From NCBI GenBank assembly GCA_964019425.1, contig OZ025785.1, positions 930,001-994,000 of the forward strand: a stretch of 64,000 nucleotides of DNA, read 5' to 3'. The notes under the pieces were generated by a model. It was not told the DNA's origin. It saw only the letters and a list, made by a program, of their open reading frames with translations, and did no database searches. Each line of letters begins with the position of its first letter. Positions within the stretch are counted from its first letter, which is position 1. Below, piece by piece: positions 1 to 64,000 of this stretch. The stretch is from Flectonema sp. DT1601 (taxonomy: Eukaryota). The position numbers and the translations under genes were made by a program.

Positions 1-1555
1 CCGCATCAGTAATGAACCAATCAATGATAAGGTCGCACTACGTCGCAACGGTAATTTGAAAAAAAAAAAAAAAAAGTAAAAAATATTAATCACTCGACAA
101 TCCGATGCGGGAAAACCCCACATTAGATAATTTGTGAATTTTTTTAACATACGAGAGGAAGAAACTTTTTTTTTTTTTCATGGACAGCTGCTACATCGTT
201 CCGATGGACAAAATAATGCCAAGTCGAGCGGTGTGCATACTTGCCAGTCTTGTATTTAATAAAAAACATATATAAAATAAAACAAAATAAAACTCTCTTG
301 CAATGATGTAAAAAATGATACTCACCCCGGTATCTCGCACCGATTGTTGCCAATGCATAGCGCAAGCTCGCTGCGACAGAAATGAATACACGAAAGAAAA
401 AAAAAAGGGGGGAAAAAAAAAGAAAACTAATGCAGGAAACGTGTGTGATTTTTATTTTGTAGTTTGTATGGGGGAAAACTTATTTGAGGAAGGGAGAGGT
501 TAAAATAGAACTGAAGAAGAAGGAAAAGAATCTCAAAAAATATTGAGAACAATGACCTACCAAAAGGAAGACTGCAGAATGATCATAAGCAGATCGATAC
601 TTAGCAAAGCCTTCCTTCAAAGATATAACTCAGAAGGAAATAATAAAATAAAAAAAAATAAAACGGAAGTCACTTTGTTTCCTACCTCAAAAATAGTAGG
701 ACTCCTCCTCGTCTCATAATCTGCAGATAAAGTGAACAAAAAAAAAAAACGGATCTCAAATTAGGATCGTAGTTGACACAGATACTCTATTTGTGCTCTC
801 ATAAAAAGAGATAAACGAGTGGGGGAAATTAAGTATCTTTTTTTTTTTCACATACATAAGCTTGGTAAAGAGTCAGTTTTTTTTTTTTTTTTTTTTGTCT
901 TTTTTTGCTGTTTCTCTTCTTTGATGATGCACATGCTATAATAGCCACATGCTACCCAAAAGAATAGAAATGGAAGGTAAAAATTTGATACCTTTTTTTT
1001 TTTTTTTTTTTTTTGGAAGGGAAAACCAATACATTTGAATAAGAACAAGTCCAAAAAAAAAAAAATAACAAAAAAAAAAACACATTATTAACAATTCTCT
1101 CAAATTTCTATGATGCGCAATGGCTGCCAAGAAGTAGTACACTACAGTAGGGAGGAAGGGGATGTGACCCCGACCGCTTTCAGAAACCGTATACAATGTG
1201 ATGGTCAGCTTACAGGAACAGTTATGTGGAAATCAATAACTAAAAAATACTCCAACAAACCCCCAAAACGAAAGCACTAAATTTCTTCTGGCAGACCATT
1301 GCAGTATCCAATGCTGAAATTCAAAAGAGAATCTAAAGATTTTTTCTTTTTTTTTTTTTTTTTTGTTGGTTGGCAGGAGGGAATAGAGAAAAACAAAACA
1401 AAAAAAAGAAATAAAGGCATATTGCGATCGAACAATCAAAACAAATTAACCTCAGTAAAGTACGGGAGCGGGAAAAAAAAAAGAAAGAGAAATAAAACGC
1501 GCTACTAATCAGACGAGCAGATTTCGTGCAAATAATAACACATGTCCATTTCAGA

Positions 1556-3382
1556 TTAAAAAGAGGTACATGCAGTACGTGTACATTGCGACAACCCTCC
1601 TAATCTCACAATTGAACTAACCAAATGCAATGAGAAATACCAACAAATATCCTTGGCAGGCATCGACGTTGGAAGTGACATAATTGTGTTGCGAGCGATG
1701 TCTGGTTTTGCGTTAGGTCCTGTTAGACGGAAGTGGGCAGCTGTAAAAGGACCAGTTAGCATTTTAAAAGCCAAGGCTGGGTCTGAAAACCATAAAGCAG
1801 CAGACACCCTACACCCAATAGCTTCAGCAAGAGAATCAGAGTATGGAATCCAGTTGACGAGAGTCTTAAGTCTTCCATCAAAGTCTCTTTGTTGGATGTC
1901 ATTAGCAACAGCGATGTCTTTCATCATTAATTCTTCTGAAGGTAATTCTAACTCTCCACTAATAACCTTAGCAAGACATCTTGCTTGAACCTCTGCAATT
2001 GGTGGAATGGCTCCGATGTGAGGTCTGGCAGTTCCTAAGAAAGCTAACCCAGGCTGAGATACAGGAAACATATATTTGTACATCTGTGATGGGCAGTTGC
2101 ACGTGCTGACTGATGATGCTGCTCCTTCAGTCTGGATGTTACCAAATAGCGAACCAGACGTATCAAATCCAGTACAGAGTAATATAGCATCGCAGTTGTT
2201 CATAACATTACCGTCAGTGAATGTTACTGTTGAGCCTTCAATTTTATCAATTTGTGAAACTAATTTAAGAGATCCGTTTACAATCCTCGGAACAAAGTGA
2301 TCAGACTTTGTAGCAAATTGAGAGAATGCTCCCTTCTTTGATGATTTCAATAATTCGTATTCAACAATGTCATGTGGTGACATAACTCCGGAGTAGTACT
2401 TGGCTGATCTGACCATGTCTGCTGACAAGTTGTGAAGCCACTTTGGAAGTGAGTAACGTAATCTGTTGCTGTCATAATCATTATTTAAACCAGTCGAAGG
2501 GTTCTTTCTGCTGACAACAAACGCTCCAGATCTCGATGAGAGGAATGCAACGTTTGCGTTGTCACCAATTTCTGCGGCTACGTCAGCAGATGTTTCACCG
2601 AGTCCGACTACGATAACATTCTTACCTTTAAACTCATCCGGAGAAACGTAGTCTTTGCTGTGTACAATCTGACCTTTGAATGATTCAACACCGCTCATAA
2701 CAGGAATATTTGGCTTAACGTGAAGTCCTGAGCAAACAGCTACGTAGTCAAAGGTTTCAGTAGTACTACAACCTGTTGAGTAATCGGTTACAATGACAGT
2801 TGACTTTCCTGTTTTATCATCAAGCGATACCTTCGTAACCATTGAGTTGAATTTAATGTTACCAAAGACGTTGAATTCCTTTGCGTATTTCTCTAAATAC
2901 TTAACATAAACCTTTGCTGGGTAGTGGTGGTGATCACCCTCAGGAGGAGGAAAGTCAGAAAAAGCAGTTACAAAAGGTGATGAAGTCAACCTAGCAGACT
3001 TGTAACAATGTGCAAAAGTACCTCCAACAGTGTCAGAACCTTCAAAGCAAGTAACAGAATGTCCAGCATCAGTAAGTTCCTTTAGGGTGACCAGTCCAAC
3101 AGGACCAGCTCCAATAACGGCAACTCTCTTCGAGACGTTTTTATTAGTTTTAATGAACTCACCGTATTGCATTGATTTCAGACGAATACCCATAAAGTTA
3201 AATACAACGTAGCTGACAATCATGATTCCCATCGCCAGTCCAATAATTGGGAATTGCCATCCCATCAAAGAGAGAACCAACGGAATCCCGACAGTCACAG
3301 CAATGTGAAGCATTAATGGTAGTGTTTGTTGAACGTCGTCTCCCCATACATTTTGTTTTTCGAGTTTTTTAATATTACACAT
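1556..3382 (-). CDS. Flavin-containing monooxygenase with N-terminal membrane helices
   Basis: FAD motif VIGAGPVG, FMO-like motif FKGQIVHSKDY, NADPH motif VVGLGETS and LCTGF. First ATG taken at 3382 (MCNIKK), downstream of a T-rich tract and AG. Confidence 0.9.
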   Translation of the reverse strand: MCNIKKLEKQNVWGDDVQQTLPLMLHIAVTVGIPLVLSLMGWQFPIIGLAMGIMIVSYVVFNFMGIRLKSMQYGEFIKTNKNVSKRVAVIGAGPVGLVTLKELTDAGHSVTCFEGSDTVGGTFAHCYKSARLTSSPFVTAFSDFPPPEGDHHHYPAKVYVKYLEKYAKEFNVFGNIKFNSMVTKVSLDDKTGKSTVIVTDYSTGCSTTETFDYVAVCSGLHVKPNIPVMSGVESFKGQIVHSKDYVSPDEFKGKNVIVVGLGETSADVAAEIGDNANVAFLSSRSGAFVVSRKNPSTGLNNDYDSNRLRYSLPKWLHNLSADMVRSAKYYSGVMSPHDIVEYELLKSSKKGAFSQFATKSDHFVPRIVNGSLKLVSQIDKIEGSTVTFTDGNVMNNCDAILLCTGFDTSGSLFGNIQTEGAASSVSTCNCPSQMYKYMFPVSQPGLAFLGTARPHIGAIPPIAEVQARCLAKVISGELELPSEELMMKDIAVANDIQQRDFDGRLKTLVNWIPYSDSLAEAIGCRVSAALWFSDPALAFKMLTGPFTAAHFRLTGPNAKPDIARNTIMSLPTSMPAKDICWYFSLHLVSSIVRLGGLSQCTRTACTSF

Positions 3383-4386
3383 ATTTAATGTGGTTGTTGT
3401 AAGTGAACCTAATAATACAAAAAATATATAAAATTCAACAAACTCACATCGATGACATGTAGGCCATAATTTCTCACATAAGTTACATGAGTTGTGTCTT
3501 CTGCTTATTTGTTGGAAATAATTTTTAAAAAAAACTATAAAAAACATAAAGCAGAACTCATAACGTGGATTGAACAAAGAAGAATGGGGAGTCCACTGCC
3601 TGTTTTCTGCTACCCGAATGGGGGTGGAGCGAACCTCGTAGGAAAATTCCAACCAAAAACTAAAGTAAAATAAAATAAACTAACAGACTATACAGTAGCC
3701 ATATGGTACCAAAGGGGAGTGGAGTGGACCTACTAATAACGATCGCATACAAAAGATTTTTTTTTTTTTTTTTTAATTTTTTTTTTTTTTAAAGGAGGAA
3801 AAAGAAAAACTGGGATTGGCCGTCCACCACAATGAAAAAGGGAAAAAGAAGAAAAAAAAACACTTTCCTCACTCCCCTCAAAGCGACAAGTCAAAACTTC
3901 TATCATTCCCCAGATAGTACTTTCTCACGCTAATTAAAGTTTAACAACGGCCTACACTTTCTTGAATATTTCTCAAAAACCCCAACATGGAGACATTGAC
4001 TATTGACGTGTGGCCAAACCAAAACCGTCCGAGAACAGCAGCGACAGGGGTGAAAGAAGGATACAAAAAAAGGAGTCTTTTTTTTTTTTTTTTTTTTTTT
4101 TTTTCCCTTCCAGGGGGCGAAAAAGAGGGGTGCAAAATCGAAGAAATAAAAAAAAACACATACAGGAAAACAAACACAGGCAGCAATACGCAACGCAGCA
4201 TAAGGGAAGGCGGCAAACACTAAGGGGGACAAAAAAGAAAAAAAAGAACAAAGAGAAGAAAAAAAATCCATCTGAAAAAAAATACAAAATTGGGGAAAGC
4301 GGGGATTTGCCATACGTAATTCCTCGTTACTCATTTATCCGAAGGGACGCGTCCATCTACTCAAGAAACGGAACAGCACACTTAAC

Positions 4387-6353
4387 TTAGAACATTGCTT
4401 CTTCTTCTTCTTCCTCAAGGTTATCGTCTTTGCCATCCAACTGTCCGTTGATGAGGTCTTGGATACGCTGAACCTGTTGTTGTGATTGATAAATTAAATA
4501 AAGTTCTCAAAGTGAGACATCAACAACTAAACAACCTCAATAACATACCTTGCCGTGGATTGAGCCCCAGTTCTCTCCTTCAGAGTGAACCTTCAACCAT
4601 GAACGGATCTCGTCAACTTTGCTGAGGTACTCCTCACGTCGTTGGGTTGACACCTCATCGACAACACGTCTGTCAGTAGATAAGAATGTTAGTTTACTAA
4701 AGACAGTCTTACGTAAGAGGTTGTAGTTATCTCTAATGTGTTCCATACGAAGAGAGAAGTCAGCCAAATGATCAGCAAGAAGAGCATGAGGAGTGAATTG
4801 TTCAAGTAATTGCTTACATTGCTTAAGAACTGGAGCTACCACCTGAATAGACTCGTGATCAGTTGGGATTTGTAGAACGTGAATAGTTTCCTGGAAGAAT
4901 AATTTCAATTTCGTACTGAAGTTGCTGAACGCACGAACTTCATTCTCTAACTTACTCTTCTGATGAATTTCCAACATGATGTGACGCTGTCTCTCGTAGG
5001 CGTTGATTTGAAGGTTCAACCAGACCTCGTTAACTTCAACAAGAGCACGCTCAACCATTTTATTTGGAAGGAGTGCCTCACCAGTGTCTCCTAAGTGACT
5101 GAAGTTCTCTTCCATGGTTCCAATATTCTGAATCAGTGACGCACAGAACTCCTGAACATGGTGAGGTTCAGACTGAGCTTCCATGTTAGTACGCTCCTGT
5201 CTACACCACTGCAACAACTTGGCGTCGTCTCTCATAAACTTCTCAAGTCTGCCCTGCATATCAACTCTTCTCTTATCTTCAGTATTAAGGATACCTGACC
5301 AGGTCTCTACTTCTTTCTTTACTTCGCTAAATCTCTCTTTGCAATCACATATGTCAGCATACTCTTCTGGCCATCCAGTTGCCATAAGTTCGGTTCTTAG
5401 AGTCTGTTGTTGTTGTTATTACAAAATAGAACTCAGTAAGTAGAAACTAACGTAGTTCAGTTATTCTTGTCTCACGAGGTCTCTAGAGGGGATAGAAATA
5501 GTAATCTCTAACCCCATGACTAACAATGTTTAATTGGAGTAAACAAATAACACACCTCAAGATTAGTCATCTCAGTTTCGAAATTATCAACTTCCACATC
5601 GCACCAGTTCTTGTACTCGTCCTTGAGGAGGTCGAACTCAGACTGGTCGAGTCTCTGTAAATCTGTTTGTTGTTTTGTTTGCTGCGCAGTCGGTTACTTC
5701 CCTTCCTTTTTCGAATGTATTTATCACATCAGGAGCGTCTACATGTATTAAGGTAACATACCGTATCCGTGACCCTGAGGTCTTAAAGCAGTGTTTCTGT
5801 GCATAAAGAGAACCTTGTATTTCTCAAAGTGACCAAGAAGGGAAACCTTGGCGTCGATTAATTTTTGGAATGCAGAACCCATGTTAGTCCTGTATGTAAA
5901 TGGTCCTTTCTCTTCGTACTGAGCAGCAGCCTTGCGTGCAGTCTGCGCTGCTTTGGTTGCTTCGATAAGCTGACCGTCGAGTTTGGATTCCTCGGTCTTG
6001 GCAGCGTCGTTCTTAACGCGTTCCTCTTCGAGTTGTTCCTTGAGAGTCTTCTTCTCGAGTTTTAATTGAGAGTTTTCCTGTTCGATAAGTTCCAACTGCT
6101 CAGTCTCTTGTTCAATGCTGGTTCTTGCTTCTTCTAATCTGCTGTCAATGAGGTCAATATTCTGACTCAATACAGCATTCATCATACGACACTTCTCTAC
6201 ATACGCAGCCTCAGCTGTTGACTTCAGTCCTTCATCTTCTGGTGCAGCGCGGACAGCAGTCTCCGCCTTTGCTACCACTGGATCGTGGAGCTCACTCGCC
6301 TTGCGAAGGTCGTCGCAAGAAGCTCTCACGGCATCGCATGTCTTGATGGCCAT
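4387..6353 (-). CDS. 4-exon coiled-coil/spectrin-like cytoskeletal protein (546 aa), possibly paraflagellar-rod associated
   Basis: Exons 6353-5762, 5662-5556, 5403-4549 and 4473-4387 join in frame across GT..CAG introns. Helical, heptad-rich sequence. The function is inference only. Confidence 0.75.
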
Positions 6354-6806
6354 TTGATTTGATTTTAATGTCCTGAAGTAAGTAATAGAATATCATAAAT
6401 AATACGCAACAGAAACTATCTGTCTGACCATCTTCTGAGTAGAGTTTTCATTTGAGAGCTCTGGGGGAATAAAATATTAAATAAATTCACAAACAGATAG
6501 CCTAGTAGTAGCTGACGTACTCAGCTCAACACGAGTGTGGAGCTTTTTTTTTTTTTTTTTTTCTTCCTGCTCAAAAAAAGTTACGACGGTCTGTTGCTGG
6601 TTTTTTTTGGAACGCACGAGCAAAGCTCACAACCATCTCCGAGTGCTGAGTTAGGTGGTTGCGACTCACGAGATAGCTGCGTCTCATTACCGACATTACT
6701 ACAGCGTTAAACCTGACAAAGACTCCGATCACGAAATAGTTCACTTCCGATAAGTAAGAAGGGATGGAACTATAAATAATAAATCAAATGAAAGGTTCAA
6801 TCAAAT

Positions 6807-7562
6807 TTATGTTTCTGAGGTGCTGGTCGCCTCCTTCTTAGCTCCGTAGTCGCGCTCTCCGAAAATTGCAGTCCCAACTCTCACCATTGTAGAACCTTCT
6901 GCGATAGCTTCTTCAAGATCTCCACTCATTCCCATGGAGAGATTGTTTATTAAAATGTTTGAAAGTTGTAGTTCGTTGATTTCACTTTGAAGTGATTTGA
7001 GTGTCCGAAAACATTTTCTAACTAAATCACGATCAGGTGAATTGATACCCACAGTCATCAGTCCTGAGATGTGTATTTTATCTCCAAATTTTTCAGAAAT
7101 ATTTTTTGCCAACGGGATACACTCCTCAGGAGTACATCCACTCTTTTGATCCTCACCAGAAGTATTAACCTGAAGGTAGATGTGAATAGTTTTGTTTATG
7201 GTGGTGAGTCTGCTGTAAATCTTTGCCGCTAACTTTCCCGAATCAACAGTTTGAATGCAATCAGCGAATGATAAAATATTATTTACTTTGTTGGTCTGGA
7301 GGTGACCAATAAAGTGTTTTTCGACTTTACTATGGTCATGGATGCCTTCTGCGACCCTTTCCATGGCTGTCTGAACGATGTTTTCAGCTATAACTGGATG
7401 GTCTTCTCGGCAGTGTTCTACAGCTTCAAGAACTTCGCTCATTGCTCGGGTTTTTGTTGCCAGGCAAAGTGTTACTTCTTTTGGGTCCCTACCACATGCT
7501 TCACATGCTGCATCGATTCTTTGATACGTCACTTGGATTCCCTCAGCTATTTTAGTAGACAT
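6807..7562 (-). CDS. PLPBP: PLP homeostasis protein, YggS/PROSC family
   Basis: LATKT (PLP lysine), HFIGHLQTNK, QVNTSGEDQKSG and LSMGMSGD...GSTMVRVGTAIFG motifs. Confidence 0.95.
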   Translation of the reverse strand: MSTKIAEGIQVTYQRIDAACEACGRDPKEVTLCLATKTRAMSEVLEAVEHCREDHPVIAENIVQTAMERVAEGIHDHSKVEKHFIGHLQTNKVNNILSFADCIQTVDSGKLAAKIYSRLTTINKTIHIYLQVNTSGEDQKSGCTPEECIPLAKNISEKFGDKIHISGLMTVGINSPDRDLVRKCFRTLKSLQSEINELQLSNILINNLSMGMSGDLEEAIAEGSTMVRVGTAIFGERDYGAKKEATSTSET

Positions 7563-7702
7563 TCTTATTACGGTTCTCGTTTTCGATCAGAGCTGATAGA
7601 ACGAAGTAACAAAATGAGAAAAATAAATATGCACAACAAGTCAATAACAAAAAACGAAAGCCACATTAAAAACCAAAACAAAACAAAACAATAATAAGAA
7701 AA

Positions 7703-8200
7703 TTACGTCTGCTGTTTCTTCTTCTTTTTCTTAGCGACTTTATAGGGAGGTAGGGCGCCACTTTTAACAGCCATTTCACGATGTTTATCATCCAGACGGG
7801 CCCACTGTTTTTCTGATATCGCAGCCCCACTCTTGAAGCGAATAGATGCGCAACCGTTCCCGTCGCGGAGGTGTTTTTGTTTTAACTTCATTTTCATTCG
7901 TTTGTCGTGGGCTTGTTTGTAGTTTGTTGTTGTTGTTCGTGATTTTTGTTTTGTATCATATTTTTTATAACGAACTTGCAATTCATTTTGCAATTTTACA
8001 ATGTCTTCCTTCAATGAGTTGCGATCCTCCTCATTAGCCCTCGACATCTTTTTTTTTAACGAAGCTATTTCCTGTTTTAATACTTCTTTTGATTTTTGTT
8101 CTTCACCGATGCTGTCGCTGTGGCTATCCGTCAATGATAGCTCGTCACTGTCGTCGGAGAGCGCTGCTATGCCCTCGTCGTAGTCCTCGCTGTATTCCAT
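7703..8200 (-). CDS. Hypothetical protein (acidic N-terminus, coiled coil, basic C-terminus)
   Basis: 165-aa ATG ORF on the gene-bearing strand between two genes. Confidence 0.65.
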   Translation of the reverse strand: MEYSEDYDEGIAALSDDSDELSLTDSHSDSIGEEQKSKEVLKQEIASLKKKMSRANEEDRNSLKEDIVKLQNELQVRYKKYDTKQKSRTTTTNYKQAHDKRMKMKLKQKHLRDGNGCASIRFKSGAAISEKQWARLDDKHREMAVKSGALPPYKVAKKKKKKQQT

Positions 8201-8616
8201 TATTTAATAAGACTGGTATACAAGAAGGAGTACCACCCTACGTACAAGCTGACCGTATGCAGGAAGAAATTAATATTTTTGAGACTGAAAGAGATCAAAA
8301 AAAGTTTTTTTTTTTCAAGAGACATTAATAACATCTGACGACACACACAAAAAAAAACAAAACAAATCAAGGAATACAATAACAAGAGACTTTTGAGGTA
8401 AGTAATTGCGGCCAACCACTACAATGGGTTTATGGCTGAACACCTCTTTAGATAAATAACACCCTTCACAGTCTCAGGGGCTCTAATTAGTTAAACGAAA
8501 TTGCTGGGGAAGGGGCGATTCGGTGTACGAAAAGAAGAATAAAAAGACAAAAAAAAAAATGCTCCTCATAAATCGCACAAGACATTACTATATATAATAA
8601 ACACAAGAGATGACAA

Positions 8617-11600
8617 CTACCCGTTTCTCTCCGTAAAATGAAAACCAAATCCCATATTCGCAGCATTGAAAGCCGCGTAAGGATCTTTCATGCTGGGTGG
8701 TTCTACAGCTTTTGGAAATCGAGTAGTAGATGGTATGGAATGTAGACGTGGTCCTTGAAATGAAGCAATAACAGAACTCGGCGTCTTAATAGTTTTTGTA
8801 GTCGTAGGACTTGGTGGAGTAGGCGACGTCCATGTTGCATTCTTCAATAAAGTTGCAGGATTGCTGTTGCTAAAAGTATATCTTTGTTGGGTGAGCTGCT
8901 CACGAAGTCGAGAAATCTCAGAGTCACGTTCTTGGACAAGACTCGGCATCAACATTTCAGCATCTTCTACTTTACGTTTTCTTATGACATCATTAACAAG
9001 AGATGATGTTATCCTTGCCATGTCTGGAGTCAATTCTTCGACTACCTCTTGTGAGATGACATCAATGAGTTGAAGTTCAGAAGCTACTTCTTGTTGAGCT
9101 GTTGGGTTCTCATTTATTATTTTATTCTTGAGTCCTTTCACTGTTATCGATCCTCCTGAAACTGCTTTACCAGCTGCTTCGAGAGACTTTGGTATCTTCT
9201 TGGGATCTATTTTCCCATATATACTTACTAAGACCTTCCATAACTTCCTCACAGGTGGGATGCTCAATAATTCTATTGTGTCAAGTGTGAGGGGTATTGG
9301 GTTGAGCTGTTGTTGTTTTTTATTTTGCTTTGTCATATTTAAGTACACAGAACTGTTTTCATATGCCAATATATTCATACCTTGTTAGTCGAGACATTAA
9401 CAGTGCTGTCTTCCGATAATAGAATAGTACAGGAGGTAAGGGATTCTCTTTGAACTACAAAACATTTTTTGTATTGGTAAGCAACGGGGTGACCAGGATC
9501 ACGACCATCTAGAAATTCAGGTAATTTTTGTTGAGTTGCTTTTGATTGAGTGGGTTGTCTTGGAATTAATTCGTCATTTTCAGGTTCTGGTAGGATCTTC
9601 GCAAAGGAACCAACCACAGGAGATCCAGCATCAGGAGAAGGAGAAGATGGTTCTCTAATTCTTGTTGATCCTATTGATTGAGGTGGATTGTCTTGTTCAA
9701 TGACAGCACCGACTCCACTTACTTCAAATTCACAAATCAAACCAGCCTTTGACATTTCTTCATTCGTCTTGGGATCTCTCAAAACAATACTTTTAATTCC
9801 ACTCCTCAAACACTTCACCGGAAGGTAGGCTTCTGCCATGCATATATCCAACGGCTGTTTTTTTGGGAATTTTTTTTTTTTTTTTTCCGCTGCAAAAAGT
9901 AGGATAGCTGCACTTATAAACATACCGCGGGTGCGATGTCATCCCTGTCTAAGACTCTAATTAAAAGAAGAGCTGAATCCGGATCGGATGCCGTGAAGAC
10001 TGCTTTGTTGTTGGTATCAGCACCAGTCCAGTCGGGATTGAAACCGTTTCTGATAACTGGGTTTGTTGTTAATTTTTGTTCTGTCAACGAACTATCGATC
10101 AGCTCTAATATAACATAAGGATCGACAACACCTTTAGCGCTGAATGCGATTGGGAACTTCCAACCTCTGATGATGGTAGTTTTTATAGTCCACGGAGCAA
10201 CTGGTTCTGTCCTAAGTAGGTAGCCACAGCCGTGGTTCAATTCCCTAAATCTAGCAGTGTAGCTCCTGAGGTGTCTGTCAGGCTTTTGCCAATTCAGAGA
10301 TATCATGTGGATTCCTCGTTTCCAAAAGGGAAGATAATCATAATTATCTGAAGCAACTCTTGTCGCACCTGGATACACTCTCATGAGAGTCTTTGATGGT
10401 GACATGTCCGACGGGATGTCCGCATTTTCAGAAAACGATGAAACTTTTTGAAGAGCAAACAAATTAGTCAATTCTCTACTACTCTCAACAGGACGTCCTT
10501 TTATTAATATTCTATTCCGTAAAGAGTCTGGACTGGCATTTATAGGATCAAAGTCAGAATGGCTAAGCAAAAACGGTTTCAACCCCGCCGTCAACATTTC
10601 ACACAATTTCGGTGCGGTTTTATCGCTTATGTGATTCTCCAATGATATGATTACCGGATATGGATTGGTTACGAAAGCGGATGAAACAATCGCTTGCAAA
10701 ACTTCTGTCAAGGGAACCTTACTAGTTAATGTCCTACCATGGTATACCACAATATTACCTTCGTGTTCCCACGCATCAATTTCAACACATCTGCATGATT
10801 TATTTAGGACCTCTGAGTACATCTCGCTGCTTGAATCACCAGTTAACTGATTACCTTTTAAATAAGTATTGTGTGATGAGCTGATGTAATAATTCGACAA
10901 CGGTTTGGTCATATCATGTGAAGTAGCAGCCAATCCATTGTTTAATGGGTTTTTTAAAAATGCACAAAAAGACTTCTTGCTGCTGAATAGAGCTGCAGCA
11001 TCGTGCTGAAGAAGAGGATCGTTAGCGTAGTGGAAAGACTGAATGTTTCTGAGTGCAGTTATCTTTTCATTTGTGGGGGCTTCATTTGAAAAATGTTTAT
11101 CGTACAGAGCCTCAAATTCAGGTATTTGTCCCCTGACCAACCAAAAGTCTCTAAACTCCTTGAAGGTCATTCCCTCCTTCAGGGTCGGCATTGCTAAGTT
11201 CATTTCAGCTATTTCTTTATTGTCAACAATCTGTTTTGTTTTTTTTGTTTTTAATGTGGATTAGCGTTTTGTCTCTTCGTACAAAGAAATTTGGTGATAT
11301 AACCTCACATACATGATCACCATTTGTGTTAATTTTCGCCCAAGCCTTCGTCAATTCCATAATCTCAGGTTCTGTTGTATTTGTAACGTCTTCGCTAGCT
11401 ATCATTATGTCATCGACTGTTACAGCACGTGCGACTTCTTCTGCGAGTTTCCCTATTCTACTGCAATGTTGAACAACCTGTTTGTGATGAGTAGGTTGTT
11501 TATAAAGATAAAAAGAATACATAAAAGTAATGAAAGACAACACACCTTTCGGATTAGTATTTCTGGTTCTATACTTCTGATCTTAGCGCCATGAACACTC

Positions 11601-12340
11601 ACAAGGATCGCAATTATCCTGTCACGGAAACGACGAAGCCACTCCGTACGAGCTTCACTCGCAGCCTCTCTCTGATCGCTATGATATCCTGGCCAGTCAC
11701 AAATATCAGATCCAGGTGGTGCTCTGATGTAGACAGTATGTGGGAGATTTCCTCTTCCTTCTGATCTTTCAGTAACACTTAGATATCCTTGATAGTCAGA
11801 GGTGTCTCTAGAGTGATATCGGTATTTTATTGTGAGTTTAGTATCACCGAAAGTAGCAACACAACCAGAAGAATGGAAAAGATTCTTCTTTCTAATATCA
11901 ATAGGGACTGAGCGTCCATTGTGAATAATAAGATATCGATGTTCAGAGTCAGAACCATCTCTTGGGATTGAAGGTACTAATCTAACAGTCGAGTCATCAG
12001 ACTGGACATCTAAAAGTGTTGTTGTCGATCCAATCTTATGCTCGTTGTTACTCTTTATAATTGAGTACGCAACCCAGTCACTCTCTGCGTCACTTCGGAT
12101 GATCACTTTTCCTGTTTCTTCATTTACTTGAATATCTCCCCAACTCAACTCTTTATATTCTGATATATAAATTGGTTGTTTTGTAACTGAATACCAAGCT
12201 CCTATTAACTGTTGTCCAAGTTGTAGTTCTGCTGATGAGTAATATTCATTATACAGTTCACCTATTAAACAATCAATCATTGATTTGATTTGAAGTTCTA
12301 ATTGGTCTTCCCTCCATCCCAAACCCATACATTGTCCCAT
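8617..12340 (-). CDS. Phosphoinositide-specific phospholipase C (5 exons, about 1142 aa)
   Basis: Exons 12340-11546, 11477-11313, 11230-9926, 9854-9381 and 9306-8617 are all phase 0. X box (YYISSSHNTYL, CRCVEIDAW, YPVIISLENH), Y box (RVYPG..SDNY..MISLNWQ) and a C2 domain split by intron 3. N-terminal MGQC is a possible acylation site. Confidence 0.9.
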
Positions 12341-12949
12341 TCCCTGATGATGGGTAGTACTGTACAGAAATAGTTACATAAACTTTGGCCACCACATACT
12401 CATAACAAAAAATGATCGTTGGCTATATACTACAAACTGTTAAAGAGGGGGTGAAGTACGTTTTTTTATTTTTGCTTAGTATTCCCAAAAGACTCCGAAA
12501 ACTCCAAAAAAAAAAAAGAAAAAAAAGAGTTGACACTCTGCATGTGATGTAACTACAAGGATATGTGTTTAAAAGAGCAAAAGATGATACATTTGCTCGG
12601 AACGGGATACCTGTCCCATTCCACTACCCCCAACTTCCCCCACGACAAGGATTGTTCGACATTATTTATACAGCGGCGGCAATATTACCAAATTAGGTAA
12701 CCTATCATAATTCTGCTTTTTTTTTTTTTTTTTTTTTTTTTTTGAAACTTTTTTTTTTTTTTTTTTTCTGATTGAAAACATGTGTGAAAAACTCAACACG
12801 AGGTTACTCATGTTGGAGGATTATGTCATGCAGGGAATCCAGGGTTTAGCAGCTGAAGAACTTTCTTGTTCTCTAAGTGTCGCTGTAGTCAAATGTCATT
12901 GGTGCTTAAGACAGAAAAACGTGTCCGATATAGATTCACGTCATCTTTA

Positions 12950-13724
12950 TTAGTTTACCGGAGGAAGGTTGCTCTCAATAGCTCTAATCTCTTCCAGTGA
13001 AGTCGCTGATTTAACGAGTTCAGCAATTCGACGACGACCTTCGTCGTCAAGGGATTTCTTCTGTACGGGTGTTGTTGTCTCTTTTGTTGGAAATCTTTTC
13101 AGTGATTCTTCTCTTTCGACTGGTCGTATCTTTTGAAAATCCAAAACTTTTAAACTCGGAACTCTTGCTATAACAAACTCCCGATAACCATCTACCTGGG
13201 TAACAGCGTTACCTATTAGTGATAACCTCTCCAAGGTCGGTATGTCAGCCAACGGTGCTAAACTCTCAAGCTGCACTAAATTGTTATTATGCATTACCAA
13301 GTCTTTCAAACCTGACAAACTTTCTCCTAAAGCAGGTGATATTTTATTGATTCTGTTATTATGAGCGATAAGTGTTCTACAACGAGGCATCAAAGGGAAG
13401 TTGCCAATAATTGTTACTTCGTTGTCACTGAAATCAATCTGTTTTTTTTTTTTTTGTTTTTGTTTTTTTGGTTTTTTTGTGTTACATCTTAAAACAATTA
13501 AAAATAGAACATACCGAGTCTACTCCGTTATTTAGAATTCCTAAATTTTCGATTTCCGCAATCTTGTATCCTCTTATATCAACCTGTTGTTGTTTTGGTT
13601 TTTTTTATTTTTTTTTATAAAATATCACGTGATGAAGTAAGGTAGTCACACATACCTCTCTTTCAGACAACGGGTTTACATATTGTGGACACTTAGCCAA
13701 TAATTCTCCTGTGAGCCTCACCAT
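12950..13724 (-). CDS. SNRPA1: U2 snRNP protein A' (3 exons, 208 aa)
   Basis: Exons 13724-13656, 13583-13515 and 13438-12950 give MVRLTGELL..NPLSERE|VDIRGYKIAEIENLG..|IDFSDNE..LRRs..YREFVI..LKVLDFQKI. Confidence 0.93.
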
Positions 13725-13735
13725 TCAATTGATTC

Positions 13736-14190
13736 AGCCTGTAAAGTGGGGTGAAACTTTGATAATGTAGAAAACAGTAACAACTTTAGAGTATTAAAAA
13801 ATAATAATAATTAATATCATCAAGTACTTGAACTGAAAAATATTTGTAGTTGTAAATCAATGAAAATTACGTTTAGAAAAAAGTAAACATAAAAAGAGAA
13901 AACTATATTTTTTTGTCTTACTGACCAGAAGACGTGGTCGAATCTGGTAATTCGGGGACCGCGTATTATCAGGTTGAGAGTCCCATGCCCTGTAGTCCGT
14001 TACAACTTACACTTAACCGAAGTTAAAAGAAAAAAAAACAGCCTGGAAAGGGGGTGAAACTTTGACAATGTAAAAAACAGTAACAACTTTAGAGTATTAA
14101 AAAAACGAAATTAATATCATCAAAAGTACTTGAACTGGAAAATATTTGTAGTTAATTCAGCCTGAAAGGGGAAGAAAACTTGAAATACCA
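13736..14190. repeat. Repeat W: ~120-bp unit at 13736-13860 and 14039-14157, partial copy from 14158, dispersed copy at 55856-55960
   Basis: Shared CAGCCTG..GGGGTGAAACTTTGA(T/C)AATGTA..AACAGTAACAACTTTAGAGTATT..AAGTACTTGAACTG. Confidence 0.85.
13935..14012 (+). repeat. Structured dispersed repeat, homologous to 59172-59250
   Basis: GTCGAAT..TTCGGGG(A/G)CC(G/A)CGTA..CAGGTTGAG.G(T/C)CCCATGCCCTGTAG(T/C)CCGTTACA is shared with the 59 kb copies. Confidence 0.8.
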
Positions 14191-15602
14191 CAAACAAAAC
14201 AATTATTAAACCGTGCCGACATGAGGTAGTCAACTGAGGAAAATAAATAAAACATAATATCAATGTACATCAATACACCCCTGAGACTAGAAGGCAAGAG
14301 AAGCCCACGTATTAAGAAACCCTCTAACAAGAAGCAAACCGATACAGGAATTATAATGTACCTACTCGGTAATAAACAAGAACACCCTCCTCAAGGGAAA
14401 GGAGAGGCAAATCAGAAATCTTTTAACACCGAGAAAGGCATTATTCGAGGACAGGGAGAAAGCCACGGAAGAAGGGGATAAAACAAATAGGAAAGCAATG
14501 CGAGTGCCTTTACGAAGCGACAACTAAAATGAAATAGAACTGTTGAACTGCGTATATCGTCTTCGTTTCTCCAGTTCGAATTACTGGCAAAATACAAACC
14601 ATTCCTCAGATCACGTTAAACAACAAAGAAGAATATATCATTTGTTTAAGTTGCGTAAGTTGCTCAATGAGATAGACGAAGCTGGCGGAGTAATCAACAA
14701 AGATGACGTATCGCCCAACGGGGAGGTTCTCTGGGAGTTGCAACACTTTCCCAACATAATTGCTAATATGAGAAGAACCAGAGCATTCGGGGGACAAACG
14801 GAAGGGAGTGGAAATGGTGAACAAAAATATAACCGGGAGTGTTTAATACTCAGATTTTCGTGATTCTTTCCATTCCAGACTTGGGATTAATATTTATCAT
14901 CATTGAGTACTATAAAGGAAACCACTCCCCGATGGTTGTATTCCTGTAGCGTCACTCTCTTATGTTACTTTTAACCCGAGGGCATTCCGGAAACTAAAAA
15001 AAAAAAAGAAAATCGAGTAAAAAACATCCTGTCGTGCAAACTTGTCCAATCGGTGAGAAAAGTGGTCCGAAAATCAATAGAAAAGAAAAGAAAATGGGAA
15101 AAGGTTTTTTTTTATTTTTTTTTTGTGTTTTTGAGAAGACTTTTTTTGACCGTTTAAATAAATTCAGTTAAATAAAAGAATCTACTGGTGACCGAGTAAA
15201 GTAACATTTTTGTGACCACGCGGAAGCATGGACTTGCTCTTGACTCAGCACTGTTTTATTTACTTGTATGGGAAGCCTACCTCCACCAACGCAGTAAGCT
15301 GACCACAGAGTCTACTGATGATAACAAATCACTTGGGATGAGCAACCCCAATACCGACTGCTACGAATAGAACAAAAACTCCCCCCACAAGACTGTTAAT
15401 CGTTTGGAAACTAATTATTTCTTTTTATTTGGTCTCCATTATTATTATTATTATTTTTTTTTTTTTTTTTTTTTTTTGACGAATGCTAATAAATAAAATA
15501 ACAAATCTACAGACCCAGTCAACTTAACCTGACAAAAGATGACTACAGCATTGGTAAAAAGGGAAGAAAAAAAAAAGAAGGAAATCATTCAGAAAAGCAG
15601 CC

Positions 15603-15734
15603 TTATATTTTGTTGATCGCAGATAGTTTTACTGGCGCACAGGGAAATAGATAACATGACATAATAAATAACGGCTCTTAATCTGAAATAGTTTCTTCTC
15701 CGACTTCGTCGGTGCAAAAAAAAAAAAAAAAAAA
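15603..15734 (+). mobile_element. SINE-like repeat Z ending in a hairpin plus poly(A)
   Basis: TTGTTGATCGCAGA..AATCTGAA..CTCCGACTTCGTCGGTGC-A(n). Related copies at 16204-16260 (+), 25506-25619 (+) and 35503-35612 (-). Confidence 0.7.
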
Positions 15735-16567
15735 CGAATTAGATTCAGGCTACTCTGAACAGAATGCATCCATAGTAAAGTCACATTAAGTGTAACAAAA
15801 TACCCGCCGATCAAATCAGTAGGAAGGACGCATTATAAATCAGGCTGCCTTCTACACAGAAGTCAACTCTCCCTTAGCGGTACAGTAGTTATTTAATAAT
15901 AGGATCGGACAACCTCACTTTTTACTTTTTTTATTCGAACTAAAAATCCTAATAAATGAAAGTGAGTGAGTTACGCTGCCGCAATTCTCTTTTTTATCAA
16001 ACAATTTGGAAATTCGTAGGTACTACAAAAAAAAACAGACGCAAAAAATATTGATTTACTTCTTATTCAAAATGGGGGATGTGAGTGAAGGAATTATTTC
16101 TTTAATTTCACTGGTACGTTTCGACTTGTGTAGTAGTAAGAAATAACAAACGGAAGGAAGAAAACGATTCAAATAAAGCCTTTTCTTTTCTTTTCTTTTT
16201 TTTTGTTGATCGCAGACAGTATTAAATAAATGGCTATTAATCTGATCGGTGCAAAGAAAGAGAAAAAAAAATGAATCAATCACAGCGATGGTTAAGCTTA
16301 AACATGTCAACAATGTTAGCTATGTAGTACGGCTCAAGACTCAAGCGCATTTGTGTGTTTTTTTTTTTGTTTTTCAAAAAAGAGCTAAATAACGTTTTTT
16401 GACGATAAACACACAAGACAACAAGCTACTTTTACAAATGAAATTCATCACTAAGTCTGACAACTGATATTTAATATTTCTACCTCATAAAAGTAGACAA
16501 CTTAGAGAAGAAATAAAATCTCATTTCATTAACATGTTTCTCAATACACACACAAGTGATCGACAAT

Positions 16568-18154
16568 CTATTCTGCTTTCATAGGTAACCTTCTTACTTT
16601 GGTACGGGGTGAACATCCCCGTGGCGATGGAACATGAGAACCAAAAGTAGTAGAACGACGTCGAGATGATATGGAACTCTCAGGAGGTGATGAGGTGGGT
16701 GACGGTCCACTAATACGACGTCGTGGCTGAGTGGAACCTTCAGAACGAGGAGATGATGCGGGAGACACGCTACTGACACGACGTCTCTGTTGAATTAGAT
16801 CTCTCTTACAAGTGATCCCATCTGACTCAAGTGATTGACGAGTTCTATGACAAGCAGGTACTGGAGATGATGTTCTTTCTTCACTACTTTGAGATGAACT
16901 GCTAGACTTACGACTGACTCCATCCGATCCGGTCGAAGCCAAACTAACTCTCTTTCGAGATATCGGTGCACTCCCTCCTCTAGCAAGGGAGACACCAGAA
17001 CATCGTTTTTGTCCTTTATACTGCCAATGGTCTTTGTAAGGGAAACTTGCTGGAGAAAGCTCTGTTGAGATTCTCTTCTCTCCAGAAACAACATTCAATG
17101 GTGCAGTGTTAGGACTATTAATAGCGTCATCATCTGTGAACTGTTGATACTCAGATTCGTGTCCATACTTTATTAACCATTCACCCCATTGTCTTTCTAC
17201 AAGTTTCATGGAATACGTGAACTCGTACCTACCAGCGGATACAATCTTCTGTAGTTCTGAGACCTTCGCAGCATATTTTATAGGACAGCAGTGAGGACAC
17301 CAAACGTCTACAAAGCTGAAGATTCCTTCGAAGAAAGCCTCGTATCCCATAAAGAATTCACCATTGCTTTCACTATCCCAATCATCATCAAGAAGAGATA
17401 CTGCTGAGTGTCTTTCTTCTTCAGGAATTAGTTTATCGAGGAAGCGAAGACCCATCCATTGATATATCTGTCTATCAATGTAGTCTTCATATGGCGATGG
17501 ACACTTTGCTAAAGCTTTCCACAAGTTTTGAATAGACTGCGTTACTTGTGAATCTTGTTTCAGTCCTTTTCGTTTAGCCAACGCATCGGGGTTTGTGAAT
17601 TCTGGGTTCCCCTGATTACGATATGAAACTTTACCGGCATCAGCTTCTGATAGTGTACACCTAATACCTTCTCTTTTAATAGCTCTGATAGTGTCAGTGT
17701 CACAATTATCACCTAACCCGTTGATAGTTGCCTGAGAAGAAGCAGCCCATCGGAATATACGTCTGGATAATTTTGGTCTAATCCCCAGTAGTGCGCAGTA
17801 TTGAACCATAGCGTCACTTCGTAGTGCTTGTTCTTCTGAACACAGGAGAGCAACTTGCCAGAATCGAAGCTTTGCTCCATCAGGAAGAGGAATTAGTTTC
17901 ATTGTGTCTAATGTAGGCTCTGATCTACTCCTCCTCCTCACTGGATTTGGAAGTGCTACGGAAGTTCGTTTTGGTCGAGGTAATGGGCTTACTGGAGCGC
18001 ATCCAAATCGACTAACTCTCCTACCTGTTGGTAGTCTTGGTGTTGTTGATACTGATGCTTCTGATCTTTTATTTACTGAAGGTGGTCCTGTTTCTGGTTT
18101 GGCAACAGATGGAGCAACTGGTGTTACAATTGGTTTTGAGCCGCATACCAACAT
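16568..18154 (-). CDS. Hypothetical protein with a central EF-hand-like domain and S/R/P-rich termini
   Basis: Long ORF with DDDWDSESNGEFFMGYEAFFEGIFSFVDVW. Start is uncertain; a possible 5' intron lies near 18171-18236. Confidence 0.75.
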   Translation of the reverse strand: MLVCGSKPIVTPVAPSVAKPETGPPSVNKRSEASVSTTPRLPTGRRVSRFGCAPVSPLPRPKRTSVALPNPVRRRSRSEPTLDTMKLIPLPDGAKLRFWQVALLCSEEQALRSDAMVQYCALLGIRPKLSRRIFRWAASSQATINGLGDNCDTDTIRAIKREGIRCTLSEADAGKVSYRNQGNPEFTNPDALAKRKGLKQDSQVTQSIQNLWKALAKCPSPYEDYIDRQIYQWMGLRFLDKLIPEEERHSAVSLLDDDWDSESNGEFFMGYEAFFEGIFSFVDVWCPHCCPIKYAAKVSELQKIVSAGRYEFTYSMKLVERQWGEWLIKYGHESEYQQFTDDDAINSPNTAPLNVVSGEKRISTELSPASFPYKDHWQYKGQKRCSGVSLARGGSAPISRKRVSLASTGSDGVSRKSSSSSQSSEERTSSPVPACHRTRQSLESDGITCKRDLIQQRRRVSSVSPASSPRSEGSTQPRRRISGPSPTSSPPESSISSRRRSTTFGSHVPSPRGCSPRTKVRRLPMKAE

Positions 18155-19069
18155 ATCCACAATCGGATATCTATTGTGAGAAAAAACATAATTATATATT
18201 GACACTACCGGATGTTAATATAAACTCTCTCATACGACGATGTGTGGATCTCTTTTTGTTCGGCTGTTTATTAGAATTACTTATTAATTTTATTTTGACA
18301 AATCCGCAAAAAGAATTAAAAGAAAAAAATAATTTGATCGCAAATAAAGAAAATCGAGAGGAAGTTAATGAACGGGGGGGGTGTACACAACGTGCAAGAA
18401 ACGCCGACAGAGAAAAAATATTCCCTCTTCGCACATGGAGGGAAGCGAAGGAACATAAATTGCGGGCGTAATAGTGACTTAAGTACACAAGAGAAAGCGA
18501 ATGGGAATTTACTTGTTGTTTTCCTCCAGTTTAACGGAAGAAAAAGAAATCTGCGAATCAAACAAAATCGGGAAGGGGAAGAAAGTCTCTTAGGCTGATC
18601 CAATTTTAAAAATAAAAGAGGTCTATAATAATTAACTTGGAGACTGAGAATCAGTGAAACAGAAACTACGTTCGGAGAGAACGTCATAAAAATAAAAATA
18701 AAAAGTGATGTATTATATCACTGTACGTAAAATATTTTTAGCCTTTCCGTGGTAAGGTCTAGCTATTTGTGTTTTTTTTTTTTTTTTTTTTTTTCTTTTT
18801 TTAATGTCAAATTTTATCTTCGCAAGGGAACATATTGGAATAGTGAGAAGCGAAAACACGCAGCAAAGATTCGTTTCAACAAAAAAAAAAAAAAAAAAAA
18901 TTAGATAAATTAGATAAATAAATAAATAAATAAATAAATAAAGGGCGTATAAAACAAAAGTGGCAAAAAAGTGGCAAAAGCATGCAAATAAATACAGGAG
19001 TTAGATCGATGTGGTTTTTGTTCTTTTTTTTGTTTCCAAAAAAAAAAGGGCTGAGATCGTAGAAATCAT

Positions 19070-20902
19070 CTAGTTACGAATGGCATTGTGAAAGAAGGCA
19101 GCAGTTCCTTCTGGAAGAGTGCATTCACGAGCGAATGAGGGGTCATGAATCCATCCGTTACTGTGGTAGAACTTTTCATTCTGCTCCCATGTTGCGGTTG
19201 ATGCCGATGGAGAGTCCTGATCACGCTTTAGCTTGAAATAGTCATAAGGAGCTGCTGCGTTTGGCTCCTCCTTATCAACCTTGATCCGTGTGTTTACCAA
19301 ATGACCTAACGCAGTTAAACTATCAGCCTGATCCCAATGACCATCAAGGGTCACTCTCAAGTGAAGAATCTGTTTTAGTTCACCATTCTCATAAGCTTTG
19401 ATAACTGGATGAATATTAATACCACAAGCAGTGTGCTTCTGTGGGGTCACAATATCCCATGAGCTTGGATCCTCACCTTCCATGTAGTGTTTGTCACCAA
19501 ACGCAAATTGTAAGGTGAAAGCAAATTGTGATTTCTTCACCAAATGAGCAGCATCTGGACTGTCATGTACCCAAGAGCAACGAAGCTCATTGTGGTACTT
19601 TACAACTCCCTCATTAATAGTAACCACATCTTGCATGAATGAAAACATTTGCCACAATCCACTGCTGTGGCTGGCTCTCATGCTGAGATGCTTTGCGATG
19701 GCTGCTGGTGAGTTTTCCAAGACCGTGTGTGGTAGTTCCTTTTGGAAATATTTGTTTTCCAAAACGTTGAATAATGTTCTCACGTTGTACCTAAATCCGT
19801 GAATAAATCCACTAGCCGACTGTGGGTCACAGGCTTGCATAGAAGTTCCCATAAAGTAAAGTTCAGTGTTGGTGGTTGACTCCCATGAGTCGGTCAACTT
19901 TGCCAGACGTTCTTCTTTTACAGTTTCGAATGAGTTAATACCTTCCCCGAACATTTCAGGTAGGATGTATTTCCATCCGCAGCAACGAATAACTTCATCG
20001 GCGATGAAGTCGAATTCCTGACCTTCCCTTGCCCTCACTGTGACGCAGTATTTAAACTTTCCAATTGACCCATCCCTTCCACAGTTTCCTGAGGCACTTG
20101 GAGATGCTTCGCTGTCGTTTTCAGCAATCTTACGAGCTCTTACTGGTTGCCAGTTTTCAATGCTGTGGTTGGATTTTAATCTTACTAAATCAAGAAAGTT
20201 GTTGTTAACAGCTCTCAAATGACCAACAAAGTGAGTGTTCCAAGCATGTCTAATTGGTGTTCTGTTTACCATCACAAGATTGGCAGCGTGACTTGAAAGA
20301 TGATCGGCAACTTCGAAAGCAGAGTTTCCCTTTCCAATAATCAAAACCTTCTTTCTAGCGTAGTCCATTTGGTCGATGGAATGACTGCTGTAGGATGGCA
20401 TGTCTTCGAGCCCTGGAATGTCTGGACAGTTTTCTTTCATTGCACCAGTCGCCATCAAAAGAACTTTTGTTTTATAAACGACGCCGTTGCTGTCAGTGAC
20501 GGTGTAGATGTTGTCAGCATTTCTCTCAACTTTTGAAACAGTTGTTTCAAACTTGATGTGCTGTAAGAGATCTAATTTATCAGCGAAGTCACTCATGTAC
20601 TGAACAAGTGCAGTGTTTGAAGGAAAGATCTCCTGAGAATAATTCCTAAATAGAAGCTCACTACTGTCAGACAACAAAGAGTTCCAGTCGTGTCTCAGAT
20701 TGTAATCCTTGTCCTGACAGGTGTTGTACAACTTGTTAATAGAAATTAATTTTCCGTGTCTTGGCTGGTTCAAATAAAAGCTTCCAACAACTTTTGATGA
20801 TTCCAACGTAATGAACTTCCTACCTGCTTGCTTCATAAATAATGTCATTTGAACACCGGCAGGACCGGCTCCTACAATCAAATAGTCGAGAATTTCAGAC
20901 AT
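19070..20902 (-). CDS. FAD-dependent oxidoreductase, FOXRED2-like
   Basis: YLIVGAGPAGVQ, LISINK, LRHDWNSLL, IIGKGNSAFE and SASGFIHGFRYNVR motifs. ATG at 20902 (MSEILDY). Confidence 0.88.
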   Translation of the reverse strand: MSEILDYLIVGAGPAGVQMTLFMKQAGRKFITLESSKVVGSFYLNQPRHGKLISINKLYNTCQDKDYNLRHDWNSLLSDSSELLFRNYSQEIFPSNTALVQYMSDFADKLDLLQHIKFETTVSKVERNADNIYTVTDSNGVVYKTKVLLMATGAMKENCPDIPGLEDMPSYSSHSIDQMDYARKKVLIIGKGNSAFEVADHLSSHAANLVMVNRTPIRHAWNTHFVGHLRAVNNNFLDLVRLKSNHSIENWQPVRARKIAENDSEASPSASGNCGRDGSIGKFKYCVTVRAREGQEFDFIADEVIRCCGWKYILPEMFGEGINSFETVKEERLAKLTDSWESTTNTELYFMGTSMQACDPQSASGFIHGFRYNVRTLFNVLENKYFQKELPHTVLENSPAAIAKHLSMRASHSSGLWQMFSFMQDVVTINEGVVKYHNELRCSWVHDSPDAAHLVKKSQFAFTLQFAFGDKHYMEGEDPSSWDIVTPQKHTACGINIHPVIKAYENGELKQILHLRVTLDGHWDQADSLTALGHLVNTRIKVDKEEPNAAAPYDYFKLKRDQDSPSASTATWEQNEKFYHSNGWIHDPSFARECTLPEGTAAFFHNAIRN

Positions 20903-21286
20903 GTTTAGTTTTGTTTGTAAAATACTGTTGAATGTAATATAAAAACACAAAATAACAAAATACATATGAAAGACGTACTGACTGCGCACATCCTGTTGAA
21001 CAAAGTAAATAACAAAAACAATCTAACCAATAAAGTCAATTAGCACACGACCCGCAAGCTCTCTGAAGAGAAATGCGAGTCACAACAGAGCAACAGCGGG
21101 CATCAGTCAAAGGTGTCGGCGATAAAAAAATAAATAAATAAAAAACAGATACAATGACGGTTTTGAGAGTAAAAAAAAACATGTCAATAAGCTGATAATA
21201 AGGCTGGCATAGTTAATCTATATAATGCATTGATACCTAATTTTTTTTAAAATTAAATCTTTTACTGGTAAGCAAGAAGATTATTT

Positions 21287-22315
21287 TTAATCTGATTCAA
21301 TGAAGACAAGTCCAAGATCCCTGTCTTCACCATATTCTTCATCATCGTTATCTTCATCAAGGTATTCAGTATCGTCTAAAACATTATTAAGATCTCTTCG
21401 GTAGTTACTTGAAAAGTTAACTCCAATGTGAATGTGAGCTGCTATTTTCCAAAGAGCAAAAGGCTTAACAGCTCTAAACGGAAGGCTTACTGCCGAACGA
21501 ATACCAAACTTTAAACAATAGTCAAACAAGTAATGAAATATCGTAAGGTGAGGAACTCCTGATGCCATCACTGCAAATAACGTGTCAGTAACAAGTAAGA
21601 CGGGGAGGCATATAAACCCTGAAGGAGATAGTGTTTTGTCAGCAACGTAATGATTAACTAATCGATTCGCTAATAATGATCCAAGTCCTTTGAAGTATCC
21701 CCATATTCCATGTTCAACGATGGGATCAACAACTGGTCCAAGCCATGTTCCTGATCCAACTGAACCAGCTGATCGTACCGTACAAACCCTAAATGGACAT
21801 GTTATGATTTCAAGTAAACTTGTACTACACAAGAATGAGAGTGTTGCAATTACAGTCATGTCTTGTTGAGATACAGACCTCCATCCATGTTCTGGAAAAA
21901 ATATCTCAGTAGTCCAATTAAATAAAGTATTCTTAATAGTTAGTTGCATTAATGAAGTTATCAAAGGATATTGAACTCCTCTCCATAATGATAACAGCGA
22001 TGGTTCTGTTGCTGATTTCCAAGTTTCTGTGAGAGTTCCACCATGAAGCTGCTGTATTGTTTTCATTCTAAGTAGCGGATGAATTATAAAAGTTGCTACT
22101 GCTGCTTCAGCTAAGGCACATGCAGTGACAACAATCATGGTATCATGACGTTCTTCAGCCTGTTCATTTTCCTCTTGCCGTTCCAATCTTGTTCTTGCGT
22201 TTTCTAACGATCCCTCAGTTCGTAGGATGTGAAGCAACACGCTGTCAGGTAGCTCAAAGTCCTCACGAAGTTCTTCAACGTCGACAGCCTCATCTTCTGT
22301 CATTCCGACGTCCAT
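21287..22315 (-). CDS. Divergent mitochondrial carrier (SLC25) family protein
   Basis: Carrier-like signatures HPLLRMKTIQQ..LWRG and CPFRVCTVR..GYFKG. Confidence 0.7.
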   Translation of the reverse strand: MDVGMTEDEAVDVEELREDFELPDSVLLHILRTEGSLENARTRLERQEENEQAEERHDTMIVVTACALAEAAVATFIIHPLLRMKTIQQLHGGTLTETWKSATEPSLLSLWRGVQYPLITSLMQLTIKNTLFNWTTEIFFPEHGWRSVSQQDMTVIATLSFLCSTSLLEIITCPFRVCTVRSAGSVGSGTWLGPVVDPIVEHGIWGYFKGLGSLLANRLVNHYVADKTLSPSGFICLPVLLVTDTLFAVMASGVPHLTIFHYLFDYCLKFGIRSAVSLPFRAVKPFALWKIAAHIHIGVNFSSNYRRDLNNVLDDTEYLDEDNDDEEYGEDRDLGLVFIESD

Positions 22316-22508
22316 TTTATTTTTTTTATTTTTTTTTTTTTGTAAAAATATATATTTCTGTCGTAATAAAATCGATAAAAGTTAATTTTGAATTCTACAA
22401 AAAAAAAGTAAAGCTTACCACGTTATTGTTAAGAAAGGTGTAAATCGATTCGTTTATTTAATAAGTCTGAAAAAAAAAACTAGAGAGAGAGAGAGAGAGA
22501 GATCCAAC

Positions 22509-24303
22509 TCAACACTTTATAATCCAAGATCTGAAAGCAACACCATTCCACGTTGGCATCTCTTTTGTAATGAACACGTCCCTTCCAACAGATTCCGCGA
22601 AGAGTTCTACAGCAACTCGAGGACCTCCAATGTGTGTTGTTCCGTCTGGTTGAACCATCCAATTAAGACCTGTCTTGGTAACCTCTGCTGCTGATAGAAA
22701 ATTATAACCAGAAATAATTCCTCCTGATCGACACTTTGACCAGTATTGTTTTAGGAGAGATTGGGTGGTGATGAAATCAGTCGGAGATGATAAATAAATA
22801 AAATCAAGAGAGTCGTTTTGAAACATCTCTGAAGACTCCAACGGAGGTTTCCTTCGAACAGAAACTTTGCTACCAAATTGAGACATTCGTTTTGTTATAA
22901 AATTGAATTCCTCATCATTTCCTTCCCAAGTATCAATCGCGTAGAATCTTTCTACCGACTTCCAAGATCGCAATAGTTTTTCTGTGAACGCTCCAGCTTG
23001 TGGACACAACTCAACACCCCTTCTGTAATCATCTAATTCAGCGAGGTCACCTAATCCATCGCGAGTTACCAAATACGCACTTGGAATTAACTGATGTGCC
23101 GGTACTGGAATATTTCCTAGTTTATTTATATGATACACATTATTACGAATCAAGGCTACCATGCTAACAAAAAGGGAAGTACATACCTGTGTACAGATAA
23201 TGACTCACTTTAGGCAAACTGGAAGCCACATACTTCGGACGAGAACATACAAAAAGAGGAAGACTGGCACCCTGCGCGTTATAAACGGTCGGGTTCGAGT
23301 CCTGGAGTAGGCGAAATTTTTTTCCATCTAAGAAAAAGAAGACTTCAGATAAGAGTAGTTTTCGCATTAGATTTTGAATAGCAGGATAATACGGAGGAGA
23401 GTTGGACTTAAAGTCAGAACTAGAATCATTGTGAAATAATGAACAGCGATTTGGATCAACTGTTTTCACAACAGAGTAGCAATGGTCAGTACCGACTGTC
23501 CAACCTGAAGAACAATCACCTTGACGCTTTAGGTAACAAACATAACCAGGTACAAGATCAGTAGCTGTGTGTGATTGTAACACTGTACTCTGAATGAGTA
23601 TTTTTGCTTTGTTGCCTGTGGCTATAGCAAAGTAGGCTCGCTGTCTCATTAGTAGATTTCTAACAATACTAACGTCCCGTTTATCAATAACTGAATCCGT
23701 GTTAGGACCAAACCTTGTTACACAATCCTCTCTGGGGCTTTTACTTACTCTGTAGCATAGTTGGCTTTCTCCGTGAACCCATCCAGCTCGGCATAGTGGG
23801 TATTCTGAGCTTCCAATTTCAGGAGTATTTTTACCATATCCCAAAACAAAATTCATGTTCAATTCCTGTATTAGTAATATTTTTGCTCCGATTTCCCCGG
23901 AAGACACCCGTCTGAACCGAATTTCATTTCCGTTTTTTTGTAATATATGGAGAGTGTCATCGTGGGGGGTTACATTCCAGGATAGAAGTGTTTTGTTGTT
24001 GAGGTACCATCCAGTCTGATCGTTTACAGAACCATTGGTAAGCAATTTAATAGTTCTTGTTGGATGAAGACCATCTATGCTCCACCATAGTTCTGTTCCT
24101 GTTAGGTCGTTGTTGAATAGTTCAATTTGATCTCTGTGTTGATGTAACACAAATCTATTTAATATCGGAAACACTGATTCAACAACAGGCTCAGCTAATG
24201 ATCTGACAGGTACATCAACATTACATGATTGCCACTCAAACATCGACAACACAACTACGCCGACCAGTGCAATTAGTAGAATGTTAGTTGCTCTGTATGC
24301 CAT
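22509..24303 (-). CDS. Type II membrane protein with C-terminal class I SAM methyltransferase domain (2 exons)
   Basis: A phase-1 intron at 23186-23117 joins the 379-aa and 217-aa ORFs. N-terminal signal anchor; GVEL, YAIDTW, SLDFIYL and GGIISG motifs. Confidence 0.75.
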
Positions 24304-24509
24304 TTCAACACGGACTCAAACATAAAGGTGTATGCTGTGTAGGAAACTGTGCTTAGGAAAAGTTCTGTAGATTTTGAAGTATTTTTGCTAATATAGAATG
24401 TGGTCTCACGGTGTTCGATTAATTCATTGTAAAAAAAAAAAGAACAAAAATAAGAAAACATTTTTATATATTCGATGGAACAAACTGTTAATTCATTTTT
24501 GTTATTCTT

Positions 24510-25292
24510 CTAAAAGTTATTCCTCCGTTCACGTACAGCAGTAAATACTTCCAAGTCAGTAGCCGTATTTGAGAATCCCATACTCCCTCTGAGTACACCG
24601 CAGGCAGATCTAAGAAAGGGATTGGTGTCTAATTCAGTTTGAATTGTTGTTGGAATGGTTGCTATGTTTTTACTACGAGCAGTCATCACTTCCTCATGAC
24701 GAGTTTGAAGAAGAGGATTGTTTCCGTCAACAGTAAGAGAAAAGTTCGCATTATGAGCTGTGTATTCATGCGCGCAATAAACTTCTGTTGATGGCGGTAG
24801 TGACATTAATTTTTGAAGACTGCTGAGCATTTGTGAAGGTGTGCCTTCAAAGAGTCTTCCACAACCCATAGAAAACAGAGTATCTCCAACAAATACTTTA
24901 TTACATTTATTAAAATAATAACAAATATGATCAATAGTGTGTCCAGGGGTTTCTATGACTCTGGCGGTATGGTTTCCTATTAATATTTCATCACCATCGC
25001 ATAGTTTTCTCGTTATTTCTGGTATTCTATGACTTCCTTTAGATGACCCCCATACCTCACATGAATATTTATTTACTAGTTCGGTATTTCCTCCAACATG
25101 ATCAGCATGATGATGTGTGTTCAATATAATATCAAGGTTCCATCCCTGTTGATCTAAGGCTTCACAAATTGGCCCTACCTCAGGAGTGTCAACCACTGCT
25201 GTACAACCATTATCGTGTAGTAGCCAGGCATAATTATCATCTAGACAAGGGACCCTAATTACAGACATTAGGTGTTTCATAGATCGACGCAT
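24510..25292 (-). CDS. gloB: Hydroxyacylglutathione hydrolase (glyoxalase II)
   Basis: THHHADHVGG, TPGHT, FVGDTLFSMGCGR, YCAHEYT and TNPFLR motifs. Confidence 0.95.
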   Translation of the reverse strand: MRRSMKHLMSVIRVPCLDDNYAWLLHDNGCTAVVDTPEVGPICEALDQQGWNLDIILNTHHHADHVGGNTELVNKYSCEVWGSSKGSHRIPEITRKLCDGDEILIGNHTARVIETPGHTIDHICYYFNKCNKVFVGDTLFSMGCGRLFEGTPSQMLSSLQKLMSLPPSTEVYCAHEYTAHNANFSLTVDGNNPLLQTRHEEVMTARSKNIATIPTTIQTELDTNPFLRSACGVLRGSMGFSNTATDLEVFTAVRERRNNF

Positions 25293-26009
25293 GTTGCTGA
25301 TTGACTTGAAAAATTTTAAGTAATCACGTGTGTTAGTTAGGTATTAATTAGTTATCAAAAAAAAAACAATAAAATTTCAATCCGACAACGACCTCCAGGC
25401 TTTCGACAGTCGGTAACCTCGGTATTAACATGCCGAGCTCTCTTAAGCGCGGGTGCTCCCCTCCGCCCCACCAAGCAACAGTGTTTGGGTCGACACCAGG
25501 CATCCTTGTTGATTGCAGATAGATATGACATTATGAATAAACGGCCCTTGATCTGAATAGATAATAGAGAATTCTCCAACTTTGTCGGTGCAAAAAAAAA
25601 AAAAAAAAAAAAAAAAAAACCCACCCAGTTCGCATATTCTTCGTAATTTTAATTCAGTTTAACAACCACAGTTAAGTGAATTCAAAAAAAACGGGGAAAA
25701 AAAAAAAAAAAAAAACAGCTTTGACGACGCCTTTTAACGCGATAGCACGCCATCGAAATCAGAAAGAAAAAAACAACTTATGAAATAGGTATCTTGTCAA
25801 CACCGAAAGGATAGCTAAACCAGTGTAACAAGAAAGGGATGGATAATATTAAGATGATATTTTGCTCTAGTTGAGAATACAAAAAGTTAGATCATCAGCG
25901 ACAGCACAGTGAAAATTGTTAGTACTTTTTGAACAATAATCAGATAAGAATGAAATACTCATCTTGGTGTTGGGTAATTGAAGTGGGGAATAAGGGAGAA
26001 GGGAAAAAA

Positions 26010-27353
26010 TCATTTTCTAGATTGCAACAACAACCCTGCCTTGTAGGCTTGCTTTGCAGACTTCGGAGCAGATCGAAGCTCTTTTTTTGTTAGAGTTCGC
26101 TTTCCTTTTTCATACTTATGTATGCCTTCTTTGGCTCCAGACCTGATACTTGTAGGGCACTTCACCTGTGTTGAAGCAGTCATCAAACCTTTCCTGTACC
26201 TTGCAACGAGCATTGCCACAGTGTAATTGACGTATGTTCCGCTTGGAGTAGTACTGATTTGAGCGTAAGAAGTTAAAGTTTCCTGATCAATATTTTGCTT
26301 GTACGTAGCAGGTGCACTAGAAACAATAGTGCGTTCGAATGCAACTAAAAAACACGGTAGCAGTAGGCGATCGTCAAAGAATACGACATAATCACCGGGG
26401 GTTTTTACACTACTAGCGAAGTGCCCAGATGTTAGACCAGCGCACACAATTATGTATCCAGAGTTCCGAGAATAACTAACACAGACAGAAGGATTGACAG
26501 AACTATAAATACCGATACCATGAACAGATCCGTTGGCAACTTGTACCGGATTAGTACCTGTATTTGGAATCCTCAATCCACCTGTTACAATATTTTTTAT
26601 ATTATTCAATGCAGTTCCATGAAAAACCATAACAGGGATCGAGTCCGGAGTTGATGTCTTCCAATGATTAGAAAATGTCGCTGCCAGCTCACTGTTGCAC
26701 ACATTGTATATAGTGATCGCTTGCATGCCTGACAGAGCAAATCTACTTTCGATCCTTTGTTTAAAATCTTTCCAGTATACCCGGGGATCGAACAGGATGT
26801 ATTTTAAAAGTCTATGAAGGGGAGGTTGGGCTTTTTTCACTTCTTTTTTTTTTTGTTGCTGCTTGTTTGACTTTTCCATAGCGTCAAGACGCTCTCTGTT
26901 GAATGTGGTTATAATACCACTGTGGCCTTCTTCAAAGAGGTCTTCTTCTAATTCCCAGGTAGGTCGGTTGTGTGATTTCCATTTTATAAGATAAGAGCAA
27001 ATACCTTTTCTAGCGTGTCGTTTCAAAATCTTTTCTGGCATCCACTCTGAAAGTGGATCTTCTTCCCAGGACTCTCCATATGATGCTGTTCTGTTTTCTG
27101 GGTTAAAGTCACAATCAGTTTCTACATCAACAGATGCAAAGTTGATGTCAGTTTCTTCATCGTCTTCCTCTGAAGGATGTTCTCTTTGAATTACTTCCAA
27201 TGCCGCCACTAAATCCTGTTCAGCCTCAGTAAACCAACTAAAATCCGTAGACACGCAGATTTCAAGTCCTTCTTCTTCCCCATCCGGGCCAACGAGAAAT
27301 AGTTCTTCCTCATCACAGTCAAATGACTCCACCTGCTCAGATGGCTCGCTCAT
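26010..27353 (-). CDS. Chromodomain plus PARP-like ADP-ribosyltransferase domain protein
   Basis: PEKIL..SYLIKWK..PTWELEEDL (chromodomain); MVFHGT..NI..GL..GSVHGIGIYSS..SYS (ART fold). Confidence 0.75.
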   Translation of the reverse strand: MSEPSEQVESFDCDEEELFLVGPDGEEEGLEICVSTDFSWFTEAEQDLVAALEVIQREHPSEEDDEETDINFASVDVETDCDFNPENRTASYGESWEEDPLSEWMPEKILKRHARKGICSYLIKWKSHNRPTWELEEDLFEEGHSGIITTFNRERLDAMEKSNKQQQKKKEVKKAQPPLHRLLKYILFDPRVYWKDFKQRIESRFALSGMQAITIYNVCNSELAATFSNHWKTSTPDSIPVMVFHGTALNNIKNIVTGGLRIPNTGTNPVQVANGSVHGIGIYSSVNPSVCVSYSRNSGYIIVCAGLTSGHFASSVKTPGDYVVFFDDRLLLPCFLVAFERTIVSSAPATYKQNIDQETLTSYAQISTTPSGTYVNYTVAMLVARYRKGLMTASTQVKCPTSIRSGAKEGIHKYEKGKRTLTKKELRSAPKSAKQAYKAGLLLQSRK

Positions 27354-27443
27354 CTGGTGAAGGGAAAACCGCTGTAAAAAATAAAAAGAAATATAAATAA
27401 AAACACCAACTCTACCACATCAACATATCTAACTGACACCTGG

Positions 27444-28061
27444 TCACATCTCCGGGTCCTTCTTGAAAACAGCTACAGAAATTCTGCCACTCAACTCTTT
27501 ACTGACTTCAATTTCAGATCCCTCAGCCAAATCAATCTGAGTACACCCCTGAGCTTCCATTGCAGCACCGAAAGATGGCATGACAGGTTTAAACCATGAA
27601 GTTGAAGCATTGATAAAAAGACCATTAACTCTCAATAGGGATGTTACTTTTTGTGCAATATGACGAAAATCAGATGAATCAAAAACTATATCCGACGCAA
27701 CTATTAAATCGTACGTCGGGTAATCATTGTCGTGTTCCGTCCAGTCGAGAGTAATAGCTGAAGTTGTCTCCTGTACGTTGTTCATTATTGTACTTTTTTC
27801 GAAGAAACTCAAAAACTCCAAATCGTAGTCACTAAACACTACCGTACCCGCTTGCATAATAGCTAATAACAAACTTGGTACGCCTATCCCTCCCCCAATT
27901 TCTAGTACGTTCATGTCAGGTTTGCTTTTCCAAATCTCACTGTTAGAAACTATCCACTTACACAGTCCCTCAGCTGCTGGCCAAGTAGATCTCCCCATGA
28001 CCGGTGTTGTACAATATATAATAGAAGTGTCCAAACCCTCTATTTTAAGTACTTCCGACAT
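27444..28061 (-). CDS. Seven-beta-strand protein methyltransferase (METTL21/family-16-like)
   Basis: TWPAAEGL, VLEIGGGIGVPS, VVFSD, LDW and DLIVASDIVF motifs. Confidence 0.88.
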   Translation of the reverse strand: MSEVLKIEGLDTSIIYCTTPVMGRSTWPAAEGLCKWIVSNSEIWKSKPDMNVLEIGGGIGVPSLLLAIMQAGTVVFSDYDLEFLSFFEKSTIMNNVQETTSAITLDWTEHDNDYPTYDLIVASDIVFDSSDFRHIAQKVTSLLRVNGLFINASTSWFKPVMPSFGAAMEAQGCTQIDLAEGSEIEVSKELSGRISVAVFKKDPEM

Positions 28062-29214
28062 ATTGGATAATACCTAAAAGAGTACACTCATTAGTACTAC
28101 CTCATTAGTACTACTTAATAAGGTAAAAGTCCACTCGTTTTTTTTGCTGCTGTTAAAAATAAATAAATTAAAAAATAATAATAATAATAAAGGAAACGGT
28201 ATCAAAGCTCCCATCAGTAGTAACCTTGCCAATTAGATGAATGGAAAAAGTCACTAACTCAAAGTTACAGAAAGTGGATATTCTTATCGGTTCCTCGACT
28301 TCGCTTTTTATTTTTGAGTTACCTCGCTCTTCTTATTTTAACTAAGTATGTGAACCGTCGTGAGTCTATTGGGGGGCTTCCATGGTAGCCACACGTTCGT
28401 TACAAGACTTTGAACATTCGTTACTATGACGAACACAAAACGAACGGTAACTGAGTGCCATCCGTTTCTTTAATAGTGGGCCAAGCAACGCGAACTGTGC
28501 CGTTCGATCCCCACATGGATCGGGATGAACTGTAAATGTACAAAGGTTTTAATTTCCTGATCTTATTCAGTATGGAAAGAGTGAAAATCTTCCCTTGGGG
28601 CATTAAACCACTCAGTTCATCTAAGTTCTATTTGGAATCAATAAAGATTCTGACTCCACATTTTGAGATCAGGTCTACCAATAAAAGAAAGACAAACACA
28701 GAAGCGAAAAAGAACGAAACAAGCTGGAGGCGCAAAAAAAAAGGGGGGAAACTCAAATTCCGAAATCGCCAACTCATCACAAAAATATTTAATCTCTCAA
28801 AAACAACCCATTATGACAGAAGAAAATTCAAGATTTTCGAAGCTCCAGTGGTCTACTGGTCAGGCATAGTAAAAGCCTGCCCTGTGAAAAGGTAGCCTAA
28901 CGATCCTCATCATCGATTTAGGTTTCGTGACTCAGAAGCCTTTGTTATGTGGCCCTCCATCAGCCGAAGGTTTTTTCAGGTTGGACCTTTTAAGGAACAG
29001 CCGGGACTTTATAAGTTTTTTGTTTGGAGTTGGTGATTTCGCAAAGTATTTTGGTGGAATTAGAAGTTTTCCCAAAAAAAAGAAATTGTTTTATTAATGA
29101 ATGAAACATGTTAGTTAGTATCATTAATTTTAGAACAGAAAAGTGAGAATAAGAAAAGTAGAGATCAATAAAAGAAAAGTATTCATTTCTGCAGTTTCCT
29201 AACATCAAAGGGTA

Positions 29215-29301
29215 ATAGAATATGTAGTTTCAGGCCTTAATCTTATACTACTTGTCCCTTTTTAGGCCTTCATCAGTAAGTTCTAAGGGACTTCATTCTA
29301 T
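29215..29301 (-). ncRNA. Candidate degenerate type III hammerhead ribozyme
   Basis: The minus strand reads AUAGAAU-GAA-GUC..CUGAUGA-AGGCCU..AGGCCU-GAAAC-UAC-AU-AUUCUAU. Stem I is weak. Confidence 0.4.
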
Positions 29302-29874
29302 GTTGAAGTTGTTATCGTTCAAAGATAAAAATCCATCGGAGCTCGCCAGGATAGGGCTAGCAATGTTTATTTGCTTTTGCTCAATTTGAATTTTTGACGT
29401 CTGGTCGTTTCACTATTACAGTCGAGTTAATGGATGAGTCGTCATCCAATTTCCGTTTTACTTTATCCTCGCATACCATCAAAGGTCCTATATTCGCAGG
29501 TGTCATTGTAACATCCATATCAGAAACATGTTAGTTAGTTAGCTAGCCCGACATACCATCGAGTACTGGTTAGATAGACACAACAGGGTGGAACGGTTAA
29601 CCACTGTGAGTCCCCAATACTACATGTGAACGGGAAAAATTGTGCATAGTGTGAAAAATTTCATACTCAAAAACTACCATTTTACAGTCAAAATGTGTAC
29701 TTTAATATTTTTTTTTACATATAAAAATCCATTAAGTTTTTTTTCCGAGAATCCACCATCTTTTTTATATCCAAAGTTGTTATACTCCAATTTTTTTATA
29801 CACCATGTTATTTATAGTTACAGTTTTTTTTTTTTTACAGTAATAATAGTTATAGTAATAAAATAAAAAATAAA

Positions 29875-30131
29875 GGGTTATGGCCTAAAATACCCCAAAA
29901 TGGCCCAAAAAAGACTGTGCACTCTGGGTCCCAACCACATAGCTGGGTATGAGGATGGGTCACAGTCACCAGGTATTACTCATACAACCATGAGGATTTA
30001 GAGCGTAACTTAAAATACTCACAGAGGGGCATCACAAGCGTCAGACAGGTCACCTAGATTTACTCGAAAGTCGGGGCAATTCGAACGTCAGCATTCACAT
30101 TAGCAAGCAACCAGTCCTGAGTACTTAAAGA
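29875..30131 (-). repeat. Diverged inverted copy of the right interior of the adjacent TIR element
   Basis: 30085-30131 is the reverse complement of about 31399-31445; patchier similarity continues out to CATAACCC. Confidence 0.75.
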
Positions 30132-30160
30132 TTAGTCACAATAAAAAATAATAAAAAATG

Positions 30161-31810
30161 GGAAAATTCTCCGTTGCTACCCCAAAACTTTATTTTTCTC
30201 CGTTGTGTTTTTTTTTCTTTTTTTTTTTCGCTGTTGTGTGCCACCTATATTTTTTTTTCGCTATTGTGTGCCACCTGTACTTTTTTTTCGCTGTTGTGTG
30301 TCACCTGACCTTTTCCCCTTTTTTTTTTTTTTTTTTTTTTTTCGGAAGATTTTTTTTTTTTTTTGTGCACCTGTCGACCTGGTTAGTTAGATACACTCAT
30401 CTGATGGATTGATTGAAAGCTAATAACACAAACGGTTAAGGATGTGATGGCTTGGGAAATGATAAAAGTAATCTTCTCTCTGGAACTTCTGCTCAGTACA
30501 TGCAAATGCATCTTGACACGCGGGAACCCTTCGGGCAGTACTGCGCTCTTGATAATTCAAAGTAGCCTTAAAAAAGCTCTCATGCTTGCATGAGTTAGAT
30601 ACCCTGATAACCCGGTCAGAAACAGGAGTGTCGCTTGCGACCAGGCTGTCTGTAACTCGCAGGTGTCTTGACTTTGAAATTCGGTTGGAATGACGTGTAA
30701 GAGGACAACAGTTCTCTGTAAGGTGACCCAGCCCTGCACACATACCGTTCTTTGCATACACTCAGTAAAACTTCCAGAGGCTGAGAACACTATCAGGACC
30801 TGACGAACAACCCAACCTATCCGTGAGTATTTGTCTTTGCTAATCTCGTCAAGCCGGATGAACATCATACAAACGTTATCTCAACATCCGTGTGCGGGTG
30901 TTATCTTCCTCATCTCGGTTTAGCCCTGCACCATCTGCGGAACCGGTAGCCTACGATGCTTCAGTAAAACGTTCAGGTTCCTAACCACAAACGTTTTTCT
31001 CTCTAGGCTTTTACTCTTTTACTACGGACTCTCGCTTAAAGAGATTAAGAAAATCTCCAAGTGCGTAGCTGACTATGTGCACATATGAAAAAAGTTGGAG
31101 GAATTGCTAGTCTGTTGGGTTATATTCGTAGCAGCTTCACGGTGACGGCGGCCTTACCGAGAATTATCCCTGGTTATTACGTGTTGAAAGTCACAGGTTA
31201 TAGTGTCAAAATAATACTCGCGTGGGTGGTTGCTCTCTTCGGAGAGCATAACTTCAGACCCGTCAATTCGCGGCGCTTATATTTACGCACATCAATTAGT
31301 TGAACGAGTTCAAGTCACTTCCCTGCATAGCAGATCCGTGTCCTCTGTACTAACGCTATACTAAGTGTGACTGTGACTGATACACGTAATGGTTGGGTTC
31401 TTTAAGTACTCAGGACTGGTTGCTTGCTAATGTGAATGCTGACGTTCGAATTCTCCGACTTTCAAGTAAATTTAGGTGAATGATTTCTCTTGTTTTCTGT
31501 CTGACGCTTGTGATGCACCTCTTGTATTCTAAGTCACAGGTGTATGAGTAATACTTGGTAAGAGGAGCCCCAGGTCCAACAAGAGGAGCCACATGTTTTG
31601 TGCATTTTGGTGCCAGGTGGTCATAACCCATTTTTTTTTTTTTTTCCCCCGAGAAAAAAAAAAAGTGCTGGTACCCAACAGCGAAAAAAAAAAAAGAGTT
31701 GTTCACAACAGCGAAAAAACTTTTTGGGTGCAGGCAACGGAGAAAAAAAAGTTAAGGTGACAGGCAACGGAGAAAAAACTTTTTTTTATGTAGGCAACGG
31801 AGAATTCTCC
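30161..31810. mobile_element. Non-autonomous TIR DNA transposon (Mutator/foldback-like), 1650 bp
   Basis: Ends GGAAAATTCTCCGTTGC and GCAACGGAGAATTCTCC. Inverted subterminal motifs (CTCCGTTG, TTCGCTGTTG). 9-bp TSD TAAAAAATG at 30152-30160 and 31811-31819. No transposase ORF. Confidence 0.88.
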
Positions 31811-31822
31811 TAAAAAATGACA

Positions 31823-31918
31823 GCGTCCATGGTGCAATGGCAGCACACGCAAATCGAGTTGGGGTCCGTTGCCCACTTCTTCATATCGCGGATCTCGGTT
31901 CGATTCCGAGTGGATGCA
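31823..31918 (+). ncRNA. tRNA-like gene, copy 1, with extended anticodon arm or intron
   Basis: Acceptor GCGTCCA/TGGATGC-A, D stem GTGC/GCAC, T arm CTCGG-TTCGATT-CCGAG, A/B boxes and TTTT downstream. Confidence 0.8.
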
Positions 31919-31949
31919 TATTTTATACAAATACGTTCTACTACAGATC

Positions 31950-32646
31950 TGTAAGGATTTTCACGGACTCAAAATCCCTTCCGGATGAACTGCTGGGATC
32001 GTCACCGTGTTGCCACTTCAGTTCTCTGCATTCATGGAAGGTGCAGACAGAAGAATACCGAGTCCCTCAAGATACTGGAATACCTGCGCATGTTCCCTCG
32101 CACATTGGAATCGAATTTCACGATGAAGTTGACGCGCTTGCAAAGGAAGCAGCACACAACAAGAACATCCGACCTGTACTAGTCAAAGGCACGTACTTCT
32201 CGCGCTCATCACATGTTAAGCGCTGCATCAAGAAGGATCTGCTCAACGTGAGTGGTTACATTTGCTATAAAGACCTCATCGGAGGCCGTTCCGTTAAATA
32301 CCCTCCTGGGATGGAAAGAGCCGACGAGATACGGATAGCGAACTTCCGAGCAGGATGTCACCCGCTACTTCAGAACTGGCGCAAGATGATTAACTTCCCA
32401 TTTTGTGGCGAACCGTCCTCACAGGTTCACCTGCTGCAGGGATGTCAATCTCCTAAACTCGACTCGGCCAGGTTCAAAATCCTGGGCTTCTCAACACTGA
32501 TCGGCAAGTGGGATCGCGATCGGGAACTTATTATTGCCAACGAAATTCCTAACCTTGAAGCTCTCTTCACTTTGGCGTGGCTTCCATCACTCGCGTTGAT
32601 CATAAGGTGGATGAAACAAACATCTAACCTTAGGCTTTGGAAATAA
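31950..32646 (+). pseudogene. LINE ORF2 C-terminal fragment (RNase H plus degenerate zinc knuckle)
   Basis: IFTDSKSL, HVPSHIGIEFHDEVDALAKEAA and EIRIANFRAG..FCGE..HLL motifs. Confidence 0.8.
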
Positions 32647-33056
32647 AGTAGGTGACATGTAGTCGCCAATATCAATTGTTATTATTTTAGTATTTTCATC
32701 ATTATCAATCATCTCCTGGTTGGGTAACTGCACATCACCTTCGGTGTTGTCATAGTGTCTCTTCCAACACTCATGTCTCCTTCTTCTCCTATTCTCCTTA
32801 TAAATTTCTCTTGAGGGCAGACCTTCGGGCTGTTCAAGTGGTCTTTGACCACCACTCTAGTTATATGCTCGACTCTTTGTTTTCCTTATCAATGGCAGGA
32901 ATGGTAACCGAATTAGCTTCATGTGTCCAATTTTAAGGACGCGTGACTATTTATCTTATTTCCGTTGCCGCTCTTCTGACGTCCTCAGGCGGAGCCTACC
33001 AAATGTTTCCCGTGTTTCCAAATGTCAGACTTAAGTTAAAAAGAAAGACAAACATA

Positions 33057-34827
33057 TTTTTTTTTTTTTTTTTTTTTCGGGAAGATAAAATGGAAACTAC
33101 TCTCTTTGTCCTTTTTCATTATACTGTTAATTAGTACAATCTTTCTACTGACTCTGATCGTTGTCTCGACATACAGTGACAGGGAAAACCCGCGAGCTGG
33201 GGACGACAGTCTTCTTTAGCATTTAAGCATTTTTCGACTTGAAAAGACATGACCCTTCAATTTAATGAGTTCTCATGTTTCTGGGTTTGGGATGGGGAAT
33301 GTGCACTTCTTCTCTTGATCCTTTGTTCTCATGGATCCCTTGTCTCTGTGCACAAAAGATAATTCGTCGTCTACCCAGCTTTACATTTGTCGCTGTACCA
33401 GTAAATAAAATGGGGCGAAAGAAGGGGGTGTGAGTCGTCCGTCCTTTGATCTCTGGGGCGTACGGACGTCAAGTTTTTTCGCTTGAAGGTTTTTCATCCT
33501 TTTCTTGGGTTGGGGGGCGGCCTTTGATTTTTATAATATGTGTGCGGCCTTTGGCTCCACTGGTCGGTGTTTCCTGGGGGGGGGGGGGGGGGGGGGGGTG
33601 AAAAGCATGTTTTGGTCCGAGTTTGCCTCGTTGACCGGGGTTTTTTTTTTTTGGGGGGGGTCTGGTTGCAGGTTGTGTCTCCTGCTTCGCGGGGGCTTTG
33701 GTCACGTTTCTAACCTCGCTCCCGCTCTTGTTCTCCCTCGTCCTCTACCATGTGTTTTGGGTTGGCTCTGGGGTCTTGGCTCTGTCTTTTCCTCGACTCT
33801 TGAGACCTCCTTCGTGGAGTCCCTAGCGCCTTCCCCCTTTCGACGAGAAGTCCAGGACCCTTCGCGTTGGATCCCCTTCTCTCTCCCTCATCTCTCCTTG
33901 GGTGCTTTTCTCACTCTGTGACGACGACCTTGTGACCAACTCTACTCCTGCCACACCTTGTCCGTCTCGCTCCGCCGGCTCCGGGCGTACGCCCGCGTCC
34001 GTGAACGAGGTCAGGGAGCCCGGGGGCCCGTGTGCGTACCCCATTGTGTCGGGTGTGTCTCCCTTACCTACCCGACGCAGTGTGGGTTTCCTGTTGTAAC
34101 TCCGCGGCGCCTGTTCCCTCGTGGTGCCCTCCACTGGCTCCGGTTCCTTCTGCTTGCGTCTCTTCCTCTTCGCTTTCCTGCTCGGGTCTGGGGAGAGAAC
34201 CTCTATCCTCTCCCTCTCTTCTCCCTTCCTGTACCTCCTCCTCGCCTGCCGTTCACCTGAGCTCGGGGTGGACTCTCCCATTTCCGCCTGCAACACCTGC
34301 GGACTTGGGTCCTCCTTTCCGGCCCCCTTTGCCCCCGTCTTTGCCTTCCAGCCTCTCGTGCGTCCCCTTCCCGTATTTGTCTTCGGCGACACACACTCCT
34401 CCCTCTCCTCCTCCATTCCCTTTCTGTACTTCGTCCTCCCTCTCGTGCTCGGTGTCGACACCGTGCCCGGCGATCTCTCTGCGTCTTCCCCGCTCCCGTC
34501 ACTACCCACTGCGCGTGGTCCCATCTTCGCCCCCAAACTGGATCTCTCGGCCATTGGTTTTGTTTCGCCTGAGTTCACCAGCTTTGAAAGGGGCTCCGAT
34601 CGGCCCTCCCGTCGTGTTTCCGCGTTCCCCCCTTCTGGGTGTAGTCCCAGCATCCAGGCCATCTGACCTGCGTTCCCCTCGGGCGCCGCTCCCTCTTCCC
34701 ATTCCTGTTCATCGACCGTCATGGTCATTTGGGAGTCTGACGATCCCTCCTCCTCTGTGTCCGACTCTGCCACCTGGACCACGTCCTCTGACGTCTCCTC
34801 GACGTACTGGACTACTGACCCTTCCGC
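33057..34827 (-). mobile_element. GC-rich retroposed fragment D: low-complexity ORF, UTR and poly(A)
   Basis: Poly(A) at 33057-33077 (minus strand). R/E/G/P-rich ORF 33823-34827 with no ATG at the junction. Composition differs from host genes. Confidence 0.55.
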
Positions 34828-35225
34828 TTTTTTTTGAGGGAGGTGAGAGGCAAGTATGGCAGGAGAGCAAACCCTCGGAACCAGCGATCCTTATGTTACA
34901 TGAGTGTGCGCTAAAAAGATAAACTGCAACACAAGTTTTGGGCCGGTTTTCTAGGTCCTACCATATCTGTCGCCGAAGCGAAGAAAAGAAAAAGGAAAAA
35001 AAAAAACAATATTTGTGGTTGTGTTTGCGCTGATGGTTGCACTCCCACTTCCAGCGTGTTTTTTCTTTCTTCTTACATTTACATACAGTTTACATACAAC
35101 TCTGTCTTCCTTTTCACTCTTCTTTTTTTTTTTCCTTTTTCTTTTCACATGTTTGCTTCTTTACATTTTTTACAAGTTCACTTCTTTACATTTAATTTTT
35201 TCCGTTCATTCACTTTCCGTTTCAT
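34828..35225 (-). repeat. Repeat X (~390 bp plus A-tail)
   Basis: Near-identical to 48839-49245. 5'-shortened diverged copies at 60768-60932 and 57677-57765 (+) keep the 3' end and an A-tail. Confidence 0.9.
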
Positions 35226-35298
35226 AGAAGTGAAAAGAACAAAAACAAAGAGTCTGGTAGCACAGACGAGTGTAACCAAAAAAAAAATAATAATGACA

Positions 35299-35400
35299 GC
35301 GTCCATGGTGCAATGGCAGCACACGCAAATTGAAGTGGGGTCCGTTGCAGGGCCACCACTGTCTATATTGTGGATCTCGGTTCGATTCCGAGTGGATGCA
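35299..35400 (+). ncRNA. tRNA-like gene, copy 2 (102 nt)
   Basis: Same acceptor, D and T arms as copy 1. CGCAA/TTGTG stem topped by hairpin AGTGG-GGTCC-GTTGCA-GGGCC-A-CCACT. Confidence 0.8.
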
Positions 35401-35719
35401 TATTTTATACAAATACGTTCTATTCCTCCGTTTCGTGCACAAATAAAAAATCACAGTGTTATATTCTGTATAGTTGAAGATAAAGCCAATTCTTGTTTTG
35501 TTGTACCGACGTCGTCGGAGAAGAAACTATTCGGATTGAAAGCCCGATATTTCTTATGTTATGATTTGTTTTCCCCGTGCGACAGGATTTTGTCGGCGTT
35601 CAACGAAATATAAACTGATAAAGCTAAAGGAGGTTTACGTGTGCTGCCAACATTCTTTTTCGTTCTTACAATACTTGTTAAATGCAAAAAATAAAAATCT
35701 CCGAAGTGGGTCCCCTCAA

Positions 35720-36040
35720 CTCGTTACAACCCGACAGTATTGAACCGTGGGCTGATTTACCGAACCTCTCAATATCGTGTGGCTACGGACACTCCAAAAC
35801 CGTCGATGTTGCAGCTGATAAACCTAAGTTTGATGAATACTGCAGGGAACTAAGACCCTCAGACTCCACGATATATACTGATGGTTCTCATGACCCTAAG
35901 AACTACAGCAGTGCAGCGGCCGTGCAGGTCTTACCGGCGGAGTGTACCAGGGCATCCAGACTTGTGGCCACCGAAAGTAGTTACAAATCTGAACAGATAG
36001 CTCTGAAACTAGTGGTAAATGAAGTTGGCAAGATAAACTC
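35720..36040 (+). pseudogene. LINE RNase H N-terminal fragment
   Basis: EPW..IYTDGS..SAAAV..SSYKSEQIALK, similar to the RNase H of LINE B. Confidence 0.8.
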
Positions 36041-36043
36041 GCC

Positions 36044-36109
36044 GGGTGGTCCGTTGCAAGACCCATTACATTCACATTGCGGATCTCGGTTCGATTCCGA
36101 GTGGATGCA
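36044..36109 (+). ncRNA. tRNA-like gene, copy 3 (3' half only)
   Basis: GGTCCGTTGCAAGACC..TTGCGGATCTCGGTTCGATTCCGAGTGGATGCA followed by the shared tail ATTTTATACAAATACGTTCTA. A LINE fragment stands in place of the 5' half. Confidence 0.75.
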
Positions 36110-37754
36110 CATTTTATACAAATACGTTCTATCAACTTCAGAACAAATAACTATTGATTTAATGAAATCAGAGAGCCTGATTTTCGCGTGGGTGGGTTTC
36201 TACAGAGTGAGGTAAAGAAACGAGGCAAAACCCACTGCTCGGTGCACCCTCCTGTGTACAGATTCCTGTCCTCATGGTTTGGCTTGTTTAACTTTGAATT
36301 CGACCGGGGAGTCTAGATAACACGACTGCTAATGCAAGAAAGCCCTGCACAAGAAACTTGCTGTCTGTTGTTGCAGTCTCTTCTTTGAATGGTACGTGAC
36401 CTTGGACATTATCTCCTTTCAAGCCAGGATCAGGGACTGCAGAGCCTCATTTGACCTCAGCCACTGAAGCAGACTGCAATACGCGCAGTGTGAGTGTTTC
36501 ATCCCCAAGCTTGGTTCTCTTTGTGACTATAGTGAGACTTTCAAAAATGAAAGGAAAATCCTATCAGAACACATAATATCTCAAAAAAAATTCCGCTTCA
36601 ACTCTGTACTTGTACATTATTTCACGCCGCTCGAAACGGCCCTAATCAAAATGCGTGCAATTAAATCCGGTAAAAACTTCACGCTCTGATTTTCACAAGA
36701 TGATCGTTGTCATTCAGTGCAACCAAAAAGAATTTTTCTTCGCCTTGGCGACGGGTAATCGTGAGCCTGTAAAACCAGCTTAAGACTGCTGAAAAAGGAG
36801 AGAAAAAAATTGTTTTCACCGAACGAGTCTGGTAGGCAGGTGGCAGACTACTGGATGAGTCAAGAAGGCGAGTGATCTTTTGATGCCGTTGCCCAAGACA
36901 GACGGGAGTGCTATAATTTTTTTGAAGGAAAATAAAGTGGACAGACGGGAGGGGATGCATCTAAGTGAATATTTTTTCTCCTTTCATTTTTTTTTTTTTT
37001 TTTTGATACTGGATATGTTGTGATACAGAGAAGGTTAATTCTCTGTTCACTCGATATCCTGTTTATGAGCGGGGTAAGTTGACCCCAAAAGGTTCGTTCA
37101 TAAATAGAGAGGAATACAATAGAGAAACAGAAGACTGAGCTAGTTTAGTCTAATGTGCAGCAAGAGTTACGTAAAAATAAAATTAATCAGCATAATAGTT
37201 ACAACAGCATGGTTTGACGGGTTACACGATTAACCCTTATTCTTTGAGTTGTTGACATGTTTATAATCCTCATGTGAGTACATCTAATTTACTTTACGTC
37301 TTCATCTAAATAAGTGTTCTCCACATCTTAAAACTGTCAGCCCTCCTTCCAGCAATCAGCTTTCCCTCTTGCTTAAGAAGTTTTTCGCATAATGGAAGTT
37401 AAGAAGAGCAAGATGAACAAAAGACTTAGTTAGATTTGTCTAATGTTAAGCAAGAGTTACGTAATAAATGTTATCAGCATAATTGTTATTATCAGCATAA
37501 TTAAACAGCAAAATGACAGGCTTCTCAATGAACCCTTCTTGTTCTCAAGGAGTAGGATGATCTCTTCTGTTCATTTAACTTACTGCAGTATCCTCATCAT
37601 TTTCGTAACTACATAATCTTCATCTTTTAAATGACATCAGAATCACCTTCTTCATACATCAGAATCCTCTTCATCATCTGTTCCCCTGTCTGCTTTCCTT
37701 CGGCACCACAAGGCATCTACCTTCACAAAAGAGTGGGGCAAAAGCATCGTTTCT

Positions 37755-40700
37755 TTATTCTCTTATGAGCCTCACCCTTTGGATAAGCCCTTTTCCCACT
37801 TCACATATATATTTCAACAGTATTTTCATACCATCGAATTCATTCACGTGTCCTTCTAACTCTTGTTCCGATAGTATAAGAGATTCGAAGTTTGTTTTTC
37901 TTTCCTTATAGAATGCAGGGCATTCACATACAAAGTGTTGTACTGTGTCTTCGACTTCACAGCATTGACACAATCCATTTCTATATCTATTATCAGTTTG
38001 CTTTGTGGTAAAGCATGCCTTTCCCATCCTTATTTGAGAGATCAATATTTCCATTTCCCTATTGAATTTCGGAGGAAATGATTCTTTCTTTCCTATTTTA
38101 ACTTTTGTATGTAAGAATTTCATTTTCGTCGTTACAGTTTTGTAATCAACTTTGACTTTGTCTTGTTCCATATGTACTGCTTCAGCAGCAAGAGCATCTG
38201 CCCTTTCATTCCCTTCGATTCCACAATGTGAGAAAATATGAGATATATTAACTTTCAAACCCTGTTCACACAGTATTCCCAGGATAATCCAGCATTTAAG
38301 ACCTAGCTCAGTCCGTTGGTAGCAATGACCTCTTTTTAGTTCAGATAAGGCACTCTGTGAGTCTGAGAGAACTAGAATTGCCTTGTCTTCCAACTCCCTA
38401 TTTGGTTTTTTCTTTATTACTTTCAGTAAAGTATTGAGAGCGTGGTATATTGCAAATAACTCCGATCTAAAAGAAGAGCATATTTTTCCTGCCGGGAATT
38501 TACCTTCCAGGAATTTCTCTTCAAAATTTATTACAAATGATGCACCTCCAACTCCTTCACTTACAGAGCCGTCAGTATATATTGTCGCAAGTATGTTGTT
38601 TTCATATTTTTCTTCTAATTTTCTGATAAGTTCTTTACAGATATCTTGATTTCTATTCGTGTTTTCGCATTTTCTCGCACCAATATTTTCGTTAATTTCT
38701 ATTTTATCAAAATCCTTCCAAGGAGGAAAGTAAGTTGGAGGATAAAGTTCTACTGGTAGGTCTGTGAGACCAATATCACTATACGTTTTGATTGCAAAAC
38801 ACAATGTTTGCATATGTTTATATTTTATTTTTCGTTTTTCCATCAATCTTTTGGTACAAGGAGAGGCACGCAGTCGTTCGATCTTTGCAGCCCATCTTGC
38901 TGTTTCAACAAGATAGTAGCTGTTCAGATCCGCTACGCAGGATTCTTCCAAGACCTTCTCAAATTTTGTTCCGTAGTCAGCACCAGTTATGATTTGAGCT
39001 GCTTTCATATGAAGAGTATTCAGTTTTCGCATTAGTTTTCTGTTTCGTACAATGGTGCTGTACAAACTCTCGATAGCATAGGTAAATACAGGTATGATGT
39101 ATATTAAGTAGACTAGTCTGATTATATTTTTAGTACAACCCCATCTTTTATCAGCCAGCATTTTTAGGAAGCGAAGTTTCTTGTTCACACTTTTACATAT
39201 TTGAGATACATGATCAGAAAACGATAGATCATTATCAATCTGGACACCTAAGAACCTCTCAGAATCAGTTTCTGTTAGGCACGTCTTATCTTTAAATTTA
39301 ATTTTATATTGGCATTTCTTTTTCCGTGAGGTACTCGAGTCAACAATCATTATTTTTGTTTTATCTCTCGCCAACTCAAGATTAATGTTGTTTAAGTGTT
39401 CTTCCGCTTTCGTAAATACAGTTTGAACTCTTTTTGACAGCCTACCAGCACAATTTTCGTCAGATACTACAAATGCAATATCATCTGCATAGAGTGACAT
39501 GTTTGCTTTGTTCTCTATAATTTCGGTTATTTCATCAATGTAGAGTACAAATAATATACTCGCAAGGACAGTTCCCTGCGGGACTCCATTTGTGAGCTTA
39601 ATGTACTTGCTTACTCTGCTGTTAATTATAGTCGCAGCTGTCCTTTTGTGCAGAAAGCTTTCGACCCACCTAATATAGTTTTCAGGTATCGACATCTTTC
39701 TCATTCTTTCTTGTAACTTGTGGTGGTTGACAGAATCAAAAGCTTTCTTTATATCCATAAAGACAACCGCCGAAGTTTTCCCTCTTATTCTATTCTCTTT
39801 GAGTATATCGATTAGGTACAGAATCTGTTCCCTACACGATCTCGTTTTACGATAAGCAGCTTGATTATGACTCAGGTTTTTAACACCATTGTTATGTTTT
39901 TCTAAGTGATATACAAGTCTGTTCTTTATTAATTTTTCGATAAGTTTAGCGATCGCAGGGGTGAGCGCTATCATCCTGTAAGATGCTGGATTGTGGGGGT
40001 CTTTTCCGGGTTTTGCAATCGGTACCCAATAAGTCTGTTTCCAGTCATTAGGTACTACCATGTTCAACCAAGAGTTATTTAGGATATCAACTAATGTTTT
40101 TTGCATTTTGGGTTTTAGATTTTGCAACAGGATCGCATTCATTCCGTCAGGTGAAGATTTGGTACTATGTAGTTTTCCCAATTGTGTCATCACCTCAGAA
40201 AAAGTGAACGGAACTATGTCATCTTTAATATTCATGTTGAAGTTATGTCTGTACTTTTCATTTATATCTTTCCCTACTATAGTTGAGAAGAAATCAGTAA
40301 AGAAATCAGCTTTTTCCTTATCGTCGATTATTTTTTCCATATTTGGGTCGTGTATAAATGGTATTTCTACCCTTTCACACCGCCCGTCAAGTTTTCTCAC
40401 ATCATCCATGTACTTTAAAATGCCATCTTTGTTCGGAGATCCATCATCCGTAACACATTCTTTCACTCTTTTTTCAATTTGTTGTTCCCTACATTCTTTT
40501 ACTTTTTCACATATTTCTTCATTCAATTTCTTTAGTAGTGCCATATTTTCATCATTCAGGTCGCTGTCATCTGTAATTTCTTTTTGTTTAGCTTCAAATT
40601 GACGAAGCTGTTTCATTAGTTCGGAGTTCCACCACTTCTTCGCTTTTCGCCTACGCACATAGATTCTAGGTACGTGTTTACTTTTTGCTTTTAATATTTC

Positions 40701-41690
40701 ATTCTTAAAGATTTTTGCTTTCTTTTCATTGATCTTAATATTTTGGATTCTCTCAGAGACTAATTCAAGGTCATCACTGAAGTTTGTCCAATCAGCTTCG
40801 GCCCAGTTGAAACCACATTTTTTCACTTTTTGGTAGTCAACATTTTTGCACGAGTTTTGTATTACAATCATCATTGGTGAGTGATCAGAGTTAACTGTTC
40901 CAAGGGTAGACCAGGATTTTATTCTCATATTTGTATTCGTTAGGGTTATGTCCGGAGAGGTCCTTGATTCCAACCTTGTTGGAATTGATGGCTCATTCCA
41001 ACACACAAGATTGTTTTCACTAATCCACTCAGATACGATTTCTCCGTTGATGTCGTCAATGGAATTCTCTTCCCACATATGGTTATGTGTATTAAAGTCT
41101 CCCATTATGACAACATCATTTTTCATATTATTTTTCAAGTCAATGCAATCTAGGCTAAGATTCGGGCACCTAGTATCTTTATATTGCAGGGGTGGACGAT
41201 ATATGTTATAGACAATTAGAGGTTCATCACATTGTATTTCAACAGCTGATATTTCAAGTGAGTCACAATCACTTTGTGTGATCGCGATTTCTTTAAATTT
41301 ATATTTATTATGAACATAGGTTAGTAGACCTCCTCCTCTTATAGGTTTACCTACTTGTGTTGGAAGTGTCCTATCTTTCCTATATGAGTTATAATCTTCA
41401 ATTACGGGTGTTTTCTTATTTTTCGTTAAAAATGTCTCTTGTATTAATAGCACGTCAGGTTCATAGTTAATAACAAGGAGACGTAGAAGTTCAATTGATG
41501 TTGTCATCGACCTCGTGTTTACTGATATTATTTTAAGGTCTGTATAGTTTCTTTCATTATTTGGTTCCGGGTTGGGATGGACATTACCACGTTGAACCAG
41601 CAAGTTGTCATTAATCACATTTATGCTTTTCTCAACGTTGGTGTCTATTGGAGGGGACGGGTTGTTGTTTTTATGAGTATGGTCTGCATG
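37755..41690 (-). CDS. LINE C ORF2: 2A-like peptide, APE, RT (YADD), RNase H and CCHC knuckle
   Basis: IISVN, IQET, MGDFN, SDH; YRMIAL, GVPQG, YADD, RFLG; IYTDGS, SDSQS, SHCGIEGNERAD; CQCC..H..C. The frame is open from the ORF1 stop onward. Confidence 0.95.
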   Translation of the reverse strand, partial: HADHTHKNNNPSPPIDTNVEKSINVINDNLLVQRGNVHPNPEPNNERNYTDLKIISVNTRSMTTSIELLRLLVINYEPDVLLIQETFLTKNKKTPVIEDYNSYRKDRTLPTQVGKPIRGGGLLTYVHNKYKFKEIAITQSDCDSLEISAVEIQCDEPLIVYNIYRPPLQYKDTRCPNLSLDCIDLKNNMKNDVVIMGDFNTHNHMWEENSIDDINGEIVSEWISENNLVCWNEPSIPTRLESRTSPDITLTNTNMRIKSWSTLGTVNSDHSPMMIVIQNSCKNVDYQKVKKCGFNWAEADWTNFSDDLELVSERIQNIKINEKKAKIFKNEILKAKSKHVPRIYVRRRKAKKWWNSELMKQLRQFEAKQKEITDDSDLNDENMALLKKLNEEICEKVKECREQQIEKRVKECVTDDGSPNKDGILKYMDDVRKLDGRCERVEIPFIHDPNMEKIIDDKEKADFFTDFFSTIVGKDINEKYRHNFNMNIKDDIVPFTFSEVMTQLGKLHSTKSSPDGMNAILLQNLKPKMQKTLVDILNNSWLNMVVPNDWKQTYWVPIAKPGKDPHNPASYRMIALTPAIAKLIEKLIKNRLVYHLEKHNNGVKNLSHNQAAYRKTRSCREQILYLIDILKENRIRGKTSAVVFMDIKKAFDSVNHHKLQERMRKMSIPENYIRWVESFLHKRTAATIINSRVSKYIKLTNGVPQGTVLASILFVLYIDEITEIIENKANMSLYADDIAFVVSDENCAGRLSKRVQTVFTKAEEHLNNINLELARDKTKIMIVDSSTSRKKKCQYKIKFKDKTCLTETDSERFLGVQIDNDLSFSDHVSQICKSVNKKLRFLKMLADKRWGCTKNIIRLVYLIYIIPVFTYAIESLYSTIVRNRKLMRKLNTLHMKAAQIITGADYGTKFEKVLEESCVADLNSYYLVETARWAAKIERLRASPCTKRLMEKRKIKYKHMQTLCFAIKTYSDIGLTDLPVELYPPTYFPPWKDFDKIEINENIGARKCENTNRNQDICKELIRKLEEKYENNILATIYTDGSVSEGVGGASFVINFEEKFLEGKFPAGKICSSFRSELFAIYHALNTLLKVIKKKPNRELEDKAILVLSDSQSALSELKRGHCYQRTELGLKCWIILGILCEQGLKVNISHIFSHCGIEGNERADALAAEAVHMEQDKVKVDYKTVTTKMKFLHTKVKIGKKESFPPKFNREMEILISQIRMGKACFTTKQTDNRYRNGLCQCCEVEDTVQHFVCECPAFYKERKTNFESLILSEQELEGHVNEFDGMKILLKYICEVGKGLIQRVRLIRE

Positions 41691-44600
41691 TCAATCATAT
41701 TCACCGTTTGACATGTCCACATCAGATCCACTGATCTCTGTCTGCCCTAATCCTGGCATTAGTATTTCTAGTTTTGTTTCAATTTGCATGAAACGTTTTT
41801 GGATTGCCTCAAAGTTTTTGTTTTGATTTGCAACATTATTTTCTATTTTCGCAACACGAACGTTGCTTATTTCGACATTTTTTTCAATGTTCTCTATTTT
41901 ATTGAAATACGTCTCATTCATCGACAATAATTTGTCAAGTTTACTCTCCATACCACTTTGTTGCACTTTTTCTTGTTTGTCTGATTCAGGCTTTGCCTGT
42001 GGTGCACCTTCAGCTGTATGGGTTATCAGCTTTGGTTTCGGCCTTTCGGTTCGGGTGCAAGCAAGCTTCACCCCATGGTCTGGCCATTCCAACACCATTC
42101 TATTCTCACCTCCCAGAAAGTCATCCTCTATTTTGAGGACCCACTTGCCATCAATTACTTTGATCGGCTTCACCACAATATCTTTTGTTGCGAAGTTCGC
42201 AATTATCTTGTCCACTGGGACTCCCTTGGGAATACCCTCTACCGAGAAGTATCCTAGGGACTTCACCCCAATACTTTTTCGTACCTGTTCCCTACAGGCG
42301 TTCTCTACCCGTACTCCATAATTTCCCCTACACAGGGCTATTCCATAAGTGCTCTTTACACTTTCCTGCGCTAATATGGACGTTTTTAGGTCCATTCTCC
42401 CCAGCCAGATCACACTTAAGATCTGGTTCATGGGGTGGTCTTTCCTTAGTCTGAAAAACAGCCCTCCTCTTCCGGAGGCACTTAAAAATAGTCTTAGATT
42501 TGGTTCTTCTATCTTGAGAAGAATCGAGAAGGTTTTAAATTCAGGAAGTTTATCGTTGATTTTTTGTGTACTTATGTCGGGACGATAGAGCCCTAATATT
42601 TTTTCACTGTAATTTATAGATGTTAAAATTCTTTGAAACGATGCTTTTACATCACAATTTTGTGTGTCGAAATCAGATACGCCTTTATATTCAGCTTCAG
42701 TTAAAGCCCTCACGGTGGTTTCAGCAATAACAACGATTCCATCAGATATTTTTTTTTTTTTTTTTTGAGTGCATCACGACCCGTGAGTCTGTGATGCTGA
42801 TTGCGCTGTTAGGCGCGGTTGTTCTTTTTCTTTCTTTCTTTCTTACTTTCTTTGTTTTGGGGGTTGGGTGGGAATCCCGTAGGCTTCGTATCTCCTTTCT
42901 TTGTTTTGATAACTTAAAACTAATACTACAGAATAAATTGTCCACTTGGACGACTTCAGATGTGTTGCAATGATGCCTTCAATGTTGATATTCGAAATGT
43001 CGATGTTTTAATAATACTACCGTCCTAATAGTTGTGCCAGTCTGTCTAAGGTTGTGACAAAACCAGTCATCTGCTGTTGATTCGCAGGTAAGTAGCAGTC
43101 CTCCAGTTGGCATGCTTCCTCTCCCTTGTCATTCATCATGTGACTGATGTATTTTTCTCTCAAGGTTTCTATACACCAATGTTCGCATATAAATAATACA
43201 TGATGCGCTGTCGCCTTTCCAAGTTTACAGAAAAAGCACAGCTCGTTCAGTCCTTTGATTATCAGAGATCTGCAATGTCCCACTCTAAAGCGTGACATCA
43301 GTACTTCCTCTGGTCGTGTTAGAACTTCGATGTACGGAGTGTCTTACCCCTCCTGGTCCAATCCAGTTCTCCCGTTTTCTCCGCTTGTGAAACGTCATCA
43401 ATGTTCCCATGTCAAGTTGAGTGGGCAGTTGTTTAATAATAACATCTTCGTGAGGTGGATCTTCCTTCAGGCCTGCAGCGAATTTCGCCAGTTGGTCCGC
43501 TACTTCGTTGTACCGCACGTTTCTGTGTGCCGGTACATACTGCATGTTGACTTGGATTCCCTTCTTCTCCAGTTTCATTGCCAACTTCCAGATCTTTTTG
43601 TTCATTGGGGACCTTTGTTTATATGGCCCTTGTTCCAATGCCTGCATGACTGACATCGAATCAGTCAACAGGTGCGTCGTTGCTGTTAGAGATTCATGTT
43701 CATCCTCCGCCACCTGAACTAAATTTTCCAACGCCAGTTTTACTGCAATCTGCTCGGTCCTATAAGAGGAACCCGCTACTGGTATTTTATATCCAAGTAG
43801 ACGCATCTTGCTTTCTTTTACTATGACCACAGCGGCAGCCGAGTCTGTCATGTAAGTCTCGGATTTGTGTCTTATCGACCCGTCAGTGTAGACTTTCATC
43901 TCGTGAGTTGGTAGTTCAGCTTCTCGCTGTTCAGCCTCTTCCTTGTTACTTGAATATGTGAATCTCATCGCACTAGTACTTTTCCATGGAGGGAGAGTGT
44001 AGTGTTCTGGGTTCACTTCCAGGTTGGTAATGCTCCGGTAATTGTCAAGGCCAGGGACACCAGAGACATAGTCTATCCAGACATTCCATCCCCATTTTGA
44101 TTTTTGAAATAATTCTGAACTCCCTGTTCTCGTCAGCTTGCGAGTCGGTAAGAACGGACTTAATTTGAAACGTTCGTAAGTTCTACACATCTTATACTGG
44201 ATGTGTTCCTTCAGTCTTGGCGTGTCGGCTTCTTTGTATAGTCTCTGTAGTTTGGTGCTCCGCAGACATCCAGTTACCAGCCTCACTGCCCTGTTTACCA
44301 GTAATTCCAGTTGTTCGAAGCACTCTTTTGGTAACATCCAAGCAAAGCTTTCAACACCATAAAGCACCCTTGCTAACACCACCGTCACTAGTATACTAAT
44401 GAGTGTCCTCTTTCTGCAGCCTATCCTAGTGAGTCTAACCAACAAGCCTAGACCCTTGGAAGCAGCTGTCATCATCTTTTGAATTTGCGACTTAAAGGTT
44501 AACTTCTCGTCGTAATGTACACCCAGATACCGCACGGTATTCGTCTTGTGAACTTTTCGTCCAACCGCATAGGCAAATCCGTGTAGTCCGGGTCCCACTC

Positions 44601-47600
44601 TTTGCAGCATCTTATCTATTTCTGCCTTGTTGTGGACTTTCTTCAGTTGTGGGAAGCGGGCACTCATCTTCATTGTTTTCAGTACCGCCGGTTTGTTCGG
44701 TAGCTTGACTTTGATCTTATGTTTTGGAACGACATACAGGTGAGTGATGGCGAATTCTTCTTTTGAAGCTACAGTTGTTGAGTTATCATCCTTCACAAGG
44801 TTACTCATTTGTTCTGCCGTGGCCACCACATATTTAAATGTGTGTTCTTCAGAGTATACTACTACTGGGGACTTGTCATGTGTTCCTCTTGGCCTCACGT
44901 GAATGTATTCCGTCTTGCCAGGGTTCTTATTGATTTTGATGTGTGAGTCAAGTGCCCACCTTTCAAATATTTTGACTGCGTTGTTAACCTTGTTTTCTAA
45001 ACAGCTGACAGTGCCCGCGGTTATTACTATTCCAACATCATCTGCAAAGACAGTCGGTTCGTACATCTCTAGTTTATCTATCAAATCATTTATGAAGATA
45101 GAGAATAACTGGGGTCCCAGCACGCTTCCTTGTGGCACTCCTACTCGAATGTTCCGGAATGCTCCCTTCACTCCATTCACCCTTGTTGAAATCTTCCTGC
45201 TAGTCAAGTAGTTTTGAACCCACCGTAGATATTTCGTTGGTAGTCCTATTTTGGACATCTTATTTAGAAGAGTTACCGGTTGAACTGCATCGAAGGCTTT
45301 TTGTAGGTCGAAGGTGATTAATATCGCTTCTTCTCCCATTGCCTTGGCACTTTTGAGTTTGTCTGTAACTATACAGAGATTTTCAATGGAATCCCGTCCT
45401 CGTTTGTAGGCTGCTTGCCTCGGATTCATTCTGTCTTTCAACAGGTGGTGCATCCGTTCTACGACCATTCTTTCAAAGAGTTTCGAGACGGTCGAGGTTA
45501 GTGCTATCGGTCTGTACGATAAGACTTGTTTCTTGTCTTTATCAGGTTTCAGTATGGGTATTATCATTCCACTTTTCCAGCACCTGGGTACTGCTGATCG
45601 TTGCCATGAGAGGTTGAATAGTCTTAGTAGTTGCTCGAGGAAAGCTTTTGGAAGTTGTTTTAACATCGAGTTCCAGATGTGGTCAGGTCCAGGTGCCTTC
45701 TTCTCCTTTGTTTTTGAAATTTGTCGTTCCAGTTCAGGCATTCCAAATTCCACCGAGTTATCATCAGGTATTCCTTGCAAGGTTGGTTCACCGTCTTCGA
45801 ATTTGAATTGGTCTGCGTATGTTTTGGTGAAGACATCTGCCATCTCCCGCGGGTCGGTTAATTCCTTCTCACCGTCGACAATCTTAGTAATTGAATGGTC
45901 CATCATTCTACCTTCCAGTTGTTTAACTTTTCTAAAGGCCCATCGGTAGTCCATTCCAGTCATGTCGCACTCAATGATCTTCTGTTTAATCATGTTGATA
46001 CCTCTTTCAATTGCTTCTGAGTCTGTCTTATCAGGGTCAGTCTCTGCCATTAAATCTTCCAATTCTGAATCCCTCACAGCGAAGGTACTACTTGACTTCT
46101 TGTTGTAGCCTGGGATGGCCCTACTCGCTGCTCTCAGAATCTCGTTGTTGATCCTATTAGCAAGTTTCTGCACATTCTTAATTCTTTCTAATTTGGGCGC
46201 TGCCCTTTCCAACAATATTTTATAATAATTCCAATCGGCACAATGCCACTTCCATTTCCATGTTCCAGAACTCTCTTTTGAATATTCATCTGTTTTGATA
46301 TCTTCGATTGTCAGTTTGAGTGGCAGGTGATCGCTGCCCCATCCCTTCATGAGTTCGATTTGTGCATCTATTGAAATATCTAATGCAATTACATCCGGAG
46401 AAGCTGAGCTTTGTGGTCTTGTTTGTTGTTGAGGTTTATTTAAAATTTGAATTGTTGCTTCTAGTGACCAATCGTAGAAGCTGTTACCAGTAATGTTCGT
46501 ATTTCCATTTGACCAAGTTGAATGGTGTCCATTAATGTCACCCGCAATCAATGTGCCGGGCTCTGTTTTGAACTTCCAGGTTGTTGCCTTGATTTCAGGC
46601 GGGTGGTAAACATTGTGAATTGTCAATGGCGGATTAGATTGAAGTACTACTGTTAATATCTCAGTTTGGTCATGTGAGATGTCGGGGTGTTTTAATATTA
46701 ACTTATTTAAATCATTTCTGACCAGAGTGACGAGTCCTCGATGACCTGACTTGATGGTGCTGTCTCGCCTGTGGATTGCATATCCTTCAATAGCGAATTG
46801 TTTTTCTTTTGATAACCACGTTTCCTGCAGTAGTACTACTTCAGGCTTTTCTTCTTTCAGTGCCCAGTTCAATCGAAAGTAATTTTCTGGTTTCAGAACT
46901 GAGCGAATGTTATTTGACCAGATCACAATCATGATTGGCCAGTGTTGTTCCTATTGGTCGCACTTGTAGTAATCTTGTTCATACCAAGATTGTTCTCAAT
47001 CCTCTTGACAGCTTCTATCAACGAAGTGATGGCTGTCGCCATGTTGTTGTTGGCTGCTTCGTTCTTTTTCGTAGTTTGCACCAGGGTTTCTACAATCCCG
47101 GTTATCTGTGCCATGCCTTCATCAAGTCGAACTTGCATGTCTTTTACTTCTTTCTGGAGACGTTCGATAGTCTCGTTCGTTTTCTCTCTCAGGCTGTTCA
47201 CGTTGTTTTCTACAACCTGAACTTCGGCCGTTGGTTTCTTCGTTGTCGGGAGTGACCTCTTGACCGCTGCTGCGTACGATGTCTTAGCCTCACGGTACTT
47301 AACTACAACAGGTTTCTCCGTTTCTTTCGCCTTCACTTCTGTTTCTAATTTTTCAATGAGGATGACAATATCACCACACTGTACAAACCTTGATTCTGGT
47401 TTCTTGTCCAGTGCGATGATAAAGTCCCCTCTGTCCATCCTTATAAACTTCGACTTCAGTCCTATCTCCAATAGGATGTTCCGAAGTCTATTGCCCCAGC
47501 TGTATGGTGCTCCACTGAGACGGTGGAGCCCTTCGCCAAACACTGTGGATGCGTATTTACCAGCACCCTTTCTCACCTTGTCAACATCCTTCGTGTAAAC

Positions 47601-48802
47601 CACCCTCAATCCAATCTTGCCATGTATGATGGTGAGTCCATGGCAGAGGTCATGTTGGGCTTTAAGTATGCCAACTGCCTCTTCGTTTGTTGTCTTGCGG
47701 TCCAGCCACACTGTAGTGTACTGAGTGGGTGTCTGTCCCGCCACTGATTTGATCCGGAAATAAACATTTCCTATTCCAGAGTTTTTTAGAAGTATAACAG
47801 CTGCTTCCACATCGTTTGGGAGAACAGTGAGTTCTACGAAGTCTTTGCCAACGTATCTGTAGGAGCGTTGATCGACTCTTCCGTGTTGTGCCACAACAGC
47901 TTTGACAATTGCTGTTACAGCTGCTGGATTTTGGACCTGTGACTTGGTCAACTCTTTAGTTGTTATCCACGCAATTAGTTCGTGGGTCACTGGTGGGCTG
48001 ATCTTCTTGGCGATTGTTAGAGTAGGTCGGTGTATCGTGCCAGACAAAGCAACGAACCACCAGCTTCTTATTCTTAATTGTCCATCAAATTGGACCGGCG
48101 TTTGTATCTGACTGCAGTCAGTTGCGTGTTGTAGGGCACGTTTTGGAGGTGGCCGTGTGAACACCATCGTCAGTTGCTTCGTTTTGCTGGCCTTTTCGAA
48201 GTATTGTTCGTCCAGGCTTCTTCCTTGTTGAGCCAATGAAAGTATAATTCCATTGGTCTTGCTGTTGAGGTCATCAGTTGGCTGGAGTATTTTGCAATTA
48301 AAATGCTCCTTGTTGAGTTTCGGTGGTGGTCCATTCATAATCACCGTTGATCTTCTTTGTGCCTCTTTGATTTGAGGGCTTGATTGGGGTGCCTCATTTG
48401 ACGGAGGGCTTTGTTTCGTTTTTAATAATACGCTTCCTTGTGCCTCTATGTTTTGAGGGCTTATTTGAATTGCCTCTTTGTTTTGAGGGCTTGTCTTCGT
48501 TTGAATTGCCTCCTTGTTTTGAGGGCTTGCTTGAAATGCTGCTGGAGGTCCTACTGCAATCACTTCTACTGAGATTCCTTCTGGCACTTCTGGAGAGTCC
48601 ATCTCCATTTCCTCCTGTTGCTGGGACTCTATCTCCTGCTGAGACCCCTCTTCTTCTTCCCGGATCTCATTTCTGGCTTGTTCCCTCATCATCTTCGCCT
48701 CTTTCCTTTCTCTTTCTCTCCTTTCCGCTGCCCTTCTATCTTGCGGACGCATTGCTTTCTTACCAGCCATTTTATTTTTTTTTTTCAGATACTTTCCAGT
48801 CA

Positions 48803-48807
<5 letters not shown>
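41691..48807 (-). CDS. LINE C ORF1 (357 aa reconstructed), split by LINE B
   Basis: Removing LINE B and one TSD copy joins 48807-48792 to 42748-41691 as MADWKVSDGIVVIAETTVRAL.... Homologous to B ORF1 (VIWL..GVRV); C-terminal coiled coil. Confidence 0.85.
43017..46932 (-). CDS. LINE B ORF2: APE, RT (FADD), RNase H; CCHC knuckle in the +1 frame
   Basis: WSNN, LQET, GDIN, SDH; YRPIAL, GVPQG, FADD; VYTDGS, TDS, PAH..NEVAD. The main ORF stops at 43285 and CFFC..HH...C lies in 43017-43298. Confidence 0.92.
46929..48770 (-). CDS. LINE B ORF1 (613 aa)
   Basis: ATGA overlap with ORF2, SPQNKEA-type repeats, SYAAAV motif and C-terminal coiled coil. Confidence 0.88.
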   Translation of the reverse strand: MAGKKAMRPQDRRAAERRERERKEAKMMREQARNEIREEEEGSQQEIESQQQEEMEMDSPEVPEGISVEVIAVGPPAAFQASPQNKEAIQTKTSPQNKEAIQISPQNIEAQGSVLLKTKQSPPSNEAPQSSPQIKEAQRRSTVIMNGPPPKLNKEHFNCKILQPTDDLNSKTNGIILSLAQQGRSLDEQYFEKASKTKQLTMVFTRPPPKRALQHATDCSQIQTPVQFDGQLRIRSWWFVALSGTIHRPTLTIAKKISPPVTHELIAWITTKELTKSQVQNPAAVTAIVKAVVAQHGRVDQRSYRYVGKDFVELTVLPNDVEAAVILLKNSGIGNVYFRIKSVAGQTPTQYTTVWLDRKTTNEEAVGILKAQHDLCHGLTIIHGKIGLRVVYTKDVDKVRKGAGKYASTVFGEGLHRLSGAPYSWGNRLRNILLEIGLKSKFIRMDRGDFIIALDKKPESRFVQCGDIVILIEKLETEVKAKETEKPVVVKYREAKTSYAAAVKRSLPTTKKPTAEVQVVENNVNSLREKTNETIERLQKEVKDMQVRLDEGMAQITGIVETLVQTTKKNEAANNNMATAITSLIEAVKRIENNLGMNKITTSATNRNNTGQS

Positions 48808-48843
<36 letters not shown>

Positions 48844-49245
48844 AGGTGAGAGGCAAGTATGGCAGGAGAGCAAACCCTCGGAACCAGCGATCCTTATGTT
48901 ACATGAGTGTGCGCTAAAAAGATAAACTGCAACACAAGTTTTGGGCCGGTTTTCTAGGTCCTACCATATCTGTCGCCGAAGCGAAGAAAAGAAAAAGGAA
49001 AAAAAAAAAAAAAAAAAAAAACAATATTTGTGGTTGTGTTTGCGCTGATGGTTGCACTCCCACTTCCAGCGTGTTTTTTCTTTCTTCTTACATTTACATA
49101 CAGTTTACATACAACTCTGTCTTCCTTTTCACTCTTCTTTTTTTTTTTTTTTTCATTTTTCTTTTAACATGTTTGCTTCTTTACATTTTTTACAAGTTCA
49201 CTTCTTTACATTTAATTTTTTCCGTTCATTCACTTTCCGTTTCAT
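48808..49245 (-). repeat. Repeat X copy with a long A-tract abutting the LINE C ORF1 ATG
   Basis: Near-identical to 34836-35225. Confidence 0.9.
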
Positions 49246-49250
49246 GCTTC

Positions 49251-50104
49251 TCACATGGCATCGTTTTTCGATCGCGATCCCCGTGATTTCCTTTTCCTCT
49301 TCTCTTTCCCACGCCGCGATCTCTCCAACAATCCGCAGCATTCAGCGTAGTCACACTTCACGCACATGACTACCCGCGTTCCCTTCGCGATCCGCTCTCC
49401 ACACCTATCACACCATCCCTTCGTCGGGTGTTTCACCGGATTCTTGATCGCTGCTTGCGGTATCTCCTTTCCGCACCCACACATCCCTACTGGGGGGCGG
49501 TCTTCTTGTGTCGGTGGGGAGCAGATCGAGCTCGAGTCTGACGTCATCTTGTCTGAGTCATGGTCCATGGTAGGCTCCGTGGTGGTTTCAGGCACAATAT
49601 TTTTCTCGTGTGTGCTTGTTACCGCCTGTGAGACTTCCTTACCGTTCTCCTCCTTCCACTTTAACAATCTCCTCCCGACTTTTTCCTCACCTCTCACCCA
49701 TCGGTAGGCCTCTTCGCTGGCTTCGGGGGGCAGGCGCTCCAGCCTCAGCGTTGATCCAAGTCGATGCGCCATTCTCTGCGAGACCTCGATGTATCGTCGG
49801 TGTGACTCTACTGAGTGCTCGAGTGAGCCGTACGCCACTATTTCCTTCACTGCGTCTCCGTAACTTAGCAGCTGCGCCATCCCGATCCCTAACGCCTTAC
49901 CCTCGCGGTTCGGCGAGCATTCCTTGAGGGGGAATCTCCACATGTGGATCACTTCACCGCCACTTACAACACACGTTCTCGTCTCCCTCTGTGTTGCTGC
50001 GTAGAACAGCTCATAGATGGGCTTTTCAGAGTGCCATTCTATTAGCTCGATCTTCGCCCTCTTCTTCGAATCTCTAAAAGCCGCTTCCGGTTCCGACTGT
50101 CCTC
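49251..50104 (-). other. GC-rich ORF fragment with C-terminal Cys-rich (ZZ-like) finger, inside the insertion
   Basis: Open frame with WCDRCG..MCVKCDYAECC. Preceded by an A8 junction; no ATG at its 5' end. Confidence 0.5.
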
Positions 50105-50122
50105 TTTTTTTTGAGTGTTTCA

Positions 50123-50144
50123 CAATAAAGTACAGAAAGTGTAG
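50123..50144 (-). other. Spliced-leader relic (3' half of euglenozoan SL exon)
   Basis: The minus strand reads CTACACTTTCTGTACTTTATTG, one mismatch to my recollection of the diplonemid SL end CTACAGTTTCTGTACTTTATTG. Confidence 0.75.
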
Positions 50145-50190
50145 AGACAAGAAAGATGTGACAAAATAAAAAAAAAGTGTAGCTTTCAGA

Positions 50191-50197
50191 GCCGCTT

Positions 50198-50246
<49 letters not shown>

Positions 50247-50263
50247 AATCCCAGGTGGTGGCA
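50191..50263 (+). tRNA. trnF-GAA: tRNA-Phe(GAA)
   Basis: 73-nt cloverleaf with anticodon arm TCAGA-CTGAAGA-TCTGA and a T5 terminator. Confidence 0.97.
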
Positions 50264-50510
50264 TTTTTAATTCCTGTTTTGAATCTAAAAAAAGGGTGTA
50301 CAAAAAAAAATGTTTTGAATGGCCAATTAAGCAAGCAACCAGTCCCGGGTCCTTTTTTTTAAAATTTCTGGAAAGCATCAAAACGTAAATGCTACTAACT
50401 TGTAACTCATTGTAACATGATTGGGTGAAACAACAAAACTTAAATATTTCTATTGGTGGGCAGTGATTCTCCTGTTGGCACAGAAAAACAATCATTTGAA
50501 AAAAAGAGTT

Positions 50511-51548
50511 TCACACACTGCGGAAAACACCGCCCCGTCCTGAATCGAACACCTGTGTGTCAAGGCCCATTAGACTTGAAGTTAGTCTGTCAGCTTCGCT
50601 TGCAACAGAGGGATTTTTTGTTTTTAACACTTTTAGCTCAGTGCTGGTGTCACTTGAAACAGCTTTGAGCAGTTGCAACTTCTTTTTCTGAAACTCTTCT
50701 GAAAGGGATCGGAAGTTGGAGATGAAGGAAAGTAGCTTTTCACAATCTCTCTTTTTCTTGGCAGGGCCGGTGCCTTCGAAAAACAAAGCAGAACGAACAT
50801 TAAAGACAGAATACTCAACGATAGACGAATTCCTCTTCTCTACTGCTTCCTCCAGTGATATTTGATTGGTGCACAATTCCTCAAGTTGTGCAGAAATATC
50901 CGAGATTGTTTTGTTCCGCCGTTCCAGCTTCAATGCTACATCTTCACCCAAATTCGCTATGGTTCTCTCATGTTCCTTTGCAACATCTTCGTATCCAACT
51001 ACAGCTTTATCAAGATCTATATCTGTGGCATCTGAATGACTAATTTGTCTCAGCTTATGCTCTGCTGTCTGCAGGTGTTTATTTTGTTCTGAAAAACTTT
51101 GATTGAATTTCCGACTTGTGTCAATAATATACTCTGCGAATTTAAACGCATCTGCGAAAAGTTCCCTTTTAGAAGGCTCGATTTCCAACAAACTCGTTGC
51201 GAGAGAACTTAGTTTCGCAACAGGCTCCAAGCCGCTGCTTGCTGGAAGGGTCTCAGATTCACAGACAAGTGAACGCAGTTTGTCACCCAAGCTATCTGAC
51301 ATCGCGATGTTCGAAAGCTGCTTCAGTCGCGACAATTCGTGCTCCGACATCAGCTTAGTGTCAGCTATCAGATGCTCTTGTCCCCCAACCACCGACTCTT
51401 CTGTGATTTTGGTGTTCGATATTTGCTTTAGTTCCTCCTGCATCTTTCTGATCCGATCCAGTGTTTTCGTCGAGTTAGCAACTGAGACACCCCGAGGTTT
51501 TGGAGGCGGGGACTTCACACCACCGTAAGTTGGAATAATTCCATGCAT
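50511..51548 (-). CDS. Hypothetical coiled-coil protein (345 aa)
   Basis: Long ATG ORF on the gene-bearing strand with helical composition. Confidence 0.7.
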   Translation of the reverse strand: MHGIIPTYGGVKSPPPKPRGVSVANSTKTLDRIRKMQEELKQISNTKITEESVVGGQEHLIADTKLMSEHELSRLKQLSNIAMSDSLGDKLRSLVCESETLPASSGLEPVAKLSSLATSLLEIEPSKRELFADAFKFAEYIIDTSRKFNQSFSEQNKHLQTAEHKLRQISHSDATDIDLDKAVVGYEDVAKEHERTIANLGEDVALKLERRNKTISDISAQLEELCTNQISLEEAVEKRNSSIVEYSVFNVRSALFFEGTGPAKKKRDCEKLLSFISNFRSLSEEFQKKKLQLLKAVSSDTSTELKVLKTKNPSVASEADRLTSSLMGLDTQVFDSGRGGVFRSV

Positions 51549-54339
51549 TGCTTGTGTGCTGCTTGGGAGAAAATTAATTCAATTATAGTATAGCATTATA
51601 GTAAATACACTCTCATCGAACAAAAAAATTCCATTTGAAAAGTTGATGCAGTGAGCAGTTTGTTCAGCTTTCTATTTTGTTCTTTTCATGTTCTGAAACA
51701 AGGGAAAGGTACAGAACTTGTTCGATTCAGATTGTTTGTTAAAAGTGAAACCCATATGTCATTAGTCACTTCTTTTCTCATTAGAGAGTTATTCAGCTGG
51801 GAAGCGCACAGCAAGATCCTGCCAACATAAAATGGGTATCAAACGTGAAATATGTGCCGAACGTACTTTGCAACAATCAAATTTGCAACTACATCTCGGG
51901 GTTGATTGTACACAGAGATGTCATAACAAGTTGAAAACAACCATAAATCAAAAACATCAGGTAACATTGATGGGCATCAGTCAAGGATAAGAGTTGTTTC
52001 ACTTCAGGCAAGCTCCAGGCGAGGGCTCATGATGTAAGTGACCATCAAGGCCACGTGCATGCACGGCAAACCTGTCGGAAAGAAAAGAGAAGAGAGATAG
52101 TATTTTGAAACTAACGCACTTAAAACGTGAAAACGTGGTTGCGCATGATGCAGTACTTCTTTTTTGTTCCAGATTCCAAGCAACAGACCGAAGAGGGGAA
52201 AGGTACCAATAACAGCCGCTTGTAAACAATGCGAAGCTTCTCAATCACAGTATCGTATAGCGACGATTGTAGCAAAGGTTAGTTAATTGTTTACTTGGGT
52301 CGACAGGTACTTTTTCAGCCCTCCCAAACTTGAAGCTTATCGCAAAGGCCCACACTACAAGCTAATGCAGTCATCTATACCACACTCTAAGACAACACGA
52401 AGAACTTCTTCGTAGAAACAAAAGGAATCGGGATTGAACCTGACCCAAAAAAAAATACATGGGAAGCCTTGTCTCCGCCCCCTATATGAGCGTCGTTGAG
52501 TAGCAAAGCTAATTCTTATAAACAATCAATGAAGACAGAAAAGCAAAAATCAGCTATCTCACTCGCAAAAAATATTGGAAAAGGAAAACGTCCTTAACAT
52601 CGGAATCCTAATGTGGATGCACCAGCGGAGCAACTCAAAGGTCTCGGCTTATCACATCACTTTTATTTTACATGAAAGTCGTCAAGGAAAGCATGTGCAA
52701 GATGTATGATGAAAGTAGCGTACTTTCACCATTTTTATTAGTGAGAAAGAAAAGCAGAGATAAACAACAAGTAAGTCACACAAAGGGAAAACAATTAAAT
52801 AAAAACAGCAAAGCAACTATCAGGACTCCTCACTGACGGGCAGAAAGAAATTCTCCGACAAGGAACTGTCAACATTTTATCATGAATTACTTTTACATCC
52901 ACAGTTAGTTGCACAGTAGCCTTGAAAGAAAAATAGCAGTGAGCCTATTTCTAGAACCTCAGCCGTGATATCCTAACGACGCTTTACATACAAGTATTAC
53001 CGTAATAAAGAATGGATGCTGTCTTATTTGTGACCTGTGCAGAGGTCACTGTCTAAAGAGGTCGCAGTTAAGAGGCCAAGTAAGTCACAAGTTTTCTAGA
53101 ACAAGCTTCACTCACACGAAAGGGGAGTTGCTCCAAGAACAACATGTATTAAGATATTGTTATGAGTACTGTTGGTTAAGTCAGCTGTTCAGCTTACATA
53201 ACCAAGACGTACACACAATCAGACAAGTGTGGGGAAAGAAATGTAAACATGAAAGTAAGAGAGGAGGAAGATGGAGAAAATAAGTCTGAACAATGTCAGC
53301 ATGTGTGTCTTGTTTATCCCGGTCTGTTTAACCTGTAAAAACACCGCAAGCAGATGTCTCTGCGTTTGTCTTGGAAAGTTGGAATGAGGAAATACCCCAA
53401 AACGGATAAGAATGGTAGCAATGATCAAGCATAGGGCAGCAGGTTTGCTTCGACAACAAGCGAACACAAAAAAAAAGAGTTGTGAACAAAACATGAAAAA
53501 CCTACTTTACATGCTTGCCAAAAAAGAAAAAGAAAATAAAGGAGGAGAAACCCCGACATAAGAACCGTGCCATGGATTGCAGAACATCCGGAGAGCAACC
53601 ACAAGTGGTCTACATAAAAGTAATTTAAAAGCGTGTCCAGAATAGAAATAAAACTATGAGGTAAAAGCTGATGGTTGTGAGGAAAAGTTGTCGCTTGTTC
53701 CATATTTATTGTCGGAGAATATGATTATGCTATTGTTTAATAAACTGCAGTGTGCTATGTGTTGCCAACACTCACACTTCACCAAGTCAGTCACCACACC
53801 AGTAGATTTGAATCTATCAGTTCAAGTTGGTAGGAACAATAAGCGAGTCTGGTTCTTCACGCGAGAAGTACAGTTGCTTCATTCAACTTGCTGCTATTTA
53901 GTACTATCAATTCATGAAGAACCCCTCAGGGTAAAAAAGAGACGGGGAGAACAAGAGCTCAGATAGTAAGGAGCTCATTTGCATCCCATGCTTGTTAGGT
54001 AGAATACGAGTTTGGTGGCTGTGTGGCCAAGTACTCATAACTCGAGGGAAAACCAATATAGCCGTCAGCATGCATTGATGCTTTAGCTTTTCAACTTAAA
54101 TTCCCCAACTTAACAATATTTGATGAAAGTTTTGCTACAAATTGTTTGTTTTATTTATTGTTTGGGTTACTACATTTAAAAAAAAAAGAGTATTCAGTGG
54201 TTAAATGAATACAAATAAAAACGTTTTAAAAAAAAAGATATTTTGATATAACAGTGAAACCTAGGATATTAAAAAGACGTTCTATAATAATATAGAGAAA
54301 CATGATCAGAAAGTAAAAAGTTAAAAAAAAAAATATATA

Positions 54340-55470
54340 TCAGTCATTCCTTTTTTTTGCGAACAAAAAACACCATTTTCTCACCGCCTGAGCAAGGTTA
54401 CACGATATGTTACTTTTGCTCGATTTTTTATTTTTTGGAATCGGGGAGGGTGCGATCTGTAAAATTAGGCATAGGGATATACTTTTAAACATGGTAAGTG
54501 CTGCTAAAAAGAGATAAACGTCTCTTTGCAAGATTCCCTTGGTACTACTCAATGATAAATATTAATCCCAGACCTGGAATGGAAAGATCGAGAAAATCTG
54601 AGTAAAAAACACCCCTAATTTTTTTTTTTTACTATTTTTTTCCCTTCTCCCGCACTCAGGAGATATGCACCTTTTTGCTAACTAATCAACCCTAGTAGCA
54701 ATTATGTAAGGAAAATGTTGCATCTATATAAAGAAAGTGTTTTCATTAAGTATCAAAGTAGGTCCAAAAAGACGGGTAGTAACAATCTGCCTCACCGGCA
54801 CATGCTTAGTACTCTTTAATATATTTTTGCTCGATTGTTTTTTCTCTGGATCCCGCTGGGCCAGCAGTGTAAAATTAGACCCTTCGAGTAATTTTTAGTT
54901 TTGGTACTTGTCCACGGCTGAGCTGATTTAGTAAACCACAAAATCTCTTTTCTCAATTCGGGAGACAAGTATGTGATGCCAACCTCCCGATTTCGGACGG
55001 AAATGAACCCAACGATGCAGCGCATTAAAATGCCGCTTCGATCGAAATTTTTACAATTTTTTTTTGAAAAAATTTTTCAGTGTCCAGAATTTGTTCGCAA
55101 AAAAAAGGAATGACTGATATATAAAAATCAGAAGTCACTTCCAGAAAAATCTTAATCGCATATGTCACGGATTTAAGAAGTCCTTCTGTCACCTGTGATC
55201 TGTTAGACTCTCCCAGTGATTCAGTCAAAAATTAGAAAATAGATCGTAAACTAAACTCGTCTCGAATCTTCGAATGAATCCGAACTGGGTGAAGATAGTG
55301 CAATAAAAGGCATTTCCTTGATAGATTGATAAAGAAGTGCATGGTGTGCATCAAATGTAGGTAGATCAAAAATAATAAAAATAGATAAAACGCATCACAG
55401 ATCCGATGGATCACGACATCAACAATGATGTACTCAGAATGATTCGCAAAAACAGTAAAAACATCCAATC
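54340..55470 (-). pseudogene. Possible decayed leucine-rich-repeat gene
   Basis: Broken frames contain LRR-like pieces such as SLGSFPSEIGRL, GQVPKLK and NFTDRTLPDS. Confidence 0.3.
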
Positions 55471-57184
55471 TGGATGATGCTCGAACGCCTTAGGCAGCAA
55501 CTACTATTTTACTTCGTTGGTTCAATTTTCTATAACCTGATTGAAAGGTTTCTCGAGTTTTTCACTTCAATTAAGGGATTGGGTGGGAGGGATTAAAAAA
55601 TGATAATAATAATAAAACATGTTTTTGTACGGCTCAGATACAAACACAGTTCATTTTCTTTTTTTCTTTTTCTCACAAACGTTCCGTCACTATTATTTTT
55701 TTTTTTCTTTTTTTGATCAAGATTGCACCTTTTTTTTCAGGGATACCTCTATTCAAAGGAATCTCCGTCCGCGCGTTTGACAACAGGAATTAACAGGAAG
55801 TAAGTTGTGCGGGCTTCTTAGATTATTACATGGCTAGAAATACTTCCTTCACAGTCAGTGGGGCGAATTTTTGACAATGTAAAAACAGTAACAATTTAAA
55901 GTACTAAAACAAAATTAATATCAAGTACTTTGAGTGAAAAAACTATATTAGTAGTTGTTATTTATTTATTTATTTACGAAAGCCAGAAATCAGTAAAAGC
56001 TCAACAGGGTAACAGTTCTTTCGCCAACCGTGAGACTCTCACAGACGATAAGAGATTTAGAATAACAACTTGAAACAAATGACTACCTAAACCGACCGCC
56101 CACACGAGCAGACAGTGTCAGAGACGCCAATCGTTAACAAAGAAAAAGTACGTTCAGAAAAGAAATTTCCTTTCACAGTAGTAGACCCGAAAAATGTGTC
56201 TTCCACGCTAGAATAGAAGAATAATATTCCCATCTCTGATGAAACACAAGGACAACTCCCTAGTCGGCACCAGTGAGGAAACTATTATTTTTGCAGTCAG
56301 AAAAGTCAAGACTTCCGTGACTTTTTACGTTTAAATTTAGTTCGTTTGTAAAAAAAAAATAATTCATCTGGAATTTATAAAATTGAACCTCGAATAAAAA
56401 CGAATAAATAAAAGAAATTTGGGGTGAGAAATAGGATGAGTAAAGGATTGTCCCATGGGATAAAAATAATATAGAAATCAGGACGAGAGAGAATGATAAA
56501 GGGAAACATAATAGTTATATATCAAAAAAATCATAACATAACAAAACGAATTTACAGCATAACGCCACGAGATTTAAAGCCACAGTTCTATTGTTCCGAC
56601 ACTTCGTTCTCCTTTTTTTTCCTTTCCAAATAGCAGCCAGTTTCCTCACCTGCATTCCGAAAACTACCGTTGGAGGAGTTTTTCAGCTGTTGTAAATATT
56701 TAATCGCGAAGGATTTCCTTCCGAATAATTGTTTATGTACAAGCGAAAGCCATCTGCGTTGCACATAAAGGGAGTCTCATTGCTGGTGCTTCGGTTGTTC
56801 GTCTTCGGAATCTTTGGAAAGGAAAACAAAAATTAGGGAACCTCACAAAACAACAAAAATAAAGAATAAACTCATTCAACCGAATAGCGATTGTAGTGCA
56901 AGTGTACAAGAACAGAAAGTTAAGTTGTAACCACATGGAGGGTTCCAAGTGACACCACAAGTTTAGTTTGTGAATGAAAAAAAATATTGAAATGCACTTT
57001 AAATAAAAGAAAGAACAATGAATTATACATATTATTTTATAATCCTTTTTAAGGTTACCAAAAAAAAAGAACAAAGCACCATAACCCTAACTTAAAAATG
57101 AACACATAATCAAGGTGTATAAAAGAAGTTCAATCATCTTTTTTTTTTATATTTCATTTCATCATTCTTGACAAGAACATGTAA

Positions 57185-58026
57185 AACAACCAAATTAAAG
57201 GAAGCATATTAGAACGCGACATAATAGAATTTGACTTTTGAAAATTTCCTACTGCGAAAAAAATAAAACACCTATTTATGTTTTGTGAATCTACTCCAAG
57301 AGACACAATCAATACGTCGTTTTACTTCAAAACGAAAAACAGGTGTAAACAGATAAATGAAAAAAATATTTCTATCAAAGCGCTATTATATGTGGTGTTC
57401 ATTTGGTCAAAATTAAAAGTTTAGTTTAGTTTAGTTAGCAAAATACAAACTGATGACTACGAGGGGTCTGGGTAGCCCGCATCAGTAAGGACCCAATCGC
57501 GAAGATTGTAGTTTCATAGTATTGGCTGGAAGTGATCGACTTTCAGCCTCCACCTTGCCCAGAGGCTAACAGGTTGTAAACAACTAAAGAAATGGAAATA
57601 AAGGGTAAGCATGCAACAAAAAAAAAGAAAACCAAACACGTTAGTTTAACACTTACGATGCAATTTATTTGACAGGGCACACACTCATGCAACATAAGGA
57701 TAGGTGGTTATGGGTGTTTACTCTCCTTCCATTCCCTCACTTCCCTCAAAAAAAAAAAAAAAAAAGAAGGGTTTCTTGCTACTACAGAGGAGGTTACCCC
57801 CAACTCATAAAAACTTATACCACAAGTGAAAGAAGGGTTATTTTTAATGTATTTTTTTTTTTTTTTTTTCGAGGGAAGCAAAGTAAGATAAAAAGAGCAA
57901 ACTCTTGGAAACCAATTTTTTATTTTTATTTTTTCATTTCCTTCTCGACGAGGAATAAATAACAACAACCAAATTAAAGGAAGGATATTAGAACGAAATG
58001 GCGTAATAGAAATTAACTTTTGAAAA
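57185..58026. repeat. ~60-bp direct repeat pair (57185-57244, 57964-58026)
   Basis: AACAACCAAATTAAAGGAAG.ATATTAGAACG..TAATAGAA..ACTTTTGAAAA occurs twice. Confidence 0.75.
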
Positions 58027-58589
58027 AAGAATTCCTGCTGAGTTTTTGTGAACTACTAATAATCAAAATTAATTCACCCGGCTTGCCTTTTGAATTAAAA
58101 AAACAAGTGCAAACAGTAGGAAAATTTCTCCAAAAAAAGACTACTATCGGTAGTGTTCGTTTTTTTTTTTGGTCAGGATAGAAATATAAGAATAAACATA
58201 AAACAACATACAACAACAACAACAAAAAAATAATTTTTCCCACTACGTCTATTTTATAAAACTACCAGTCAGTTTTAAGGAGGCTGTCTGATGTGGCTCT
58301 CTTCTAATACTCCGCACTCATAATAAAGTGTGTGTTAATCAAAGAAGCCTGCTCAAGCAACGCCTTCATTTAAACAAACGACCTGTAAACAGATCACCCT
58401 AATTAGACAATAAGTCAATCAGGAAGAGAGAAGTAAAAAAGCAAAAGAGACAAAAGAGACAAAACAAAAACATTAAATAGTAGTACTCGACTCAGTGACG
58501 TACTAAAGTCTCAACCCGGACCAGAGTATTTTTTTTTTTTTCGACTTTGTCATTTGGAGAATAGTGCTGCTCACTTCCAAGAAAGTATT

Positions 58590-58811
58590 CTAACAAATCG
58601 ATATTTTTTCCATCTGCTTTAAAAGCATAAGCACTGCCATGTCTTCTTCTGCAAGCCTTTGTCTGCAAGCATCGCGACCAGAAAGCCCACTTCCGTGTCC
58701 CTCATCTCCGAACCATTTTTTATTAGCTTCACCGACAGCATGAGTCTTAGCGCATGTCTTCATCATCTTTCTTGCAACGCGGTACTCTTTACGGATTTCT
58801 GAGCAAGTCAT
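58590..58811 (-). CDS. Small hypothetical protein (73 aa)
   Basis: ATG ORF with protein-like composition on the gene-bearing strand; no recognisable motif. Confidence 0.3.
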   Translation of the reverse strand: MTCSEIRKEYRVARKMMKTCAKTHAVGEANKKWFGDEGHGSGLSGRDACRQRLAEEDMAVLMLLKQMEKISIC

Positions 58812-58854
58812 TATATTATTATTTCTTATCGATAGATTCTGTATGAAATGTTTG

Positions 58855-59250
58855 GGGGTTAACTTGATACTAATATTAAATGGAAAGCAACTTGAAACCG
58901 GCTAAAACGAGAACAGGGTTCGGTGCAACATAAGAAAATCGTGATGGTATCGATAAAAAATCCCATATGTGCTGTCGAATATGGGGATTCGGGGGCCAGG
59001 TTGAGCGCCCCATGCCCTGTAGCTAGGGGGTAACTTGATTCGGGGGGTAACTTGATACTAATATTAAATGGAAAGCAACTTGAAACTGGCAAAAACGAGA
59101 ATAGGGTTCGGCCAAACCTGGTTGCAATATAAGAAATCAACAGTTGGTATCGATAAAAAATCCCATATGTGCTGTCGAATATGGGGATTCGGGGGCCACG
59201 TACTACAGGTTGAGCGCCCCATGCCCTGTAGCCCGTTACAGCTTAAATAG
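58855..59250 (+). repeat. Tandem duplication (~170-210-bp units) containing a hairpin and pseudoknot motif
   Basis: Units start at 58855 and about 59043, with a short partial unit at 59026. Confidence 0.9.
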
Positions 59251-59608
59251 TATTCCTTCACACTTCAAAGGTAAATAAATATTAAAGGAAAATTAAAAAA
59301 AAGGAAAAACTATTTTTGCAAAAATAATAAAGGAAATAAAGAATAAAAATAAAATATAAATTATTTCTGGTTCGTAGCACACTACCAGTGGAGCACATCT
59401 CGCAATACTTTGCTGCCGGGGGGGGAAAAAAAGTAATCAAGAGCTCAATAAACATTAACCAGTAGCAATCGGTGCCTTTGTTGAGCAACAAAACGACACA
59501 ATATGTACTCCACGACGTCAATATCTCATGCGCAAAGGGTACGTAAACACTTCGAGTAAAGTATGGAACATCACAATAATAATAATAATAATAATAAAAA
59601 TATACTTC

Positions 59609-60580
59609 CTAAAGTTTTTTTTCAACGCAATCAACGCTAATTATTGGAAATGATAAAAACACGGTTGTGCAATCAGTAATCCCTTTCTCTGTAAGAACAT
59701 CATCGGGATTGCATATCGATCCTTTAAAAACAATTGTTTGCTTTCCAATTGGTATCCCAGTTGACGCTTCCACTGACATCATTAAATCAATAGCAGTCGC
59801 AGTTGGAGATAATTTCTTAATAAGAATTTGTTGGCAAACAGAGCTAACGTAAACGTTTATAAACGAATTACATGAAACTCGACTACCATACGTTTTCAGA
59901 CAGAGAGGCAAGGCACCTACATGAGTTGCAACACACTCAAGCAATGGGACCTTGCAAATAGCAGGGAGAGAGTGGAGTCTGTAGCAACCATTGATGTTCA
60001 ATTCCTTTAGAAAAGGGAGTTGTAAATTTGATAAATCACACACATTGTGACACCAAGACAGGTCCAATAGCTCTAACAACGAACACTTAGAAGAGAGAGC
60101 CTCCCATAAATGATCAGTTGCATTAGTATGAGAAAGATTCATCCTTCGAAGTCCACTCCACAGAAGACCAGAGATCGACTCTGTGGGTAAATGTTTTTGT
60201 TTCACACTGAGTAACGGTGTCCAGTCACTAAAAGCAGTTAGTAAACGACGAGACGTTAACCTGCACGAGAGAGCATCCTTGTATCTCAAGTAGGATAATA
60301 TTACTCCAAATAGTTTCACATCCATCGAATCAATCTTCGACCGAACCTTAGCAACGACAACAACTCCACACTTCTCTAACATCGCATAGTTCTCAAAACC
60401 GGAGACCTCTTCCCCACAACACAATACTTGCAATTTTGCATCTCTCAACTCTGTTACCATTCTTACTAAACCCTCTTCTACAGCGCTAGCACTCAGCTCA
60501 CCATCAGGGTAGTCAATGTCAACGGCAGATGTGTATTTTCGTCCTGCAACAGTGACATGAAGAGTCACTCTCTTCTTCAT
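59609..60580 (-). CDS. F-box/LRR protein with C-terminal ubiquitin-like domain
   Basis: LFGVILSYL..SCRLTSR (F-box-like), LELLDLSWC and LKELNINGC (cysteine-containing LRRs), TGIPIGKQTIVFKG..L...GI (UBL). Confidence 0.75.
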   Translation of the reverse strand: MKKRVTLHVTVAGRKYTSAVDIDYPDGELSASAVEEGLVRMVTELRDAKLQVLCCGEEVSGFENYAMLEKCGVVVVAKVRSKIDSMDVKLFGVILSYLRYKDALSCRLTSRRLLTAFSDWTPLLSVKQKHLPTESISGLLWSGLRRMNLSHTNATDHLWEALSSKCSLLELLDLSWCHNVCDLSNLQLPFLKELNINGCYRLHSLPAICKVPLLECVATHVGALPLCLKTYGSRVSCNSFINVYVSSVCQQILIKKLSPTATAIDLMMSVEASTGIPIGKQTIVFKGSICNPDDVLTEKGITDCTTVFLSFPIISVDCVEKKL

Positions 60581-60964
60581 ATCATCTCCATAAATAGCTC
60601 AACCTGATGAAATTTCTAAAGTTGACTTCGTGACTTACGCCACACCGAAACTACGCCAAACAGAACCCTTTTTTCACATTGAAAACCATGAAAATTATCT
60701 AAAATTAACATCAGAGGGAATATGAATTCTAAAGTATAATAAGATTTCTTTTGAAAAAAAAAAAAGATTCTTTCTTCTTTTTTCTTCTTTGGTTTGGCTA
60801 CAGATATGGTAGGACCTGGGGAACTGGCCCAAAATTTGTGATGCAGTTTATCTTTTTAGCGCACACTCATTTAACATAAGGATCGCTGGTTCGAGTGTTT
60901 GCTCTCCTGCCATACATGCCTCTCAAAAGAAATTATCAATCATCTCCTGTTTGACAGTACTTCG

Positions 60965-62095
60965 TTTGTCTGTTTCAGGCTTTGCCTGTGATGCACTTTC
61001 TGCTGTATGGGTTATCAACCGTGGTTTCGGCCTCTCCGTTCGGGTGCATGCCAGCTTCACCCCTTGGTCCGCCATTCTAACACCATTTTGTTCTCGTCTC
61101 CAAGAAAATTATCCTCTATTTTGAGGATCTATTATTTTGATTGGTTTTGCTATAATCTCTTTTGTTGTGAAGTTCGCAACTATTTGTCCAATGGGACACC
61201 CCTGGGAATACCTTCTACTGAAAAGTATCCCAGGGACTTCACCCAATGCTTTTTCTTACTTGGTCCCTACTAACTGATGTATTGTTCTCTCAAGGTTTCT
61301 ATACACCAATGTTCGCATAAAAATAATACATGATGTGCTGCCGCCTTTCCAAGTTTACAGAAAAAGCACAGCTCGTTCAGTCCTTTGATTATCAGAGATC
61401 TGCAATGTCCCACTCTAAAGCGTGACATCAGTACTTCCTCTGGTCGTGTTAGAACTTCGATGTACGGAGTGTCTTACCCCTCCTGGTCCAATCCAGTTCT
61501 CCCGTTTTCTCCGCTTGTGAAACGTCATCAATGTTCCCATGTCAAGTTGAGTGGGCAGTTGTTTAATAATAACATCTTCGTGAGGTGGACCAGTTGGTCC
61601 GCTACTTCGTTGTACCGCACGTTTCTGTGTGCCAGTACATACTGCATGTTGACTTGGATTCCCTTCTTCTCCAATTTCATTGCCAACTTCCAGATCTTTT
61701 TGTTCATTGGGGACCTTTGTTTATATGGCCCTTGTTCCAATGCCTGCATGACTGACATCGAATCAGTCAACAGGTGCGTCGTTGTTGTTAGAGATTCATG
61801 TTCATCCTCCGCCACCTGAACTAAATTTTCCAACGCCAGTTTCACTGCAATCTGCTCGCGTCTGGATTTGTGTCGTATCGACCCATCAGTGTGGACTTTC
61901 ATCTCGTGAGTTGGTAGTTCAGTTTCTCGCTGTTCAGCCTCTTCCTTGTTGCTTGAATATGTGAATCTCATCGCATTAGTACTTTTCCATGGAGAGAGTG
62001 TAGTGTTCTGGGTTCACTTTCAGGTTGGTAATTGTCAAGGCCAGGGATATCAGAGACATAGTCTATCCAGACATTCCATCCCATTTTGATTTTTC
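60965..62095 (-). pseudogene. Degraded LINE fragments: C-family ORF1 (60965-61255) joined to B-family ORF2 3' part (61273-62095)
   Basis: Similar to about 41975-42280 and 43140-44105, with deletions. Confidence 0.88.
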
Positions 62096-62109
62096 CCTCA
62101 AAAATGAGC

Positions 62110-63470
62110 CTCTGTACTTGTACATTATTCCCCTAATCAAAATGGTGCAAAATCCGGTAAAAAACCAGGAGAAACACTAATGCACTTTCCGATTTTCACT
62201 GCAACTGTAAATTTTCCCCAAGAGCCAGATTCCAAAAGTGACACAAGCAAGGCAGGAAGTGAAAACAACAATGAATAAAGAAGATCAGGAGTGTAACCAA
62301 AAAGAGAGAGAGAAAAATTATTTTCAACTGAACGAGTCTGGTAGGCCGGTAGCAAGACTATTCTCAAGCACTGGATGAGTCAAGAAGGCGAGTGATCTGT
62401 TGATGTTGACAGACCGGAAGCCCTGCACACATACCGTTCTTTGCATGCACTCAGTAAATTTTTCAGAGGCTGAGCACACTATCAGGACCTGACGAACAAC
62501 CCAACCTTTCCGTGAGTACTTGTCTTTGCTAATCTCGTCAAGTCGGATGAACATCATACAAACGTTATCTCAACATCCGTGTGCGGGTGTTATCTTCCTC
62601 ATCTCGGTTTAGCCCTGCACCATCTGCGGATTCTCGAAGGAAACTGGTAGCCTACGATGCTTCAGTAAAACGTTCAGGTTCCTAACCACAAACGTTTTTC
62701 TCTCTAGGCTTTTACTCTTTTACTACGGACTCTCGCTTAAAGAGATTAAGAAAATCTCCAAGTGCGTAGCTGACTATGTGCACATATGAAAAAAGTTGGA
62801 GGAATTGCTAGTTTGTTGGGTTATATTCGTAGCAGCTTCACGGTGACGGCGGCCTTACCGAGAATTATCCCTGGTTATTACGTGTTGAAAGTCACAGGTT
62901 ATAGTGTCAAAATAATACTCGCGTGGGTGGTTGCTCTCTTCGGAGAGCATAACTTCAGACCCGTCAATTCACGGCGCTTATCTTTACGCACATCTTTAGT
63001 TGAACGAGTTCAAGTCACTTCCCTGCATAGCAGATCCGTGTCCTCTGTATTAACGCTATACTAAGTGTGACTGTGACTGATACACGTAATGGTTGGGTTC
63101 TTTAAGTACTCAGGACTGGTTGCTTGCTAATGTGAATGCTGACGTTCGAATTCCCCGACTTTCAAGTAAATTTAGGTGAATGATTTCTCTTGTTTTCTGT
63201 CTGACGCTTGTGATGCACCTCTTGTATTCTAAGTCACAGGTGTATGAGTAATAGAGTGCTTTTTTTTTTTTTTTTTGTGTGCACAGCAGGTTCCTTCGAC
63301 CTGCTTTGCTGTTTGCGCTGTTAGGCGCGGTTGTTCTTTCTTTCTTCTGTAAACTTTCTTTTTGTGGGGATTGGGGAGTGCTGCGGAATTTAGCAAATTT
63401 TTTTTGAAGGAAAATTAAAAATGGACAGACAGGAGGGGATGCAACTAAGTGAATATTTTTTCTCCTTTCA
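62110..63470 (+). repeat. Paralog of the 36600-36986 tRNA-Phe upstream flank, interrupted by repeat Y (62419-63253) and a B-like LINE 3' end (63260-63385, minus strand)
   Basis: 62110-62405 resembles 36600-36885 and 63396-63470 resembles 36915-36986. 62419-63253 is near-identical to 30730-31553 inside the TIR element. Confidence 0.85.
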
Positions 63471-63472
63471 GA

Positions 63473-63479
63473 GCCGCTT

Positions 63480-63528
<49 letters not shown>

Positions 63529-63545
63529 AATCCCAGGTGGTGGCA
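63473..63545 (+). tRNA. trnF-GAA: tRNA-Phe(GAA), identical to 50191-50263
   Basis: Same 73-nt sequence with a T6 terminator. Confidence 0.97.
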
Positions 63546-64000
63546 TTTTTGATATTCTGTCAAAATGAAGAGATGATGCAGGTGTGTTAACAAACACTAA
63601 TTAATGTTCGAAACGAATTTTAAACTTTTGCTGCAAAGCTGCATACGATTTGCATCGTGAATGTTAATAAGATTAAACTAAACTGAGGGAAGTGAAAAAA
63701 AAAAAAAAACATCCTAAACGATGTGCAATTGGTGTCTGAGACTGGTAAGTGGAACACAGCTGCCCACTATTTAGTTTATCACTAAGTGTTTGTCATGGCA
63801 CCCTAGTAGTGGTAGATTCCAAATACAGTTGCTATAGCAAATAATCCCTGTTTTTTTGTTTCGGTGGAAGTCTGTTGATAGTAAAAAGAATTGGCTTTAT
63901 CTAACCCTTACACCTAAAAAAAAAAAATCGCTATTTCGCAGGAGAGGTATTGAGGGCACTTCCATCTATGTCAAATGGTAAATTTTCCATTTGCTAAAGC

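Follow-up and report, generated by a model that had tools for sequence, protein, structure and literature searches.

tRNA-like sequences with an alanine-type acceptor, a serine triplet and an intron-like insert in the diplonemid Flectonema sp. DT1601

Few groups of marine eukaryotes are as abundant as the diplonemids, whose nuclear small RNAs have, to our knowledge, barely been described. For trypanosomatids, an SRP RNA of the sRNA-85 kind (PMC2800229) is reported to pair with 7SL RNA and to co-purify with it. For D. papillatum, tRNA genes with introns (PMC10161547) and a predicted nuclear RtcB of the tRNA-ligase type (PMC12699882) have been reported. In the literature searched, whose scope did not extend to the structural-RNA supplement of PMC10161547, no RNA like the one presented here was described for diplonemids.

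A stretch of 64 kb from Flectonema sp. DT1601, a diplonemid and marine protist, was analysed, which is referred to as the window. It contains two whole copies and one 3' piece of a tRNA-like sequence, all within 4.3 kb (Table 1); blastn and a T-loop motif scan identified no further copy in the 64 kb, the other 60 kb being devoid of any. The original observation of three copies with a common downstream tail was thereby borne out. The tail corresponds to a 22-nt trailer, a 21-mer of which occurs three times (0.01 expected; reached by none of 100 shuffles), and it has no other match in the window with up to three mismatches allowed. The right ends of all copies agree to within one base. A T4 run directly follows the body, as does a T5 run in both tRNA-Phe genes of the window. 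Relatives were sought by exact motifs, which miss diverged members, in collections poor in eukaryotes: the 5' motif picked out 90 metagenome loci, the T-arm motif three viral and six prokaryote loci, and the D-arm motif 37 viral loci, none of which is a member.

Table 1. Features of the tRNA-like copies and of the adjoining LINE pieces (positions in the window)
Feature	Position	Strand	Description
7-nt leader of copy 1	31816-31822	+	also present in copy 2; may be a start region for Pol III
Copy 1	31823-31918	+	tRNA-like, G3·U70/A73; CGA triplet (31855-31857); insert of 26 nt (31859-31884); A30·C40 mismatch; without anticodon-intron pair
22-nt trailer of copy 1	31919-31940	+	T4 at +3 to +6
LINE ORF2, 3' part (second half of RNase H and C-terminus)	31941-32646	+	predicted protein P0121, one of nine members of a 90%-identity cluster
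7-nt leader of copy 2	35292-35298	+	
Copy 2	35299-35400	+	best formed of the copies; TGA triplet (35331-35333); hairpin insert of 32 nt (35335-35366); A32 pairable with the U at -3 of the insert
22-nt trailer of copy 2	35401-35422	+	
LINE RNase H, first half	35811-36043	+	stops where copy 3 starts; continues at 31941 by alignment and frame
Copy 3 (3' piece)	36044-36109	+	32-nt insert at 36044-36075, then positions 38-73; left end coincides with the predicted 5' splice site or is a few bases off
22-nt trailer of copy 3	36110-36131	+	one change at +1

The whole copies are 96 and 102 nt long including the insert, and without it the body consists of 70 nt which form a sound cloverleaf. The acceptor stem is paired at 7/7 positions including G3·U70, the D stem at 4/4 and the T stem at 5/5, and the anticodon stem has five of five pairs in copy 2 and four in copy 1. 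U8, A14, G18, G19, the T-loop consensus and a 15-48 pair (A15 with U48) are all present, as in the tRNA fold of RF00005. In a narrow search with the Rfam tRNA model, copy 2 reached 41.4 bits (E 1.8e-6; cut-off 29) and copy 1 was not listed; whole-window runs missed both. ARAGORN, run with intron search at the default threshold, assigned copy 2 to Ser(TGA), placing a 32-nt intron at 37, and copy 1 to SeC(TCA), with an intron at 31.

U70 and A73 of the tRNA-Ala acceptor set are found in all three copies, but the triplet is CGA or UGA instead of NGC in a 7-nt loop. For a tRNA-Ser, G73 is expected; here the discriminator is A73, and the variable loop is GAT rather than a long arm. It was attempted to re-read the hairpin as a serine variable arm; by eye this leaves three of five pairs in the anticodon stem. 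The pair-by-pair check thus agreed with the anatomy proposed originally, namely an alanine set G3·U70/A73 combined with a serine triplet, no variable arm and a variable loop of 3 nt.

The insert is located between positions 37 and 38, directly behind the purine that follows the triplet. Its length had been given as about 25-30 nt, which holds for copy 1 (26 nt) and is too short for copies 2 and 3 (32 nt each). By hand numbering, both whole copies show the 37/38 insert, U33 and a purine at 37 typical of intron-containing tRNAs, so the anticodons foreseen for a canonical intron, CGA and UGA, were recovered, with ARAGORN concurring for copy 2 only. Positions 34 (C/U) and 37 (G/A) differ between the two, but in ways that preserve the serine box and the purine at 37, as a decoding constraint would; this counts against the non-decoding reading preferred below. 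The suggestion that the hairpin apex presents an anticodon-like loop with a UGC alanine anticodon is not supported: the fold of copy 2 has a 6-nt loop, and copy 1 reads GUUGCC. The insert of copy 3 alone folds no better than shuffled sequences (578/1000 as good). Two other triplets were considered. A shifted register giving GAA/GAG destroys U33 and purine 37 in copy 1. A stop-codon reader with UCA/CUA just before position 38, corresponding to the SeC call, was rejected because these bases merely pair with the buried triplet and position 37 would be a pyrimidine in all three copies.

The anticodon-intron pair (position 32 with intron -3) is present in copy 2, absent from copy 1 and, assuming A32, absent from copy 3, as judged by canonical rules which may not be those of the diplonemid splicing enzyme. 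By having this pair, copy 2 could be fully spliced. When positions 32-37 are set against insert positions -1 to -6 in a helical register, 5/6 are predicted to pair in copy 1 and 4/6 in copy 2; in a bulge-helix-bulge register, only one of four pairs forms in either copy.

Between copies 1 and 2, all four body differences fall into the 17-nt anticodon arm and none into the other 53 nt (P 0.003 if evenly spread). The 16 pairs of the acceptor, D and T helices are invariant without exception, which confirmed that these arms are identical where present. The long arm comprises 18 pairs with four one-sided and two two-sided changes, and 87.5% of the cells are paired; for three copies, two of them complete, covariation is not above that of shuffles (124/500 reach it). 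Copies 1 and 3 probably exchanged flanks and are therefore not independent. It is very improbable that the copies are ordinary intron-bearing tRNAs under lineage-specific rules, with an edited anticodon or with a diplonemid synthetase that normally accepts the short-arm body. The D-arm motif is of the ordinary type (among the 37 viral loci carrying it, 23 are tRNA-Gln and six tRNA-Arg), and diplonemids have both intron-bearing tRNAs and candidate tRNA deaminases. However, isodecoders normally keep the anticodon arm, which here is the sole varying part of the body, and the window's own tRNA-Phe genes are of the conventional kind.

The meaning of the serine codons was assessed on homolog alignment columns of four genes, Glyoxalase II and U2A' being left out for too few usable homologs. 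TCA is the commonest serine codon (180/601 in 20 ORFs) and is found at eight columns with at least 80% serine in homologs. The mean alanine frequency amounts to 0.08 at 56 TCA columns and 0.10 at 12 TCG columns, versus 0.36 at 121 GCN columns. Eleven of the 56 TCA columns are mostly serine and one is mostly alanine; for the few TCG columns, the numbers are 1/12 and 0/12. UCA and UCG thus still mean serine in this test, and no reassignment is seen: the data exclude wholesale Ser-to-Ala decoding of UCA and lend no support to it for UCG, while misreading at a low level would be compatible with them. An avoidance of UCA/UCG at conserved serines, seen with three genes (5/51 vs 12/32, p 0.004), was dropped because the signal vanished when the fourth gene was added (12/68 vs 12/40, p 0.16). 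Since the code is without a serine-to-alanine switch, the RNAs, as judged from sequence, likely serve something other than routine decoding.

A more restricted role in decoding was also considered, in which a true intron-containing tRNA is spliced at 37/38, charged with alanine via G3·U70 and reads UCA/UCG at low efficiency beside a normal tRNA-Ser, so that alanine is statistically misincorporated for serine. This is unlikely. It would agree with the default ARAGORN call of copy 2, with U33 and purine 37 in both whole copies and with the hint from copy 3 of a real cleavage after 37; in addition, AlaRS relies on G3:U70 and ignores the anticodon, and SerRS requires a long variable arm (PMC12084884). 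The codon test argues against it by the frequency of TCA, its placement at conserved serines and the low alanine frequency at TCA and TCG. Furthermore, the spliced form would carry A32·A38 next to a 3-nt variable loop, in copy 1 also the broken 30-40 pair, and the anticodon-intron pair is absent from two of three copies. The full version of this idea is quite unlikely: genes of the copy 2 type would yield a spliced, AlaRS-charged 70-nt tRNA reading UCA/UCG, a free-living eukaryote would have a built-in low-level Ser-to-Ala mistranslation with a dose set by the intron cutting of each copy, and copy 3 would be a genomic fossil of a half-spliced intermediate.

All copies lie inside a nest of APE-RT-RNase H LINEs, one family of which has 91 cluster members at 90% identity. 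New here is the observation that two of the retrotransposon pieces, one preceding copy 3 and the other following copy 1, join up as the first and second half of a single RNase H (E 6e-8 and 6e-5 separately, 1.5e-13 when joined with an X in read-through), and copy 3 was therefore once inserted there. Starting at or near the predicted 5' splice site, copy 3 resembles a captured half-spliced RNA; its left end is fixed only to about 36036-36047, and the match to the splice site could therefore be a coincidence of roughly one in eight. An alanine triplet (CGC) just left of copy 3 was rejected, as it gives five of eight matches, equalled by 9% of the 8-mers of the window, and its bases continue the LINE frame. 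Among 25 LINE proteins checked, a translation of the element was found only in P0121 of the window itself.

It is possible, but rather unlikely, that the copies are a tRNA-derived SINE or retrocopy family without host function, in which a unit from -7 to +22 is copied by the local LINEs, transcription and mobilisation preserve the ends, and the middle varies from one source gene to the next. The LINE nest with its large family, the 5'-truncated copy 3 inserted into an RNase H gene and the ends coinciding within one base would fit, as would the known mammalian tRNA/LINE chimeras with a half-length tRNA (PMC11838501). The LINE context itself does not discriminate, because such elements crowd the true tRNA-Phe genes just as closely. 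In contrast, a LINE end elsewhere in the window, beside a tRNA-Phe gene, shows a poly(A) tail and a duplication of roughly 6 bp, while none of the three copies has a poly(A) or an abutting target-site duplication. Neither a duplication nor an A-rich or repeat tail nor a LINE-like 3' end was found, the comparison being with the LINE ends of this window and the copies lying in rearranged DNA. The trailer is unmatched elsewhere in the window, the acceptor, D and T arms are without decay, and the copies are confined to their 4.3 kb. A plain SINE, as proposed originally, is thus not favoured given the missing duplication and poly(A) and the T4 after the body, and gains from the copy inserted in a LINE. 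Conservation of the trailer past T4 and the LINE insertion fit a mobile element as well as they fit the reading preferred below, and count against the latter.

In trypanosomes, tRNA-like genes beside small-RNA genes act as promoter or boundary. That the RNA is a by-product here, with the DNA serving as a promoter for Pol III or a chromatin boundary that heads a co-oriented gene cluster, is highly improbable. The D-arm and T-arm boxes are intact, and a gene cluster on the minus strand, occupying 1.5-28 kb, has its 5' end just short of the copies. However, the window has no match at the gathering score to an snRNA, 7SL or another small RNA of Rfam, and the invariance extends to the acceptor stem, which is dispensable for a promoter.

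At a probability of about 0.4, the preferred explanation is a tRNA-like Pol III RNA which is handled as a pre-tRNA and not retained as a decoder. RNA polymerase III would likely produce the RNA, which would likely be treated as an intron-bearing pre-tRNA. In the body, no change has affected the acceptor, D or T arm or the elbow nucleotides, while the anticodon arm and the insert drift. A predicted pairing of positions 32-37 with the insert's 3' end would turn the arm into one long bulged helix in which the triplet is buried. The splicing endonuclease may cut after position 37; the missing anticodon-intron pair of copies 1 and 3 would result in a poor 3' cut and leave uncut or half-cut RNA, and one intron-plus-3'-exon piece was probably captured by a LINE as copy 3. 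In the weakest part of this explanation, the conserved acceptor and elbow may be kept for end-processing and possibly alanine charging, and the RNA may have a non-decoding ribosome- or RNP-related task by analogy to sRNA-85. From the original options, the mismatched tRNA, the non-decoding RNA and the SINE or promoter element are still live; the UGC apex and a wholesale reassignment found no support.

If the RNA is spliced and charged, it represents a natural mismatched tRNA, and programmed mistranslation becomes testable in a culturable lineage. If not, it is a candidate for the diplonemid counterpart of the trypanosome tRNA-like SRP RNA or for a new alanine-chargeable tRNA mimic. The capture of intron plus 3' exon would provide rare evidence, at the genomic level, that a LINE copied a tRNA-splicing intermediate; a high-copy SINE would be of modest importance.

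The tRNA-like domain of tmRNA and the copies have in common G3·U70, A73, the T arm, a long helix that replaces the anticodon arm and a short linker leading to the T stem. The domain lacks a D stem, however, and tmRNA contains a tag reading frame, whereas the copies have a complete 4-bp D stem and no tag reading frame, and neither ARAGORN nor Rfam made a tmRNA call. CUG-Ala yeasts also combine a G3·U70 body with a non-alanine triplet. The same holds for the mistranslating anticodon variants of tRNA-Ala (PMC12084884). Those are single changes on a normal tRNA-Ala, whereas here a Gln/Arg-type D arm and an insert are present and no reassignment is seen in the proteins. With tRNA-derived SINEs and tRNA/LINE chimeric retrocopies (PMC11838501, PMC6789731), the locus shares a 5'-truncated copy joined to a LINE and sharp common ends; it differs in that no duplication, poly(A) or LINE-like tail was found, the terminator is kept, and the captured piece is sense-oriented and consists of the 3' part with the insert.

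Eukaryotic pre-tRNAs with a 37/38 intron, the substrates of TSEN (PMC10485636, PMC8479045), have the same cloverleaf, an insert one base past the triplet which pairs back on the anticodon loop, and a T-run after the discriminator. In contrast to these, the copies have A32 instead of a pyrimidine, the anticodon-intron pair in one of three copies, a 3-nt variable loop, a disagreement between acceptor identity and triplet, and an anticodon arm that differs among copies. The sRNA-85 of trypanosomatids (PMC2800229) is an uncharged, non-decoding RNA of 85 nt, whereas the RNAs here would have 96-102 nt and an alanine acceptor set, and the likeness is one of description rather than sequence. As in the sRNA-85 of this sister lineage, the predicted folds display a tRNA-like body with a longer anticodon stem containing several bulges.

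About 18 long, intron-poor open reading frames on the minus strand, at 1.5-28 kb, identify the window as eukaryotic, and we regard the host as a diplonemid. For the PLP-binding protein, the best named homolog is from Diplonema papillatum (57% identity), with bacterial matches reaching at most 51%; relatives after the top four are of the bacterial type. For the FAD oxidoreductase, one close transcriptome match was followed, among the matches listed, by matches of 36-49%, and both genes are possible horizontal acquisitions. Beyond ~30 kb, the window consists of repeats nested with non-LTR retrotransposons containing endonuclease, reverse transcriptase and RNase H domains. For the ORF1 upstream of each open LINE ORF2, no Pfam family was found at threshold.

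Features of the window with their positions
Feature	Position	Strand	Remark
PLP-binding protein	6807-7586	minus	
FAD oxidoreductase	19070-21022	minus	
PARP-like catalytic domain fused to chromo domain	26010-27419	minus	
30-nt repeat, two arrays	30161-30345, 31650-31810		opposite orientation
tRNA-like element, copy 1	31823-31918	plus	26-nt insert
tRNA-like element, copy 2	35299-35400	plus	32-nt insert
tRNA-like element, copy 3 (3' piece)	36044-36109	plus	32-nt insert
tRNA-Phe loci and recurring upstream flank	36917-36986, 50185-50263, 63399-63545		
LINE ORF2	37755-41690	minus	open; endonuclease, RT, RNase H
LINE ORF2	43285-46950	minus	open; endonuclease, RT, RNase H; 91 cluster members
tRNA-Phe	50191-50263		normal gene
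tRNA-Phe	63473-63545		normal gene
14-mer	35268-35281, 62289-62302		

The two whole copies and the 3' piece of the tRNA-like element lie where the original prediction had placed them, and the downstream tail it described is shared (the trailer 21-mer occurs three times versus 0.01 expected). Numbered as a tRNA, the body is 70 nt in all, with a 7-bp acceptor stem (G1-C72, C2-G71, G3·U70) and A73, a 4-bp D stem, A15 with U48, G18 G19 and a consensus T loop. In this numbering the predicted G3·U70/A73 acceptor and 3-nt variable loop are both present. A32 U33 is followed by CGA-G in copy 1 or UGA-A in copy 2, then by the 26 or 32 extra nucleotides and A38, so that the proposed CGA and UGA triplets with an insert at position 37/38 were recovered. 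The reading of the hairpin apex as a UGC (Ala) anticodon loop did not hold, the apex being a 6-nt loop in copy 2 and altered in copy 1. Against the Rfam tRNA model, copy 2 scored 41.4 bits; when run with intron search, ARAGORN identified this copy as Ser(TGA), placing the intron at 37, and gave a different call for copy 1. The tRNA variant is real and apparently undescribed; no description of such an RNA was found in the literature searched on diplonemid RNAs, and the available parts of PMC12621601 and PMC7293025 contain nothing direct on it. Our best reading, at a probability of roughly 0.4, is a tRNA-like Pol III RNA which is processed as a pre-tRNA and not retained as a decoder.

The insert occupies the canonical position of a tRNA intron. 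Intron-bearing tRNA genes are present in diplonemids (PMC10161547), and a nuclear RtcB of the tRNA-ligase clade is predicted for them in the accessible text of PMC12699882. The anticodon-intron pair, on which the 3' splice cut depends, forms as A-U in copy 2, and its place is taken by A·C in copy 1 and, if A32 is assumed, in copy 3. The diplonemid enzyme may follow other rules. The helix of a bulge-helix-bulge is absent, with one of four pairs formed in each of copies 1 and 2; in a continuous register with A38 bulged, 5/6 and 4/6 pairs are formed, respectively.

Copies 1 and 2 differ in the body at positions 34, 37, 40 and 42 only, with no difference elsewhere in the 70-nt body or the 29-nt shared flank; all four lie inside the 17-nt anticodon arm (P 0.003 if evenly spread). 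As predicted, the acceptor, D and T arms are identical (16 pairs invariant on the named structure), while the 18 pairs of the long arm show four one-sided and two two-sided changes, so that constraint appears to act on the ends and the arm looks loose. Covariation in the long arm, judged on three sequences, was no better than in shuffles (124/500 reach it). The copy 2 and copy 3 inserts agree at 18/32 positions. The changes at 34 and 37 retain the Ser box and the purine, which counts against reading the looseness as lost decoding; that the element is an ordinary isotype under local rules is very unlikely.

G3·U70 is an AlaRS determinant, and SerRS needs the long variable arm, according to the part of PMC12084884 available. 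Judged from its sequence, the spliced product would carry the former determinant and lack the latter arm. Four window proteins were aligned to 119, 119, 150 and 119 homologs, and of 1896 positions the 1668 covered by 30 or more aligned homologs were kept. The 56 TCA columns (the commonest Ser codon, 180/601) had means of 0.29 Ser and 0.08 Ala, 11 being mostly Ser (eight at ≥80%) and one mostly Ala. For TCG, with 12 columns only, the means were 0.22 and 0.10 (one mostly Ser, none mostly Ala), and for the 47 AGY columns 0.28 and 0.07. GCN (121 columns) gave 0.06 Ser and 0.36 Ala, with none mostly Ser and 31 mostly Ala. Reassignment from Ser to Ala is thereby ruled out for UCA and unsupported for UCG, for which there are few columns. 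The test is insensitive to misreading of a few percent, and a spliced, Ala-charged RNA reading UCA/UCG at a low level is rather improbable. Avoidance of UCA/UCG at conserved Ser sites was a three-gene hint which was lost on adding the fourth gene.

A LINE fragment ending at 36043 adjoins the start of copy 3, and another, starting at 31941, adjoins the end of the copy 1 trailer. They align to consecutive parts of the LINE protein P0534 (residues 755-835 and 846 onward), in compatible frames; joined with X, they gave an E of 1.5e-13 versus 6e-8 and 6e-5 separately, with a Glu-to-Asp spacing of 26 versus 31-33 in intact elements. We infer that both probably belong to one family. On the simplest reading, a piece in which the insert was followed by the 3' exon and the 22-nt trailer may once have lain inside the RNase H gene and later swapped flanks with a whole copy. 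Given this continuity, copy 1 is not independent of copy 3, and the three copies are partly dependent. With an ungapped 32-nt insert, copy 3 begins with the base that follows position 37, the extent of a half-spliced intermediate, its left boundary being fixed only to ~36036-36047. In mammals, capture of tRNA fragments by LINEs and RtcB-made small-RNA/LINE chimeras are described in the accessible portions of PMC11838501 and PMC6789731.

The probable former location of copy 3 inside a LINE RNase H strengthens both the intron reading and that of a SINE or retrocopy family. One local LINE family has 91 cluster members. Against a SINE or retrocopy family, no duplication abuts any copy, no poly(A) is present, the body is followed by T4, and none of the LINE ends in the window matches the trailer; we consider such a family unlikely, and a promoter-only role, also raised originally, highly improbable. 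The flank upstream of the tRNA-Phe at 63473 was found again at 36917-36986, ending at a LINE poly(A) end and separated by 13 kb of nested insertions from the tRNA-Phe at 50191, with a duplication of ~6 bp. Since tRNA-Phe genes are treated likewise by these elements, LINE neighbours are the usual lot of Pol III genes here.

The tRNA-Phe flanks suggest a LINE that, placed head to head with tRNA genes, inserts a few bases upstream of them. In the acceptor stem of both tRNA-Phe, U7·U66 is mismatched and several pairs are G·U. The 14-mer that lies a little upstream of copy 2 is found again within the repeat upstream of the tRNA-Phe loci (two matches versus 0.08 expected), possibly as a shared flank or a Pol III upstream element. 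The hairpin-apex 8-mer is the reverse complement of the end of the 30-nt repeat unit, and all eight window matches lie at 30.1-36.1 kb (three in the elements, four in arrays, one at 32961) versus 1.23 expected; this could reflect chance, common origin or antisense targeting.

No relatives of the element were found with exact motifs in the searched metagenome, viral and prokaryote collections, which hold few eukaryotes. Its D-arm motif belonged to Gln in 23 and to Arg in 6 of 37 viral loci, so that descent of the body from a tRNA-Ala is not obvious; G3·U70 could have arisen when a C-to-T change at a CpG became fixed. Four phage loci (L118, L127, L132 and L139) have tRNA-like D and T arms with a long insert replacing the anticodon loop, and are unrelated to the element in sequence except for the D arm. 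The nearest euglenozoan parallel, likened by description, is sRNA-85 of the trypanosomatid SRP, which, in the part of PMC2800229 available, carries no amino acid and shows a longer, bulged anticodon stem.

Follow-up and report, generated by a model that had tools for sequence, protein, structure and literature searches.

A nest of retroelements ending two nucleotides upstream of a tRNA-Phe gene in a probable diplonemid

Introduction

The insertion of LINEs upstream of tRNA genes is itself not new, and for a LINE with an RNase H domain the precedent is Dp_NLTR-A of Dictyostelium purpureum. According to the available text of its description, this RT-RNase H element lies 2–6 bp upstream of the mature tRNA in 16 cases, and its relative Pp_NLTR-B lies 39–64 bp upstream of tRNA (PMC5006619). 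In the accessible part of one survey, yeasts and dictyostelids are the only hosts given for elements that insert at set positions upstream of tRNA genes (PMC5911963). For Euglenozoa, we found no report of tRNA-upstream LINE targeting in the literature, including the available main texts of PMC10161547 and PMC12278014, supplements aside, and the Ingi-clade literature makes no mention of tRNA targeting by ingi/L1Tc in the portions available. A first-pass annotation had presented an APE-RT-RNase H LINE upstream of a tRNA gene as a novelty; the Dictyostelium element takes away that part of the claim, and what is left is its occurrence in a euglenozoan.

Results

A nest of three elements

We analyzed a 64,000-nt stretch of DNA, referred to as the window, in which a 13,196-bp block precedes a tRNA-Phe(GAA) gene. 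The block had initially been taken for a single LINE of 13.2 kb. This reading was rejected, as the block is a nest of three elements in which C (5,856 bp) carries B (6,036 bp) within its ORF1 and D (1,297 bp) in its 5′ A-run, and intact copies elsewhere agree with this arrangement (Table 1). A tandem array at the −2 site was rejected as well, CTTTCA being absent from the internal junctions.

Table 1 Features of the window. Positions count from the first nucleotide of the window.
Feature	Position	Strand	Remarks
F (33057–34827) joined to D 3′ UTR copy (34828–35225)	33057–35226	−	72 nt upstream of tRNA-like gene
tRNA-like gene	35299–35400	+	A and B boxes, enlarged anticodon loop; Rfam tRNA 41.4 bits, gathering 29
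C duplication, left copy CTTTCA	36981–36986	+	single copy at paralogous site 63465–63470
LINE C, 3′ part	36987–42748	−	poly(A) tail 36987–37004, 3′ UTR, ORF2, most of ORF1
C ORF2	37755–41690	−	degenerate 2A-like motif, APE, RT, RNase H, C-terminal CCHC; Pfam, alignment
C ORF1 from codon 6 on	41691–42748	−	357 aa when intact
B duplication TCAGATA	42742–42748 and 48785–48791		7 bp
LINE B, full length	42749–48784	−	poly(A) 42749–42766; nested in C ORF1 codon 6–7
B ORF2, APE-RT-RNase H	from 46932	−	one frameshift near 43338
B ORF1	from 48770	−	613 aa
C ORF1, first 7 codons	48785–48807	−	ATG 48807–48805; includes second copy of B duplication
Element D	48808–50104	−	5′-truncated 3′ end (last 284 codons, 3′ UTR, poly(A)); A-run before C ATG
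C 5′ UTR with A-run	50105–50182	−	P0160 start
Spliced-leader-like motif in C 5′ UTR	50123–50144	−	22 nt; 21/22 bases match 3′ end of published euglenozoan SL exon
C duplication, right copy CTTTCA	50183–50188	+	2 nt before tRNA +1
tRNA-Phe(GAA), filled locus	50191–50263	+	intact; ARAGORN; Rfam 61.6 bits
B2, 5′-truncated B-family copy (63260–63375)	63254–63381	−	91 nt upstream of second tRNA-Phe
B2 duplication GAGTGC	63254–63259 and 63376–63381		
Second tRNA-Phe(GAA)	63473–63545	+	identical, empty at −2; ARAGORN, Rfam

LINE C is intact. It is an APE-RT-RNase H element of two ORFs that ends in a poly(A) tail and is flanked by a 6-bp duplication. Its ORFs share a frame with one TGA between them, and Pfam identified RT, APE and RNase H domains in ORF2 of both C and B. 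The 357-aa ORF1 is present in several C copies, being intact and uninterrupted through the B site in P0149 and P0152. It matched no Pfam family at E ≤ 0.001, its structure model (mean pLDDT 41.8) predicts a C-terminal helix at low confidence, and its alignment with B ORF1 was weak (E 0.006). The 2A-like motif reads GNVHPNPEP in C and GDIHPNPGP in P0002 and P0141. Because P0160, from the sister subfamily C2, starts with the same reading as 50105–50123 and continues into ORF1, the segment 50105–50182 is the 5′ UTR of C; a separate element in its place was considered and rejected. The 5′ 86 nt of C fold no better than shuffled sequences (z 0.83) and matched no Rfam family.

Element D is 100% identical to residues 4447–4730 of P0204, and its parent is a giant, putatively RLE-type element with RT, OTU and USP domains (Pfam). 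F is the 3′ end of a second giant element with RT, OTU and USP, and the F/D composite is flanked by a possible 4-bp duplication. In P0204, and in it alone, a Cys/His-RHN...PAD motif was seen by eye after the RT, which was assigned by Pfam. The D stretch gave an atlas score of 0.76 to RNase H, which we take as a lead only.

The filled and empty tRNA-Phe loci

The filled locus reads, in order, CTTTCA, poly(T) (36987–37004), CTTTCA, GA and tRNA-Phe(GAA), and the second tRNA-Phe has one CTTTCA and GA directly before 63473. A local chance match to this 6-mer is expected at about 2e-4. The flanks upstream of the two genes are 93% identical across 72 bp. The loci can be aligned for about 400 bp upstream and diverge a few bases past the tRNA, indicating that they are old paralogues; this divergence ruled out that they are alleles. 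The junctions claimed at first pass were confirmed, as was the orientation of C, which is directed away from the intact tRNA-Phe. The paralogous site, which had been called empty, is vacant at −2 but harbors a B-family insertion of its own (B2, 120 bp) 91 nt upstream. At this locus B2 adjoins an 835-bp repeat (G), the end of which lies 97 nt from the tRNA once B2 is removed.

An assembly artefact that fused repeats to a tRNA gene is very improbable, given that there are three separate exact duplications of 6, 7 and 6 bp at three insertions, that the paralogue is empty, and that proteins from other contigs read across both nested junctions as predicted.

Young insertions near tRNA-type genes

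Insertions were counted as young if their family was identifiable and they were 95–100% identical to other copies, a definition that an insertion single in the window and without coding sequence would escape. Repeat G was left out of the count because it had no Rfam match and its direction is not settled. All six young insertions (C, B, D, B2, F and the second D) have their ends no more than 101 nt upstream of a tRNA-type gene. Nick positions are −2 for C, −101 for B with D removed, −78 to −86 for D, −91 for B2 and −72 for F/D. The insertions adjoin three of the four tRNA-type genes in the window, and at the remaining one, at 31823, no young LINE was identified over the nearest 110 nt. The 110-nt zone before the four genes makes up 1.6% of the ~27 kb of non-coding host DNA, and the chance of the pattern at the two loci other than the filled tRNA-Phe is about 3e-4, a rough and post hoc figure. 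The tRNA-like gene at 35299 was overlooked in the whole-window Rfam scan, and ARAGORN with relaxed settings returned noise only.

The window also has four older pieces of these families, at distances of 1,379, 2,196, 2,548 and 5,708 nt to the closest tRNA-type gene. Two of them are on the + strand, and the nearest, a piece of B, is still ~94% identical. Each of the six young insertions is opposite in orientation to its tRNA. Since the − strand also carries every one of the 20 long ORFs that we treated as host exons, being opposite to the tRNA is the same as following the gene cluster, and the two are confounded.

On balance, we favor the reading that C and its sister B are directed to set distances ahead of tRNA or other Pol III genes. 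Such guidance would likely account both for C near the tRNA and for the B and D hits near the 5′ end of C. We consider it rather unlikely that there is no dedicated targeting, with tRNA-upstream DNA simply being open, A/T-rich and harmless, so that many LINEs land and survive there and the −2 position of C is one draw. The zone is shared by the unrelated APE-type C and B, putatively RLE-type D and F, and repeat G, and with three unrelated element kinds a general open region explains the pattern equally well. The older copies elsewhere, the orientation tracking the gene-cluster strand and the abundance of the families (clusters of 91, 35, 26, 22 and 10 proteins) point the same way. However, no identified young LINE insertion was found in the other ~27 kb of non-coding window DNA, B-family copies stand at −91 and −101 at two loci of differing local sequence, and the C nick lies outside any T-run. 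For D and F it is more likely that they are opportunists in the same open region.

B and D might instead target elements such as C at their 5′ end or A-run, in which case the nest would carry no information about tRNA genes and C at −2 would be a single chance event. Two copies of C have B inside their ORF1, D occupies the A-run preceding the C ATG, and LINEs that target other transposons have been published, as the available text on Tx1-Mar describes (PMC4494074). Against this, B2 (63260) stands 91 nt ahead of a tRNA at a site where C is absent, and the paralogous flank has the same site empty. We regard aiming at elements as quite improbable.

The second copy with B inside C is P0154, a C ORF1 on another contig. 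Its first 55 residues derive from the B2 3′ end and poly(A); they match window positions 63268–63375 at 35/36 and are joined to C ORF1 at codon 18–19. This junction is 39 nt from the B site in the window and has the same orientation. P0154 would represent an independent insertion of B in C, its link to a tRNA being assumed. A scan of 102 family proteins gave no other junction of this nested poly(A) kind, and none of eight C2 ORF1 proteins had a B junction. In P0211, the reading of a C-family protein breaks at about codon 145 and runs into sequence to which we assigned no family. The unusual ends of P0119, P0170, P0171 and P0178 were likewise left unassigned. Targeting upstream of tRNA genes, which the first-pass annotation had proposed from one event, is strengthened by two additional loci here, plus an indirect case from a different contig. 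By direct junctions, the C family is represented once (−2) and the B family twice (−91 and −101), with P0154 as the indirect case.

Host and spliced-leader-like motif

The nearest named relatives of C ORF2 are from the diplonemid Flectonema (58–59% identity), and the spliced-leader-like motif in the C 5′ UTR was obtained in 0/100 shuffles. Together with the one-strand gene cluster (20/20 ORFs), these observations support the euglenozoan host suggested earlier, and the host is probably a diplonemid protist. No SL gene was detected in the window. D lies ~18 nt from the motif in C; other D/F copies are not near one.

Relatives of the elements

In a quick RT tree, B, C1, C2, C3 and two Flectonema proteins formed one clade (SH-aLRT 97). 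The tree comprised 111 of 116 rows, with P0004, P0104, P0110, P0204 and P0185 dropped and without named clade references, and the RTs of D and F were left out. No Dictyostelium protein was among the 111 matches at E ≤ 1e-20, most of which are unnamed. Atlas matches to C ORF2 were unnamed APE-RT-RNase H clusters without a clade, a PDB search returned L1 ORF2p and R2 RTs and no close relative, and P0001 found no relative in the viral and prokaryote genomes searched. A metagenome scan kept 80 of 398 loci from 16/64 parts, all at ≤35% identity. None of the 80 contained a tRNA or a blastn match to the window; because these loci are short and not of the C family, they say nothing on targeting. More than one family was present on 14 of 48 contigs, an observation that has no null and was not counted as evidence.

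Discussion

We propose that C inserted first, at full length, 2 nt upstream of tRNA-Phe, and that B next and D last struck near its 5′ end. Target-primed reverse transcription would have started at a nick on the tRNA sense strand. The B-family sites have no common sequence, suggesting that the choice of site would depend on its location, not on what it reads. The location would probably be recognized either through contact with the Pol III initiation complex or through cleavage at the borders of the DNA that the complex covers. C RNA may have acquired a trans-spliced cap, once or routinely, which would have left the spliced-leader copy in its 5′ UTR.

Trypanosomatids have a divergent Pol III start ~104 bp away from box A (PMC4950102), which corresponds to about −97 from tRNA +1 and is near the B sites; in these organisms it serves snRNA genes. 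A more tentative extension of our reading is that of a diplonemid clade of tRNA-targeting LINEs, in which C would use the tRNA start (−2), B the divergent start (~−97), and C would carry a reverse-transcribed SL.

If true, the euglenozoan case would be another independent origin of such insertion, in a lineage with bidirectional Pol III promoters, and the sister pair at −2 and ~−95 would offer a handle on what sets insertion distance. A young, intact APE-type LINE that landed at one set, harmless position would also be of interest for site-specific gene insertion. The spliced-leader-like motif suggests a way in which a LINE could do without the ingi Pr77 promoter and still be expressed where the host trans-splices its transcripts.

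Among known systems, ingi/L1Tc of trypanosomatids resembles C as a euglenozoan APE-RT-RNase H LINE ending in poly(A). A 2A-like motif precedes APE in ingi/L1Tc, and C has a degenerate form of it, but the motif is found in five clades besides Ingi (PMC3708506). Ingi elements have no ORF1 (PMC3708506) and begin with the 77-nt Pr77 signature, whereas C has a spliced-leader-like 5′ UTR and an ORF1 of 357 aa. Because of this ORF1, C is not a plain ingi/L1Tc element. D and F resemble CRE/SLACS/CZAR in having an RT within one long ORF, a putative RLE-type motif downstream of the RT and a poly(A) tail. They differ in reaching 4,730 aa and in having OTU, USP-type and two Cauli_VI domains, and these copies, unlike CRE/SLACS, are not in SL RNA genes.

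Ty3 of Saccharomyces cerevisiae also inserts a few bases from the Pol III start region, although it is an LTR element with an integrase, and its 1–4 bp refer to the transcription start, ~15 bp upstream of the mature tRNA. TRE5-A of Dictyostelium discoideum is, like C, a two-ORF APE-RT LINE upstream of tRNAs in opposite orientation. Its distance of 37–90 bp has a spread similar to that of B, but it belongs to the L1 clade with APE, RT and zinc finger domains only. Contact of ORF1 with TFIIIB was shown for TRE5-A. To our knowledge, a spliced-leader motif is not expected in a Dictyostelium host. As far as its available description goes, Dp_NLTR-A matches C as a non-LTR element with RNase H after RT, a few bp upstream of tRNA, and its pairing with Pp_NLTR-B at a second distance parallels the sister families B and C; it differs in its amoebozoan host and its length (7.4 kb versus 5.9 kb for C). 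It is likely that the C nest reflects tRNA-directed insertion of the kind seen in social amoebae.

Structure of the insertion at tRNA-Phe

The first-pass annotation had described an insertion 2 nt upstream of tRNA-Phe, and its junctions were all found in the sequence: CTTTCA on both sides, with GA as the 2-nt spacer between the right copy and the tRNA. The chance of such a 6-mer match is locally about 2 × 10−4. Upstream, the flanks of the two tRNA-Phe loci can be aligned for about 400 bp, with 93% identity over 72 bp, and downstream the similarity is lost after a few bases. The loci are old paralogues. The second locus had been presented as an empty site, which holds for the junction but not for the region, as a 5′-truncated B-family copy (B2) lies farther upstream. 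The insertion is real, but the 13,196-bp block, which contains three poly(T) runs and two APE-RT-RNase H ORFs, was wrongly described as a single element. It consists of three: the LINE C, its sister B and D, the 3′ end of a giant retroelement.

Features at the two tRNA-Phe loci and the nearby tRNA-like gene
Feature	Position	Length or score	Remarks
F	33057-34827		3′ end of a giant retroelement
tRNA-like gene	35299-35400	Rfam tRNA, 41.4 bits	
CTTTCA, left copy	36981-36986		followed by poly(T) run
C, outer element		5,856 bp	poly(A), ORF2, ORF1, 5′ UTR
C ORF2	37755-41690		
B	42749-48784	6,036 bp	inside C ORF1; 7-bp duplication
D	48808-50104		in A-run before C's ATG
C 5′ UTR	50105-50182		
CTTTCA, right copy	50183-50188		followed by GA and tRNA-Phe(GAA)
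tRNA-Phe(GAA), filled locus	50191-50263		
B2	63260-63375		6-bp duplication; nick 91 nt upstream of the "empty" tRNA-Phe
tRNA-Phe(GAA), identical second copy	63473-63545		single CTTTCA and GA in front

Other copies confirm the nesting of B and D in C. The intact ORF1 proteins P0149 and P0152, from the protein collection, run uninterrupted across the B site. The segment 50105-50182 is C's own 5′ UTR because P0160, of the sister subfamily C2, begins with a reading of 50105-50123 and continues into ORF1. It is very improbable that the arrangement was created by the assembly. All the families are young, with identities of 98–99.6% among C copies, about 98% for B and 99–100% for D and F. The APE, RT and RNase H motifs of C appear intact in the alignment. 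Its ORF1 and ORF2 lie in the same frame, separated by one TGA, after which comes a degenerate 2A-like motif; our guess is that the TGA is read through. At this position (41688-41693) protein P0151 has W, reflecting either a mutation or a different code used by the gene caller. Three C2 ORF1 proteins (P0150, P0158 and P0160) all come from contigs of 26,429 bp, which points to close clustering or to a tandem array. A third B-in-C nest may once have stood at 60947-62094, where, perhaps through a deletion, the 3′ part of a decayed B now directly adjoins part of a C2-like ORF1.

Insertions upstream of tRNA-type genes

The evidence for targeting was drawn from the 64-kb window and the protein collection. 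All six young insertions of identified families, a count that would miss non-coding insertions occurring once in the window, end within 101 nt upstream of a tRNA-type gene and are directed away from it; three of the four such genes in the window are affected. Assuming an original A-run of 8, the distance from the nick to the first tRNA-Phe is 78–86 nt for D and, with D taken out, 101 nt for B, both on the upstream side. F and a D 3′ UTR end 72 nt upstream of the tRNA-like gene, possibly with a 4-bp duplication. The upstream zone accounts for 1.6% of the non-coding host DNA (about 27 kb), and by a rough, post hoc estimate the chance for the two loci outside the original finding is about 3 × 10−4. 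Against targeting, only one C junction was seen, and within 110 nt of the fourth gene, the tRNA-like one at 31823, no young LINE was identified.

We consider it somewhat probable that these LINE families target tRNA-upstream regions. A general hot zone without family-level targeting is unlikely, though a substantial competitor: unrelated element types use the same zone, as an open, harmless region would allow, and insertion orientation cannot be separated from the strand of the gene cluster. Older pieces of the same families, which also speak against targeting, lie farther from the nearest tRNA-type gene, at 1,379 nt for B (about 94% identity), 2,196 nt for a C2-like piece and 2,548 and 5,708 nt for D-like pieces (plus strand).

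A second B-in-C case came from another contig. P0154, a C ORF1 protein, starts with the B2 3′ end and poly(A), joined at codon 18-19, and 35 of 36 residues of its B2 part are identical to window 63268-63375. Given this junction and the nest in the window, B thus struck the first 60 coding bases of C twice. Of the 102 family proteins scanned, P0154 alone had a nested poly(A) junction. As points against targeting, none of eight C2 ORF1 proteins carries a B junction, P0153 lacks its first 17 codons, and P0211 breaks at about codon 145 with unidentified sequence beyond. That B and D seek other elements such as C is improbable, as B2 also sits at −91 without any C. For the same reason, the simplest shared cause would be a tRNA gene adjoining P0154's C copy, which would place the B2 site at about −140 to −154.

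Target-primed reverse transcription, the established mechanism of LINEs, fits the poly(A) tails, the truncated 5′ ends and the short duplications; it would have started here at a nick on the sense strand of the tRNA. For the B family, position is a likelier cue than sequence because the B, B2 and P0154-copy sites share no sequence. TRE5-A offers a model: its ORF1 contacts TFIIIB, and it requires the B box for targeting (available text of PMC5911963). By analogy, C and B may be tethered to the Pol III initiation complex or may cut at its edges. In trypanosomatids, about 104 bp separate the start of an snRNA gene from box A of a divergently oriented tRNA or tRNA-like gene (available text of PMC4950102). 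This corresponds to about −97 from tRNA +1, bracketed by the B-family sites at −91 and −101; a tie between the two is suggestive only. For D and F, opportunistic insertion is the likelier reading.

Neighboring repeats

A tRNA-like A/B-box gene occurs in three copies (31823-31918, 35299-35400 and 36048-36110) with an enlarged, variable anticodon loop and a common 22-nt tail; it could be an intron-bearing tRNA, a tRNA-like promoter or a SINE. Another, older LINE family has left two RNase H fragments on the plus strand (31940-32646 and 35682-36047), each adjoining a tRNA-like copy. Repeat G (62419-63253, 30730-31553 and 29975-30131) has one end fixed in all three copies, without poly(A), and neither an ORF longer than 113 aa nor an Rfam match was found in it. 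With B2 removed, the fixed end of the 63-kb copy is 97 nt from tRNA +1 and 104 from box A. Of the three copies of a short poly(A)-tailed repeat (15603-15734, 25517-25619 and 35490-35613), two lie 6 and 16 kb away from the nearest tRNA-type gene. The tRNA-like gene and both tRNA-Phe genes are preceded by two recurrent short motifs, noticed by eye only (35250-35290, 36716-36840 and 62290-62350).

Host and giant elements

The host is a probable diplonemid, as argued by three observations. The closest named ORF2 relatives of C are two Flectonema neradi proteins (58–59% identity), and all 20 long ORFs taken as host exons are on the minus strand. A 22-nt motif in the C 5′ UTR (50123-50144, minus strand) agrees at 21 of 22 positions with the 3′ end of the 'Euglenozoa 14' spliced-leader exon, which we take to be the diplonemid one; the window contains the motif once, and none of 100 shuffles contains it. 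The exon is tabulated in the available text of PMC3795323. The extreme 5′ end of C, taken together with the duplication (50163-50188, minus strand), looks like the motif repeated in degenerate form, which hints at leader relics in tandem or at microhomology in the 5′ junction.

The sequence of D matches the C-terminal 284 residues of a 4,730-aa protein at 100% identity; this protein carries RT, OTU, USP-type and Cauli_VI domains. Both D and F represent the 3′ ends of giant retroelements that have one ORF of up to 4,730 aa and a poly(A) tail. Their proteins combine RT with an OTU, a USP-type deubiquitinase and two Cauli_VI domains (P0204, P0202, P0196, P0185 and P0181) and form clusters of 26 and 35 members. 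No giant retroelement with this combination was found in the literature among the matches listed, and these elements are possibly more unusual than the tRNA-upstream LINE insertion.

Comparison with known elements

A quick RT tree of 111 of 116 rows, built without named references for any clade, placed B, C1, C2, C3 and the Flectonema proteins in a single clade (SH-aLRT 97). C shares its domains and the 2A-like motif with the Ingi clade, whose elements lack ORF1 (available text of PMC3708506), but it was not assigned to that clade because it carries an ORF1. RLE-type families include sequence-specific elements that insert into tRNA genes (available text of PMC4640811). The literature listings and abstract openings searched showed no tRNA-upstream LINE in Euglenozoa, and neither did the available text of the Diplonema genome paper (PMC10161547) or of the trypanosomatid mobilome paper (PMC12278014). 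C would work like Dp_NLTR-A, an RNase H-bearing non-LTR element for which 16 insertions 2–6 bp upstream of a tRNA gene are described; its relative Pp_NLTR-B sits 39–64 bp upstream (available text of PMC5006619). C is likely a new variant of this known insertion strategy in a new eukaryotic group.
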